Shown here one piece after another: positions 1 through 35,309 of a stretch of 35,309 bases of DNA. The position numbers and the translations under genes were made by a program. Location: the NCBI GenBank assembly GCA_964561695.1, contig CAZLQC010000005.1, forward strand, positions 1 through 35,309, written 5' to 3'. The first letter of the stretch is position 1, and each line of letters starts with the position of its first letter. Source of the stretch: an uncultured Bdellovibrionales bacterium (lineage in GTDB: Bacteria; Patescibacteriota; Minisyncoccia; Moranbacterales; UBA1568). The notes beneath the pieces are model-generated. The model was not told the DNA's origin. It saw nothing but the letters and a program-made list of their open reading frames with translations, and did not search any database.

Positions 1-191
1 TTAGTTTTACACTACAAATTATTTTTTATTTGTATGTGACGGAGAAATATTTTTCTCTGTACATTTAGTATACAGTATTTTTTAAAAAAAAGTAGTCAAA
101 TTAAAATAGTGTCAATAGGTAAAAACAAAAATGTTATTGAGAAATAAAAAGTTTTGCAAAATATTTTTCATTTCCAAAAAGTTTGTGCCTA

Positions 192-231
192 TAAAAAAAT
201 TTCCCGCGCAAACCATTATAGTCTGCGCGGG
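192..231 (-). terminator. Intrinsic terminator downstream of the small secreted-protein gene
   Basis: Perfect 8-bp inverted repeat CCCGCGCA(203-210)/TGCGCGGG(224-231) with a 13-nt loop. On the minus strand it is followed by a T-run (plus-strand A-run 194-200), just 3' of the stop of ORF 240..515. Confidence 0.6.
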
Positions 232-239
232 TACATCTT

Positions 240-515
240 TCAAAATTTGTGTCTAAGGGTAATCCCCAGAACACGCCCTGGATCTTGTCCTTGGTTATCC
301 CTCCGAAGATCAAGACGATACTTGTTCTTGGGTTGGAGTCGAACGATACCGGCTGTCACCAACCAGTCTTTGTTGTCCTCAAGGATGTCGAATGACACTT
401 TGGCATCTCGTGTGGGGATACGCTCCTCGGGAAACAACTCTTGTTTCGGTTTGGCCTCCAAAGAAAGAGGCAGGCCGAGAGCCATGAAGGCTAGAAAGAG
501 AGACGCTCTCTTCAT
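240..515 (-). CDS. Small secreted protein (91 aa), unknown function
   Basis: N-terminal signal-peptide-like MKRASLFLAFMALGLPLSLEA. ATG at 515-513 is preceded by AAGAGGA. It has its own consensus promoter and terminator. The overlapping plus-strand ORF 154..543 has none of these. Confidence 0.6.
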   Translation of the reverse strand: MKRASLFLAFMALGLPLSLEAKPKQELFPEERIPTRDAKVSFDILEDNKDWLVTAGIVRLQPKNKYRLDLRRDNQGQDPGRVLGITLRHKF

Positions 516-574
516 ATCACTGTCCTCTTGTTGGAGTAAATAAAAGGGGTACTCACGTACCTGACTATACTATA

Positions 575-603
575 ATTATACTCTTATTTTACATTTTTGT
601 CAA
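575..603 (-). promoter_or_regulatory. Consensus sigma70-type promoter (TTGACA-N17-TATAAT) reading leftwards
   Basis: On the minus strand, TTGACA (plus 598-603), a 17-nt spacer, then TATAAT (plus 575-580). It lies about 60 nt upstream of the ATG at 515. Confidence 0.65.
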
Positions 604-809
604 TAGTCTTGACCTATTTAAGCCATAAAAAGCTTTTTTTGTCTCCGTTGCGCAAATAAAGGAAAAACCGTACCATTATAGACAGAAGGGGTCGGTGGGA
701 AGATATTTTGTCTCCCTATCGCTTCAACGCAAGCGGCACTTTCAAAATTAAATAACCTGGGTCTGTCGAGTATCTCTCAGATCCTCATCTAGAAAGAGAG
801 GTGAACAAC

Positions 810-1406
810 ATGAACGAACACGAACACGAAGAAACTAGTTCAACTGGAGCTTGGATTCAAGAAAACCTCCGTATCATCGTCAGTGTCTTTATCGTAGCCG
901 CTATTGCCCTGGGTATCTATTCATACTCTCAGCGTGCAGAAATTGCGAGCGAAAATGAAGACATCGCACAACTTCTCGACACCAAGGGTGAAGAAGCTGC
1001 TACAACTGATGATGGCATGATGACTGAAGACGCTAACGGTGACAAAATGATGACCGCGACTGACAAAAAAGATAGTGTCATCATCACCGAAGAATTGAGC
1101 CAAGAAACAGAATCAGCTTTTATCGAGAAAGCCGCTAAGGGTGACGGAACAACCCACTTGGCTCGTCGAGCACTTGCTCACTACCTCGAGAAAAACACTG
1201 ACTCTAGCCTCACAGGTGAACACAAAGTCTACATTGAAGACTATCTCCGTAAGCATGCTGCTCAAAAAGGATGGGTGAATCCTGGTACATCAGTTGAATT
1301 TTCAAAGGCAAGCATCAAAGAAGCTATTGCAAGCTCAAAGAACCTCAATCAGCACCAACTCAACCACCTGAAGCAGTTCTCATCAAAAGTGAGCGCCTAC
1401 CGTTAA
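810..1406 (+). CDS. Hypothetical single-pass membrane protein
   Basis: The ORF track starts at GTG 801, but GAGAGG at 796-801 followed 8 nt later by ATG 810 fits better. The protein has an acidic N-terminus, one TM segment (IIVSVFIVAAIALGIY), a low-complexity linker and a C-terminal helical domain. I recognise no family. Confidence 0.6.
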   Translation: MNEHEHEETSSTGAWIQENLRIIVSVFIVAAIALGIYSYSQRAEIASENEDIAQLLDTKGEEAATTDDGMMTEDANGDKMMTATDKKDSVIITEELSQETESAFIEKAAKGDGTTHLARRALAHYLEKNTDSSLTGEHKVYIEDYLRKHAAQKGWVNPGTSVEFSKASIKEAIASSKNLNQHQLNHLKQFSSKVSAYR

Positions 1407-1433
1407 GACTAAATTTCCGTTCTTTCTATACAA

Positions 1434-1458
1434 AAACCCCGCAACGCGGGGTTTTTTG
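1434..1458. terminator. Bidirectional intrinsic terminator between convergent genes
   Basis: CCCCGC-aac-GCGGGG hairpin (1437-1451) flanked by an A-run upstream and a T-run downstream. It sits between the stop of 810..1406 (+) and the stop of 1459..2019 (-). Confidence 0.8.
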
Positions 1459-2019
1459 TTATTCGTCATGAGTGTGTATTCGAACTGTACCACCTACCCT
1501 TGCCTTAGTATTTGGCAGTATCTCTATCACACTGTCAGCTTCTTCTGGGGGTGTAAATGTCTCTGTTTCTTCAGGAGAAGCATTACTTTTCTTGTAAATA
1601 ATCTTACCGTCTTTTATCCAAAGTATGTCGATTGAGAAACGCATGTTTTTCATCCAAAAGCCAGCTTTGGTTGGTTTCTCAAGGATAAAAAGCATTCCAC
1701 AATCCTCACAGAGCGTATCTCTATTCCCAAGACCAAGAGCTCGCTTGGCTTCTGTATCGGCAACCTCCAGCGCGTAGTGTTTTCCGGCAATAATGTAATG
1801 CTGTTCCTCATAAATACAATCCTCACAACTAGCTTCACTATTTGTAACCCGCTCTTCCACAGGCTCCTCTTGAGAAATGACCTCCGAGGGTTCAGTGAGT
1901 TGAGCCTTCTGACCGTGCAAATGATGTCCTGGGGAAAACAGAATAAGACCTCCAACAACCAAACAGACTCCGGTAAAAACTACTTCTCCAAGACTCTTGC
2001 TAGTTTTCTGGTTTTCCAT
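1459..2019 (-). CDS. DUF192 (COG1430) family protein with N-terminal TM anchor
   Basis: Motifs GMLFILEKPTKAGFWMKNMRFSIDILWI match the DUF192 signature (GMLF...FWMKNT..PLDI). There is an N-terminal hydrophobic segment. The start overlaps the upstream gene by 40 nt, so the true start is uncertain. Confidence 0.65.
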   Translation of the reverse strand: MENQKTSKSLGEVVFTGVCLVVGGLILFSPGHHLHGQKAQLTEPSEVISQEEPVEERVTNSEASCEDCIYEEQHYIIAGKHYALEVADTEAKRALGLGNRDTLCEDCGMLFILEKPTKAGFWMKNMRFSIDILWIKDGKIIYKKSNASPEETETFTPPEEADSVIEILPNTKARVGGTVRIHTHDE

Positions 2020-3011
2020 GCCACGTAAATAAGAATTATGAATATGAGAACCAGGATGGATGTAAGCGCAATGAATTTACTCAGGAGGGTGGTCGACAAT
2101 GCCAACAAAGCAATTATACTCGTTACTCCATAAAAAAACCAAGAAATTCTACGTTCTGACCAACCAAGATCGTGCAACCGGTAGTGAAGATGGCTTTGAT
2201 CTGCCTGAAAGAGGGATCGCTTGTGGCGTAGACGATCGAGTATGACCCATAGAGCATCCGCAATGGGTAATGACAGCACCATCAGGGCTGTGGCAATCTT
2301 GGTACCAGAAATGATAGCTAAGAGCGCAATAAGAAAACCGAGGAAGAGTGACCCGGTCGTGCCAAGCAAAATACGAGCTGGATGAAAGTTAAACAAGAGA
2401 AATCCCAGCGTGGCTCCAGCTCCAATAAGGGCGAGAATAGCCACTGGTGGTTGATTGACCTCGGGTTTCAATGCCAAGAGAGCAATGGTAAGCAGTGAGA
2501 GAATACTGACACCAGAGGCCAGACCATCAAGACCATCGAGCCAGTTGAGAGCATTCATGACCAAGAGAAACCAAAACAGAGAAAGAAAGACACTCGGTAA
2601 AAACCAGACCTGTTCTGTAAAGAAGAGTGTTTCTCCGAAAGGAATATTGAGTGAAAGAATACGAATTCCAAAGATAATCATCAGAAGTGCCAGAATAACC
2701 TGAAAGGCAAGCTGAATTTTCCAATCTTGAGCCTTAAGGTCATCCCACAGACCAAAGAAAATAATCAGGATGCTCCCAGCAATTAATCCAAGAATGGCCT
2801 TGGACAGGACAAGATAAGGATGCAGGAGAACGATGATGAGGAAGGATGCGATGATAGCCACTCCACCTAAGCGTGACAAGTGTGCCTTGGAAGCATGCCT
2901 GGCACCCTTACGCCAAACTTGCCGATGAAATAATGGCAGTAAAAGAAACAAGAGGACGATACCAAGTGACAGGGCTAAGGCCAAGAGAAAAGGTGTTCCG
3001 TAAAGAGGCAT
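1980..3011 (-). CDS. Glycosyltransferase family 4 polyprenyl-phosphate sugar-1-phosphate transferase (MraY/WecA family)
   Basis: Polytopic membrane protein carrying the diagnostic NALNWLDGLDGLASG motif of the MraY/WecA superfamily. At 343 aa it could be either mraY or a wecA-like gene. Confidence 0.8.
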   Translation of the reverse strand: MPLYGTPFLLALALSLGIVLLFLLLPLFHRQVWRKGARHASKAHLSRLGGVAIIASFLIIVLLHPYLVLSKAILGLIAGSILIIFFGLWDDLKAQDWKIQLAFQVILALLMIIFGIRILSLNIPFGETLFFTEQVWFLPSVFLSLFWFLLVMNALNWLDGLDGLASGVSILSLLTIALLALKPEVNQPPVAILALIGAGATLGFLLFNFHPARILLGTTGSLFLGFLIALLAIISGTKIATALMVLSLPIADALWVILDRLRHKRSLFQADQSHLHYRLHDLGWSERRISWFFYGVTSIIALLALSTTLLSKFIALTSILVLIFIILIYVAWKTRKLARVLEK

Positions 3012-3014
3012 GGT

Positions 3015-3389
3015 TTAGTAGTTAATAAAAGCAATACTAGCGCTAGCGACCGCCACACCAAAGAGGATAAAATTAGTGGCTAGAAGAAGAATATAAGCTG
3101 CAAAACGGTCTTTTTTCTTATAGAATGAATATCCCAACGCGGTGTGCAGGAAAAAAAGAAGCGTCGCTACCCCCTGAAGTACATAGGCCTGCCACCACGT
3201 ACCGAGCAGATCGACACCAAAGTACACATTATAGTGAAGAATGAGCGGTGTTTCTCGTGGACGGATGAAATAGATAAGCATCCCCCATCCAGCAACTAAA
3301 AGAAGGGATGCGCCTAAGAGAAAATTCTTGATAAAGGCATTCCCCAGAAAACTCACTCCAGTTTCATCTATGGTAGGCATTGGTTCCAT
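3015..3389 (-). CDS. Hypothetical integral membrane protein (124 aa, about 4 TM)
   Basis: Four hydrophobic stretches. It is tightly packed in the operon, 3 nt from the downstream gene. Confidence 0.5.
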   Translation of the reverse strand: MEPMPTIDETGVSFLGNAFIKNFLLGASLLLVAGWGMLIYFIRPRETPLILHYNVYFGVDLLGTWWQAYVLQGVATLLFFLHTALGYSFYKKKDRFAAYILLLATNFILFGVAVASASIAFINY

Positions 3390-3401
3390 ACAACGTAGAC
3401 T

Positions 3402-4478
3402 TTATTTCAGTTCTCCATGTTCACCCTCTGACAAAGCTTCGCCAACACGAGCAGCCTCAAGATAATCCCCTACTCGATGAAGGCGTTTCTCAGCATCATC
3501 ATATTTCTTATGGGCATTACCAAGATGACTCCCCAAGATTTCAAATTCTTTGGTGAATTTGTCTTGCTCACGAGAAAGTCGCTCTAACTGACTCATGATT
3601 TCTTTGGCTCGCTTTTCAATCTGCATACCCTGCAATCCAAAAAGAATCGTTCGCATATAGGCATAGAAAGAGTTTGGTGAGACCGGAATGACACGCCGAT
3701 CTGCAAAATAGGTCATCAGCCCCTGTTCATCCTCATCTTTGATAATAGTCTCGTAGTAGACGTTTTCAGCTGGTATATACATAAGCGCAAAATCCAGCGT
3801 GCCTTCAGCGGGAACTATGTACTTGGTAGCTATAGCATCGACGTGTTTTTTGACATCTTGATAGAACTGCTTGCGAGCAGCTTTTTTCTCTACTTCATCT
3901 GTGGCAACAACCACTCGTTTGAAGTTTTCTAAAGGAAACTTAGAATCAATACTGATAATACCCCCCTTCAGGAAGATAACAGCATCTACCGCTTCTCCAC
4001 TTTTGAAAGCATACTGAATGGCAAAATGTTCCTTTGGGAGCATCTGGGTTAACAAGTCTTTCAACAAAAGCTCACCGAAGCCTCCGCGAATCTTTGGCGC
4101 CTTGAGAATCTCTTGGAGCGAAGCTACTTCTTTACCAACTTCGAGAATCTTTTCGCTCGAGTGACGCATAGCTTCAAGTGAACGTTGCACATCAGCATAG
4201 GAACGCGCTGCTCCGTCCAAACGTTGATCTAAGCGTTCTCCATTATCATGAAGACGCTTATCGAGTGTGGTCTGGAAAGAAGACAGCTGTTGATTCATAG
4301 TAACCGATAGAAAGCCCATCTTCTCTTCGAAGCTTTGGGTCATTTTTTCTAGTCGTTCTTGATACAGAGCATCTGTCGCCTGATTGACTCCGCCTGACTT
4401 ACGTTGCAAAAGCAAAACGAGCCCATACAAGAGGCCCGCTATTCCTATGCCAATACTGATATAAAGAAAGGCTGCCAT
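3402..4478 (-). CDS. rmuC: DNA recombination protein RmuC
   Basis: N-terminal TM, a long coiled coil and a C-terminal nuclease-like region with IDSKFPLENF and MYIPAENVYYE, typical of the RmuC family. Confidence 0.85.
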   Translation of the reverse strand: MAAFLYISIGIGIAGLLYGLVLLLQRKSGGVNQATDALYQERLEKMTQSFEEKMGFLSVTMNQQLSSFQTTLDKRLHDNGERLDQRLDGAARSYADVQRSLEAMRHSSEKILEVGKEVASLQEILKAPKIRGGFGELLLKDLLTQMLPKEHFAIQYAFKSGEAVDAVIFLKGGIISIDSKFPLENFKRVVVATDEVEKKAARKQFYQDVKKHVDAIATKYIVPAEGTLDFALMYIPAENVYYETIIKDEDEQGLMTYFADRRVIPVSPNSFYAYMRTILFGLQGMQIEKRAKEIMSQLERLSREQDKFTKEFEILGSHLGNAHKKYDDAEKRLHRVGDYLEAARVGEALSEGEHGELK

Positions 4479-4518
4479 ATTTTTGTATCGAGAGATTTAG
4501 ACACGTCTAAACTCTCTT

Positions 4519-5124
4519 TTATTTTTTCAATCCCGCAATAAAACGCTTGAGTTCAGGTACCTTATTCACCACCTCTTCATAAGGGTTTTCCAAAAACTCC
4601 ATAAAAAAACGATCAAGCATATTCAGGCGATAATGAAGTTCTTCAGCATTCATTAAGAAAAAACGAATTTCCTTGCCTACTTCTGCTTCAAGATGAGCGA
4701 TGGCGTGTTTGAGCTTAGTACGATTTTCATTGTTGACCACCAAAATCATGTCTACCTTGCTCTTCGGGTTGTTGATGAACAGACCGCTAATCAAAATCAA
4801 TTTTACCTCGCCAACTACCTTGAGCTTACGAAAAATTTGTGACTGAGCATGGACATTGAGCTTAGAAACAAGACTGTGAAGCTCTGTGTGAAAAGGAAAG
4901 TTTTCATTGATTAGGTAAGCCTTTTTCCCTTTACGAACTTTTTCAATCAAAAACTTCATTTTCACCAACTTGATAATCTCACGAGCAATATCTTTCCTCG
5001 GAACCAATGTCTTCTGAGAAACATCTGTAGCGCTAAACTCAACACCAGGATTTAAGAGAAAAAAACGCAACAAGCGTGCCCGTGCTTTCGATCCAAACAA
5101 CGTATCAAAGAGTGCTAGTGACAT
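4519..5124 (-). CDS. Winged-helix (ArsR/MarR-like) DNA-binding protein, function unknown
   Basis: The N-terminus FGSKARARLLRFFLLNPGVEFSATDVSQKTLVPRKDIAREIIKLVKMKFLIEK fits an HTH plus wing pattern. The C-terminal half is unassigned. Confidence 0.5.
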   Translation of the reverse strand: MSLALFDTLFGSKARARLLRFFLLNPGVEFSATDVSQKTLVPRKDIAREIIKLVKMKFLIEKVRKGKKAYLINENFPFHTELHSLVSKLNVHAQSQIFRKLKVVGEVKLILISGLFINNPKSKVDMILVVNNENRTKLKHAIAHLEAEVGKEIRFFLMNAEELHYRLNMLDRFFMEFLENPYEEVVNKVPELKRFIAGLKK

Positions 5125-5258
5125 ATGGTAAATACAGAATTAATCCGCCTTTTAGGCCTCCTAAGGGCCAGTATACTGGGAAAAGAGATGAGCGTCAAAA
5201 AAGGCTTCTTTCTGAGGTCGGTGAAAATGGCCCAGCTAAGGGTTTTCAAGTGAAATTA

Positions 5259-5267
5259 TGGTATACT
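5259..5267 (+). promoter_or_regulatory. Possible extended -10 element (TGgTATACT) upstream of 5279 gene
   Basis: TG at 5259-5260 and TATACT at 5262-5267, with no good -35. It would give a very short leader before ATG 5279. Confidence 0.3.
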
Positions 5268-5278
5268 AACAAAAGAAT

Positions 5279-7774
5279 ATGAAAGAAAAAAAGGTCACCC
5301 CTCCAAAAAGTGCCCCAGGTGTACTGGCTCGCACTTTTCATGAAATTCTGATTGCCGACAAACGCTCTTATGAGCCGTTTGTTAAGGTATTTCGTGCAGA
5401 AGGAGAAAATGTCAGTAAACTTGATCTTGGTACCCTTGTAGGAGTGTTTGAGGTAGATGAAAAAGATGAAGATGCTGCCTATATTGTTAATTTTCTAGCC
5501 TCAGTAGCGAAGAAAGAGTATTTTAATAATCCGAGACGTGGTCCTATCGAAAGTTTCGAAGCAGCCCTCCACAAAGTCAACGTGGCTCTTGCTGAACTAG
5601 TAAAACATGGCAATGTCTCTTGGCTTGGTAAGCTACATGGGGTCTTGGCCGTCCTCGAAAAAAATAATCTCCATTTCTCTGTTACCGGTGAAGCCGCTCT
5701 GCTTCTTTTCCGTCAGGAACAATTTTCCGAAATAAGTGAGGGCCTGGCTTCAAGTGAAGCTTCTGTGCATCCACTAAAAACATTTGTGGAGGTCTCTAGC
5801 GGACGCCTCATGGAAGACGATAGTATTATCCTCTCCACACCAGAACTTCTCGCTCTTTTTCCTTTAGACTACCTCACCAAACAAGCTGTGCGTATGAACG
5901 CTCAGGCTTTTCGCCAGTTCCTCAGAACAGCCTTGGTCAACGAAATAGACATGGCCGCAGTCTTAGCTATTGAGCTCAGCGTTGCCAATCTTGAGGCCCC
6001 AGTCCCCTCCCTCAAAACAAAAAGTGGGTCTCGTCCCAAAAACCAGACCGTGGCCAACGCTTTCAGTCAGGCTACCTTTACTCCTGCCAAACCTCCTATC
6101 CCCCTTGATGATCCAGAACCCGCTCCTGTAGCAACTTCCCCAAGCAAGGAAGAGTTTATTGACGAAAAGACTGGTCATATTTATGTCCAGGGAGATGAGA
6201 TTGGCGATGGCTCCTCACTCAAACATTCAGTCATCCTGGAAAGTTTTCGTGAGGCGACTTCTCGTGTAGGCGAGTTCTTTTCACGAACTGTTCGCCGACA
6301 AGGCAAGAAAACTGCTCGTCTTGGCGCCTTTCTTCTCTGGGAGAGCCGTACCCAAACTGCTCGTCTTGCTCGTAAAGCTGCTCAAAAAATAAGCTCCCTC
6401 AAGGCCACCCTCGCTGAACAACAGAAAGCGAAAGCTCTACAACAAGTACGACAAATGGAAAAGAAGGTTCGTCAGGAAACAAAGCGCCAGGCTGAAGCCT
6501 TGGTAGAACCAGAAATAATAGCCGACGAAATAACCCTTCCAATCCAAGTGACAATACCTCCAGAAGCAGTAGGAGAAACTATTTCTGAATCTTCTCTAGA
6601 GAGAGTAGCTACTATAGAAGAAAGCGTTGTTCCTAGTCATATTGAGCGTTTTCGCTCACTCTATCAGTCAAAACCTCCTTCTACCATAGCCCCTCCAGTT
6701 TCCCCAACAAAAACCCCCAAGACCCCTCTCCAAAAAAATTCTACCCAAAAAGATACCTCTGTTCGTCTTGATACGTGGAAACATTCTTTTGAAAAATGGC
6801 GTAGCACTACCTCTTCTTCTCTCAAGACCTTCTCTCAAGTCATCCTCAAACAAAAAAAGATTATCCTTATCTCTTTTGGTGGACTTGTCATAGTGAGTGG
6901 ATTGGGCTTTCTATTTTTACACTTCAAAACAAACCCTCAAGCAAGCAAGCCCGAGATTCCTTCACCAATCACCTCTGCCCCAGCGCCTACAACACTCGAA
7001 ACCAACTCTCTTCAGGCCGAATCTACTCTTACCCTCAATAAAGAACTTGTTGCCCTCGTCTTTCTTGAGAATCAAGGCTATGGGGCTACCGCCAAAAGCA
7101 TTGTGGCTCTCGATAGCAAAGAAGAGTTCATTGTCCCTGACATCAAGGGTGAGATCCGCTTCTTGGCTCCTATGAAAGACTTGCGTCTCATCTTTGTCCT
7201 CACCAGTCAAAATGAACTTTTTGCTTGGAGCCCTCTTGCTAAAACCTTTACCAAAAATGAGCTTGTCTTGCCAGAAAATGCTCGCGTAACAGGTATTGGA
7301 AGCTACCTCACCTATCTCTACGTACTTGATCGTGGCAATAATCAGCTTTACCGCTACCCGCGATCAACACTTGGCTTTACGGAATCTACCAACTGGATGA
7401 AAGAATCTTTTGAACTGACCGATACTGCTTTCTTGGCTATCAACGAAACGGTAGCTCTTGCCCCTTCTCGTGAACACTTGCTCTCTTTTTCACAAGGCAA
7501 AAATACTGGTACCTTCAGTCAAAGCAAGACCGAAGAGGATATGATTTTTATCCAGGCACTGACTACGGACAGTGACTTTCCTTTTATTTATGCTTTGGAT
7601 GACAAGAACATTCTCTCTATTTGGAGTCTTGAGCGCAAACTGCTCCATACCTATACACTCAAAGACGCTCCGAAAGAGGCAACCTATCTCGCCTCAGATC
7701 CCGAAAAGAAGGTCCTTATCCTTGGCAACAAAGATGGCAACGTCACTCGCTATACCAACGTCACCAGCGAATAA
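5279..7774 (+). CDS. Large bitopic membrane protein (831 aa), unknown function
   Basis: Cytoplasmic alpha/beta N-domain, a Pro-rich and Lys/Gln-rich helical linker, one TM (about 6859-6927, IILISFGGLVIVSGLGFLFLHF) and a C-terminal beta-rich domain of about 270 aa. That domain has blade-like motifs (LYVLDRGNNQLYRY, IYALDDKNILSIWS, LILGNKDGNVTRY). Confidence 0.6.
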   Translation: MKEKKVTPPKSAPGVLARTFHEILIADKRSYEPFVKVFRAEGENVSKLDLGTLVGVFEVDEKDEDAAYIVNFLASVAKKEYFNNPRRGPIESFEAALHKVNVALAELVKHGNVSWLGKLHGVLAVLEKNNLHFSVTGEAALLLFRQEQFSEISEGLASSEASVHPLKTFVEVSSGRLMEDDSIILSTPELLALFPLDYLTKQAVRMNAQAFRQFLRTALVNEIDMAAVLAIELSVANLEAPVPSLKTKSGSRPKNQTVANAFSQATFTPAKPPIPLDDPEPAPVATSPSKEEFIDEKTGHIYVQGDEIGDGSSLKHSVILESFREATSRVGEFFSRTVRRQGKKTARLGAFLLWESRTQTARLARKAAQKISSLKATLAEQQKAKALQQVRQMEKKVRQETKRQAEALVEPEIIADEITLPIQVTIPPEAVGETISESSLERVATIEESVVPSHIERFRSLYQSKPPSTIAPPVSPTKTPKTPLQKNSTQKDTSVRLDTWKHSFEKWRSTTSSSLKTFSQVILKQKKIILISFGGLVIVSGLGFLFLHFKTNPQASKPEIPSPITSAPAPTTLETNSLQAESTLTLNKELVALVFLENQGYGATAKSIVALDSKEEFIVPDIKGEIRFLAPMKDLRLIFVLTSQNELFAWSPLAKTFTKNELVLPENARVTGIGSYLTYLYVLDRGNNQLYRYPRSTLGFTESTNWMKESFELTDTAFLAINETVALAPSREHLLSFSQGKNTGTFSQSKTEEDMIFIQALTTDSDFPFIYALDDKNILSIWSLERKLLHTYTLKDAPKEATYLASDPEKKVLILGNKDGNVTRYTNVTSE

Positions 7775-7778
7775 CTAC

Positions 7779-10700
7779 TTATCTAGCAATAACAGCTCCT
7801 GCCCCAGGAATCTTCTTGAAAAGAATGTACTTATTTCTTCCCGTGCGAATACGTACAAAACCTCTATCAACAATGGTTTCTTTTGGAATCTCCTGAACTG
7901 AACCGTGAACGGTTTTGAGAACTTCCACTTCTTGGAATATGCTTGCCTCTTCTCTGGCGAGTACCTCATCATCCCCATTGAGCTCGATTCTCATTTCTCT
8001 TTCACCCAAAGTGAAATGAGAAAGTACTTTTCTAGAATCTTTGAGTGAAACGTCTGTACGCTGAAGCTTAAACCCATCTAGATCCTCTTTCGAGAGGTTA
8101 TCTAATACTTCTGTCACTGTTTCTGGCGTAGTTTCATTTTTTTCAAAAGTCACCATACGCGAGCGATACCCATTGCCACTAGAAATTTCTCCTGAGTACT
8201 CATTTACTACATCTAGACCAAACTGCTTGGCAATAGTAGTGAGTGTATTTGTGTCACGAAAATCAAGTGAATAAATCATATTGACCACAGCTCTTCCACC
8301 AGACTTCAAAACTCGACTCATTTCTTTCAAGGCTTCCAGACGCTCATATTCCCCTTTACTTGGCACTAGCTTGGTATAATGAAGAGCTAGTGAGAGATTA
8401 ACATAGTCTACACTCCCACTTTCAAGCGGAATATCAGTGAAGCTCCCAACAATGGTCTCACTTTCTGGCGTTTTGTTAGCAAAGTGCTCTGGGTTGATAT
8501 CAAGACTGATGATATTGGAGCGCAAAGTATCTTTACTGTGCCTACGGAGCATTTCAGGTCCAGAAGCCAGATCTAGAATGCGCGGATTCTCTATTCCTTG
8601 TTTATTGGCCATTTCTGAAAGCACCGTTGCTACCACTCGACTAGCATTACTCTGATAACTCCTGCTTCCTAATTCACGGTAACAGTCCGCATACTCTGCA
8701 CCATGTTTCTCCAAAAAAGTACTAAATTTCTTCTCGCCAATTTCTTTGACTGAAGCAAAGATGCGATTCATCTTTTCGAATGAAGAAAAATAGTAATCAG
8801 CCAGTTCTGGATTAACTGACAGATCAGCTTTTTCGGCTTCTTCAGACTTTTCTAAAATCTCCATTTCCACTTCGGTAATTGGAATACCTTTGAGAAGTTT
8901 TTCGATAGCTCGGTGCTTGACTTGGATGTACTCATGTTTTCCTTCTTCGATAGTACCTTTGGTGAGAATAGTTCGTGATTCTACATCACCTTCGATACCG
9001 GGGCGGTAGACACGAGCCTGTTGCTGGTGCTTATCAGCTATAGTCCAGGGCTCATTATAAAAAATAATTTCCTGTCCTGCTGAATAGTCCACTGCCACAT
9101 CAGCAGTCTTACCACTCACTACAAGAAGTATTCGTTTATCACCTCTCTGAAACTCTTCCTGGACAGTCAGGCGCTCTTCTTGGGTAACACCTCCATGAAT
9201 GACTCTAACTTCTACCCCAGCTGGTAATTTGAGGTCTTGGATAATACCATCTTCTCCTCGGATAACATTAGAGATATAGTCGTTCACAAAAAGCACAGCT
9301 CTATCTTTGCTCACGAAAGCATTTTTCAAATCGTTATTGAGCATTTCCAGCTTACTACTTGGTACTCCAGGAGTAATATCCAAAAGTCTTGGGTTAAGCA
9401 AAAACTTTTGAAGCATTTGCATCTTTTCAGTTGGAGTAAGTTCATCCTCATCAAGCAACACCTGATAGATTTCTTCTTCACTTGGAGTAAGTTCAACTGA
9501 GCTTACTTGTTCGGTAAGGTTTGGCATTTCTAAGTGTTCGCCCAAACTCTTCATCTGGAGACGTGGGATGAGAAGCTGGCGAATATCCAGTAAGTCTCCA
9601 TGGATAATAGAGCGGGTCAAAGTGCGACTATCCGTCTCGGCAAAACGCTCTGGATACATGAGTTTTAAGAGCATGGCTACATCTTCTACCTTATTCGGTA
9701 CTGGAGTACCAGAAAGCATGGCAACATATTTTTCGTCCCTTTCTTTATTATCAGCAAGGCGGAGTAAGTGTTCCGAGCGTACACCAGTTTCTATATTCTT
9801 AAATTTATGGACTTCATCAACAATAAGCATCCCGTAATCTAAAGTCTCAAGTGCTTGTGTATATTCAGCAGTCAGACGTTCATGAGAGATAATAATGTAA
9901 TCATATAGACCTTTTTCTATACCATCCAACTGACTTACATCAGTGATCCGTAGTACTCTTGGCTCTTTCTTGAAATACCCCACCTGTTTACTATTTTCAT
10001 CTATCTTATCTGATAAATACCCCTGCCAAGTGTCTATTGCATTACTTGGTACTACTACTAAGGCTGTCTCTACACCAAGGTGTTCTTTAGCCAGAATAGC
10101 TGAAGCGCTCTTACCTGCCCCCATTTCATCAGCTATGAGAACCCGTTTCTTGGCTTCAATTTCTCGAATATTTATACGCTGATAGATATCAGGAAATTCT
10201 CGCCCTTCTTTGAGGCCATCTACCATTCCTACTGGTACCTCTACGCTCAAGATAGAGATATAGAACTTTTCAACACTTAAAATAGTCTGCATTAGCTCTG
10301 CGCTCGCAATATTTTGAGCTTCTGTACGCAGATTGTTGAAATAGTCTCGAAAGAGAGCTATGTTCTGTTCGATACCTAATTCTCTCTTAGATAGCGTCTT
10401 CTCCAAAGCATCTCTTTTAATCACCTCAGCCAGTCCTTCCATCAAACTTGGTGTGCCAAAGAGAGCTTCAGCTCCCTTGAGACTCTCTACAGAAAATGGT
10501 GCTGGGGTGAGTAGATAATCTCCTAGATACTCTGCTAGGATACTTTTCACTTTTTCTACTGGTATCCCCTGATACTCCGGATGGAGAGCATAGAGGATAT
10601 CGAGAGATTGAGAGGATCCAAAAAGAGAGATAAGATTTTGTATTCCTTTTAAGTCTTCTTTATTCTGAAACCTATTTTCTAATCTCTCTTTCAAAACTAA

Positions 10701-13592
10701 CTCACTGTTATTAACTTTCTCATCAAGAACTTGTTTTATTTGAGTTATAAGATCTGGATGGTAATGAACTACTATCTTTCTTGTTCCATCAAGATAGTCC
10801 CGAAACCACTCTGGATATGATTCTAGAGCCTGACTAGCTATATTTTTAATAACCCTTTCACTCGTTTCCAGCTTCTTGGCAACACCTAAATTTGTAAGCC
10901 ATCCTTCAGGCGCCATTGTAGGCCTTTCTGCTGCAATATCTTTTACTCTTTCTATAAGATCAGGATGATAGTGCTCAAAGATTTGACCTTTTTTGGATTG
11001 AAAATCTCGAAACCAATCTGGATGACTTTCTCTAAACTGATCGGCAATTTTTCTGAAGGCTGGCCTATTTAAGGATAAATGAGCAGCAGCAACTTCACTA
11101 GTCATCCAACCTACTGGGGCATATTCTGGTCTGTTGCTAATTTCTTCACGAATCTTCTCTATAAGATCAGGATGATAATACTCGTGTGATCTTCCAACTT
11201 TACTACTGTATACTTGAAACCACTCAGGGTGAGCGTCTCTAAATGAGTTTGCAATTTTTTCTGTCGTGTTTTGAGCTATTCCCAATTCATCTCCAGTTCT
11301 CCTATTTGTCATCCACCCTTCAGGAGCCTTATCAGCTCTAAGCGAAATTCTTTCTATTATTTTCTCTACTAAGTTGGGATGATAATGTGTAGAAACTTTC
11401 CTTGTTCCATCAAGATACTCCTGAAACCACTCAGGGTGAGCATCCTTAAACGGCTCAGCTATTTTTTTCACAAAAGCTTCTGCTGTCCCTAATGAATCAG
11501 CGATACCATTATTAGTTATCCACCCATCGGGTGCATACTCTGGTTTTTCAAAAAACTTCTTTTTAATTATCTGTATAAGGTCTGGATGACAATATTCACC
11601 AATATTATTATTCTTTGTAAGATACTCTCTGAACCACTCTGGGTGTGACTTTCGATATTGATCAGCAATTTCTTTACATGTGTGATGTGAACTATTTAAC
11701 TCTTGGGCTATTTCGCCAAAGGTACGCCACTCCACTGGCGGTTTTTCTGGTCTACGGGCAATCTCTTCTTGTATTTTGTGTACCAAGTCTGGGTGATAAT
11801 GCTCATTGACTCTTCCTGTTACAATTTCAAATTCCTGAAACCAGCCAGGTTGTGACTCTCGATATTGATCAGCGATTTTACTGCACGTTTGTTTACTTAT
11901 GTTAAGATCTTCAGCAATAGCACTGTTGGTAACCCATCCTTTCGGAGCTTTACTAGGTCTTTCAGAGAGTCCTTGTTGTATTTTTTCAACAAGGACTGGA
12001 TGATAATACTCAAAAACTTGGCTCTGTTTTGATTTGTATCCTTTAAACCACTCTGGATGAGTCTCTCGATACTGCTCAGCAATTTTTGCGCACACTTTAC
12101 TTTCTCGCCCCAGTTTCTTAGCAAGACCAGATAATGCTTCCCAGCCTTCTGGAACATATTCTGGCTCTTCAAGAAGCTTACCTCTAATTTGTTCTACAAG
12201 ATCTGTATGATAATGTTCTGTTGTTCTGCCTCCTCTATCCTGGTACTCTCCAAACCACTCGGGATGTGTTGCTCTATAAGAATTAACTAGGCTTTTAGTA
12301 AGATTAGTGCCTATACCAAGAACAGTAGCTACTGATATAGTAGTTAACCATCCTTCCGGAGCTTTATCAGGTCTATTGGCTAAAACTTCCCGGACTTTTT
12401 CAATGAGATCTGGATGGTGGTATTCTCTCAGAGAACCTGATCTGTCTTTGAACTCATGGAACCACTCGGGATGATTACTACGAAACGGCTCCACCACTTT
12501 TTTTACAAGGGTTTCACTTATCCCAAATTGACGGCTAGTAGCTACTTTAGTCATCCAACCATCAGGAGCATTCCTATGCTCAGCTCTTTGCTCTTTGATT
12601 TTAAGATTTTTCGTTGCAACTTCTTTTCTAGATTGCCTCAAGTTCTCGATATTTTGGAAAAGAACTGCTATAGCTTCAGGAGGGTAAAAAAGTACTGGGA
12701 CTCTGTACTGACCTTCAAACTTTTGCGGTATTTTAATTTCAGAATTACTAGAATACACATCTTTCAAAAGAAAACTCACGCGTGATAAACTTAGTCCTGC
12801 CTGTTGAGATAAATCTCTGATACTCATCCACCCCTCTGGAGGATACCCTACGCGTAATAAGGGATGTTGCTCTATTAACCGGACTAATTCCGGAGGGTAA
12901 TAGTAATGTCTTTTTCCCTCTGCAGAAATAAACTCTCTTGGAGAGAGATTCTTATCTTCTCGAAGAAAGTTTTTAATAAGAGGTCTAACTCGACTTTGGT
13001 TATTAACCGAAAGGCCTTTTTGAAGCTCACTCACACTTTTCCATCCTTCTGGAACTCCCTCACTAATCTTAACTCTATCAGGAAGGTGTGATTTAACGTA
13101 TTCCACAGCTTCATTAGAATGGTATTTTACCTTTATCCCTTTTATTAAAAGTTCCCTTGGAGAGTCAGCTGATTGAAAATCTTCATAATATTTCTTTAGA
13201 ATCTTACTGACAGTAGTGCGATCAAGCCCTAATTCTCTTGCTATAAGTCTAGTATTTTTTCTGTCTCCAATCTTAGATTCGTCACTCCTGAGTTTTTCAA
13301 TCTCGGAATTAATATATGAGACCACTTCAGGTGGATAATGTAAAAACTTTCTGCCTCTTACATCGCACATCCATTGCGGATCTTGTAATTCTTTATTTCC
13401 ATTATATAAGGCCTGGATCGCTTTCTCTACTGATCTTGTACTATTAACACCTTCAGTTAATTTAGCTACTGCTCTGAGAGTTAACCATCCTTCCTGAGCC
13501 TGTTCACTTTTTTCACCTTCAAAAGAAGCCCCTTCTGATGAACTGTTTTGTTCCGCTTTTTTAGGTTGTGGAATGTCTGGATTAAATGCCAT
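7779..13592 (-). CDS. Giant multidomain protein (1,937 aa): HTH-like repeat array + SNF2-family ATPase + class I SAM methyltransferase
   Basis: A single uninterrupted ORF with ATG at 13592-13590. SNF2 motifs: LIADEMGAGKS (I), IVDEVHKFKN (II), LSGTPVPNK (III), QQQARVYRPG (VI). Methyltransferase motifs: ILDLASGPE (motif I) and LKSGGRAVV (post-motif). See the sub-features below. Confidence 0.85.
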   Translation of the reverse strand: MAFNPDIPQPKKAEQNSSSEGASFEGEKSEQAQEGWLTLRAVAKLTEGVNSTRSVEKAIQALYNGNKELQDPQWMCDVRGRKFLHYPPEVVSYINSEIEKLRSDESKIGDRKNTRLIARELGLDRTTVSKILKKYYEDFQSADSPRELLIKGIKVKYHSNEAVEYVKSHLPDRVKISEGVPEGWKSVSELQKGLSVNNQSRVRPLIKNFLREDKNLSPREFISAEGKRHYYYPPELVRLIEQHPLLRVGYPPEGWMSIRDLSQQAGLSLSRVSFLLKDVYSSNSEIKIPQKFEGQYRVPVLFYPPEAIAVLFQNIENLRQSRKEVATKNLKIKEQRAEHRNAPDGWMTKVATSRQFGISETLVKKVVEPFRSNHPEWFHEFKDRSGSLREYHHPDLIEKVREVLANRPDKAPEGWLTTISVATVLGIGTNLTKSLVNSYRATHPEWFGEYQDRGGRTTEHYHTDLVEQIRGKLLEEPEYVPEGWEALSGLAKKLGRESKVCAKIAEQYRETHPEWFKGYKSKQSQVFEYYHPVLVEKIQQGLSERPSKAPKGWVTNSAIAEDLNISKQTCSKIADQYRESQPGWFQEFEIVTGRVNEHYHPDLVHKIQEEIARRPEKPPVEWRTFGEIAQELNSSHHTCKEIADQYRKSHPEWFREYLTKNNNIGEYCHPDLIQIIKKKFFEKPEYAPDGWITNNGIADSLGTAEAFVKKIAEPFKDAHPEWFQEYLDGTRKVSTHYHPNLVEKIIERISLRADKAPEGWMTNRRTGDELGIAQNTTEKIANSFRDAHPEWFQVYSSKVGRSHEYYHPDLIEKIREEISNRPEYAPVGWMTSEVAAAHLSLNRPAFRKIADQFRESHPDWFRDFQSKKGQIFEHYHPDLIERVKDIAAERPTMAPEGWLTNLGVAKKLETSERVIKNIASQALESYPEWFRDYLDGTRKIVVHYHPDLITQIKQVLDEKVNNSELVLKERLENRFQNKEDLKGIQNLISLFGSSQSLDILYALHPEYQGIPVEKVKSILAEYLGDYLLTPAPFSVESLKGAEALFGTPSLMEGLAEVIKRDALEKTLSKRELGIEQNIALFRDYFNNLRTEAQNIASAELMQTILSVEKFYISILSVEVPVGMVDGLKEGREFPDIYQRINIREIEAKKRVLIADEMGAGKSASAILAKEHLGVETALVVVPSNAIDTWQGYLSDKIDENSKQVGYFKKEPRVLRITDVSQLDGIEKGLYDYIIISHERLTAEYTQALETLDYGMLIVDEVHKFKNIETGVRSEHLLRLADNKERDEKYVAMLSGTPVPNKVEDVAMLLKLMYPERFAETDSRTLTRSIIHGDLLDIRQLLIPRLQMKSLGEHLEMPNLTEQVSSVELTPSEEEIYQVLLDEDELTPTEKMQMLQKFLLNPRLLDITPGVPSSKLEMLNNDLKNAFVSKDRAVLFVNDYISNVIRGEDGIIQDLKLPAGVEVRVIHGGVTQEERLTVQEEFQRGDKRILLVVSGKTADVAVDYSAGQEIIFYNEPWTIADKHQQQARVYRPGIEGDVESRTILTKGTIEEGKHEYIQVKHRAIEKLLKGIPITEVEMEILEKSEEAEKADLSVNPELADYYFSSFEKMNRIFASVKEIGEKKFSTFLEKHGAEYADCYRELGSRSYQSNASRVVATVLSEMANKQGIENPRILDLASGPEMLRRHSKDTLRSNIISLDINPEHFANKTPESETIVGSFTDIPLESGSVDYVNLSLALHYTKLVPSKGEYERLEALKEMSRVLKSGGRAVVNMIYSLDFRDTNTLTTIAKQFGLDVVNEYSGEISSGNGYRSRMVTFEKNETTPETVTEVLDNLSKEDLDGFKLQRTDVSLKDSRKVLSHFTLGEREMRIELNGDDEVLAREEASIFQEVEVLKTVHGSVQEIPKETIVDRGFVRIRTGRNKYILFKKIPGAGAVIAR
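8200..8700 (-). other. Class I SAM-dependent methyltransferase domain (Methyltransf_11-like) within the giant ORF
   Basis: Motif I ILDLASG at 8559-8579, then ISLDINP (acidic residue at the end of beta2), DYVNLSLALHY and LKSGGRAVVN. I saw no (D/N/S)PP(Y/F/W) motif. Confidence 0.7.
8958..10205 (-). other. SNF2 ATPase core (SNF2_N + helicase_C) within the giant ORF
   Basis: Walker A DEMGAGKS at 10107-10130, DEVH at 9807-9818, motif VI QQQARVYRPG at about 9001-9030. Confidence 0.85.
10704..13493 (-). repeat. Coding tandem repeat: about 13 HTH-like modules (nine canonical 69-aa / 207-nt units at 10704-12566, four degenerate units at 12567-13493)
   Basis: Canonical unit: P(E/D)GW.T....A..LG......KIA..(F/Y)R..HPEWF.(E/D)(Y/F)........EHYHPDL(I/V)E.I......P..A. 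The HPEWF codons recur about every 207 nt (about 10805, 11015, 11220, 11425, 11635, 11840, 12050, 12255, 12462). Degenerate N-terminal units carry YPPE in place of YHPDL. One has a classic HTH, LIARELGLDRTTVSKILKKY. Confidence 0.85.
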
Positions 13593-13622
13593 CTTAGTCT
13601 TCTACAATATCCTCAGTATAAC

Positions 13623-13650
13623 AAAAAACCACCCGTTTGGGTGGCTTTTT
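13623..13650 (-). terminator. Intrinsic terminator between the ATPase gene and the giant ORF
   Basis: CCACCC-gttt-GGGTGG hairpin (13629-13644) flanked by A6 and T5 runs. On the minus strand it is followed by TTTTTT. It lies 17 nt after the stop of the ATPase gene. Confidence 0.8.
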
Positions 13651-13660
13651 AATAATCTTT

Positions 13661-16138
13661 TTATCCTTTCGTTTTCAAACGATCAAGAATTTCTTGATTC
13701 ACTAGTTTGGTATCTCGTCCATAACGAAGACGAGAAAGCTCTTTGAGAGCCACCGCTACTTCACGACTCCCCTGCGTTGGTGGAAAAGTTTTCATATTGA
13801 AGGGCTTGGTCAGCTCATTATTCATCAAGAGGCGGGCGAAACAGTTGAAGTTATCAACATTCACAATATCAGCGGCTGTAAAAACTGGGGTAAACTGCTT
13901 CTCCAAGAACTCAGCATCTTCTGGACCAACACGGAAGGTGACGAGAGAACCTACGTTACCAAAGACTGCTTTAGAGATATCTTCCTTGAGTTGTCCGATG
14001 AATTGATGAGCTAGCATCAAAGTCAGTTTATACTTTCTAGCTTCAGAAAGTATCTGAGCAATAGAGCTCGTCGTGACATTCTGGAATTCATCCAGGTACA
14101 AGCTAAATTCCTGACGCTCGTTCTCTGGGGTGTCGACTCGTGACAAGGCAGCCATCAAGAGTTTCCCAACTATCACCATCCCCAGGAGACGAGCATTAAT
14201 CTCCCCGATCTTCCCCTTGGAAAGATTAACTAAGAGAATCTTCTTGGTATCCATGATTTCACGGAAGTTCAATGTGCTTTTCTGTTGACCAATAATAGGC
14301 CTCACAAGATCATTAGAGGTAAATGGGGTTAATTTAGAGGTGATGTAGGGAACCATATTAGCCAGTGCGCCCTCACCTCCTGCCTTCTCAGCTTCATTTT
14401 GCCAAAAATCTCGTACTATCGGATTCTGACAGAAACGGAGCTTCATCCGACGAAAATCCTCATCAGCTAATACCTTAGAGATTTCCATCAGGGTAGATCC
14501 GCTCTCTGGGTGATCCATGATAAGAAGCATGGCATTGCGCATATACTGCTCAAACATAGGGCCTCCAGTAGCTTTGAGATCATAGAGCTGATCAAAAATA
14601 CCGATCATCTCATTGATAACAAAAGTCTTTTGCTCAGGATACGCTGGATCGTACTCAAGCATATTCATACCGAGAGTGCGCTCTACATCACTTGGGTCAA
14701 AAATAATGACATCCTGAGCCCGTTCTTTGGGGATACAGGCCAGAATGTCCTCAATAGCATCACCATGTGGATCAAGAAAACAAAAACCCCTGCCCGCTAT
14801 GGCATCGCGTTTAGCAATTTCCTGAAGAAAGTTTGATTTACCCACACCTGTCTGCCCAATAACATAGAGGTGTCGAAGACGATCTTTATCACCGATACGA
14901 ATATCGGTTTTGACCCCTCGATACTCATTGTAACCAAGGAGCGTCCCTTCGGTCGGTACATTGATTGGTGGTGGTGCCGCCCCCGCTTTCAGCCACTTAA
15001 TCTTCGGTGTCTCAGTGGTAGAGATAGGAAAGTGAAAAATACCAGCAATCTCTTCGGTATTCAGCAAAAAAGCATGCTCATCGTCAAAGTTCCGAAAGAT
15101 ATAATGGTAGGCTGCATCACGAGTCTTGAGACGCTTACGAACACGAAAGCGATTTACATCAGGATTTTCAAATTGACCAAAAGCACTCTCTATCTGACCA
15201 AGGATCTGTTCAGCTCGGGTCTGTGTCGTGGCAGAGGCCAACAAACGCACATTGACACGAAAAGCCCCTTTACTCGTCTTGTCTTCAATAGACTTGATCA
15301 GATCTTGATCTTGAGGAGTAAGTTGAATAGGTGGCTTTTCTATTTGAGAATTATTTGAATTAGTTGGATTAAAGCCACTAATCACTCCCTTACCTACTTC
15401 TTTACCAAAAGACTGCAGTTTGCGGTTAGTGCCAAGGTCTCGCAGTTGCTTCCCTTCTTGAAGACTGCGAGCTACCGTACGACCTTCGTGACGCCAGGCA
15501 TCTCCAGCTGGCGCTAGCACCACTTGGATAGCAGCACCCTCATCAAGGGTAGCCAGTTTACTCAAAGCATTCGAGAGTTCATTAAGTGGGTCCACCCCCA
15601 GGCTCTGATAGGTTCGTAACGGCAAAGCATGGCTATGTGACAATTGAAGCTCCGTGATGGCTACGTGTCCGCCAGGGGTAAAAATAGTGTAGTCAGGGAT
15701 GCGCTCCAGATGTGCCTGAGGAAAGAAGCTGTGAATCTGCTTCTCCACACTCTCTCGAAATACCCTCGGCACTGCTACTAAGAAAAAAATTTCCTCGCTC
15801 GTAGCTGGATTAGCAATCTCAAGGACGACCGTAGGCGCGTGATAAAGAAATCTCTGGAAAAAATTACCCGGGTGCTTGAGTCCAGTAAGAGAAACGAGGA
15901 GCTGTTCCATCGCGGCAATCTCTTCTTTCCAAATATCACCCTTATCAGCTCCTCCGTCGGTACGTTTTTGTGGACGAGCTACTTTGACTACTTCAAGATC
16001 AAGTTCTAGTGATTTGTTGATTTGTTTACGAAAGCCATAAAAAGTCTTCACCAAAAGCAGGCCTCCTGAAAAAAGAGTGAGGAACCCGAGGGCCCACGCC
16101 AAAGGAACTAGAATGGTGTTAATGGTTATTTCTATCAT
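13661..16138 (-). CDS. Membrane-anchored FtsK/HerA/VirD4-like (type IV coupling-protein-like) P-loop ATPase
   Basis: The ORF track starts at TTG 16156, but AGGAGG (16142-16147) followed by ATG 16138 is the better start. N-terminal TM hairpin. Walker A GQTGVGKS (14834-14857) followed by FLDPHGD. Walker B LYLDEFQ (14084-14101). C-terminal LMLAHQFIGQL...GNVGSLVTFRVG is typical of the TraD/VirD4/HerA clade. Confidence 0.7.
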   Translation of the reverse strand: MIEITINTILVPLAWALGFLTLFSGGLLLVKTFYGFRKQINKSLELDLEVVKVARPQKRTDGGADKGDIWKEEIAAMEQLLVSLTGLKHPGNFFQRFLYHAPTVVLEIANPATSEEIFFLVAVPRVFRESVEKQIHSFFPQAHLERIPDYTIFTPGGHVAITELQLSHSHALPLRTYQSLGVDPLNELSNALSKLATLDEGAAIQVVLAPAGDAWRHEGRTVARSLQEGKQLRDLGTNRKLQSFGKEVGKGVISGFNPTNSNNSQIEKPPIQLTPQDQDLIKSIEDKTSKGAFRVNVRLLASATTQTRAEQILGQIESAFGQFENPDVNRFRVRKRLKTRDAAYHYIFRNFDDEHAFLLNTEEIAGIFHFPISTTETPKIKWLKAGAAPPPINVPTEGTLLGYNEYRGVKTDIRIGDKDRLRHLYVIGQTGVGKSNFLQEIAKRDAIAGRGFCFLDPHGDAIEDILACIPKERAQDVIIFDPSDVERTLGMNMLEYDPAYPEQKTFVINEMIGIFDQLYDLKATGGPMFEQYMRNAMLLIMDHPESGSTLMEISKVLADEDFRRMKLRFCQNPIVRDFWQNEAEKAGGEGALANMVPYITSKLTPFTSNDLVRPIIGQQKSTLNFREIMDTKKILLVNLSKGKIGEINARLLGMVIVGKLLMAALSRVDTPENERQEFSLYLDEFQNVTTSSIAQILSEARKYKLTLMLAHQFIGQLKEDISKAVFGNVGSLVTFRVGPEDAEFLEKQFTPVFTAADIVNVDNFNCFARLLMNNELTKPFNMKTFPPTQGSREVAVALKELSRLRYGRDTKLVNQEILDRLKTKG

Positions 16139-16156
16139 ACCCTCCTGTATGTACAA

Positions 16157-16546
16157 TTATTTTAGCTGTCCTTCAAGTTTTTCGTGTAAGCGCTCAATCA
16201 GGGTGTCACGAAACACATCGAGAGCGTAGAAGTCTTCAAGAGTGCGTGCCACGCTCACAGCATGCACTACTCCCTTGGTATCAGCCAAAGAAAGAAGCTT
16301 AGTAACACGCTCTTCTTCATCGACGGAAGAGAGGCTCGCGGCATCATCCTTGACCTGGTTCTGCGTAGTTGTTTGTAGACTGGCTGTATGGGTATCGATT
16401 TTCTTTAAGAGTTCGCCCATTCGTTCGCTCTGGTGTTCTGGAGCTTTCTCAGGAGACAGCTCTTTCTCCATAAGACTCGTCGCTTCAGGCATCCCCGTAA
16501 TACCTTCAACCGGTGATCCACCAGTTATTTCAATACGTTCATCCAT
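16157..16546 (-). CDS. Small acidic hypothetical protein (129 aa)
   Basis: ATG start. Its stop abuts the RBS of the ATPase gene. No recognisable domain. Confidence 0.5.
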   Translation of the reverse strand: MDERIEITGGSPVEGITGMPEATSLMEKELSPEKAPEHQSERMGELLKKIDTHTASLQTTTQNQVKDDAASLSSVDEEERVTKLLSLADTKGVVHAVSVARTLEDFYALDVFRDTLIERLHEKLEGQLK

Positions 16547-16573
16547 ATTCTTTCGTATTAATAGCTTACTTGT

Positions 16574-16891
16574 TTAGACAGCTGCTACCCCCATATACTT
16601 ATCCATATCAGAACGAAATTCCGTCACTACCTCACGAATAAAAACTGGGTAATTGGGGATTTTTTCTGCCAAAAAGGCTTCTACCGTATCTGCTTTTGCT
16701 TTACTCTCGAGTAATTTCTCATACTCTTTGGCTCCGTGAGCTCCCAACTTATCAATAGTCGCCAAGAAAAGCCTCTTCAGGAAGACCTCTCCAATCTTTC
16801 CTATCAAATCATCTTGTTTTTCTGGTGATAGATCTTGGAGGCCAAAAATTTCTATAATTTCTTGACGATGCTGTTCTAATACTTGGTTCAT
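16574..16891 (-). CDS. Small helical hypothetical protein (105 aa)
   Basis: Its ATG overlaps the TGA of the upstream 1,061-aa ORF (ATGA at 16888-16891), which suggests translational coupling. No recognisable domain. Confidence 0.55.
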   Translation of the reverse strand: MNQVLEQHRQEIIEIFGLQDLSPEKQDDLIGKIGEVFLKRLFLATIDKLGAHGAKEYEKLLESKAKADTVEAFLAEKIPNYPVFIREVVTEFRSDMDKYMGVAAV

Positions 16892-19800
16892 ACGCGTATA
16901 AGTTTATCGAGGTTAAATTTATTTTCTGGAGATTCAAAACCGAGAGTCACCATGCGTCGAGTATAGGCCGCTACTGTTTCGTTTCTTCCAGGTTCTGCTA
17001 CTGTACCATAAGCACTGACTGCCAATTCCTTAAATCTATTTATTCTACTAATCTGATCTGTGCCGAGGATAGCTCGATTCTCTATAAGAGTCTCTCCTGG
17101 CGTATTGGCTGCCAAGACGACATCAGTCATTTTCACAGTAGGCGCATTGAGGATACTATCGCGAAAGCGTAAGTCATTGGTGGCAAAAATAGTTCTGCGG
17201 GTATCTTCCAATTCTTTGTAGTAGACAGCCCTTTCTACCCTCCCCTCACCAAGCAGTTTAGCTGTTCCGTCAACTGGCTCATTCAAGTTTTCGCTCTCAG
17301 CAAATGAGTTTTCGTCTACCTGGGCCAGTAAGTCTTCTGGTTTGCCTCCTCCGTCACCTCCTCCAGTCGTATCTTCTAGCGCAAATGCGTTGGGTGTCTC
17401 AACGGTAGCTGTTGCTGGTACCTCTGGCACTCCGAAAACTTCTGGTGTTACAGGAACGGATACTTCTGGCACTGGAGCGTCGACTATCTTCCCGTCTAGA
17501 ATCTCCTGCAGTTCTTCTTGACTCACCAGACTACCAAGCTTGAGAGTGTCATCAGCATAGATAGTTTCTACATTACCACTTGGAAATCCAGCCAGCGTTC
17601 GAGCTTCTGGAGAGAGGGCTTCCAGTTTAGTAGCGATCAAGTTCTGTAATGAAGTAATGACCCTTGTCTTCTCTGCTCCATTGAGCTCAGATGGCACTGA
17701 TTTCTCAAGTACTCCCCAGAGTCCTTTGCGACTATCAGCTGTAGTGAGAGTGTATGTTTCCGGGAGCGTGGCAGTAGAGACGGGTACTTCTGGAATCTCA
17801 GCTGTCGTAGAGGGAACTGGTGTCTCTGCAGAGCCTCCTCCTACCTGATCATAAGACATGGTCGGGGCATTACCTGGTAATGATGTCTCTCCTCCTGATG
17901 CAAGAGCAGTCTCAGCTGATGGCGTCACGGATGTAGCGGCATCATTGGCATGATGAAGATAAGAGAACGCTTCTGAGAGAGCTGCCCCCCCGAAGGCTCC
18001 CCCGAGACGCAAAGACCACTTACGGAAAAAAGTTTTCCTTCGCTTCTTGTCTATCTGTTTATCTATGCTTTGATTCTCCAAATCCAGGAACGTATTCAGT
18101 TTTTTGGCAAGTTCTTCTGGAGAGGTCCCTTCTTCATTTTCAATAAAATTTTCAATCTCAGTGGTGACTTTTTTCTCTTGGCGTCCACTAAAAAACTTTT
18201 CTGCAGCCGCGTCGAGCGTCACTGCTCCACCCAAGCCAGCACAAAACCTTCTCACCGCTACTGCTCCAATGGCTATGCCTGCTCCTGCCCCACCAATAGA
18301 GCCTAAGGCTATAGAACTTCCAAAGAGGCCAGCGCCAAGTAGCATCTTTTTTCCTGTTGAAAGTCCATTGTACTTCTCTCCGATCCAATCAAGTTTAGCT
18401 CCCAGCTTGCCTGATAGACTACTCTTTTCTTTCTCGGCATAAAGATTAGCTAAAGCGGCCCCCTCAGCCACCTTGAAGTACACTCCGAGTTCCAGTATTC
18501 CCTGAGCCTTCTCTTTCTCACCCAAAAGAGTAATCTGGGCAATGTCGGCTTCTTTTTTCTCGACGAGAAGTGCTTGATATTTTTCACGAAGCATGATCAG
18601 ATCTGCATCCTCAGTCTTTTCAAGCCAGGTAAAACTGCGCTTGAGACGCTCCCACTGAGTGGTCATTTCGACATCTTTTGTGACGTAGGCCAAACGAGCA
18701 GAGGCGATTCTTTCTTCAAGAGTACCCTCTCCTTCCAACTTCTCTCTAGTTTCTTGAGTTGCTTGGATAACCACTCCCTCTTCTGCAGACTGTTCTACAG
18801 ACACTGGCGCTGTCCCCAAAATCAAGGCTTCTGGGATAGCCTGAGCGGTCTCCTTGGCGACATCACTCACTTCGATACTTACTGGTCTTGGACCAGTCAC
18901 TTCGGGCTCTATATTTTCTCGAATCAGTGTGTTAATCTGCTCCTCTGATCCATCAAGATCGAGAAATCGATTAACTGCCTCCTGGCGAGCCGCTTCACTC
19001 CCCTTGAGGCGCTCTTCGAAACTTACTGCCTTGGCTTTGAGATCAAGGCTCTGTTCTTTGAGTGACTCAAGTACTGGATCAACAACTACATCTTTCTTGC
19101 GCCTACTCGAAGTAGCTTGTGGCTCTCGGTGAGCTATCTGATCATCTACTGTTTTAATATCTGCCTGAACAGCAGCAATATTTCTTTTTAAAGCTTCGAT
19201 ACGATTCTCTTCTTGAAGAATAATCGTTCCTGCTCTACTCTTCTCTTTTTCTTTACGCTCTATTTCTTGGGCTTTTTTCTTTTCCTCAATAGCCAGCCTT
19301 TTCTTAACGTCAAGCATGGCTACTCCTTTTTCTTTTTTCAATTGAGCAATGTCTTGTAGTACAGCTGGCCTCTCAGGAGCTGGAACTTCCTTGATATTCT
19401 GAAGCAACTCATGAAGCTTCGCCTCATCTGCAGTAACTACAGGAGTCTTGGCTACTTCCTCCTCCTTTATGGTTTTTAGAACCTCTCGAATAGCATCCAG
19501 CCCGTCTTTGGTTGTATTGCCTGTATCATTGATGACTCCCTCAGGCTTTACCTCACTCATTGCTATTGGTGCCATCTTTTCATCTACTCTTTTTGTTTTT
19601 GCTATCTGCTCTTTGGTGGCAGCAATCTGTCTCCCAATGGCATTCAATTCCCAAATAGGCCTCGTAATCTCACCTGCCTGCTTCTCTAGTTGGCGTAAGC
19701 TCACCTCCAAAGAAGCGCTCTCTGGACGTTCTGCATGCAGATCAAGGTTGGCTTGTACTTTTTCTGGGTCAGTGACTGGCACTGGTACTGGATTACTCTC

Positions 19801-20073
19801 TCCAATACCAACCAAAACCGTCTCGGGAGTACTCACCGCTACTTCTACCGGTACAAAATCTTCTTGTTCTACGAATGGATTAGCTACCGTTGCCTCTAAA
19901 ACTTTAGTTGGAGTGACTGGTATTTCTGTGGACAATTCTAGTGAGACTGGCTCTGCCAGCTTAACATCTTTACCATCAGTAAAAAGAAGGTCCCCCGTCT
20001 TAATAAGTGGGGACTCATTCCGATCTGTGGGACTCCTTCTTAAACGCCCAAATACTCTATCGAACGCTGGCAT
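16888..20073 (-). CDS. Large coiled-coil protein with glycine-zipper membrane segments (1,061 aa), unknown function
   Basis: ATG preceded by AAGGAAAAGGA. There is a Lys/Glu-rich coiled coil (about 19083-19323). Gly/Ala-rich hydrophobic segments lie at about 18214-18345 (MLLGAGLFGSSIALGSIGGAGAGIAIGAVAV...) and about 17953-18012. The C-terminal region is Pro/Thr/Val-rich and contains GGGDGGG. Confidence 0.6.
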   Translation of the reverse strand: MPAFDRVFGRLRRSPTDRNESPLIKTGDLLFTDGKDVKLAEPVSLELSTEIPVTPTKVLEATVANPFVEQEDFVPVEVAVSTPETVLVGIGESNPVPVPVTDPEKVQANLDLHAERPESASLEVSLRQLEKQAGEITRPIWELNAIGRQIAATKEQIAKTKRVDEKMAPIAMSEVKPEGVINDTGNTTKDGLDAIREVLKTIKEEEVAKTPVVTADEAKLHELLQNIKEVPAPERPAVLQDIAQLKKEKGVAMLDVKKRLAIEEKKKAQEIERKEKEKSRAGTIILQEENRIEALKRNIAAVQADIKTVDDQIAHREPQATSSRRKKDVVVDPVLESLKEQSLDLKAKAVSFEERLKGSEAARQEAVNRFLDLDGSEEQINTLIRENIEPEVTGPRPVSIEVSDVAKETAQAIPEALILGTAPVSVEQSAEEGVVIQATQETREKLEGEGTLEERIASARLAYVTKDVEMTTQWERLKRSFTWLEKTEDADLIMLREKYQALLVEKKEADIAQITLLGEKEKAQGILELGVYFKVAEGAALANLYAEKEKSSLSGKLGAKLDWIGEKYNGLSTGKKMLLGAGLFGSSIALGSIGGAGAGIAIGAVAVRRFCAGLGGAVTLDAAAEKFFSGRQEKKVTTEIENFIENEEGTSPEELAKKLNTFLDLENQSIDKQIDKKRRKTFFRKWSLRLGGAFGGAALSEAFSYLHHANDAATSVTPSAETALASGGETSLPGNAPTMSYDQVGGGSAETPVPSTTAEIPEVPVSTATLPETYTLTTADSRKGLWGVLEKSVPSELNGAEKTRVITSLQNLIATKLEALSPEARTLAGFPSGNVETIYADDTLKLGSLVSQEELQEILDGKIVDAPVPEVSVPVTPEVFGVPEVPATATVETPNAFALEDTTGGGDGGGKPEDLLAQVDENSFAESENLNEPVDGTAKLLGEGRVERAVYYKELEDTRRTIFATNDLRFRDSILNAPTVKMTDVVLAANTPGETLIENRAILGTDQISRINRFKELAVSAYGTVAEPGRNETVAAYTRRMVTLGFESPENKFNLDKLIRV

Positions 20074-20195
20074 ATTTCCTTTTCCTTTGTATTGATTTCA
20101 TATATAATAATAGCATAGAAAAGAAAAAAATTCTTTCTTCTAGATGAAAAAGAAATACAAAAATTAATCGGGCCTGTTTTCCAGGCAACTCTCAT

Positions 20196-21785
20196 ATGAC
20201 CAAGCAACACGTTCTCGTGTGGTTCACTCTTACGCTCATTCTCCTTGGCGCTCTCTTTGCGCGAAGCTATCATATCAACTCTCTTCCAACCGGCCTCTAC
20301 CCTGATGAAGCCGTCAATGCCGTTGATGCACTCCAGGCTATTGAAAGTGGCCACTACAAACTCTTCTATCCAAATAACTACGGCCGTGAGGGTCTTTTTA
20401 TTAACCTCCAAGCACTTTCCCTTAAAACCTTTGGCTACACCATAGGCGCCCTCAAACTCTGGTCAATCATTTTTGGCACCCTCACCGTTCTTGGGGTCTA
20501 TCTCCTTGGTCGTGAACTCTTCCACCGTCGTGGAGCCGCTTTATTGGGAGCTTTCTTTATCGCCTCAAGCTATTGGGCCATCAACTTCTCTCGTATTGGC
20601 TTCCGAGCCATTATGACATCATTCCTACTCAGCTTTGCCTTCTTTTTCTTCTTCAAAGGCCTCCGTACGAGACGCTACCTGGATTTTGCCCTTTCTGGAC
20701 TCTGTGTGGGACTTGGACTTCATACCTATATCGCCTTTCGCCTCACCCCCCTCATCCTTGTGGCCCTCATGCCTTTTCTTATTCTTTCCTACGAAAACTT
20801 TCTCAAGCGCTACTGGAAACAAGGCCTGGTGTTTGCTCTAACAGCATTTATTGCAGCCGCACCAATGCTCTATCACTTTTTTATTGCTCATCCAGAAGAC
20901 TTTGCCTCACGCTCCACCGCTATTTCTGTCTTTGCACCCGAAGTCAATCATGGCAACCTTCCTGGCACCCTCCTCAAAACATTTGGTCTCAGCCTTATCA
21001 AGTACAACTTCTGGGGTGATCAAAATTGGCGCCACAACTATCCTCCCTATCCTGTACTTGACCCCATCACCGGTTTCTTCTTTCTAGGGACCCTCTTGTT
21101 TCTTATTTCACAGACAGTGAATCTCATCGGTAGGCGTCTACGTCATCGTGATCGTGATACTCGTCTAGTACGTAATGTCTTTCTTTTGGGAGCTTTCTTT
21201 ATCATGCTGATGCCCGAATTTTTTACCTCGGAAGGGCTTCCTCATGCACTCCGTGCCATCGGAACACAGGTACCTGTCTTCTTAATGGCTGGTCTTGGAG
21301 CTTTTTGGCTGTACCAAAGAATTAGACGTATTCCTTTCCAATCAAGAGCCGTATTACTCTCACTTTTTTTCCTAGCTCTGGGTCTGAGTGCCAGCTTCAA
21401 CCTCACTAAATACTTCGTCTTTTTTGCTAATAGCACTGATCAGCGTGGGGCTTTCAACGAGGACTACACCAACATGGCTAACTACCTCATCAGCCTACCT
21501 CCGGAAACTCACAAATATGTGTATACCAATGCTGGCGGCACTGATATAGATAATGGCCTCCCAGTTACTGCAGAGTCTGTCTACTTCCTCACCTACGGAA
21601 AAGTAGAGAATCTAACCTTCCTGAAACCAGATACTACCCTTACAACACCCGCTGTTGTCATTCTTATGCGTCATGATGATGCTATCGCTAAACGCTTGCT
21701 CGAACGTTATCCGACAGGCTCTCTCAAAACTATCTATATCAACCCTACCTCCCCTATTGGTTTTCCCGTCATTATCCTTCCCTAA
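20196..21785 (+). CDS. GT-C fold glycosyltransferase, PMT/ArnT (GT39/GT83-like) family
   Basis: Polytopic membrane protein. The first loop motif YPDEAVNAVDA (DE motif) and the overall layout are typical of COG1807 enzymes. Confidence 0.7.
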   Translation: MTKQHVLVWFTLTLILLGALFARSYHINSLPTGLYPDEAVNAVDALQAIESGHYKLFYPNNYGREGLFINLQALSLKTFGYTIGALKLWSIIFGTLTVLGVYLLGRELFHRRGAALLGAFFIASSYWAINFSRIGFRAIMTSFLLSFAFFFFFKGLRTRRYLDFALSGLCVGLGLHTYIAFRLTPLILVALMPFLILSYENFLKRYWKQGLVFALTAFIAAAPMLYHFFIAHPEDFASRSTAISVFAPEVNHGNLPGTLLKTFGLSLIKYNFWGDQNWRHNYPPYPVLDPITGFFFLGTLLFLISQTVNLIGRRLRHRDRDTRLVRNVFLLGAFFIMLMPEFFTSEGLPHALRAIGTQVPVFLMAGLGAFWLYQRIRRIPFQSRAVLLSLFFLALGLSASFNLTKYFVFFANSTDQRGAFNEDYTNMANYLISLPPETHKYVYTNAGGTDIDNGLPVTAESVYFLTYGKVENLTFLKPDTTLTTPAVVILMRHDDAIAKRLLERYPTGSLKTIYINPTSPIGFPVIILP

Positions 21786-21822
21786 AAAATTATTATATAA
21801 CTAATTACTAGACCAGAATTTT

Positions 21823-23724
21823 ATGGAGTTTTTACAAAAGCATAGCCTGAAAATAGCCTTCGCTATCCTCGTCTTCTTCTTTGCCTTCAATCTTGTCATT
21901 TCCGACCAAGAGGCTACTACTATGGATGAACGGGCTCATATCCCCTCAGCCTATAGTTACGTACGCTATGGTGATATGCGACTTAACCCTGAACACCCCC
22001 CTCTCCTGAAAGATCTTGCTGGACTTCCCCTTCTCGCTTTACAACCTGAATTTCCCCTACAATCAGAGGAATGGCAACATGGTATCAATGCCCAATGGGT
22101 AATGGGTCAAAAGTTCATCAGTTGTCTCGTTCCCGAAGAAGCCTGTAATGACGCTGATCAGATCACTTTCTGGTCTCGAGTACCGATTGTCTTAGTAGCA
22201 GTACTGATGGGTATATTTCTCTTTGTCTGGACTCGTTCACTAGCTGGTCGAGGAGCCGCCCTGTTTGCTCTCACTCTCTATGCTTTTGATCCGAATATCA
22301 TTGCTCACAGTCACTTTGTGACTACTGATATCGGTATTGCCGCTTTCCTCTTCTTCTCTTTCTACTACTTTGTTCGTTTTCTCAAGGAGCCTACCCCACG
22401 AAATGTCATCACTTCTGGTATCTGGTTGGCGCTAGCCAACCTGGCTAAATTTTCAGCAGTACTCCTCTTCCCTATTTTCGGTCTCTTTGTTCTCCTTTAC
22501 GCCTTAAGTATTGCTAAGCCTAAAGAAGCTACTCTCTCAACCTTCCTCTTCAAAATCAAACAAATCTGGCTCTATGGGTATAAGTTTACGTTGAGTGTAG
22601 CTCTCTGCTTTGTCATCATCTGGGTCTATTACTACCCACATACCATGAATATGCCTGGTATTAAGCTGGTTGAGGTGGCTAGTGTCATGTTCCCAGACAA
22701 ACAAGCTGGACCATTCGCTAAAAGCTTCATCGGTGCAACCTATGACAATAGCTTTCTCAAACCATATTCTGCCTACTTCTTAGGAGTCTTCATGGTCTTC
22801 GGTCGTGTTGCTGGCGGTAACACTTACTACTTCCTAGGACAAGTCTCTAATCAAGCGTCTCCCTGGTATTTTCCGGTCGTCTTTATTCTTAAGAGCACCC
22901 TCCCATTCCTCTTTCTCCTTGTGGCAACCACTTTTTACAGTCTCTACCGTATAGTTAAGAGCTTTAAGGATGAAAAAGTGACTAGCTTAGCAAAACTCGG
23001 TACTTTTCTTGGTCAGTCACTCAGACGCAAGACAGCTCAGTACGTAGGTGTTTTCTTTGTCCTCTTCTACAGCTTCGTCAGTATTACAGGCAATCTCAAT
23101 ATTGGCTTCCGTCACTTGTTCCCAATTTTACCCTTTCTCTTCATGTTTATCGCTAAAGTGGTTTTTGATATCATTAAGCGTCAGACCAATCCAATTGCTC
23201 AGAAAATTAGCTACAGTATCCTCGGAGTCTTTACCTGTATTATCATAGCTACTCCCTTTCTCTCCTATCCTCACTTTGTATCCTACTTCAACGGTGCTTT
23301 TGGTGGACACGCCAATGGCTACCGCTACGTCACTGATTCTAACTACGACTGGGGTCAAGACTTGAAGCGCCTTAAGACTTTTGTTGATACCCACAACCGT
23401 TGTAGTACTGGTCAAGCTACCGCCAAAGATGACTGTACTCTGGCTAGTGGCCTGCCACCTATCGACAAACTCCGCATAGACTATTTCGGAGGAGCAACCC
23501 CTGAATACTACTTCAAAGACATTATGATTCCTTGGCATGCCTATACACCTCATGAGGCTGGCTGGTATGCTGTTTCCATTGGCTTTATGCAAGAAAGTGT
23601 TAGCGTGGATCCCGGCTACAAAGCAGATAGCTATGACTGGCTGGCCGAGAACTTCACTCCGGTCACTAGAACTGGTGACTCAATCTTTGTGTATTATGTA
23701 CCAGAAGTGCCCGCTGGTAAGTAA
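21823..23724 (+). CDS. GT-C fold phospholipid-carrier-dependent glycosyltransferase (PMT_2-like)
   Basis: MDERAHIPSAYSY...PEHPPLLKDLAGLPLL matches the DExxH / hPPL first-loop signature. It has at least 10 TM segments and a C-terminal soluble domain. Confidence 0.7.
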   Translation: MEFLQKHSLKIAFAILVFFFAFNLVISDQEATTMDERAHIPSAYSYVRYGDMRLNPEHPPLLKDLAGLPLLALQPEFPLQSEEWQHGINAQWVMGQKFISCLVPEEACNDADQITFWSRVPIVLVAVLMGIFLFVWTRSLAGRGAALFALTLYAFDPNIIAHSHFVTTDIGIAAFLFFSFYYFVRFLKEPTPRNVITSGIWLALANLAKFSAVLLFPIFGLFVLLYALSIAKPKEATLSTFLFKIKQIWLYGYKFTLSVALCFVIIWVYYYPHTMNMPGIKLVEVASVMFPDKQAGPFAKSFIGATYDNSFLKPYSAYFLGVFMVFGRVAGGNTYYFLGQVSNQASPWYFPVVFILKSTLPFLFLLVATTFYSLYRIVKSFKDEKVTSLAKLGTFLGQSLRRKTAQYVGVFFVLFYSFVSITGNLNIGFRHLFPILPFLFMFIAKVVFDIIKRQTNPIAQKISYSILGVFTCIIIATPFLSYPHFVSYFNGAFGGHANGYRYVTDSNYDWGQDLKRLKTFVDTHNRCSTGQATAKDDCTLASGLPPIDKLRIDYFGGATPEYYFKDIMIPWHAYTPHEAGWYAVSIGFMQESVSVDPGYKADSYDWLAENFTPVTRTGDSIFVYYVPEVPAGK

Positions 23725-23734
23725 TCCTTTGAAC

Positions 23735-23767
23735 AAAAAGCCCCGCCATCATGACGGGGCTTTTTTT
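23735..23767. terminator. Bidirectional intrinsic terminator between convergent genes
   Basis: GCCCCG(23740-23745)-ccatcatga-CGGGGC(23755-23760), flanked by AAAAA upstream and TTTTTTT (23761-23767) downstream. Confidence 0.8.
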
Positions 23768-24722
23768 AATTCTTGTTCTTCTTTTTCTTTTGTTCTATGG
23801 CCTCTGCCGGCTTTGTTTCGGTTTCTTTTTTCTCTCCATCCTCTTCTTTGGGAGGAGCATTCTTCAAAGAATAGTAAATGCGATTCTCAGTACGTAAGTC
23901 TACATTACGAAGCTCTCCTTGACGCTCAAAAGGAACCTCTTGTTCAAAAAAAAGACGTAGAGTTTTGATATTCTCTTCTGGCTGTATCCGAGAGTTGATA
24001 AGGAGTTCCCACCCACCCTCAGTCTGCAAACGAAGCTCATCAGAAAACCTTGATGCTGAAGTCATTTCTGGCTTGATAACAATTCCTAGCTCCACCTGAA
24101 GACGTTCTTTATTTTGCTTAAAGTGTTCAACAAATGGATAGTCAAATAACGTCCGTCCTATCTCTACTGGCAAGCCCCCTGTATCGATAACTGTATACAA
24201 TGGCAGACTTCCTCTTCGCTCTGGCACCAAATCTCCCGCACGGGCAACGTTTTCCTCACTTAAAAGATAGCAAGGACCTCGACTGCACCACAAAATAGCA
24301 AGTTCACGCTCACGTAGAATAATATTAACCTTATTAGGAAAGGTCTTGCTCACACTCAGTTCTTCAATAGCTGGAAATTCTTGTTCTAAAATAGCCTGTA
24401 CTCTACTTGTTCGAAAGAGGAAGAAATTACTCCGTTTAATACCCGCAAAGATACGTGATTCATTCTCATTCACAAAGAGCTCTTCCATGCGACCTTTGGG
24501 CACGAGTACATTGCCTTCTACATGGAGAATCTCCATTCTCATCACTGAAGAAAGAAAAAGCATGTATAAAACGGTCCCACAAAAAACTAACCACAAAAAT
24601 ACTGTTAGCAGAGGGGGTTTACGTCTTATATCTTCTACATTTTCACTCCGTTTTGGCTTCTTTTGCTTCCGTTTTGGAAGATACAGATCGGGAGAGAAGG
24701 TTGGTTTCTTTTTTGACCACAT
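23766..24722 (-). CDS. ftsQ: Cell division protein FtsQ/DivIB-like (TM + POTRA)
   Basis: Basic N-terminus and a single TM (LLTVFLWLVFCGTVLYMLFL). The POTRA-like region reads ILHVEGNVLVPKGRMEELF...FPNKVNIILRERELAILW. The C-terminal tail is Lys/Glu-rich. Confidence 0.7.
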   Translation of the reverse strand: MWSKKKPTFSPDLYLPKRKQKKPKRSENVEDIRRKPPLLTVFLWLVFCGTVLYMLFLSSVMRMEILHVEGNVLVPKGRMEELFVNENESRIFAGIKRSNFFLFRTSRVQAILEQEFPAIEELSVSKTFPNKVNIILRERELAILWCSRGPCYLLSEENVARAGDLVPERRGSLPLYTVIDTGGLPVEIGRTLFDYPFVEHFKQNKERLQVELGIVIKPEMTSASRFSDELRLQTEGGWELLINSRIQPEENIKTLRLFFEQEVPFERQGELRNVDLRTENRIYYSLKNAPPKEEDGEKKETETKPAEAIEQKKKKNKN

Positions 24723-24732
24723 AACCGTACTC

Positions 24733-25638
24733 TTATGAAAGTGAAAGAAAGAGCTGTTCCAAAGTAAGGCGAGGCTGCACTTCTGAACGTTTCAGTTCAA
24801 TAAGAGTAGCGTCTAGTTTTTCTAATAAGAAAAGATGCTTTTTAAGCTGTTCTTCGGCTTTTATTTCTCTAGTCCGTACATACAGCCCTGGTAAAAACCA
24901 TTCGAAGAGCTGGATCAGGGTTGGAATATCTTTAGCTAGTTCGTCAGCCAGTGTCAGTCGAGCACGTAGTGACAAAGTAGAGATTTGAAAAAGTTTGGTG
25001 AGAAATTCTTTTTTCTTTTGGAAGGTCTTGGGATTTTCTACAGCTTGAAACAATACCCCTGGACGGCCAAGGCGAAAAAAGAAATCTGGTAACGTATCCC
25101 CTACAGTTAATCCAAGAGAAGGGCCCTCTTGCTCTAGGCTATCAACGGGAACAAAACCAAAACGCATCTCCACTAAACGAGATAATAGAGTAGCTACGAT
25201 TTTTTGTCGTTCATGGGTAACCAAAATAATAATCGCTCCCGGTTCTGGCTCTTCAACAAACTTGAGCATCATATTCTGCGACGCAACAGTCAGCAGATGG
25301 GCATCGTCGACAATAAGTACCTTATACTTACCCTCTTGTGGAGAAAGCTGTAAAAAGCGTAACCCGGCACGTGTTTCTTCTACCCCAATACTTTTCTTGC
25401 GAGTGACTCCCCTTCTCACTATTCGTACTGGCTCTAGTATCTGAATATCAAGCGGAGTGGGTTGATCGAGAGAGACTACAAAGTGGGGTTTACCGACCAG
25501 CTCCAGAGCCCACTCAAACGCCACTCGACGCTTACCGACACTTTCTGGCCCGACAAAGAGATTGCTCTGTGAGACTTGTTTTTTTTCTAGACGCTCTTTG
25601 AGCGCTCTGCGTTCTTTGTGGTGACCAATAATATTCAT
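24733..25638 (-). CDS. holB: DNA polymerase III subunit delta'
   Basis: FVGPESVGKRR (degenerate P-loop), LIVDDAHLL, MLKFVEEPEP and TLLSR. The ORF track starts at TTG 25662, but ATG 25638 preceded by GAAAGG is preferred and removes the overlap with the upstream gene. Confidence 0.8.
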   Translation of the reverse strand: MNIIGHHKERRALKERLEKKQVSQSNLFVGPESVGKRRVAFEWALELVGKPHFVVSLDQPTPLDIQILEPVRIVRRGVTRKKSIGVEETRAGLRFLQLSPQEGKYKVLIVDDAHLLTVASQNMMLKFVEEPEPGAIIILVTHERQKIVATLLSRLVEMRFGFVPVDSLEQEGPSLGLTVGDTLPDFFFRLGRPGVLFQAVENPKTFQKKKEFLTKLFQISTLSLRARLTLADELAKDIPTLIQLFEWFLPGLYVRTREIKAEEQLKKHLFLLEKLDATLIELKRSEVQPRLTLEQLFLSLS

Positions 25639-25639
25639 A

Positions 25640-26767
25640 TTACCTTTCTCTAAAACCTTCAATCGCTTGCTTAAATTCAGTCATAAAACGCTCCTCGCTG
25701 AAGAAACTTGCTCTGGCTCGTAATACATTCCTATCGAAACTACTCTCCTGTTGAATAAAGCGCAGAATAGCTTCAGCGAGAATCTCTGGCATGAAGGTAT
25801 TGAAGAAAAGCCCGTGAGTCTGGTCTAAAACAATCTCTCGTACCCCTCCTCGTAGAGATGCTATCACTGGTGTCCCAGCCGCCAAAGCTTCAACCGCCAC
25901 AAGTCCAAAATCTTCTTCTGATGGAATAATAAGAGCTCGAGCGCCCTGATACAAAGCCTGAAGTTCAGTATCTGTCACCCTTCCTTTGAAAGTCACCGTC
26001 TTACCAGCCAATCCTTCTAACGCCTCTTTTTCAGGTCCAGTACCTACTACCATAAGCGGTAGACCCAACTTATTCATAGCATCAATAGCCACGTCAACTT
26101 TTTTAGCTCTGGTCAGTCGTGAAACTACAAGAAAGTAGGTTCTTTCTTTTTCTTCTGTAACTGCTTCTGCTATCTGAATACCTGGGTACACTACTTCGCT
26201 CGGTTTACGGTAGTACTTAGCAATCCTCTCTTTAGTAAACTGTGAATTAGCCAATAACAGGTCTGGCCGGTCAGCTGCCTGAAAATCCCATACCCGTAGA
26301 TATGACAATGCAAAACGACCGAAAATTCGGAAGGGAAGCGAGAGACCAAGATCCTGTAAGTAGCTCCTGTGTTTATCCCAAGCGAAGCGCATAGGAGAGT
26401 GGAGATAAGCAATATGCTTCGTGTGAAGACGAGTGACTAAGCCTTTACTCCACGCTCCAGAGGAAGAAATTACCAAGTCATACTCACGGAGATCAAAGGA
26501 CTCAATAGCAGCTGGAAAGAGGAGTAAGAGGAGCTTTGGACGATTACGAAGAAAAGCTGGTAATTTGGCGAGCCAAGAGGTTCGGACACGTACCTTTGGG
26601 AAATATTCTTTGGTTAGACTTGAATCAGCAAGAAGTGTGTACACTGGTGCATCTGGGTACACCTTACAGATCGCCTGGAGTACCCGTTCTGCACCACCGT
26701 AACTGGTCAAAAAGTCATGTACAATGGCTATTCTTTGAGATCTGCTCTTTGGAGTGTTTTCTGACAT
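25640..26767 (-). CDS. Glycosyltransferase family 4 (GT-B, group 1)
   Basis: N-terminal SYGGAERV and the C-terminal EX7E-type motif SEEDFGLVAVEALAAGTPVIA. Confidence 0.8.
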   Translation of the reverse strand: MSENTPKSRSQRIAIVHDFLTSYGGAERVLQAICKVYPDAPVYTLLADSSLTKEYFPKVRVRTSWLAKLPAFLRNRPKLLLLLFPAAIESFDLREYDLVISSSGAWSKGLVTRLHTKHIAYLHSPMRFAWDKHRSYLQDLGLSLPFRIFGRFALSYLRVWDFQAADRPDLLLANSQFTKERIAKYYRKPSEVVYPGIQIAEAVTEEKERTYFLVVSRLTRAKKVDVAIDAMNKLGLPLMVVGTGPEKEALEGLAGKTVTFKGRVTDTELQALYQGARALIIPSEEDFGLVAVEALAAGTPVIASLRGGVREIVLDQTHGLFFNTFMPEILAEAILRFIQQESSFDRNVLRARASFFSEERFMTEFKQAIEGFRER

Positions 26768-26796
26768 AGCATATATATTTTGGCTTCACTTTTGCT

Positions 26797-26805
26797 ATTA
26801 TAGCA
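26797..26805 (-). promoter_or_regulatory. Possible extended -10 promoter (TGcTATAAT) for the GT4/holB/ftsQ operon
   Basis: The minus strand reads gTGCTATAAT (plus 26797-26805), about 30 nt upstream of ATG 26767. The -35 is weak. Confidence 0.4.
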
Positions 26806-26947
26806 CGTGAGAATATACCTGATTAGAGGTTGAGACTTCTTGTCTCAAATTCTTTTTTAGCGAAGCTAGGAACGAAAAAGCTGGTCTTTTCGAAGAAAAG
26901 TTTTGAGTGACTTGGTAAGGACAAAGCGCTGGCGACGTCCTGTTCGT

Positions 26948-26984
26948 CAAAAAAGAATCTGAGATTAGAAATACGAACTAATCT
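26948..26984 (-). terminator. Weak AT-rich hairpin plus T-run overlapping the stop codon of the upstream GT4 gene
   Basis: AGATTAG(26962-26968)/CTAATCT(26978-26984). On the minus strand it is followed by cagattcTTTTTT. The stem has only 2 GC pairs. Confidence 0.35.
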
Positions 26985-28068
26985 CTCTCGCGCACTTCTC
27001 CCAACTGAACCGTTCAAGATTTTTTTCCATCTTTCCTTGGAGAACAATTTTTTCCTCTGCATTCATCCGAAGTACCGTATATATACCCTCCGCAATACTC
27101 TCACTACTCATCGGGTCTACATAGAGAGCTCCCCCACCCCCTACTTCTGGCAATGATGAGGTGCTACTAGTTACAACCGGTACCCCCACTGCCTGAGCTT
27201 CAAGTACGGGTAAGCCAAAACCTTCATACAATGATGGAAAGATAAACGCTACAGAATTTTGGAAGAGTGTCTGTTTTTTATCAAAAGAAACATACCCCAG
27301 CTCTTCAATATCTTTTTTGAATCTTGACTCCTGAATTTTGGACTGAATTTTCCCATAACCATGTCCCTTTTTTCCAATAAGAAGTAATCGGTGTGCTATC
27401 TGATAACGCTCTTTGAGTATCTCAAAAGCTTCAATAATACGAACCACATTCTTACGCTCTTCTAGCCTGCCTATGAACAGTAGGTATGGTGAAGATTCTT
27501 GTTGAGGATTATTTATTTTAGGGTAAGAGATAAAGCCTTCGCCAATAATAGTTATCTTGTTTTTTTGTATACCGTATAACTCTACCAAATCCTGTTTTGT
27601 ATTTTCAGAGACAGCAATAATTCTATCTGCTTTCATACACGAATACCGAATAGAGAGTCGCATATACAGGCGTTCCCAAAAACCATAGCTTAGAGGACTC
27701 ATCTCATACTCCAGTCCATGGACAGTGACGATGTTACGCTTCCCTCCAATCAGTGGCAAAGTATGAGCTGGCACAAACAGGGTATCGACAGGATGAAGAA
27801 GCATCTCGAGAGAGAGTCCTACTTGAGTCCAAAAGCGTGGCGCCCAAATACCTCGTAGCTCCCAGTTACTGGGGAGTGAAAAATCAATTTCCGGATAAAT
27901 AAAAACTGGCTTCCAATTCCTAACACGGAGTTTCTTCCTAACATAAAGATGTACACTCCCCTGAGAAGGTATGGTGTCCCGGAGGTGTTTTACTACTTGA
28001 TAACTGTATTCTTCAATACCAGTCCTATAGCGAAGAAAGGCTCGAGAAGCATCAATACCAATGTGCAT
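26965..28068 (-). CDS. Glycosyltransferase family 4 (GT-B, group 1)
   Basis: SLYEGFGLPVLEAQAVGVPVVTS (EX7E motif) and the typical GT4 length. Confidence 0.8.
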   Translation of the reverse strand: MHIGIDASRAFLRYRTGIEEYSYQVVKHLRDTIPSQGSVHLYVRKKLRVRNWKPVFIYPEIDFSLPSNWELRGIWAPRFWTQVGLSLEMLLHPVDTLFVPAHTLPLIGGKRNIVTVHGLEYEMSPLSYGFWERLYMRLSIRYSCMKADRIIAVSENTKQDLVELYGIQKNKITIIGEGFISYPKINNPQQESSPYLLFIGRLEERKNVVRIIEAFEILKERYQIAHRLLLIGKKGHGYGKIQSKIQESRFKKDIEELGYVSFDKKQTLFQNSVAFIFPSLYEGFGLPVLEAQAVGVPVVTSSTSSLPEVGGGGALYVDPMSSESIAEGIYTVLRMNAEEKIVLQGKMEKNLERFSWEKCAREISSYF

Positions 28069-28069
28069 A

Positions 28070-29089
28070 CTATTTGGTTAACATGATGGTCCGCTTATAG
28101 ACATCTAGGTTCTCTAATACGATTCCTGTCCCTTTCACTACACAGAAAGCTGGGTCATCGGCTACATAGCACGGCACGTTGATGGTTTTCGAGATCAGCT
28201 GGTCCAGATGACGCAACTGTCCTGTCCCACCAGAGAGGACCATTCCCTTATCCATGATATCTGATGCCAACTCTGGAGGTGTTTCTTGCAATACCTGTTT
28301 GATGACATTGATAATTTCACGTAGTTCATCTTGGATAGCCTCTGTTATTTCATTGGATGAGAGATTGACGGTCTTTGGGAGGCCACCCATCAAATCACGA
28401 CCACGCACTTCCATATAGTCTTCTTTGACTTGAGCCATAGCTGAGCCAATAGTGATTTTTATTTCTTCAGCTGTACGGTCACCGATAGCGAGGCTGTACT
28501 TACGCTTGATGTAATCAGAAATAGCCTGGTCAATACGATTACCCCCAACACGCGCACTATGAGCCGCTACTACGCCACCAAGAGAGATAATGGCAATTTC
28601 TGAAGTTCCTCCACCGATATTGATGATCATATTGCCCTGAGCGGTATGAATGGGAATACCAGCTCCAATAGCTGCTAGAATAGGTTCCTTAATCACGTAA
28701 GCTGCCTTGGCACCAGCTTTCATAGCAGCATCAATGACAGCGCGTCTTTCAGTTGAAGTGATGCCAGCTGGAATAGAGATGACTACTTCGGGACGAAAGA
28801 AACGCACTCGTCCGCTTACTTTGTTCAAAAAGTAGCGGATCATAGCCTCGGTCACTCGGTAATCAGCAATGGCTCCGTCACGCAGTGGTTGTTTAGCGAC
28901 AATAGTATCTGGTGTGCGACCCAGCATTTCCTTGGCCTCATTTCCAACTGCCAGTACCTTGTTTTCCAAGAGTGAAATAGCCACCACTGATGGCTCATTG
29001 ATGACTACTCCTTGTCCTGGCACGAAGACCAAGGTGTTAGCCGTGCCGAGATCTATACCAATTTTTCGTAAAAAGAAACTCTTTTTCAT
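28070..29089 (-). CDS. mreB: Rod shape-determining actin homolog MreB
   Basis: IGIDLGTANTLV, NIGGGTSEIA and LSGGTGQLRHLD motifs. 339 aa. Confidence 0.95.
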   Translation of the reverse strand: MKKSFFLRKIGIDLGTANTLVFVPGQGVVINEPSVVAISLLENKVLAVGNEAKEMLGRTPDTIVAKQPLRDGAIADYRVTEAMIRYFLNKVSGRVRFFRPEVVISIPAGITSTERRAVIDAAMKAGAKAAYVIKEPILAAIGAGIPIHTAQGNMIINIGGGTSEIAIISLGGVVAAHSARVGGNRIDQAISDYIKRKYSLAIGDRTAEEIKITIGSAMAQVKEDYMEVRGRDLMGGLPKTVNLSSNEITEAIQDELREIINVIKQVLQETPPELASDIMDKGMVLSGGTGQLRHLDQLISKTINVPCYVADDPAFCVVKGTGIVLENLDVYKRTIMLTK

Positions 29090-30345
29090 AGCTCAAGGCG
29101 TTTAATATCTGCTCCAATACCAGCCAGACGCTCCTCTATTCTTTCATAACCACGGTCTACTTGGTAAATTTCTTCAATCACTGTTGTACCCTCAGCACAG
29201 AGCGCTGCAATAATAAGAGCGGCGCCAGCTCGCAAATCATAACTTTTAATACGTGTACCCTTGAGTCTGGTGGCGCCAGTTACTACTACCTGATGCGGAT
29301 TAAGCACCTTCGCGTGTCCGCCCATTTTCTCCAGCTCCTGCACATAATTAAAACGTCCCTCAAAAAGCGGATCATGAATGAGGGTCTCACCAACAGCTTG
29401 AGTGGCGAGAATACCAAACGGTGCTTGCACATCAGTTGGAATACCTGGATAAATGCGGGTATCTACTTTGGTCACAGCTTCAAGTGTTTCTGGTATTACA
29501 GTAATCTGATTGTCTTCGATAGCAAAGCCTACTCCAAACTCACGCAGTTTTTCCAGTACCGCATCAAGGTGTTCCTCTCTGGCATTGACTACTGTCAGCG
29601 GACTCTTCGTAGCTGCTCCCAGAATGAGGAATGTTGCTGCTTCGTTGGCATCTGGAATCAAAGTATGTTCAGTACCCTGAAGGTTTTCTTTGCCAGTCAC
29701 CAAAAGAGTAGTGGTGCCTATCCCATCGATCTTAACTCCAAGACCTCTCAGAAAGTGACAGAGGTCTACTACATGAGGTTCACAAGCTGCGAGTTTGATA
29801 GTGGTCATACCTGGTAATACTGAAGCTAACATCAACACATTTTCAGTAGCTGTAACAGACGATTCTCGCAAAACAAGAGTAGCAGCTTTACGTTCGGTAG
29901 CATCAATTTCATAGCCCTGTGCTGTTTTGCTCACAACCACACCAAGTTTATGCAGAGCATCCATATGCGTATCCACTGGCCTTGCTCCGATGACACACCC
30001 TCCTGGATGACTCAGGCTAAAGTGATCCTGCTTGGCCGACAGAGATCCTAGCAAAAGAATCGATGAGCGGAGCTGTTTGACCAATGCCTGATCAAGCTTG
30101 GTAACATCATAATTACCTGGCGTAATCTGAACAGAGTGCTCATCTTTCCACGCTACTTCTACCTCCATACTCTCTAGAATCTCAAGCATGCGGAACACAT
30201 CCTCAATGCGTGGGATGTTGTGGATGAGAGAAGTTTCTGGTGTCAGTAGAGTGGCAGCGAGAATAGGGGTAGCGGCGTTTTTGGAGCCAAAAACAGCTAT
30301 TTCTCCCTTCAATTGCTTGCCTCCAATGATTTCAAATACGTGCAT
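29086..30345 (-). CDS. murA: UDP-N-acetylglucosamine 1-carboxyvinyltransferase MurA
   Basis: GSKNAATPILAA, and HPGGCVIGARPVDTH with the catalytic Cys retained. 419 aa. There is an ATGA overlap with mreB. Confidence 0.95.
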   Translation of the reverse strand: MHVFEIIGGKQLKGEIAVFGSKNAATPILAATLLTPETSLIHNIPRIEDVFRMLEILESMEVEVAWKDEHSVQITPGNYDVTKLDQALVKQLRSSILLLGSLSAKQDHFSLSHPGGCVIGARPVDTHMDALHKLGVVVSKTAQGYEIDATERKAATLVLRESSVTATENVLMLASVLPGMTTIKLAACEPHVVDLCHFLRGLGVKIDGIGTTTLLVTGKENLQGTEHTLIPDANEAATFLILGAATKSPLTVVNAREEHLDAVLEKLREFGVGFAIEDNQITVIPETLEAVTKVDTRIYPGIPTDVQAPFGILATQAVGETLIHDPLFEGRFNYVQELEKMGGHAKVLNPHQVVVTGATRLKGTRIKSYDLRAGAALIIAALCAEGTTVIEEIYQVDRGYERIEERLAGIGADIKRLEL

Positions 30346-30410
30346 TTTCTCTTGTATTAAGCCTAAAGTAGGCTAAGTATAGCTCAATACCGGCTTTTTT
30401 TCAACCCTCA

Positions 30411-30439
30411 AAAAAACCTCTCGAAAGAGAGGTTTTTTT
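30411..30439 (-). terminator. Intrinsic terminator after trxB (hairpin symmetric, usable on both strands)
   Basis: CCTCTC(30417-30422)-gaaa-GAGAGG(30427-30432), flanked by A7 and T7 runs. It lies 27 nt downstream of the trxB stop. Confidence 0.8.
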
Positions 30440-30465
30440 GAGACATATACTGAGAAATCTAAGTA

Positions 30466-31386
30466 CTACCTCTCCTTACGGATATAGTCGTAGGCCGAAA
30501 GAGCGGCGATAACACCGTAGCCAGCAGAAATGTTATTTTGCTTGTATGGCACGTCGGTAGCATCGCCAGTCGCAAATATACCAGGGGCTGAAGTAGCGGC
30601 TGTTTTGCCATCAACCACTATTTCATTACGTTCGTTCATCTCAAGCAGGTTAGCGACAAACTCTGTATTAGGCACCATACCGATCTCCACAAAGACGCCA
30701 TCTACTGGAATAGTTTTTTCTGTGCCAGCCTCTAGATCACTATAAAGCAGTCCAGTCACGTTGGTCTCACCAAGTATTTCCTGAGTCAAAGCGTGGAAAA
30801 TTACGCTTACCTTCGGAGAAGCCAGGATATGATCCTGCGTGATTTGATCCCCCTTCAATTCTCCAGAACGCACAATCAGGACAATCTCGCTGGCATATGG
30901 GAGTAAATCTTCTACCGCTTCTAGTCCAGCGTTACCCCCTCCTACTACGGCTACCTTCTTATCACGAAAAAATGGGGCATCACAGGTAGAGCAATACACC
31001 ACACCCTTTCCTTTGAATTTCTCTTCACCTGGGACGTCTAGGTGACGATGGCGTCCACCTGAAGCCACAATAACTGTCTTGGTATCGTAGCTGGCCTTCG
31101 GTGTCGTCACCGTGTAGCCTCCTTCTGGCCGCTTGGTCAGCTCAGTAACCTTGTTCCCTATTTCAATTTCCAGTCCCTCTTGGGCACGCAAGTGCTTCTC
31201 CAGAGACTGAGCAAAATCCCAGCCCGTAATAGTCTCTGTCCCAATCCAGTTCTCAATGCCAGCCGACACAGCTGACTGACTCTCAAAACTTTCAGTGATA
31301 AAGAGGGCCTTCATCTGCTTGCGAGCAGCATAAATACCTGCCGCTACTCCTCCTGGACCCCCTCCGATAATGATAATGTCGTACAT
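30466..31386 (-). CDS. trxB: Low-molecular-weight thioredoxin reductase family flavoprotein
   Basis: IIGGGPGGVAAGIYAAR (FAD binding), redox CSTC (30982-30993), VVGGGNAGLEA (second Rossmann fold) and GDATD. Confidence 0.85.
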   Translation of the reverse strand: MYDIIIIGGGPGGVAAGIYAARKQMKALFITESFESQSAVSAGIENWIGTETITGWDFAQSLEKHLRAQEGLEIEIGNKVTELTKRPEGGYTVTTPKASYDTKTVIVASGGRHRHLDVPGEEKFKGKGVVYCSTCDAPFFRDKKVAVVGGGNAGLEAVEDLLPYASEIVLIVRSGELKGDQITQDHILASPKVSVIFHALTQEILGETNVTGLLYSDLEAGTEKTIPVDGVFVEIGMVPNTEFVANLLEMNERNEIVVDGKTAATSAPGIFATGDATDVPYKQNNISAGYGVIAALSAYDYIRKER

Positions 31387-31478
31387 GTCTTAGTAATGAA
31401 AAAGTTAAAAATCAAATATCAAAAACTTCAATATTCTTCAATGGACATCTTCCAGTATACGGATGAAAAAAGCCTCTG

Positions 31479-32870
31479 TCAAAGGGCCAAAACCGCCCCC
31501 CGAAACTGGTCTCCTCGGTCAAATTCATTCTGAAACATTCCAAAGCTGGCCGCTCCAGGAGCTAAGAGTACTGTATCGCCAGCAGAAACTTGTTCTTGGG
31601 CACACTGGATTGCCTCTTTCATACTCCCCACTTCTTCTATCTTCCCCTTAAGTTCTGGTGTCAGTACTGCTCTTAATTTGTCTGTACCGCTACCAGAAAA
31701 CAGAATTGTGTATTTGGCATGCTCTATAGCGACTACCAGTTCATCAAGGGGCAGTCCTTTATCACTCCCCCCTGCCAATAGCACCACTGGACTAGCGATA
31801 GAACGTACAGAAGCAAGTGTAGCACTCGGTATAGTAGCCGCCGTGTCATTGATATAGCGTACTCCACCAAATTCACGTATGAGTTCAAAACGATGGGGTA
31901 CCCCTCGGAAAGTGGCCAAGACCTTACTAATCACACCTATACTCACCCCATATCTGTGGGTAACAAGACTGGCTGCTAGAAAATTCTCAAACAAATACTC
32001 CCCCTGAAGAAAGGAAGTCTCTTTCTCAAGTAAAATAGTATCTTGACCTTCGACTCGCATATAGAGCCTCGCCTCATCTTGCCAGGCTTCAGAATGGGTA
32101 TCTTTCCCGGTATACAAAACCTCGCCCAGAGCTCGTTTGGAAAAATACTCTGTCCAGACATTCTCCTGCGACAATACCAATACACCTCGTTCATCTTGAA
32201 ACATAAAAATCTTAGCCTTATCCTCGGCATACTCCTCCATACTAGCGTAGTAGTTAAGATGATCAGGATAGAGATTGGTGATGATAGCCATGCTCGGACT
32301 CTTCTCAATAACCCCTAGCCCTGAAAGACGCCATGACGAAAGCTCAAAAACTACCACGCTATCTTTGGTCACCTTAGAAAGCTCTGAAAGCACCCCTATC
32401 TGGCTAATCCCTACTCGCACAACATGATGCCCGGCAGTTTCTAGTATTTCTGCTACTAGAGTGGCTGTAGTAGTTTTTCCCTTACTCCCAGTAATACCAA
32501 TGATTGGGGCATCACAGAGGGCCATAAAAATACTAGAATCCATCAGGATGAGAGCTCCGTGCTCTTTGGCTATTTTAATATACTGGTTATCCCATCTAAT
32601 ACCCGGATTCTTAACCACTATGTCTGCCTCTTGAAAATCCGCTTCAGTATGTCCTCCCAGATGCCAGCTAAGACGGCTATCTTCTGGGAGTAGTGCTTTG
32701 GTGGCATGAAGCTCTTCTTCACTTTTCATGTCCGTAATAACAATGCTGGTTGCTCCTGTGCCGAGCAAAAACTCCACTGTCCCTAATCCCCCGCCATTAA
32801 GGCCAAAACCAAAAACAAGCACCTTGCGGGCGTTAAAAGAGTCTCTATTAAGACTTTCTTGGGTATTCAT
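31479..32870 (-). CDS. murD: UDP-N-acetylmuramoyl-L-alanine--D-glutamate ligase MurD
   Basis: N-terminal Rossmann-like VFGFGLNGGG and the Mur ligase P-loop GITGSKGKTTT. 463 aa. Confidence 0.9.
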   Translation of the reverse strand: MNTQESLNRDSFNARKVLVFGFGLNGGGLGTVEFLLGTGATSIVITDMKSEEELHATKALLPEDSRLSWHLGGHTEADFQEADIVVKNPGIRWDNQYIKIAKEHGALILMDSSIFMALCDAPIIGITGSKGKTTTATLVAEILETAGHHVVRVGISQIGVLSELSKVTKDSVVVFELSSWRLSGLGVIEKSPSMAIITNLYPDHLNYYASMEEYAEDKAKIFMFQDERGVLVLSQENVWTEYFSKRALGEVLYTGKDTHSEAWQDEARLYMRVEGQDTILLEKETSFLQGEYLFENFLAASLVTHRYGVSIGVISKVLATFRGVPHRFELIREFGGVRYINDTAATIPSATLASVRSIASPVVLLAGGSDKGLPLDELVVAIEHAKYTILFSGSGTDKLRAVLTPELKGKIEEVGSMKEAIQCAQEQVSAGDTVLLAPGAASFGMFQNEFDRGDQFRGAVLAL

Positions 32871-32946
32871 GTCCCTAGTATGGCATTTTTAGAGTTATTT
32901 GGCACTAGTTTAGCCAAAAACAGAGCCGTGGCTTTCTTGTGAACCC

Positions 32947-34536
32947 CTAGGAAAACCAACCTCGTTTAGGCATCAGTATTTTACCTCTTTTGAGAGGGAG
33001 TATAGTACCATTAGTCAGTGCCAACTCACCATTAATAATGACCGTATCTATCCCCGTAGCATATTGATACGGATTTTCAAGAGTAGCATTATCAGTGACT
33101 GTATTCGGATCAAAAACAACAATATCGGCAACACACCCCTTCATTAATCTGCCTCTTTTCTCCAAACGGAAAACATCCGCTGGTTTGCCAGTCATCTTAT
33201 GGATAGCCTCCTCCCAAGATAAAATCTTCTCTTCACGCACATACTCTCTCAGAACTTTCGGGAATGTTCCAAAACTTCTCGGGTGAACTAACTCTCCACT
33301 CTCTTTGTGTTCGATACCGTATCCTGATCCGTTGCTTGAAATGATAGAGAAAGGGTGCTGAATAGCCTCACGTACATTCTTAGAAGAAAGTACCTCAAGT
33401 GAGACGATGGCTCGCCCATCACTGGCCATCAAAAAGTCCAGGAGTGTTTGTTCGGGAGAAGTGCCCTGTAGTACAGCGATCTCTGAAATACGACGTCGCG
33501 TAAGCATACGAGAAAGCGAAGAGGCGGCAATAAGAATCTGGTCGTAATTTAGATTTTTAGTCTTGAGATCACGAAGTACCGCTTGCCTTGTTTGTGGATC
33601 ACGGAGTTTGGCCATCATCATCTGACGACCATCTTTAGTAATCCATTCTGGGAAAAGTGTGTAGAGTACTGAGCCGGTCTGAGTGTACGGATAGACATCG
33701 AAAGTTACCTTGATACCTTCAAGAGCCCTCACTTCTATCAGTTCCAAGGCTTCTTGCATGCGTGGCCAGTTGGCTTCTCCAACAGCTTTGAGGTGAGAAA
33801 TATGAAGCGTGACACCAGTCTCCTTGGCCACACTCATTGCTTCTTCAACAGCCCCGACAAGTCCAGCCTCTTCATCACGTACATAGGTTGCATAGACACC
33901 ATCTTTCTCTACCACTGTTTTGACGAGGGTAGTGATCTCTCGGGCGCCAGCATCACGAGCGTGTGTGTAGTGAAGACCTGTGGACAAACCGATCGCCCCT
34001 TCTTTCAGGGCTGTCTCTAAAAGAGTATTCATAATAGCGATATCCTCTGGTATGATCGTACGCGCTACATCGTGCATCACTCCACGCCGGAGTGTTCCAT
34101 GCCCTACTAAGGTGGCAAAATTTACCCCCAAACCTCTTTTCTTTAACTCAGCCAAATACTCACTCATCCGTAGCCAATTGAAGTTAATTTTTTGAACATC
34201 TGTCCATTTCTGAATGGAGCGAATAGTTTCCGAACTCGTCAGCGGAGCGAGAGAAGAGCCCGAATTGCCACCAATGATAGTTGTCACTCCCTGGTACAAA
34301 AGACTCTCTTGAAGAGGATTTTTGAAAAGCTGCCAATACGTATCGGCATGGTTATTGACATCGATAAAGCCAGGAGCAATGTATTTACCACTCGCATCAA
34401 TCTCTTGTTCTCCTCGCTCGTGAGAAAGCTCCCCAATAGCCATGATTATTCCTTCACGAATAGCAATATCAGCCTGAAACATAGGCCGACCAGACCCATC
34501 GATTACCGTACCCTTTTTTATGAGAATATCATACAT
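32947..34536 (-). CDS. N-acyl-D-amino-acid deacylase (D-aminoacylase, COG3653) family homolog with degenerate active-site ligands
   Basis: Family signatures along the full length: YDILIKKGTVIDGSG, APGFIDV, GHGTLRRGVM, GLSTGLHY, HISHLK, HPRSFGTFPKVLREYVRE, ADIVVFDP. Substitutions at the expected metal ligands are described in the findings. Confidence 0.8.
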   Translation of the reverse strand: MYDILIKKGTVIDGSGRPMFQADIAIREGIIMAIGELSHERGEQEIDASGKYIAPGFIDVNNHADTYWQLFKNPLQESLLYQGVTTIIGGNSGSSLAPLTSSETIRSIQKWTDVQKINFNWLRMSEYLAELKKRGLGVNFATLVGHGTLRRGVMHDVARTIIPEDIAIMNTLLETALKEGAIGLSTGLHYTHARDAGAREITTLVKTVVEKDGVYATYVRDEEAGLVGAVEEAMSVAKETGVTLHISHLKAVGEANWPRMQEALELIEVRALEGIKVTFDVYPYTQTGSVLYTLFPEWITKDGRQMMMAKLRDPQTRQAVLRDLKTKNLNYDQILIAASSLSRMLTRRRISEIAVLQGTSPEQTLLDFLMASDGRAIVSLEVLSSKNVREAIQHPFSIISSNGSGYGIEHKESGELVHPRSFGTFPKVLREYVREEKILSWEEAIHKMTGKPADVFRLEKRGRLMKGCVADIVVFDPNTVTDNATLENPYQYATGIDTVIINGELALTNGTILPLKRGKILMPKRGWFS

Positions 34537-34538
34537 GA

Positions 34539-35309
34539 CTATGCGGATTGATTTTTTTGTAAGACAAGCTTTACGTCTGCCATAAATTCTTCATCTTGTT
34601 GTAGGATCTTTGGAATAAGGGTGCTCAGGTCAACTGCTTCTTTGAACTCTTTAATTTTTTCAAGAGCGCTCTTCTTAGCGGTTTTCATGATCTGATCATA
34701 CTCTGGCATATCTTTATTTACAAAATGGACATTGCGAAAGTCTTCACGCGTACCTACTAATACCACCTGTCCTGTACGCATTTCCGGATCCATTTCAGCA
34801 AGGGCGTTCCCCGATCCCCGACTATTGCGTAGTCCTGCTATTTGAATATGAAAATCTTCATCCTGACGAAGACTATCAACCGCATAGTGCATAGCATAGG
34901 CCGGATCAATAGAAGCAACTTTAAGCATAAAGGCTTTGTTTTGGCGAGCTTCACGCGGCAATGACTGAAGAAAGCTCCCCAGTGAATCACGACTCGCCTC
35001 GAGTTGGTGGACATATTTTTCGAAATCGCCTGACTCCTGAAGTCCACCAAGGCGAATTCCTTGATCACCAAATCCAGCTTCTTTGAAAATTGACTTCGTA
35101 GTACCCCCTTCTTTGGGGCTCTCTGGTGCCACAACTGCCTCTGGGGTAGTGACCGGAGTAGAATCTGGAGCTTTTACTGGAGTCTTGGTAGGTATTGGTT
35201 CGCTGACTATCTCTTGTTGTGGCAATATTGGTAACGGAACCTTCAATTCTTGCTCTATATGCAGGAGCTCTTCCTCGAGTACTTTTCGTGCTTGAATCAA
35301 CTCGAGCAG
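34539..35309 (-). CDS. Hypothetical protein, 5'-partial (runs off the window)
   Basis: The frame stays open to the window edge, and the ORF-track start at 35300 is only a TTG. It has a Pro/Thr-rich linker. The C-terminal region (NKAFMLKVASIDPAYAMHYAVDSLRQDEDFHIQIAGL) is reminiscent of DUF4116-type repeats, at low confidence. Confidence 0.55.
   Translation of the reverse strand: MLELIQARKVLEEELLHIEQELKVPLPILPQQEIVSEPIPTKTPVKAPDSTPVTTPEAVVAPESPKEGGTTKSIFKEAGFGDQGIRLGGLQESGDFEKYVHQLEASRDSLGSFLQSLPREARQNKAFMLKVASIDPAYAMHYAVDSLRQDEDFHIQIAGLRNSRGSGNALAEMDPEMRTGQVVLVGTREDFRNVHFVNKDMPEYDQIMKTAKKSALEKIKEFKEAVDLSTLIPKILQQDEEFMADVKLVLQKNQSA

Follow-up and report, generated by a model that had tools for sequence, protein, structure and literature searches.

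Introduction

SNF2 motors are translocases of double-stranded DNA. In eukaryotes, DDM1/LSH works with DNMTs in DNA methylation, and the DEMETER/ROS1 glycosylases serve demethylation. The defence and genome-maintenance systems of CPR bacteria are poorly known. In the DarB-type dyad that Iyer et al. (2017, PMC5512222) describe from phages, plasmids and conjugative elements, the C-terminus of a DNA adenine methylase bears a SWI2/SNF2 ATPase.

Here we describe a gene of an uncultured ultra-small (CPR) bacterium, located in a 35,309-nucleotide stretch of DNA (the window), that encodes an SNF2 motor and a SAM methyltransferase behind a long array of tandem repeats. As originally predicted, no source gives a functional name to the whole architecture, the only names found being ‘SNF2-related protein’ and ‘SNF2 helicase/UbiE methylase’, and literature searches returned no description of it; the array-SNF2-methyltransferase family is undescribed. 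Our best reading is that the family represents a new form of helicase-methylase system, with a biochemistry that is predicted only.

Gene integrity and domain architecture

From its N- to its C-terminus, the 1937-aa protein comprises 13 tandem modules of ∼69 aa, a pre-motor domain, an SNF2 ATPase, a class I SAM methyltransferase and a C-terminal domain:

7779..13592, minus strand: whole gene, 1937-aa array-SNF2-methyltransferase protein (uninterrupted frame in the ORF list and translation)
12576..13505, minus strand: four diverged predicted winged-helix modules of the ‘YYPPE’ subtype, aa 30-339, basic (pI 9.5) (family HMM, Pfam, computed charge)
10713..12575, minus strand: nine canonical 69-aa predicted winged helix-turn-helix modules, aa 340-960 (exact phasing of 69 aa / 207 nt)
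10203..10712, minus strand: conserved pre-SNF2 domain, aa 961-1130 (columns conserved across 16 family members)
8823..10202, minus strand: SNF2 ATPase core, aa 1131-1590 (Pfam above cutoffs)
8118..8822, minus strand: class I SAM methyltransferase with an N-terminal three-helix extension, Rrp8/nucleomethylin-like, aa 1591-1825 (Pfam, PDB profile search, Foldseek)
7782..8117, minus strand: conserved C-terminal domain of strands, a long helix and a three-stranded sheet, aa 1826-1937 (model with the methyltransferase)

The single 5.8-kb ORF of the original prediction is open throughout, from an ATG start to a stop codon at 7779-7781, and homologues colinear with the whole protein share 33-50% identity with it. 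We consider it extremely improbable that this ORF is an assembly artefact or a decaying pseudogene, that is, a functionless chimera across repeats. Such an origin would fit a gene that is rich in repeats, whose array is broken into separate ORFs in six related genomes (L006, L013, L014, L023, L053 and L058) and whose exact protein is absent from the public gene-position index. However, the 207-nt repeats are just 60-80% identical to one another at the DNA level, which makes it unlikely that the assembly collapsed or became chimeric across identical copies. The frame also keeps every catalytic motif intact, and colinear single-ORF homologues occur in many independent assemblies. All the SNF2 and methyltransferase motifs quoted in the original prediction occur in the translation, and an alignment of 16 homologues shows conservation of the columns that hold them.

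A tandem array of predicted winged-helix modules

The count of about 13 N-terminal modules agrees with our analysis, which supports 12 and finds one to be marginal. The nine canonical modules have PxGW anchors at aa 343, 412, 481, 550, 619 (PVEW), 688, 757, 826 and 895, with the consensus APEGW..T....A..LG.....I.KIA..YR..HPEWF..Y....G...EHY.P(D/E)L; their HMM domain scores are 79-95 bits, the same nine units being in the training set of that HMM. The family HMM detects three of the diverged modules at aa 30-102 (i-E 3e-6), 178-245 (1e-7) and 249-318 (0.003). The marginal module, at aa 112-173 (family HMM E 0.19), has a Pfam HTH_28 match of 33 bits at aa 112-135.

An AF2 model of the module (pLDDT 90.5) has the topology strand-helix-helix-hairpin-helix. 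Two of the helices span residues 10-17 and 21-32 and form a helix-turn-helix, after which the strands 39-43 and 49-53 make up a beta-hairpin wing. Every top Foldseek match is to a winged-helix protein, the best in the PDB being Xis (4j2n), RacA (5i44) and MarR proteins, each a weak match (E ∼0.03, TM ∼0.5). On this model the module is predicted to be a winged helix-turn-helix. It shares the strand-helix-helix-wing topology with Xis (Pukovnik) and RacA, and its tandem arrangement and attachment to a nucleic-acid enzyme with the homing-endonuclease HNH_repeat (PF18780); it differs from all three in having no significant sequence or structure match to them (E ∼0.03), an extra C-terminal helix and conserved APEGW, HPEWF and YxPEL motifs. 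Pfam holds no family for the module and returns only generic HTH matches, mostly below threshold, NCBIfam has no match for the array, and the module profile, when run against PDB sequences, matched at chance level only. The claim that the array belongs to no described family therefore stands in Pfam, NCBIfam and the PDB sequence search.

The module occurs in 915 protein clusters and is arranged in tandem in all 163 proteins examined, with 4 to 16 copies per protein. Variation among modules is focused in both helices of the helix-turn-helix and in the wing loop, while the APEGW junction, the HPEW loop and YHPDL are fixed. Elsewhere the array is joined to a ResIII/DEAD helicase, and in further proteins the same arrays are joined to a ∼245-aa domain that has no Pfam or PDB match. 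Conversely, the SNF2-methyltransferase core bears other tandem arrays in other members of its family, one of them being the Pfam HNH_repeat (homing endonuclease associated repeat); in locus L059, which has an orthologous core, true HNH_repeat units occupy the place of the array. Across the core family, the N-terminal array is exchanged between unrelated repeat families. The alternative that these repeats are all diverged copies of one module was ruled out, type D showing a weak relation to it (74%) and types B and C showing none.

The swapped arrays and the ResIII/DEAD fusion fit a role of the array as a nucleic-acid-targeting module, and we infer that it binds DNA. The nine canonical modules are near-neutral (computed pI 5.5-8), which is unusual for non-specific DNA binders and calls for caution on predicted DNA binding. 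This near-neutral charge and the weakness of the structural matches to the module weigh against the DNA-anchored function proposed below.

The pre-SNF2 domain and the SNF2 motor

A helical linker of ∼170 aa had been proposed between array and motor. The region is there, but it is a conserved domain of the family rather than a loose linker, with the consensus ...LFGS..A.DILY..HPEY...V..VKS.LA.YLGD.... Alignment with hhalign finds no relation between this domain and the winged-helix module, and it has no Pfam or PDB match.

The SNF2 ATPase core is complete, as had been claimed. The two RecA-like lobes each exceed their Pfam gathering threshold, SNF2-rel_dom (PF00176) at aa 1149-1386 with 63.4 bits (cutoff 24.9) and Helicase_C (PF00271) at aa 1427-1532 with 39.5 bits (cutoff 23.5). 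Motifs I (DEMGAGKS), II (DEVH), III (SGTP) and VI (QQQARVYRPG) are intact, as are the longer strings LIADEMGAGKS, DEVHKFKN and LSGTPVPNK reported earlier with QQQARVYRPG, and brace helices are also present. These features place the core within SNF2/SWI2. Its best PDB sequence match is the Sulfolobus SNF2/Rad54 protein (1z63, 6.6e-12), and its closest sequence matches also include the phage and defence SNF2 families phrog_62 (1e-46), ZorD, DpdE and DrmD.

An Rrp8-like methyltransferase with a conserved C-terminal domain

The methyltransferase contains the previously noted ILDLASGPE and LKSGGRAVV and matches Methyltransf_11 (PF08241) at aa 1673-1769 with 40.4 bits (cutoff 21.2). The SAM-motif columns D-x-A-S-G-P and S-x-D-x-N are invariant among homologues, and the AF2 model shows an alternating strand-helix fold. 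A profile search of the PDB finds nucleomethylin (2zfu, E 1.4e-7), which is also the first Foldseek match (E 1e-9, TMt 0.73), followed by Bud23. The Methyltransf_8 model (Rrp8, PF05148) gives 16.8 bits against a cutoff of 27, a cutoff that the homologue P0001 passes with 27.8 bits. Rrp8 is the closest relative of the domain, membership of the Rrp8 family itself not being demonstrated. Nucleomethylin/Rrp8 makes m1A and Bud23 makes m7G in rRNA, in both cases a purine methylated on a ring nitrogen.

Although Rrp8/nucleomethylin and Bud23 provide the closest solved structures and sequences, they share only ∼17% identity with this domain, which is here part of a chain that also contains an SNF2 motor and an additional C-terminal domain; in contrast to Bud23, no Trm112-like partner is seen. 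A regular-expression search of the whole protein found no (D/N/S)PP(Y/F/W/H) motif of DNA N6-adenine/N4-cytosine methylases, and DNA methylases account for one named entry in the top 50 Foldseek matches in BFVD and for no described entry in the top 50 in the PDB. The domain is of a non-DNA type, not an N6A, N4C or C5 enzyme, in agreement with the original prediction. Its nearest relatives act on RNA and not on DNA, which weighs against the function in DNA that we tentatively propose.

The C-terminal tail noted earlier is present (aa ∼1826-1937). It is conserved in 15 homologues and was modelled with the methyltransferase as one compact unit (pLDDT 80-94, pTM 0.87). Foldseek searches of the PDB and BFVD with the methyltransferase-plus-tail model gave query-normalised TM-scores of just 0.2-0.5, and therefore no match accounts for the whole model. 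The C-terminal domain belongs to no known family.

Distribution and genomic setting

A core of ∼975 aa is colinear in at least 56 genomes, all of them metagenome-assembled. About 45 of the 56 related loci are titled as Patescibacteria lineages and the other 11 as ‘uncultured Gammaproteobacteria’. The core is distributed sporadically across many CPR lineages, six loci have a large serine recombinase within 6 kb, and in the window GC content dips over the gene, a pattern that fits accessory genes. The homologue neighbourhoods inspected in detail consist of chromosomal housekeeping genes. The window has a similar setting, with genes for MreB, MurA, MurD, HolB, FtsQ and RmuC on the flanks.

Directly beside the gene, 68 bp upstream, is a gene for a VirD4/TraG-like (coupling-protein-like) ATPase. 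Two features lie in the interval between them:

13623..13645, minus strand: intrinsic terminator GCCACCC-AAAC-GGGTGG + T6, between the VirD4-like gene and the 7779..13592 gene (sequence reading; hairpin scan)
13615-13620, minus strand: TATACT, a -10-like hexamer after the terminator, putative promoter (read from sequence; promoter function inferred)

A functional tie to the VirD4/TraG-like gene was ruled out, given this terminator and the lack of a counterpart at related loci: no homologue of it was found among the fetched loci, and the other window neighbours gave single matches only, for the glycosyltransferase, RmuC and HolB.

The setting bears on an earlier suggestion that the protein is a delivered anti-restriction effector of the polyvalent, DarB type. 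It would then be exported with DNA via a type IV system and the neighbouring coupling protein, and would shield or alter the DNA being transferred in the manner of phage P1 DarB. The proximity of the VirD4/TraG-like gene agrees with such a role, as do the match of the SNF2 core to phrog_62, the large serine recombinases found within 6 kb of the core gene in six loci, and the lower GC content over the 7779..13592 gene. The suggestion nevertheless fares poorly, and we give it only a small chance. The coupling-protein gene is behind a terminator and has no counterpart elsewhere, and the window contains no further recognised conjugation-like genes, no tRNA and, around 4-21 kb, no att-like direct or inverted repeats. 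None of 50,697 phage records and 72,556 plasmid records contains the full core, the SNF2 part alone finding matches there at 22-25% identity, and IMG/VR (2.9 million contigs) holds nothing for the methyltransferase-plus-tail profile; all 56 loci are in metagenome-assembled genomes. Methylase type and domain order are also unlike those of the DarB dyad. The other possibility raised originally, a sequence-targeted remodeler or modifier, fits the evidence found.

A mini methylpurine-DNA-glycosylase homologue at related loci

Of 58 distinct loci, 24 have a small partner gene directly adjoining the core gene; among the 35 in which both flanks are present the number is 17. The partner accompanies several different array types. 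In reverse look-ups from the small protein, two of three had an SNF2(-methyltransferase) neighbour, the third being cut by the contig end. Profile comparison with methylpurine DNA glycosylases using hhalign gives probabilities of 96.5-97.5% (E 7e-10 to 7e-12), a relation whose significance depends on the use of a 9-sequence MPG profile and a 73-sequence partner alignment; against a single human AAG sequence the probability is only 1-8%. Plain HMM searches of the PDB with the partner profiles did not recover MPG, and Pfam (PF02245) matches are below threshold. Two members carry the JGI name ‘3-methyladenine DNA glycosylase Mpg’.

The partner is colinear with MPG/AAG over 106-108 columns. Members of its short subgroup retain E/D-x-Y, N and R in the positions aligned with AAG E125, Y127, N169 and R182. 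The partner differs from MPG in its length, 100-175 aa against ∼190-210 aa, and in lacking the middle insert and the C-terminal third. We conclude from the hhalign comparison that the partner is a minimal methylpurine-DNA-glycosylase homologue.

The window has no partner homologue, the best hit of a six-frame search (hmmsearch --max) having an E of 0.36. This, the roughly half of complete loci that are without the partner, and a long subgroup without the catalytic E-x-Y weigh against the function proposed in the next section.

Proposed function

We tentatively propose, at somewhat less than an even chance, that the protein is anchored on DNA and works as an ATP-driven translocase with a methylating activity towards nucleic-acid purines, and that it belongs to an accessory family known so far only from CPR/Patescibacteria-type metagenome genomes. 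The 13 winged-helix modules would hold the protein on double-stranded DNA, via many weak contacts or a long composite site, while the SNF2 motor would pump DNA or track along it, exposing bases. The Rrp8/Bud23-like methyltransferase and the C-terminal domain would methylate a purine ring nitrogen (of the N7-G, N3-A or N1-A type) presented by the motor. At about half of the related loci the adjacent mini-glycosylase homologue may read or remove the mark, the two forming a methylate-and-excise pair; the member in the window would work without an adjacent glycosylase gene. Such a pair could serve in genome conflict, by marking or damaging targeted DNA or by self-protection from the enzyme, or could write and erase a mark. 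Both the methylation substrate and this biological role are what we infer from the domains and the partner. To our knowledge, m7G, m3A or m1A placed in DNA by an enzyme has no established standing as a biological mark, which weighs against the proposal.

The substrate is where other readings diverge. An RNA- or ribosome-directed function, which we regard as unlikely, would have the methyltransferase act on rRNA or structured RNA and a RapA-like ATPase remodel an RNA-protein or transcription complex, with the array binding RNA or RNA polymerase. It would account for the rRNA enzymes being the closest solved methyltransferases (2zfu nucleomethylin and the Bud23-Trm112 complex), for the absent DNA-methylase motif and for the near-neutral canonical modules, and it has a precedent in RapA, a bacterial SNF2 protein that acts on RNA polymerase (PMC5512222). 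However, winged HTH and HNH_repeat, the domains found in the arrays, are DNA-binding types, the conserved partner is homologous to DNA glycosylases, and sporadic accessory distribution with swapped N-termini is ill-suited to a ribosome-biogenesis factor. SNF2 cores, moreover, track double-stranded DNA.

Alternatively, with the motor moving along DNA, the enzyme could methylate a protein bound there, RNA polymerase or a nucleoid protein for example, and act as a chromatin-like regulator in CPR bacteria. The third-ranked structural match, 2pxx, was deposited as ‘human putative methyltransferase MGC2408’ and is presumably a protein-lysine methyltransferase; seven-beta-strand methyltransferases of this size include protein methylases, and the conserved C-terminal domain could serve as a substrate adaptor. 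We nevertheless think this quite improbable, as the top sequence and structure matches are RNA base methylases and the partner is homologous to methylpurine glycosylases, evidence that favours a base as the methylation substrate.

The proposal of a purine-methylating translocase can be taken further, to a programmable DNA-alkylation system in which the motor-driven enzyme would deliberately write m7G, m3A or m1A as methylpurine ‘lesions’ into DNA chosen by the exchangeable array, whether of winged-helix or of other small DNA-binding modules, and the mini-glycosylase would make abasic sites or clear self DNA. We consider this extension rather unlikely. If true, it would amount to base-excision restriction or immunity, or to a write/erase epigenetic mark, so far only in ultra-small CPR bacteria. 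The mini-glycosylase partner makes it a testable question whether bacteria purposely install alkylpurines in DNA. Exchangeable tandem arrays of predicted DNA-binding modules on one conserved core are relevant to long-target recognition and protein engineering, and the purine-methylating reading, if true, would explain what one of the largest genes of these very small CPR genomes does.

Comparison with known motor-methylase systems

With the DarB-type dyad the family shares a SWI2/SNF2 ATPase and a SAM methyltransferase in one giant polypeptide, a core that matches phrog_62 and, probably, a common logic in which a translocase feeds DNA to a methylase. The order is reversed here, the methylase being C-terminal, Rrp8/Bud23-like and without the (D/N/S)PP(Y/F/W/H) motif. 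Unlike DarB and other polyvalent proteins, this one has no other effector domains, its family is not found in phages or plasmids, and its gene is located among chromosomal housekeeping genes.

The SNF2 proteins of DISARM (DrmD, with DrmMI), Zorya (ZorD), Dpd (DpdE) and BREX (BrxHII) belong to the same broad SNF2 clade (PADLOC partial matches of 1e-18 to 1e-10), and these systems, whose methylases are separate proteins, likewise have an accessory distribution and a motor linked to a modification enzyme. The present protein reaches only 37.8 bits against the cutoff of 950 for DrmD and 36.1 bits against 500 for DpdE, its methylase is of another type, and the partner genes of these systems are absent, no DrmA/B/C, ZorA/B/C or Dpd genes being found among the window proteins.

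By analogy only, the family and its partner bring together the same three activities as DDM1/LSH-DNMT and DEMETER/ROS1: a motor of the SNF2 type, a methylating enzyme and a DNA glycosylase whose target is the methylated base. Beyond the SNF2 core the proteins have no relationship, different bases and a different chemistry are involved, and the present family has its motor and methylase in one fused chain. If a purine-methylating, DNA-anchored translocase is the correct reading, the family would be a third form of DNA motor-methylase coupling, beside the restriction-modification enzymes and the DarB-type phage proteins, in which an rRNA-type purine methylase is used in place of a DNA N6A, N4C or C5 enzyme.

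Gene structure and the winged-helix array

The open reading frame at 7779-13592 (-) is uninterrupted and encodes a product of 1937 aa, as originally predicted, and every motif quoted in that prediction is found in its translation. The protein belongs to two superfamilies, SNF2 and class I methyltransferase, with SNF2-rel_dom, Helicase_C, and Methyltransf_11 above Pfam thresholds at the positions originally given for the motor and the methyltransferase. The tandem helix-turn-helix (HTH)-like modules are likewise present, nine at an exact 69-aa spacing (aa 340-960, anchored on P-x-G-W) and four as diverged copies. The canonical nine score 79-95 bits each against a family HMM of 91 units drawn from many proteins, these same nine being among its training set; the diverged copies are as follows.

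aa 30-102, diverged module, family HMM 3e-6
aa 112-173, diverged module, family HMM 0.19 (weakest of the four), with a Pfam HTH_28 match
aa 178-245, diverged module, family HMM 1e-7
aa 249-318, diverged module, family HMM 0.003

The underlying 207-nt DNA repeats are only 60-80% identical, which makes it unlikely that repeat collapse produced the reading frame; an artefact or pseudogene is a very improbable explanation of the gene as a whole. By computed charge, the canonical modules, nine in all, are close to neutral; the N-terminal four are basic. Conserved over the 91 units are the junction APEGW, an HPEW loop, and Y-x-P-(D/E)-L opening the last helix; the wing loop and both HTH helices vary most.

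On the evidence of an AlphaFold2 model (pLDDT 90.5, from an input alignment of 73 sequences) with the topology strand, helix, helix, beta-hairpin, helix, the module is a winged helix-turn-helix. Foldseek matches of this model in the PDB are winged-helix proteins only, led by mycobacteriophage Xis and RacA and followed by TFE-alpha and MarR proteins, all of them weak (E ~0.03, TM ~0.5), and a profile search of PDB sequences gave no match. The unit matches no Pfam family description, in agreement with the earlier view that the array lies outside described families.

Searched exhaustively by profile, 1.84 billion representatives yielded 915 clusters with the module, and all 163 of the top array proteins examined carry it in array form. 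About 33 of these join the array to the SNF2-methyltransferase core and ∼27 to a ResIII/DEAD helicase (e.g., protein P0019, whose type has nine winged-helix modules at the C-terminus, and loci L061 and L062). The commonest fusion, in 56 of the 163, is to a ∼245-aa N-terminal domain (P0017, P0018, P0023-P0025, and about 50 more; locus L060 8001-11264) with invariant P-R, G-x-N, and E-E-G-N-x-x-F and no match in Pfam or PDB, which is a second uncharacterised family. Given these recurring fusions, the winged-helix array is a portable module accompanying nucleic-acid enzymes.

Family distribution and exchangeable N-termini

The family is restricted and patchy in its distribution. A search of 5.8 billion proteins returned about 18 relatives at 33-50% identity, all metagenomic and named only "SNF2-related protein" or "SNF2 helicase/UbiE methylase", and scanning a single genome for each species yielded 56 related loci, the best match being a Kaiserbacteria contig with 59% identity across the C-terminal part. 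Around 45 of the 56 bear the title of a Patescibacteria/CPR lineage (Kaiser-, Taylor-, Levy-, Roizman-, Vogel-, Uhr-, Magasanik-, Doudna-, and Peribacteria, Paceibacterota, Minisyncoccota, and many Saccharibacteria) or that of an unclassified "bacterium" genome, and 11, from co-assembly bins, are "uncultured Gammaproteobacteria" by title only.

The ∼975-aa core, made up of the pre-motor domain, SNF2, the methyltransferase, and the tail, is colinear in all members, and the N-terminus is not conserved: it is an exchangeable array of small domains, two of the array types being of DNA-binding classes. About half of the loci have winged-helix arrays, with 4-12 copies each; on other orthologous cores these are replaced by tandem-repeat arrays of at least five further types, unrelated to one another, and some members consist of the bare core only. 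The alternative arrays are distributed as follows.

73-aa repeat: L009, L019, L046
65-aa repeat: L059, L018 (Pfam HNH_repeat in L059, E 8e-18)
∼80-aa repeat, weakly related to the winged-helix module: L036, L029, P0010
further arrays: L043, L051, L045, L031

In L006, L013, L014, L023, L053, and L058 the array and the core are spread over two to four separate reading frames that abut on the same strand, which could stem from genuine decay or frameshifts, or from misassembly of the repeats.

Core domains

A conserved SNF2 motor and an Rrp8/Bud23-like methyltransferase, both intact, are joined in one chain with a private C-terminal domain. The ∼170 aa preceding the motor, originally described as a linker, do form a distinct stretch but are conserved in the family rather than mere linker; no relation was found between them and the winged-helix module. 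The closest solved protein to the SNF2 core is the Sulfolobus SNF2/Rad54 core; phage family phrog_62 matches it as well (1e-46). The C-terminal 348 aa were modeled as a single compact unit (pLDDT 87.6, pTM 0.87), in which the methyltransferase is nearest to nucleomethylin/Rrp8 (profile E 1.4e-7; Foldseek E 1e-9, TMt 0.73), with Bud23 next in the Foldseek ranking. An RNA-directed enzyme is the alternative to be weighed beside these neighbors, and we consider it rather unlikely. No DNA-methylase motif was found in the protein, bearing out the call of a non-DNA-type methyltransferase. A protein methylase carried on a remodeler would be quite improbable. The tail, predicted to be unassigned, indeed has no structural match that explains it, but its last ∼110 aa are a conserved domain, compact with the methyltransferase in the model.

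A glycosylase-like partner

Clustering of neighbors across all loci revealed two groups of small proteins (100-175 aa) whose genes adjoin the core gene, being either immediately upstream in the same orientation or immediately downstream and convergent; the two groups align colinearly with each other. By an HMM of both groups, this methylpurine-glycosylase-like partner is present in 24 of 58 distinct loci and in 17 of the 35 with both flanks present, about half of these; it lies at L003, L015, L022, L024, L031, L033, L038, L045, L048, L057, and others, and also at L063 and L067. All frames of the window lack it. It occurs with several N-terminal array types and therefore goes with the core. In reverse look-ups from three small proteins, two contigs had an adjacent SNF2(-methyltransferase) gene, and on the third the contig end cuts off the neighbor.

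Pfam Pur_DNA_glyco aligns colinearly with the partner below threshold, two members bear the JGI label "Mpg", and plain HMM searches of the PDB with partner profiles did not recover methylpurine glycosylase. A profile was made from eight bacterial genes and a human AAG sequence, the latter validated by tblastn matches to genes annotated as "DNA-3-methyladenine glycosylase". Against it the family scored 96.5% probability (E 7e-10) and its long subgroup 97.5% (E 7e-12), over 106-108 colinear columns. The short subgroup has E/D-x-Y in 37 of 42 sequences and N and R in 42 of 42 at catalytic-type columns, which we take to be AAG E125, Y127, N169, and R182; the long subgroup is without E-x-Y. From these profile alignments the partner is predicted to be a minimal homolog of methylpurine DNA glycosylase.

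Genomic neighborhood and mobility

The genes of the window fit a CPR chromosome (MreB, MurA, MurD, HolB, FtsQ, RmuC, glycosyltransferases, and a DUF5663 protein), and the large gene has no tie to its neighbors there. Those around it include:

13661-16156 (-), upstream, membrane-anchored VirD4/TraG/HerA-like ATPase of 831 aa (phrog_5156 full-length, 2e-78; PADLOC mad8, 9e-12)
16157-16546, 16574-16891, 16888-20073 (-) and 5279-7774 (+), neighbors of the ATPase, among them the DUF5663 protein and two large proteins (1061 and 831 aa)
3402-4478 (-), RmuC-family gene, 3.3 kb downstream
20196-21785 and 21823-23724 (+), adjacent paralogous PMT_2-type (dolichyl-phosphate-mannose-type) glycosyltransferase genes, with three more glycosyltransferase genes elsewhere in the window

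Between the ATPase gene and the large gene is a clean terminator of the intrinsic type, together with a -10-like hexamer, and no counterpart of the ATPase lies close to any homolog. The two large neighbor proteins have no family match and one hydrophobic, membrane-span-like segment each. The ATPase and its neighbors may form a DNA-translocation or secretion island, not linked to the large gene in other genomes. An RmuC-family gene also lies 239 bp downstream of the ortholog in a Doudnabacteria genome (L059 11286-12335); with two cases only, this proximity may be chance.

G+C across 8000-14000 is 0.39-0.41 versus 0.44-0.49 in most flanking genes, which could indicate foreign origin or simply Lys/Glu-rich repeat composition. 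Large serine recombinase genes lie within 6 kb (0.2-4.4 kb away) of six homologs (L001 7875-9488, L020, L024, L043, L052, and L008), which hints that the SNF2-methyltransferase gene sometimes travels on integrative elements. Together with the G+C dip, they are a hint that the gene is accessory and at times mobile. No tRNA gene or att-like repeat was found in the window. A delivered polyvalent effector, as originally suggested by likeness to DarB, is distinctly unlikely: the core was not found in phage, plasmid, or IMG/VR collections, and the defining features of the DarB-type dyad were tested and are absent.

Proposed mode of action and comparison with known systems

We tentatively favor a DNA-anchored motor coupled to purine methylation, a possible reading that we hold at less than even confidence. 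The array would anchor the enzyme on DNA, the motor would translocate and expose bases, the methyltransferase would methylate a purine ring nitrogen, and the partner, where present, would read or remove the methylated product. That this amounts to purposeful alkylation of targeted DNA, coupled with base excision, is doubtful.

The defining features of DISARM, Zorya, and Dpd were tested and not found, and membership of those families was rejected. Literature searches gave no paper on the combination, consistent with its being undescribed as first supposed. Closest to the proposed way of working are the helicase-methylase machines of conflict systems, from which this protein differs in its type of methylase and in a modular array outside all family models, and its relatives also in a mini-glycosylase partner.

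Follow-up and report, generated by a model that had tools for sequence, protein, structure and literature searches.

Winged helix-turn-helix (wHTH) domains of the MerR/excisionase type, such as the N-terminal domain of RacA (5i44), the excisionases (Xis) of Tn916 (1y6u) and Pukovnik (4j2n) and the PrtN/AlpA proteins, consist of a short strand, a two-helix HTH in which the second helix serves for recognition, a hairpin wing and a C-terminal helix. They are single domains that oligomerise. On DNA, lambda Xis assembles head to tail into a filament that is non-covalent and without motor fusion, and TraN of pIP501 contains two excisionase-like wHTH modules per chain and no motor ATPase. Several winged helices per chain are also found in SelB, in which four tandem winged helices bind RNA, and in the comparable LOTUS/OST-HTH arrays; these proteins are often linked to helicases or nucleases and are binders of RNA or of the Vasa helicase. 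TALE, PUF, PPR and mTERF proteins are long arrays of similar units with a conserved scaffold and variable positions, built from helical solenoid repeats of 33-36 aa that each read one base. Dyads of SNF2 and DNA methylase were described as DarB-like proteins among the 'polyvalent proteins' of phages and conjugative elements, and the available part of that paper does not mention N-terminal wHTH arrays (Iyer et al., 2017, PMC5512222).

The window, i.e., the whole stretch of 35,309 nt analysed here, encodes on its minus strand an uninterrupted single ORF of 1937 aa (nt 7779..13592), in which a predicted wHTH array is followed by a linker, a SNF2 ATPase, a class-I methyltransferase and a C-terminal tail. 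The repeat unit shares the topology of the MerR/excisionase-type wHTH domains, but it occurs in covalent arrays of 4-16 and its motifs PEGW, HPEWF and YHPxL set it apart from them. With 13 units and a SNF2 motor in one chain the window array differs from TraN, and in being covalent and motor-fused it differs from the lambda Xis-DNA microfilament.

The repeat array of the window protein

All features described in the following lie on the minus strand. A polar leader outside the repeats (aa 1-33, nt 13494..13592), delimited from the sequence and without unit match, precedes four degenerate units. These are d1 (aa 34-110, nt 13263..13493, EGW...HYPPE), d2 (aa 111-180, nt 13053..13262, without PEGW start), d3 (aa 181-251, nt 12840..13052, PEGW...YYPPE) and d4 (aa 252-342, nt 12567..12839, PEGW...FYPPE, with a tail 22 aa longer). 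Nine canonical units of 69 aa (207 nt) follow (aa 343-963, nt 10704..12566), supported by their spacing, by profile matches and by an AlphaFold2 model of units 6-8. The canonical starts (PxGW/PxEW) are located at aa 343, 412, 481, 550, 619, 688, 757, 826 and 895, i.e., at nt 12566, 12359, 12152, 11945, 11738, 11531, 11324, 11117 and 10910, and neighbouring starts are exactly 69 aa (207 nt) apart; the array end at nt 10704 was the lower bound given in the original prediction. The motifs quoted there are present with the expected variants, namely PEGW/PDGW/PKGW/PVEW/PVGW at the unit start, HPEWF/QPGWF/HPDWF/YPEWF and YHPDL/YHTDL/YHPVL/YHPNL/CHPDL. YPPE had been assigned to all N-terminal units, which holds for three of the four; d2 is not among the carriers. 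The textbook HTH noted in one N-terminal unit was found in d2, where the classical HTH LIARELGLDRTTVSKILKKY matches Pfam HTH_28 at residues 112-135.

An independent HMM, built from 1125 units that all came from other proteins and with zero window sequence, detected all 13 units, the canonical ones with 72-90 bits (9/9) and the degenerate ones with 17-26 bits (4/4; 20.8, 16.8, 26.2 and 17.5 bits for d1 to d4). The maximum for the shuffled region in 200 replicates was 3.3 bits, so that the predicted count of nine plus four is correct and far above chance. The nine canonical units are pairwise 28-49% identical at the protein level (mean 39%), compared with the 35-50% estimated earlier by eye, and their DNA is well diverged, as had also been stated, with 44-59% identity (mean 54%). 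Identity by codon position is 0.57/0.62/0.42, the third positions being most diverged. A repeat search recovered the 207-nt spacing at the DNA level with 8 copies; the array was missed by TRF, as is expected at 54% DNA identity.

No evidence was found that the repeat arose by chance or through faulty assembly. The exact gene product is absent from the public gene index, so that there is no independent assembly of the exact gene. Chance or faulty assembly has a negligible probability and was rejected, as two canonical units share exact DNA words of at most 20 nt at 54% DNA identity, which makes assembly collapse or expansion very unlikely, the open reading frame extends over 5.8 kb, all 13 units are found by independent profiles and such arrays occur in hundreds of independent proteins. 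Between the orthologues P0001 and P0033 the positional identity of the units is kept, with 59% on the unit diagonal versus 30% background over 15 units; unit-by-unit orthology of the window array with its nearest relatives was not found. The divergence of the units and the positional identity kept between orthologues bear out the prediction of an old, maintained array without recent duplication. Judged from its sequence, the array is a real tandem repeat, old and maintained.

Predicted fold and residue pattern of the unit

As claimed before, the unit is unrecognised by curated families, having no model in Pfam, NCBIfam, PHROG or PADLOC. No significant sequence or profile match of the unit to any DNA-binding family was found, and the Pfam HTH matches of the canonical units are all sub-threshold. 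At E <= 1 the window protein has no match to the Pfam families HTH_17, MerR and Tn916-Xis, HTH_17 reaches 17.5 bits (cut-off 27) in the relative P0001, and hhalign with the unit profile gave non-significant probabilities for Tn916 Xis (5%) and lambda Xis (0.5%). In a Pfam scan of the whole protein HTH_28 scored 33 bits (cut-off 25) at residues 112-135 in d2, HTH_24 30.6 bits (cut-off 21.9) and HTH_23 27.7 bits (cut-off 24.6). The d2 segment scanned alone scored 20.8 bits for HTH_28 (cut-off 25) and 23.6 bits for HTH_24 (cut-off 21.9), and the canonical array scanned alone stayed below the cut-offs of HTH_28, HTH_23 and HTH_24. LOTUS/OST-HTH (PF12872) is not listed for the window protein and this identity was rejected. 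OST-HTH is sub-threshold in the relative P0002 (19.8 bits, cut-off 23.8), and PF12872 is among the precomputed Pfam domains of the relative P0027, where the OST-HTH match is faint.

AlphaFold2 modelled three canonical units (6-8) with a pLDDT of 95.3 and a pTM of 0.76, and a single unit with a pLDDT of 86.8. In these models the unit is composed of a strand, helix H1, a turn, H2, a beta-hairpin wing and H3 (DSSP: E5-6, H7-14, H18-31, E36-40, E46-50, H52-64). Foldseek searches of the PDB with one unit returned the RacA-DNA complex 5i44 (probability 0.99, TM 0.57/0.57), the Xis proteins 4j2n and 2kvv (0.80-0.87) and MarR/ArsR wHTH domains, and with three units TraN of pIP501 (4pm3), a dsDNA-binding tandem wHTH protein (0.91). 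In BFVD excisionase, PrtN, MerR-like and antirepressor HTH proteins were matched with probabilities of about 1.0 and TM up to 0.68. All good matches are winged-HTH nucleic-acid binders, the MerR/excisionase kind being best; the E-values are weak (0.008 or higher), which is due to the small domain. The predicted HTH-type nature of the unit is thus backed by a confident model topology and by uniform structural matches. At the level of the modelled fold the unit is a MerR/excisionase-type winged HTH, i.e., a known fold, of which the use in a tandem array is a new variant.

The analogy to modular binders of the TALE/PUF type fails structurally, as the modelled unit is a globular domain of 68-69 aa and no one-base solenoid repeat. 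Unlike the repeats of TALE, PUF, PPR and mTERF proteins it is an autonomous alpha/beta domain, for which a footprint of several base pairs is expected, and a TALE/PUF/PPR-type reader was rejected on the basis of this winged-helix architecture. Analysis of the columns of 1137 units showed variability spread over about 12 columns, and a simple hypervariable di-residue code was not visible.

In the same analysis K/R-rich columns were found in the recognition helix (helix 2; unit positions 22, 23, 27 and 29) and in the beta-hairpin wing (37, 40, 42 and 45), and the highest entropy at positions 18, 19, 38, 43, 46 and 47. This agrees with the suggestion of variable positions between conserved anchors, in that the most variable and K/R-rich columns cluster on recognition helix and wing. 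Unit-specific conservation peaks in the wing in the two orthologous pairs compared. Aromatic residues, proline and hydrophobic residues make up most of the conserved columns, suggesting that these are structural. At the junction A-P-E-G-W, P1 is invariant and W4 is 98% conserved, and the unit spacing across the family is narrowly distributed with a mode of 68-69 aa, which together argues for a fixed inter-unit geometry. The mean net charge is +0.6 per unit family-wide; the canonical units of the window are slightly acidic (pI 6.4, net charges -4 to +2 per unit).

Motor, methyltransferase and the family of array proteins

The linker or pre-motor region (aa 964-1136, nt 10185..10703) has no Pfam family and is conserved with SNF2-methyltransferase orthologues, including those that bear other N-terminal repeats; tblastn alignments of the orthologues begin at residues 958-987 of the window protein. 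By its matches and motifs, the region aa 1137-1590 (nt 8823..10184) is a SNF2 family ATPase with both lobes. It matches Pfam PF00176 (SNF2-rel_dom, 63.4 bits, cut-off 24.9) and PF00271 (Helicase_C, 39.5 bits, cut-off 23.5; residues 1427-1532), phrog_62 (1e-46) and PDB 1z63 (SsoRad54-like, 6.6e-12), and the motifs are intact (Walker A GKS at 1160, DEVH at 1259).

The methyltransferase domain (about aa 1652-1800, nt 8193..8639, motif I ILDLASG at 1672) matches Methyltransf_11 with 40.4 bits and also Methyltransf_25; Methyltransf_8 is weak and below threshold, and BioC/UbiE-like matches are sub-threshold. These Pfam matches mark the fused domain as a class-I SAM enzyme of generic type (Methyltransf_11). 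The N6-adenine motif (D/N/S)PP(Y/F/W) and the C5 motifs PCQ and ENV were found nowhere in the whole protein. As the domain lacks a DNA-methylase catalytic motif, the idea that the array guides a DNA methyltransferase is not supported. The C-terminal tail (aa 1801-1937 and stop codon, nt 7779..8192) has no family match. The protein resembles the DarB-like dyads (Iyer et al., 2017, PMC5512222) in joining a SNF2 ATPase to a methyltransferase in a giant protein. Directly upstream, in the same orientation, is a gene for a VirD4/TraG-like ATPase. In contrast to these dyads, its methyltransferase is of the Methyltransf_11 type, and for lack of the N6-adenine motif anywhere in the protein a dyad of SNF2 and DNA adenine methylase was rejected. 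The array gene also differs in having no tblastn match in phage and plasmid collections, no close relative in IMG/VR and no conserved neighbourhood or synteny; its flanking genes are housekeeping genes.

The unit family comprises about 939 representative proteins (clusters at 50% identity) with arrays of 4-16 units. The array precedes the SNF2 and class-I methyltransferase domains in one architecture and follows the partner in the others, where this is a ResIII-type helicase or an unknown domain of about 245 aa. In a sample of 168 array proteins SNF2 was the partner in 33/168 and a ResIII/HsdR-like enzyme in 30/168, the ResIII-type partner showing its highest similarity to motors from type I/IV restriction enzymes and from PbeA. 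The copy-number variation and other fusion partners that the original prediction proposed to search for thus exist, and two of the partners are ATPases of the SF2 DNA-translocase type. SNF2-methyltransferase orthologues of other lineages bear unrelated N-terminal repeat arrays. The organism-named source records of the array proteins are from Candidate Phyla Radiation bacteria in every case.

Possible roles of the array

Taken as a whole, the original interpretation holds in part. The 13 covalent head-to-tail MerR/excisionase-type wHTH units may form a long DNA-binding arm that tethers or targets the SNF2 translocase following it, a reading to which we assign a probability of about 0.5. Each unit would present helix 2 and the beta-hairpin wing to double-stranded DNA, and the invariant A-P-E-G-W junction and the tightly fixed unit length would set a constant geometry between neighbouring units. 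Because of this geometry the array is proposed to lie along many consecutive DNA turns, as a single-chain counterpart of the lambda Xis filament or of two-domain TraN. In sister proteins the arm would do likewise for the ResIII-type helicase or the 245-aa domain, and variable helix-start and wing residues may give individual units different site preferences. In favour of the DNA-binding arm are the SF2 dsDNA-translocase-type partners, the K/R residues on helix 2 and wing, the dsDNA binders among the best fold matches, the narrow unit spacing with its conserved junction, and the positional identity and unit-specific wing conservation seen between orthologues. Against it stand the slightly acidic window units, the lack of a significant profile match to DNA-binding families, the weak Foldseek E-values, the missing unit orthology to the nearest relatives, the non-DNA-methylase type of the methyltransferase and the fact that the predicted reiterated DNA target was not found within the 35-kb window.

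The array could alternatively serve as a rigid spacer or ruler or as a scaffold for protein interactions, built on a winged-helix fold and with reach or valency set by copy number. The near-neutral charge, the mostly structural conserved columns and a copy number that is free from 4 to 16, together with the lack of positional orthology to the nearest relatives, fit this role, and the unrelated N-terminal arrays on SNF2-methyltransferase orthologues fit a generic structure and swapped targeting modules equally. However, K/R enrichment exactly on the canonical DNA-contact elements, the unit-specific conservation of the wing between orthologues and the consistent fusion to nucleic-acid motors make a scaffold unlikely. 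Somewhat less likely still is binding of structured RNA in the manner of SelB or LOTUS/OST-HTH arrays, by which helicase and class-I methyltransferase would be brought to rRNA or another RNA as substrate. It would fit the Methyltransf_11 match without DNA-methylase motifs, the weak match to Methyltransf_8 (the family of Rrp8-type rRNA methyltransferases), the location of one relative within a ribosomal-protein operon, the DEAD/ResIII helicase of the sister architecture and the sub-threshold OST-HTH matches in P0002 and P0027. Yet the Methyltransf_8 match is below threshold, the proteins of most similar fold bind dsDNA, the ResIII-type partner most closely resembles restriction-enzyme motors (type I/IV) and that of PbeA, and SNF2 enzymes are established dsDNA translocases (Iyer et al., 2017, PMC5512222).

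As an extension of the DNA-binding arm, which we consider improbable, the arrays might constitute an evolvable DNA-addressing system. Each unit would read a short DNA word with the hypervariable residues of its helix start and wing, the succession of the 13 units would spell a composite address of about 100 bp or more, and the SNF2 motor, restriction-type helicase or unknown effector would be placed on Candidate Phyla Radiation or invader genomes. The unrelated N-terminal arrays on SNF2-methyltransferase orthologues would then solve this addressing problem in other ways.

No curated model or paper was found on single chains in which as many as 16 excisionase-like winged helices, rigidly joined to each other, are placed at the ends of DNA-motor enzymes; the fold is familiar and the way of its use appears new. 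The unit merits its own family model, by which thousands of 'hypothetical' residues would become recognised. The Candidate Phyla Radiation consists of mostly uncultivated ultra-small bacteria with reduced genomes, and most of their large proteins lack an explanation. Should the predicted DNA binding hold, the arrays would reveal the way in which SNF2-type remodelling, together with an associated methyltransferase, is targeted in such genomes, and they would offer a new scaffold for recognising DNA over long footprints.

The repeat array and its units

The array gene is an uninterrupted open reading frame encoding 1937 aa on the minus strand (7779-13592). Pfam covers only the C-terminal half of its product, in which it identifies an SNF2-related ATPase (63.4 bits, residues 1149-1386), a Helicase_C domain (residues 1427-1532) and a class-I SAM methyltransferase (Methyltransf_11, 40.4 bits, residues 1673-1769), while residues 1-963 receive only short generic helix-turn-helix (HTH) matches, the strongest being HTH_28 at residues 112-135. 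It is this N-terminal part that carries the array of PEGW...HPEWF...YHPDL units. The nine canonical units start with PxGW or PxEW at residues 343, 412, 481, 550, 619, 688, 757, 826 and 895, are spaced by exactly 69 aa throughout (nucleotides 12566 to 10704) and are preceded by four longer and weaker units, which were delimited by alignment (residues 34-110, 111-180, 181-251 and 252-342).

The canonical units share 28-49% identity at the protein level (mean 39%) and 44-59% at the DNA level (mean 54%). Identity per codon position is 0.57, 0.62 and 0.42, third positions therefore being the most diverged, and the same codon is used at just 52% of the identical residues. The 207-nt spacing is directly visible in a repeat search at the DNA level; TRF run on the window did not detect the 207-nt array. 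With a profile derived from 1125 units of other proteins, and so free of the window sequence, the nine canonical units reach 72-90 bits and the four degenerate ones 17-26 bits, against a maximum of 3.3 bits in 200 shuffles of the sequence. The original prediction had counted nine canonical and four degenerate units, and this count is correct, as it is borne out by the window-free profile, the spacing and the divergence. That the array arose as an assembly artefact has a negligible probability: neither this nor a chance resemblance agrees with units of 54% DNA identity, of which no two have a DNA word of more than 20 nt in common, and with shuffles that stay at or below 3.3 bits.

Predicted fold, sequence family and residue patterns

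Units 6-8 were modelled with AlphaFold2 from an alignment of 43 three-unit segments (mean pLDDT 95.3, pTM 0.76) and a single unit from 95 aligned units (pLDDT 86.8). The predicted unit consists of a short strand (W-x-T, unit residues 5-6), helix 1 (residues 7-14), a G-x-S turn, helix 2 (residues 18-31), a short turn at HPEW, a beta hairpin (residues 36-40 and 46-50) and helix 3 (residues 52-64), which starts from the conserved proline of YHPDL. To judge from the high pTM of the three units modelled together, adjacent units may have a defined arrangement relative to one another. With Foldseek, the three-unit model gave poor whole-model matches, of which the most probable was TraN of pIP501 (probability 0.91), a dsDNA-binding protein with two excisionase-like winged HTH (wHTH) domains. 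For the single unit every top match in the PDB is a wHTH DNA binder; the RacA-DNA complex 5i44 leads in the two-way comparison (probability 0.99, TM 0.57/0.57), and the excisionases 4j2n and 2kvv and many MarR/ArsR proteins match likewise. Among predicted viral structures the top matches reach a probability of about 1.0 and a TM of up to 0.68 and are annotated as excisionase, PrtN, MerR-like HTH, antirepressor or HTH protein. The E-values are weak (0.008 or higher), as is usual with a 69-residue query, and the evidence for the fold therefore lies in the consistency of the matches and in no one score. The unit is thus predicted to be a wHTH of the MerR/excisionase type, and the modelling of consecutive units supports the HTH-like fold that had been proposed from the sequence.

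The unit had also been described as unrecognised, and canonical units stay below the threshold of every Pfam, NCBIfam, PHROGs and PADLOC model. A match to phrog_6443 was discarded as a sum of weak stretches in which single units match nothing, and the Pfam labels precomputed for relatives, PF26109 (WHD_BrxR) and PF26137 (Toxin_SdpC), were set aside as faint matches. The unit profile finds nothing significant among PDB sequences, and its comparison by hhalign with Tn916 Xis (1y6u) and lambda Xis (1pm6) is not significant, though the Tn916 Xis alignment falls in the expected register. Taking the fold matches together with the absence of a significant profile match, the fold can be placed and the sequence family cannot be assigned. 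No earlier description turned up in full-text literature searches on the unit motifs or on tandem winged-helix arrays combined with SNF2 or the Candidate Phyla Radiation (CPR). A paper on polyvalent proteins describes an SNF2-methylase dyad and, in SnoC-type ATPases, a single wHTH at the C terminus, and its passages matching the search terms contain no tandem wHTH array (PMC5512222). The unit represents an unmodelled tandem-array family of a known, here predicted, fold, and the use of this fold in an array appears to be new.

Across 1137 aligned units, conservation falls on P1 (100%), G3, W4 (98%), T6, L10 and L14 in the N-terminal part, on I/V21, A25, Y28 and R29 in helix 2, on H/N32, P33, E34, W35, F36 and Y39 at HPEW and the hairpin start, on G44, E48, H/Y49 and Y50 at the hairpin end and on P52 (93%), L54, V/I55 and I58 in helix 3; most of them belong to the core, the turns or the unit junctions. 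Positions 22, 23, 27 and 29 of helix 2 and 37, 40, 42 and 45 of the hairpin are enriched in lysine and arginine, and in the MerR and Xis families helix 2 and the hairpin are the DNA-contacting elements. Variable positions between the conserved anchors had been proposed as possible carriers of specificity, and the columns of highest entropy are 18 and 19, the first two of helix 2, and 38, 43, 46 and 47 in the hairpin.

Units are 34% identical within one protein versus 29% between proteins and neighbours in an array resemble each other scarcely more than units far apart do, so that there is no sign of ongoing homogenisation. No one-to-one correspondence was found between the window units and those of the nearest relatives, with which the motor shares only about 40% identity. 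Two other pairs of array-carrying relatives have collinear units, P0001/P0033 (59% on the diagonal versus 30% background, 15 units) and P0040/P0009 (47% versus 35%, 9 units). In the 24 orthologous unit pairs of these two protein pairs, a small sample that lies outside the window, the excess of orthologue over paralogue identity is larger in the hairpin (0.36) than in helix 2 (0.27) and helix 3 (0.17), which suggests that the variable surface of each unit may be under unit-specific constraint.

Partner domains, distribution and gene surroundings

The N-terminal 1010 aa as a single query retrieved 30 relatives, in which a local unit HMM finds 4-16 units each; the 13-unit alignment as query in a word-indexed homology search gave no match. 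When a 95-unit profile was run exhaustively with HMMER against 1.84 billion representative proteins, 939 of these matched at E <= 0.001; 589 did so at 1e-10 and 342 at 1e-30. The variation in copy number and fusion partner is seen in a census of 168 proteins, the window protein included. In 33 the array is followed by about 990 aa of SNF2 and methyltransferase, the latter being present in all 28 complete ones; 30 have a ~515-aa ResIII/DEAD/Helicase_C motor, whose nearest matches are PbeA and restriction helicases of types I and IV, and then the array up to the final residue. The commonest partner (56 of the 168, including P0034, P0016 and P0010; alignment A4) is a ~245-aa domain in front of the array; it contains the motif LVNDEEGNATF, its invariant residues are G, R, G, R, Y, N and K, and it matches nothing in Pfam, PHROGs, PADLOC or PDB sequences. 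The remaining 49 are array-only, many of them probably cut by contig ends. Start-to-start spacing varies little and is most often 68 aa (296 cases) or 69 aa (161 cases). In P0097, a member with the ResIII helicase, a second type of repeat, ~80 aa long, follows the PEGW array in four copies at residues 860-1185 (pattern DF.IT...L...F.G...KL...A..IL.EEM.KN....KK.NK.G..V.V.TD.EWFI..M.E.G).

The fused methyltransferase, which together with its tail occupies residues 1585-1937 (7779-8840, minus strand), has the SAM-binding motif ILDLASG, and a search for (D/N/S)PP(Y/F/W), PCQ and ENV found none of them. The class-I models that it matches are all of small-molecule or RNA type (Methyltransf_11, weakly the Rrp8-type Methyltransf_8 and, below threshold, BioC/UbiE); its sole PDB sequence match is a sterol methyltransferase (E = 0.033), and PADLOC mad2 matches weakly (E 1.8e-4). 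Lacking DNA-methylase catalytic motifs and matching non-DNA class-I models, it does not justify the label of a DNA methyltransferase.

Full-length relatives with a named organism come from Candidatus Taylorbacteria and Saccharibacteria, and the SNF2-methyltransferase core is found in Vogelbacteria, Absconditabacterales and Peribacteria as well. As all named hosts are CPR bacteria, the family is placed in the CPR; a restriction to it is not proven, because the relative P0002 sits among RnfD-like and ApbE genes, which are unusual for CPR. The window genes DUF5663, MurD, MreB and PMT_2 fit a CPR genome. Neither the array gene nor the MreB gene has its exact product listed in the public gene index. 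GenBank phages and PLSDB plasmids gave zero matches to the array gene, a single-protein scan of IMG/VR found no close relative and one of metagenomes no match above 46% identity. A degenerate DNA pattern (WF...YHPDL) had at least 120 matches in IMG/VR, which were rejected as chance, none of those listed fitting the unit HMM in six-frame translation.

The array gene closes a co-directional run of five minus-strand genes, after a no-family gene of 1061 aa with one hydrophobic segment (20073-16888), DUF5663 (16891-16574), a 129-aa gene (16546-16157) and, 68 nt upstream of it, a VirD4/TraG-like ATPase of 831 aa with an N-terminal membrane segment (16156-13661). The ATPase matches phrog_5156 (unknown function, 2e-78) and PADLOC mad8 (9e-12) and shares ~21% identity with relatives from large Bacillus phages (phage G gp156, SP-10). 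An 831-aa plus-strand gene with one hydrophobic segment (5279-7774) converges on the array-gene 3' end; neither this nor the 1061-aa gene has a family in Pfam, NCBIfam, PHROGs or PADLOC. None of the window's neighbour genes, the VirD4/TraG-like gene included, recurs beside relatives in 16 other loci, where the relatives are surrounded by ordinary housekeeping genes. Nothing points to a conserved operon, defence island or mobile element except the VirD4-like neighbour and one relative inserted in a ribosomal-protein operon. In the latter locus (GCA_031401615.1, JANNRS010000036.1, L017:3183-8455) the array-only P0012 (8 units) is separated by ~700 nt from a 965-aa SNF2 gene, and both lie with DAGK and a YafQ-toxin-like gene within the S10 operon, between rplB and rpsS, an arrangement that resembles either a cassette inserted there or the fusion split into two genes. 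The window holds no tRNA genes or Rfam matches, and the reiterated DNA motifs that might have served the array as target were not found in the intergenic DNA of these 35 kb.

Possible role of the array

SNF2-methyltransferase orthologues from other CPR lineages align to the window protein only from residue ~960-990 on. Alternative N-terminal repeats lie about 1-3 kb upstream of position 10001 in three homologous loci (L005, L007 and L010) and upstream of about 7617 in a fourth (L006). In place of the PEGW units, a Vogelbacteria MAG has ~60-aa W-rich repeats, L006 two ~60-aa repeats (LTFEELKIEVREAG...PEWKKW...PWDEFLG) and a Peribacteria MAG about nine ~100-aa repeats. Since differing repeats precede a shared motor, the N-terminal arm appears to be an exchangeable repeat module, which would fit a targeting or tethering role and is no proof of one.

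The repeat, the fold prediction, the family, its partners and the residue pattern are established. The original prediction had gone further and proposed that the array could read an extended or reiterated nucleic-acid target, with variable positions carrying the specificity, and so guide the fused SNF2 motor and methyltransferase; of this, the HTH-type fold and the modular family are supported, and DNA reading, a code and the guidance of a DNA methylase stay at the level of proposals. Mean net charge is near zero (+0.6 per unit family-wide), and the canonical window units range from -4 to +2 each, the nine together having a pI of 6.4, which disfavours a simple electrostatic DNA binder. That the array is a scaffold or spacer binding no nucleic acid is unlikely, and binding of RNA is slightly less likely still. 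A programmable code of the TALE kind, a special case of the DNA-binding reading, is improbable, because the unit is an entire domain, unlike a solenoid repeat that reads one base, and shows no simple code.

The preferred reading, to which we give a probability of about one half, is that the excisionase-like wHTH domains form a long and fairly stiff arm, which would bind DNA and tether or target an SF2 translocase. DNA would then be the ligand of the array, along which the units would be laid out in a particular geometry; individual units may have site preferences of their own, and there may be a link to methylation.

Follow-up and report, generated by a model that had tools for sequence, protein, structure and literature searches.

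The window, by which we mean the whole 35,309-nt stretch analysed here, comes from a Candidatus Moranbacteria (Patescibacteria) genome and carries four co-directional, tightly packed genes on its minus strand. Gene 1 (16888..20073, from its ORF and translation) encodes a 1,061-aa helical membrane protein, and gene 2 (16574..16891, ORF and Pfam) a 105-aa acidic DUF5663 protein. Gene 3 (16157..16546) encodes a 129-aa acidic protein, here called p129, identified by its ORF and by its adjacency or fusion to the ATPase. Gene 4 (13661..16138; ORF, Pfam, NCBIfam and AlphaFold2) encodes an 825-aa P-loop ATPase of the type IV coupling protein (T4CP) family, which an alternative TTG start at 16156 would extend to 831 aa. 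All four lie where the first-pass annotation had placed them, and its junction details hold as well. Genes 1 and 2 share an ATGA stop/start overlap at 16888-16891, by which gene 2 is translationally coupled to gene 1, and the 18-nt gap between genes 3 and 4 (16139..16156, minus strand) contains AGGAGG at 16141-16146, just 2 nt ahead of the gene 4 ATG. RNA folding identified an intrinsic terminator at the end of the operon (AAAAAGCCACCC-AAAC-GGGUGGUUUUUU, 13622..13651, minus strand), after the ATPase stop codon and before a giant ORF; its fold of -19 kcal/mol (z = -3.79) was equalled in 0 of 200 shuffles.

Because gene prediction in relatives returns these four genes too and the ATPase has many homologues, these ORFs are real genes and not chance frames. 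Their synteny is kept in the Moranbacteria clade, together with HolB, FtsQ, MraY and RmuC, and the chromosomal arrangement is identical among loci whose ATPases are 67–95 per cent identical. This includes the pairing of the ATPase with the large coiled-coil protein, for which a neighbourhood check had been proposed and which is syntenic throughout the clade. The GC content of the operon is similar to that of its flanks, and the window contains no integrase, relaxase or tRNA. The locus is a real, conserved, vertically inherited chromosomal operon.

The ATPase is made up of a membrane helix (residues 3–45), an alpha/beta domain (48–370) assigned to DUF8128 by precomputed Pfam annotation, and, at 399–825, a nucleotide-binding domain of TrwB type that carries a helical insert. 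The Walker motifs reported earlier were located on the minus strand, Walker A (GQTGVGKS) at 14834..14857 and Walker B (LYLDEFQ) at 14081..14101. Residues G428, G431 and K434 of the former and D683 and E684 of the latter are invariant over twenty-seven members that are 31–48 per cent identical to the window ATPase. A transmembrane hairpin had been proposed for the N-terminus, but the AlphaFold2 model (pLDDT 86.4) has one long helix there, so that this hydrophobic segment (EITINTILVPLAWALGFLTLFSGGLLLVKTF..., 16004..16132, minus strand; hydrophobicity and AlphaFold2) is predicted to be a single membrane anchor, crossing once. In canonical T4CPs there are two membrane helices, and a large N-terminal alpha/beta domain is absent.

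Judged by sequence, by the structure model and by the context of its non-CPR homologues, the ATPase belongs to the T4CP (TrwB/VirD4) family of monoderm conjugation systems. Among the twenty-seven diverse members, Pfam found TrwB_AAD_bind in 26/27, TraG-D_C in 26/27, T4SS-DNA_transf in 14/27 and FtsK_SpoIIIE in 5/27. A profile of the family matched TrwB among PDB sequences at 1.6e-8, DotL at 2.5e-5 and HerA at 4e-3, and a Foldseek search of the PDB with the model returned VirB4 (1e-16) and TrwB (1e-13, target TM-score 0.65), with Cagβ also matched. Of the earlier description as TraD/VirD4/HerA-like, the VirD4/TraD part therefore stands. The HerA part does not: DUF87/HerA matches are weak, Foldseek reached HerA 4d2i at 7e-12, and the HerA scores fall far short of those for T4CPs. 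FtsK was likewise rejected as an identity, given its signature in so few members and the lack of any detected gamma domain.

Immediately upstream of the ATPase gene, p129 is its conserved and constant partner. The protein is acidic, as first noted (D+E/K+R = 26/15), with a conserved C-terminal core of about 55 residues in the alignment and no match in Pfam or the PDB. Its gene directly precedes that of the ATPase in the window and in twenty-nine related loci, with gaps of -3 to 152 nt. About thirty Paceibacteria loci instead encode a fusion in which p129 is joined to the N-terminal end of the ATPase (profile E between 4e-13 and 9e-6; one further, partial match is weak, at 4e-4), and the membrane helix is missing from all eight fusion proteins that we inspected. 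The gene fusion suggests that the two proteins interact physically. This partnership is apparently new: the portion of the 2025 study of patescibacterial T4CPs considered here (Quinonero-Coronel et al. 2025, PMC12102498) gives counts only and describes neither the p129 partner and its fusion nor the missing membrane helix, the accessory DUF5663 and Gly-zipper genes or the housekeeping surroundings.

Genes 1 and 2 behave differently from this pair. The 1,061-aa protein begins with some 575 variable, charged, helical residues without a signal peptide, and the long Lys/Glu coiled coil and glycine-zipper segments of the first-pass annotation were both recovered, as a charged helical stretch at residues ~240–390 (up to 52 per cent charged) and at 577–626 and 686–706. 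Beyond these come linkers rich in Pro and Thr and two small domains at the C-terminus. Pfam, NCBIfam, PADLOC and PHROG gave no match, and an AlphaFold2 model of residues 442–1061 (pLDDT 59) gave no Foldseek match below E = 0.8. No fold can be recognised in the protein, nor any homology to a T4SS be demonstrated. Its homologues occupy the same position in thirteen loci, at 58–64 per cent identity where the ATPase is 95 per cent identical and at 22–31 per cent where the ATPase is at ~70 per cent. Gene 2, also acidic (D+E/K+R = 19/14), falls just under the Pfam cut-off for DUF5663 (E = 1.1e-4, 23.2 bits against 23.7), though its relatives match above threshold. The DUF5663 gene was found in seventeen loci, four of them outside the Moranbacteria clade, and always near the ATPase. 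Analogous pairs, a coiled-coil/Gly-rich membrane protein with DUF5663, lie beside the ATPase in loci L012, L027 and L065, and are missing next to it in most Patescibacteria loci. Both genes are accessory and evolve fast in the Moranbacteria clade, and a few other lineages have analogous pairs. A large protein of no recognisable fold or T4SS homology, beside an ATPase whose architecture is unlike that of canonical T4CPs, counts against coupling to a T4SS.

By comparison, the ATPase gene itself is chromosomal and strongly conserved throughout Patescibacteria. Close homologues number over 2,000 and clusters (50 per cent identity) at E < 1e-30 number 5,611, and its more than 600 genome matches are all Patescibacteria. 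Against its closest relative the protein is 95 per cent identical but the DNA only ~78 per cent, indicating strong purifying selection, and its conservation is on par with that of MraY. The gene sits amid housekeeping genes: secY-adk-map precedes it, ndk follows directly in sixteen loci, dnaX and an RNase J-like gene are close by, and in the window the FtsQ, HolB and Mur genes are near it. In many Paceibacteria the fused form lies between map and ndk; without its membrane helix and in this position it looks more like housekeeping than secretion, an observation that also speaks against T4SS coupling.

As first reported for the window, no VirB4, relaxase or pilin gene was found there, nor was one found within 10 kb on either side of the ATPase in eighty-three related loci. 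The minimal apparatus read from these missing parts is nonetheless a weak inference, because patescibacterial T4CP genes normally lie far from virB4 (just 148 of 5,713 are near it) and 13 of 15 Moranbacteria genomes in part of the published table carry VirB4 (PMC12102498). The same source, in the portion considered, reports that S. epibionticum does not require its t4cp homologue for epibiotic growth and that other T4SS genes are essential, and leaves open whether patescibacterial T4CPs have been exapted (PMC12102498). That dispensability is a further observation against T4SS coupling.

Beyond the terminator lies the giant ORF (7779-13592, minus strand; 1,937 aa), with 69-aa repeats carrying HTH-type motif matches, an SNF2 helicase and a SAM methyltransferase. 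The operon is indeed directly upstream of it, as first described, but the terminator separates the two. The ORF falls in a lineage-specific indel of ~5.9 kb (7784..13682, minus strand; blastn against L001) outside the operon module, with a GC content of 0.39–0.41 against ~0.44 in the flanks. In L001 the flanks of the indel abut. In the closest relative, with the 95 per cent identical ATPase, the ATPase stop codon is 3 nt from that of a convergent neighbour, where the window has the extra ~5.9 kb. No homologue was found in eighty-four related loci except a repeat-only protein in L009. The idea that the giant protein is the cargo of the operon is therefore refuted, and with it the proposed functional link. 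The ORF is an unrelated lineage-specific insertion, and by itself may be a defence or mobile gene.

Our preferred explanation, held with moderate confidence, is a vertically inherited Moranbacteria operon whose core is a T4CP ATPase with its partners, most likely serving a distal T4SS, and to which the giant ORF is unrelated. The ATPase would form a membrane-associated hexameric motor, with p129 as a cytoplasmic adaptor or regulator at its N-terminal side, a role comparable to that of CagZ for Cagβ or TraM for TraD. The DUF5663 and 1,061-aa Gly-zipper proteins would be lineage-specific membrane partners, the latter predicted to be N-in and C-out; its Pro/Thr-rich linkers may be extracellular. 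We infer coupling to a distal VirB4 system: the motor most likely recruits DNA or protein substrates and energises their transfer through a relaxase-less patescibacterial T4SS encoded at another place in the genome.

One alternative, which we consider unlikely, keeps the translocation apparatus of the first-pass annotation but drops the giant ORF: a stand-alone envelope translocon independent of VirB4, in which the T4CP-like motor works with the Gly-zipper coiled-coil protein, and DUF5663 and p129 serve as adaptors. Such a machine might export protein or move DNA between cell and host. The co-oriented, translationally coupled and terminator-closed genes fit this idea, as do the recurrence of a large coiled-coil/Gly-rich membrane protein with DUF5663 beside the ATPase in several lineages and differing gene orders, the lack of VirB4 around eighty-three loci, and the exaptation left open in part of the literature (PMC12102498). 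However, the two accessory genes do not accompany the ATPase in most Patescibacteria loci, the very fast-evolving 1,061-aa protein resembles neither a channel nor any known fold, and the inspected fused ATPases lack any membrane segment. We also know of no T4CP that moves substrates without a VirB4-type channel, which counts against this explanation.

It is likewise doubtful that the ATPase has been exapted to work on nucleic acids inside the cell and has no part in secretion, for instance by handling the chromosome or other DNA during division or by taking up DNA for nucleotide salvage. Its MraY-like conservation, its place among core genes, the solubility of the fused forms inspected, the full-length homologues of large, non-conjugating Bacillus phages and the non-essential S. 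epibionticum homologue in the portion of PMC12102498 considered all point this way. In genomes as compact as those of the CPR, however, gene neighbours are a weak guide to function, and the FtsK-type signal is weak. In addition, the ATPase neighbourhoods of related loci lack a nuclease partner, NurA or another, of the kind that HerA systems have, and its nearest characterised relatives are without exception conjugative coupling proteins.

That the locus is what remains of a decayed integrative conjugative element or plasmid, with an orphaned coupling-protein gene, is effectively refuted. Non-CPR homologues are indeed plasmid-borne conjugation genes and other T4SS genes are not nearby, but the shared chromosomal synteny, the strong purifying selection with invariant catalytic residues, the flank-like GC and the window's lack of integrase, relaxase and tRNA are not those of the ordinary ICE fragment that the first-pass annotation had allowed for. 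A defence island pairing a HerA/MADS-like ATPase with the SNF2-methyltransferase protein is highly improbable and is contradicted for the ATPase. In favour of it are PADLOC hits (mad8 at 9e-12 for the ATPase; ZorD at 1.9e-18, DpdE, DrmD, mad2 and mad1 for the giant ORF) and the low-GC indel; against it are marginal HerA matches (E = 1e-4 or weaker), the intervening terminator, the standing of the ATPase as a core gene of the phylum and eighty-four related loci in which the operon lacks the giant ORF.

Among known systems, HerA and the FtsK/SpoIIIE translocases share the P-loop superfamily with the window ATPase, HerA scoring far below the T4CPs. The Bacillus phage proteins of PHROG 5156 (phage G gp156 and its SP-10, CP-51 and JL homologues) share its two-domain architecture (E = 2.3e-78 over residues 102–820; Foldseek E = 6e-47 and 1e-40), but are phage-encoded, ~20 per cent identical and, in this analysis, without a known 129-aa partner. 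T4CPs of monoderm (MPF-FATA type) conjugation resemble it in size, Pfam signatures and full-length similarity (residues ~80–820, 24–28 per cent identity), and its full-length non-CPR homologues lie in such modules beside VirB4 and relaxase. On B. subtilis plasmid NZ_CP032854, an 886-aa 'DUF87 domain-containing protein' is the first gene of the transfer operon, followed by a replication-relaxation protein, TcpE and a VirB4-like ATPase; an Embleya plasmid has the order PrgI, VirB4-like ATPase, T4CP homologue, relaxase and NlpC/P60. Further homologues are found on Embleya/Streptomyces and haloarchaeal plasmids, including one of Natrinema. Whereas these plasmid genes lie beside relaxase, VirB4, VirB3 and VirB6-like genes, the window ATPase is encoded on the chromosome, is inherited vertically and has no T4SS genes beside it; it is accompanied by p129, DUF5663 and the Gly-zipper protein.

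The structurally solved TrwB (plasmid R388), Cagβ (H. pylori) and DotL (Legionella) are its best PDB sequence-profile matches, sharing the nucleotide-binding domain with its helical (all-alpha-like) insert. Identity is just ~16 per cent, and these proteins have two membrane helices where the window family has one or none. Because of the extra ~320-residue DUF8128 domain, which they lack, full-length alignments score best to VirB4/TrwK. Small helical partners (CagZ, IcmS/W, TraM) are a known theme of the T4CP family, and p129 is unrelated by sequence to any solved partner. Finally, the ATPase fits the patescibacterial T4CP homologues by its T4CP signatures, its chromosomal place and the lack of a nearby virB4, and it matches, by description, the class of T4CPs far from virB4 set out in the portion of PMC12102498 considered here.

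The four genes form a conserved operon on the minus strand, in the order 1,061-aa protein (20073..16888), 105-aa DUF5663 protein (16891..16574), 129-aa protein (16546..16157), and ATPase (825 aa; 16138..13661). Most features described in the first-pass annotation were recovered. The first two genes share an ATGA overlap at 16888-16891, the 18-nt spacer before the ATPase carries AGGAGG at 16141-16146, and Walker A and B are encoded at 14834-14857 and 14081-14101. Both small proteins are acidic by composition. In the 1,061-aa protein, we recovered the charged helical stretch and the glycine-zipper segments. An alternative TTG start at 16156 would extend the ATPase to 831 aa; gene callers choose the 825-aa form in relatives. 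An intrinsic terminator of textbook form (AAAAAGCCACCC-AAAC-GGGUGGUUUUUU) lies right after the ATPase stop codon, with a fold of -19 kcal/mol (z = -3.8) that none of 200 shuffled sequences equalled in stability. Scanning the window for Rfam families and tRNAs gave no matches. The window is chromosomal and belongs to a Candidatus Moranbacteria (Patescibacteria/CPR) genome. Genes around the operon encode MreB, MurA, MurD, FtsQ, HolB, MraY, RmuC, a DUF192 protein, two GT4 glycosyltransferases, and two PMT_2 glycosyltransferases.

The ATPase is a member of the type IV coupling protein (T4CP) family. Its direct Pfam matches are weak but specific (TraG-D_C, T4SS-DNA_transf, TrwB_AAD_bind, and DUF87), and its top NCBIfam match is a VirD4-like family, with a score far under the cut-off for that family. 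A diverse set of 27 members of the family, sharing 31-48% identity with the window ATPase, was scanned against Pfam. TrwB_AAD_bind, TraG-D_C, and DUF87 were each found in 26/27, T4SS-DNA_transf in 14/27, and FtsK_SpoIIIE weakly in 5/27 (best E = 1e-3), while the VirB4 N-terminal family CagE_TrbE_VirB was found in 0/27. Searched against PDB sequences, the family profile matched TrwB best (1.6e-8), followed by DotL (2.5e-5) and HerA (4e-3).

The AlphaFold2 model of the ATPase (pLDDT 86.4, pTM 0.77) begins with one continuous hydrophobic helix at residues 3-45, and thus predicts a single membrane pass in place of the N-terminal hairpin proposed earlier. An alpha/beta domain follows at residues 48-370, and then the nucleotide-binding domain (399-825). 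Residues ~502-630 of the latter form a helical insert, and the TrwB_AAD_bind match of the window protein lies outside it, at 662-739. Precomputed Pfam annotation of close homologues identifies the alpha/beta domain as DUF8128 (PF26449). All of the close homologues listed (120/120), as well as the orthologue with 95% identity, are annotated with this domain N-terminal to the P-loop domain. In Foldseek searches of the PDB, the best E value (1e-16) came from full-length alignments to TrwK/VirB4 with a TM-score of only about 0.3; TrwB matched at E = 1e-13 with a target TM-score of 0.65, and Cagbeta and HerA were also matched. Residues G428, G431, and K434 of Walker A, D683 and E684 of Walker B, and several others are invariant in the 27 members, so the enzyme is presumably active. 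In having a TrwB-type P-loop domain whose Walker A and B motifs are conserved, the protein agrees with the T4CP family.

The earlier assignment to a VirD4/HerA-like group thus holds for its T4CP part and not for HerA. The DUF87/HerA Pfam match is marginal (9e-5, 23.1 bits against a 23.2-bit cut-off), the NCBIfam HerA match (1e-4) is far under its cut-off, and no NurA-type nuclease, the HerA partner, was found beside the ATPase in 83 loci. An FtsK/SpoIIIE identity was also rejected, given the weak matches in 5/27 members, the lack of any FtsK gamma-domain match among the 27, and the single membrane helix. With regard to VirB4, the gene upstream of the ATPase is not a VirB3-like membrane gene, since no membrane segment is present in the 129-aa protein it encodes, and on plasmids a separate VirB4 accompanies the ATPase homologue.

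These plasmid homologues are full-length (residues ~80-820, 24-28% identity) and occur in 248 plasmid records, including 122 from Streptomyces, 38 from Bacillus, 11 from Sulfolobus, and others from haloarchaea. We inspected three contexts. On a 24.7-kb B. subtilis plasmid, the homologue is the first gene of an operon that continues with a replication-relaxation protein, conjugal transfer proteins, TcpE, and a VirB4-like ATPase. On an Embleya plasmid, its neighbours are a VirB4-like ATPase, itself preceded by PrgI, on one side, and a replication-relaxation protein and then NlpC/P60 on the other. A Natrinema plasmid has it after a large conjugal transfer protein, in a gene cluster that also encodes a pilin. 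Linkage to relaxase and VirB4 genes is thus present outside the CPR, and the three contexts identify the family as the coupling protein of monoderm/archaeal (FATA-type) conjugation modules. Large Bacillus phages share the ATPase architecture (PHROG 5156, E = 2.3e-78), with phage G gp156 matched by Foldseek at 6e-47 and phage JL at a query TM-score of 0.66. Full-length structural homologues were seen in the Bacillus myoviruses phage G (JN638751, 91048-93207), SP-10, CP-51, JL, Shanette, and Goe26; in phage G, gp156 has as its neighbour gp155, another related ATPase (Foldseek E = 9e-16).

The 129-aa protein is a partner of the ATPase. Using an iterated profile search of 85 related loci, we found a homologue directly upstream of the ATPase in 29 (gap -3 to 152 nt), as in the window, and the same domain fused in frame to the ATPase N-terminus in about 30 more. 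The profile had drifted onto ATPase ORFs at its first iteration; once the ATPases were set apart, these were real N-terminal fusions. They come from Nomura-, Taylor-, Zambryskibacteria, and others, and are ORFs of 908-971 aa in which the profile covers residues ~13-130 (E = 4e-13 to 9e-6, plus one weaker partial match at 4e-4). The protein library supports them with independently called genes of 907-935 aa. By the Rosetta-stone argument, the fusion suggests that the 129-aa protein and the ATPase are physically associated, and it points to a cytoplasmic location of the former. In the eight fused proteins inspected, none has a hydrophobic segment in its first ~300 residues (0/8), and two sub-threshold hydrophobic peaks both fall inside the fused domain; the partner domain thus replaces the membrane helix. 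The conserved core of the 129-aa protein is its C-terminal ~55 residues, and the family has no match in Pfam or the PDB. In ABY1-type lineages (Uhr-, Falkow-, and Komeilibacteria), a different conserved protein of ~164 aa, with the motif ...KQKGEE..KI...WL..IPG.NKFFLEQEAKIKTDKI (loci L021-L031, L043, and similar), is found directly upstream of the ATPase. It was rejected as a divergent form of the 129-aa protein (hhalign probability 0.2%, reported as 0.16).

The full gene order, with 1,061-aa homologues in 13 loci and DUF5663 in 17, is essentially a feature of the Moranbacteria clade. Synteny between the ATPase and the coiled-coil protein, on which the first-pass annotation had staked their functional link, is kept in those 13 loci. 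The window DUF5663 protein falls just under the family cut-off (PF18908; 23.2 against 23.7 bits, E = 1.1e-4, 81/84 model positions), and its orthologues in the Moranbacteria-clade loci L004 and L005 are strong, unmarked family matches. Outside the clade, DUF5663 is again found near the ATPase. In locus L080, the genes for DUF5663, the partner protein, and the ATPase are consecutive. In each of L012, L027, and L065, the gene paired with DUF5663 encodes a large protein of 439-1,045 aa with charged coiled-coil and glycine-rich membrane segments, and the gene order differs from that of Moranbacteria. No homology between these large proteins and the 1,061-aa protein was found by HMM or BLAST, and the resemblance in architecture is analogous only.

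The 1,061-aa protein itself matched no family in the databases searched. Only eight close homologues were retrievable, the same eight from word-indexed searches with single-sequence and alignment queries, and all those with names are annotated 'hypothetical'. A model of residues 442-1061 (pLDDT 59) is helical at 452-715 and ends in two small domains; Foldseek gave no match for it at E < 0.8. A LysM-type wall-binding domain found no support: LysM was matched in 1/10 homologues, at E = 0.01, and the model had no Foldseek match below 0.8. The protein lacks a signal peptide, and a Lys/Arg cluster precedes its last hydrophobic segment, after which come Pro/Thr-rich linkers. Together these suggest a topology with the N-terminus in and the C-terminus out.

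The ATPase is a core gene inside Patescibacteria. An exhaustive HMMER search found 5,611 clusters (50% identity) at E<1e-30, and a scan of one genome per species gave at least 600 matches. The 80 loci kept include Moran-, Uhr-, Falkow-, Komeili-, Portnoy-, Niyogi-, Taylor-, Zambryski-, Nomura-, Vogel-, and Azambacteria and other Paceibacterota, and the closest homologues with a source name carry the label Moranbacteria or Patescibacteria. Several TPA_asm MAG records with this Patescibacteria-specific locus (L006-L009, L022, L024, and others) are titled 'uncultured Bdellovibrionales', 'Gammaproteobacteria', or 'Saccharibacteria'; their synteny and 95%-identical Moranbacteria-type genes suggest that these taxon titles are unreliable. 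Between the window and its closest relative (L001), the ATPase is 95% identical as protein and only about 78% as DNA, which points to strong selection. Identities to the orthologues in L001, L005, and L004, respectively, are 94.7%, 71.9%, and 67.5% for the ATPase, 82%, 44%, and 36% for the 129-aa protein, and 85%, 44%, and 38% for the DUF5663 protein. MraY (93.6% and 63.4%) and the 1,061-aa protein (58% and 31%) were matched in L001 and L005 and not in L004. The most conserved protein of the region, above MraY and the ATPase, is a 201-aa protein at 4519-5124 (minus strand) with no Pfam match, 99.5% identical in L001 and 84% in L005. Divergent from the operon, two tandem PMT_2 (dolichyl-phosphate-mannose-type) glycosyltransferases at 20196-23724 (plus strand) keep the same position in L001-L003, L005, and L004.

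We give about an even chance to a function in T4SS coupling. The ATPase would be a hexameric motor that recruits substrates and is coupled to a distal patescibacterial T4SS, with the 129-aa protein as a putative adaptor or regulator and the 1,061-aa and DUF5663 proteins as probable membrane or envelope partners. The first-pass annotation had noted that the window lacks VirB4 and relaxase genes, and we found none there. The region within +-10 kb of the ATPase likewise gave none in 83 loci; this phmmer search, for which three VirB4-like sequences and one relaxase served as queries, has limited sensitivity. From the absence in the window, the first-pass annotation had proposed a minimal apparatus, and an autonomous translocase would be a motor of that kind; we consider it unlikely. 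According to the available portion of Quinonero-Coronel et al. (2025; PMC12102498), T4CPs in Patescibacteria often lack linkage to T4SS genes, and 13/15 Moranbacteria genomes in the portion of Table S1 covered carry VirB4, so the absence of VirB4 from a 35-kb window says little. The same portion describes a t4cp homologue in S. epibionticum without which epibiotic growth is possible, and leaves exaptation possible. The Wang et al. preprint makes no statement on VirD4.

A housekeeping DNA motor, unrelated to secretion, is improbable to a similar degree. The neighbourhood in other Paceibacteria is one of housekeeping genes: secY-adk-map precede the ATPase gene, and ndk (16 loci), an RNase J-like beta-CASP gene (14 loci), and dnaX (13 loci) come after it, while the family outside the CPR sits in conjugation modules. 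About 16 loci with fused ATPases (including L039, L047-L049, L051, L055-L058, L060, L067, L072, L076, and L083) have secY-adk-map before the ATPase gene and ndk immediately after it (median 56 nt), and the T4CP-like motor thus sits between two nucleotide kinases. Somewhat less probable still is an ancient exaptation, in which a conjugative motor and its 129-aa partner became a core, VirB4-independent Patescibacteria machine, anchored in Moranbacteria, that moves nucleic acid or proteins. If this were true, the Moranbacteria machine would be anchored and extended by the Gly-zipper coiled-coil envelope protein and DUF5663, and it might import DNA for nucleotide salvage (given the adk/ndk neighbourhood) or move proteins at the epibiont-host interface. 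That the operon is a remnant of an ICE, as had also been raised, is very improbable: we found no integrase, relaxase, attachment sites, or mating-pair-formation module, in a setting of conserved chromosomal synteny.

The giant ORF is independent of the operon. In the closest relative, 3 nt separate the stop codons of the ATPase and a convergent 827-aa gene; at the same point, the window has an extra ~5.9 kb (7784-13682). This segment holds the 1,937-aa ORF along with the terminator and a short leader, and the ATG of the ORF, at 13592, lies beyond the terminator. The inserted segment is lower in GC (0.39-0.41), and no transposon-like ends or target duplication were found at the indel. The convergent gene is present a short distance downstream of the ATPase (median 222 nt) in eight Moranbacteria-clade loci. 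In the window, this gene (5279-7774, plus strand) encodes a protein of 831 aa that has no Pfam family and in which a single membrane helix is predicted at ~528-546. It evolves fast (70% identity where the ATPase has 95%).

The first-pass annotation had proposed the giant protein as cargo or partner, a link to be given up if ATPase homologues in related genomes lacked it, and it is absent from 84 related loci. In a tblastn search of all 85 loci, the sole match was a 679-aa protein in L009, limited to the 69-aa repeats and without the SNF2 and methyltransferase part. The N-terminal half of the giant ORF consists of at least nine tandem copies of this 207-nt (69-aa) repeat, with the motif ...PEGW...HPEWF...EYHHPDLIEKI... 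and HTH-type Pfam matches; after the repeats come an SNF2 helicase (residues ~1137-1590) and a SAM methyltransferase (~1650-1800). The L009 protein (15652-17691), from another Moranbacteria MAG, lies about 3.6 kb downstream of the ATPase, and its repeats without helicase or methyltransferase suggest that the repeat module circulates independently in the Moranbacteria clade. Lying in a low-GC, lineage-specific indel, the giant ORF is possibly a mobile or defence-type gene, and PADLOC matched it to ZorD, DpdE, and DrmD-type proteins. PADLOC also matched the ATPase to mad8 of the MADS system (9e-12) and the giant ORF weakly to mad1/mad2. We judged this generic P-loop and methyltransferase similarity, since the two do not co-occur elsewhere, and a reading of the whole locus as a defence island is highly doubtful. 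Setting the giant SNF2-methyltransferase protein aside as an independent insertion, not cargo, removes a misleading lead.

Patescibacteria depend on other cells, and the portions consulted of two recent papers (PMC12102498; PMC12857230) describe their T4SS as the sole one known to be essential for growth and 'orphan' coupling-protein genes as abundant among them. The window ATPase fits the orphan T4CP status reported in 2025 in the available part of Quinonero-Coronel et al. (PMC12102498). The partner domain and its fusion, the anchor loss, the DUF5663/Gly-zipper pair, and the housekeeping neighbourhood are apparently not described in the literature searched, in which we found no papers on DUF8128 or DUF5663. 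The partner domain, separate or fused and previously unannotated, defines a functional unit and a target for interaction studies, and the fast-evolving, lineage-specific membrane protein module could be an envelope or host-facing part.

The data also provide evidence that the membrane anchor has been lost from the motor in part of the phylum. Canonical T4CPs typically have two transmembrane helices, whereas the window ATPase has one and the eight inspected fused Paceibacteria homologues have none. A T4CP without its own membrane segment, anchored by a partner, is known in TraJ of pIP501 (PMC12857230).
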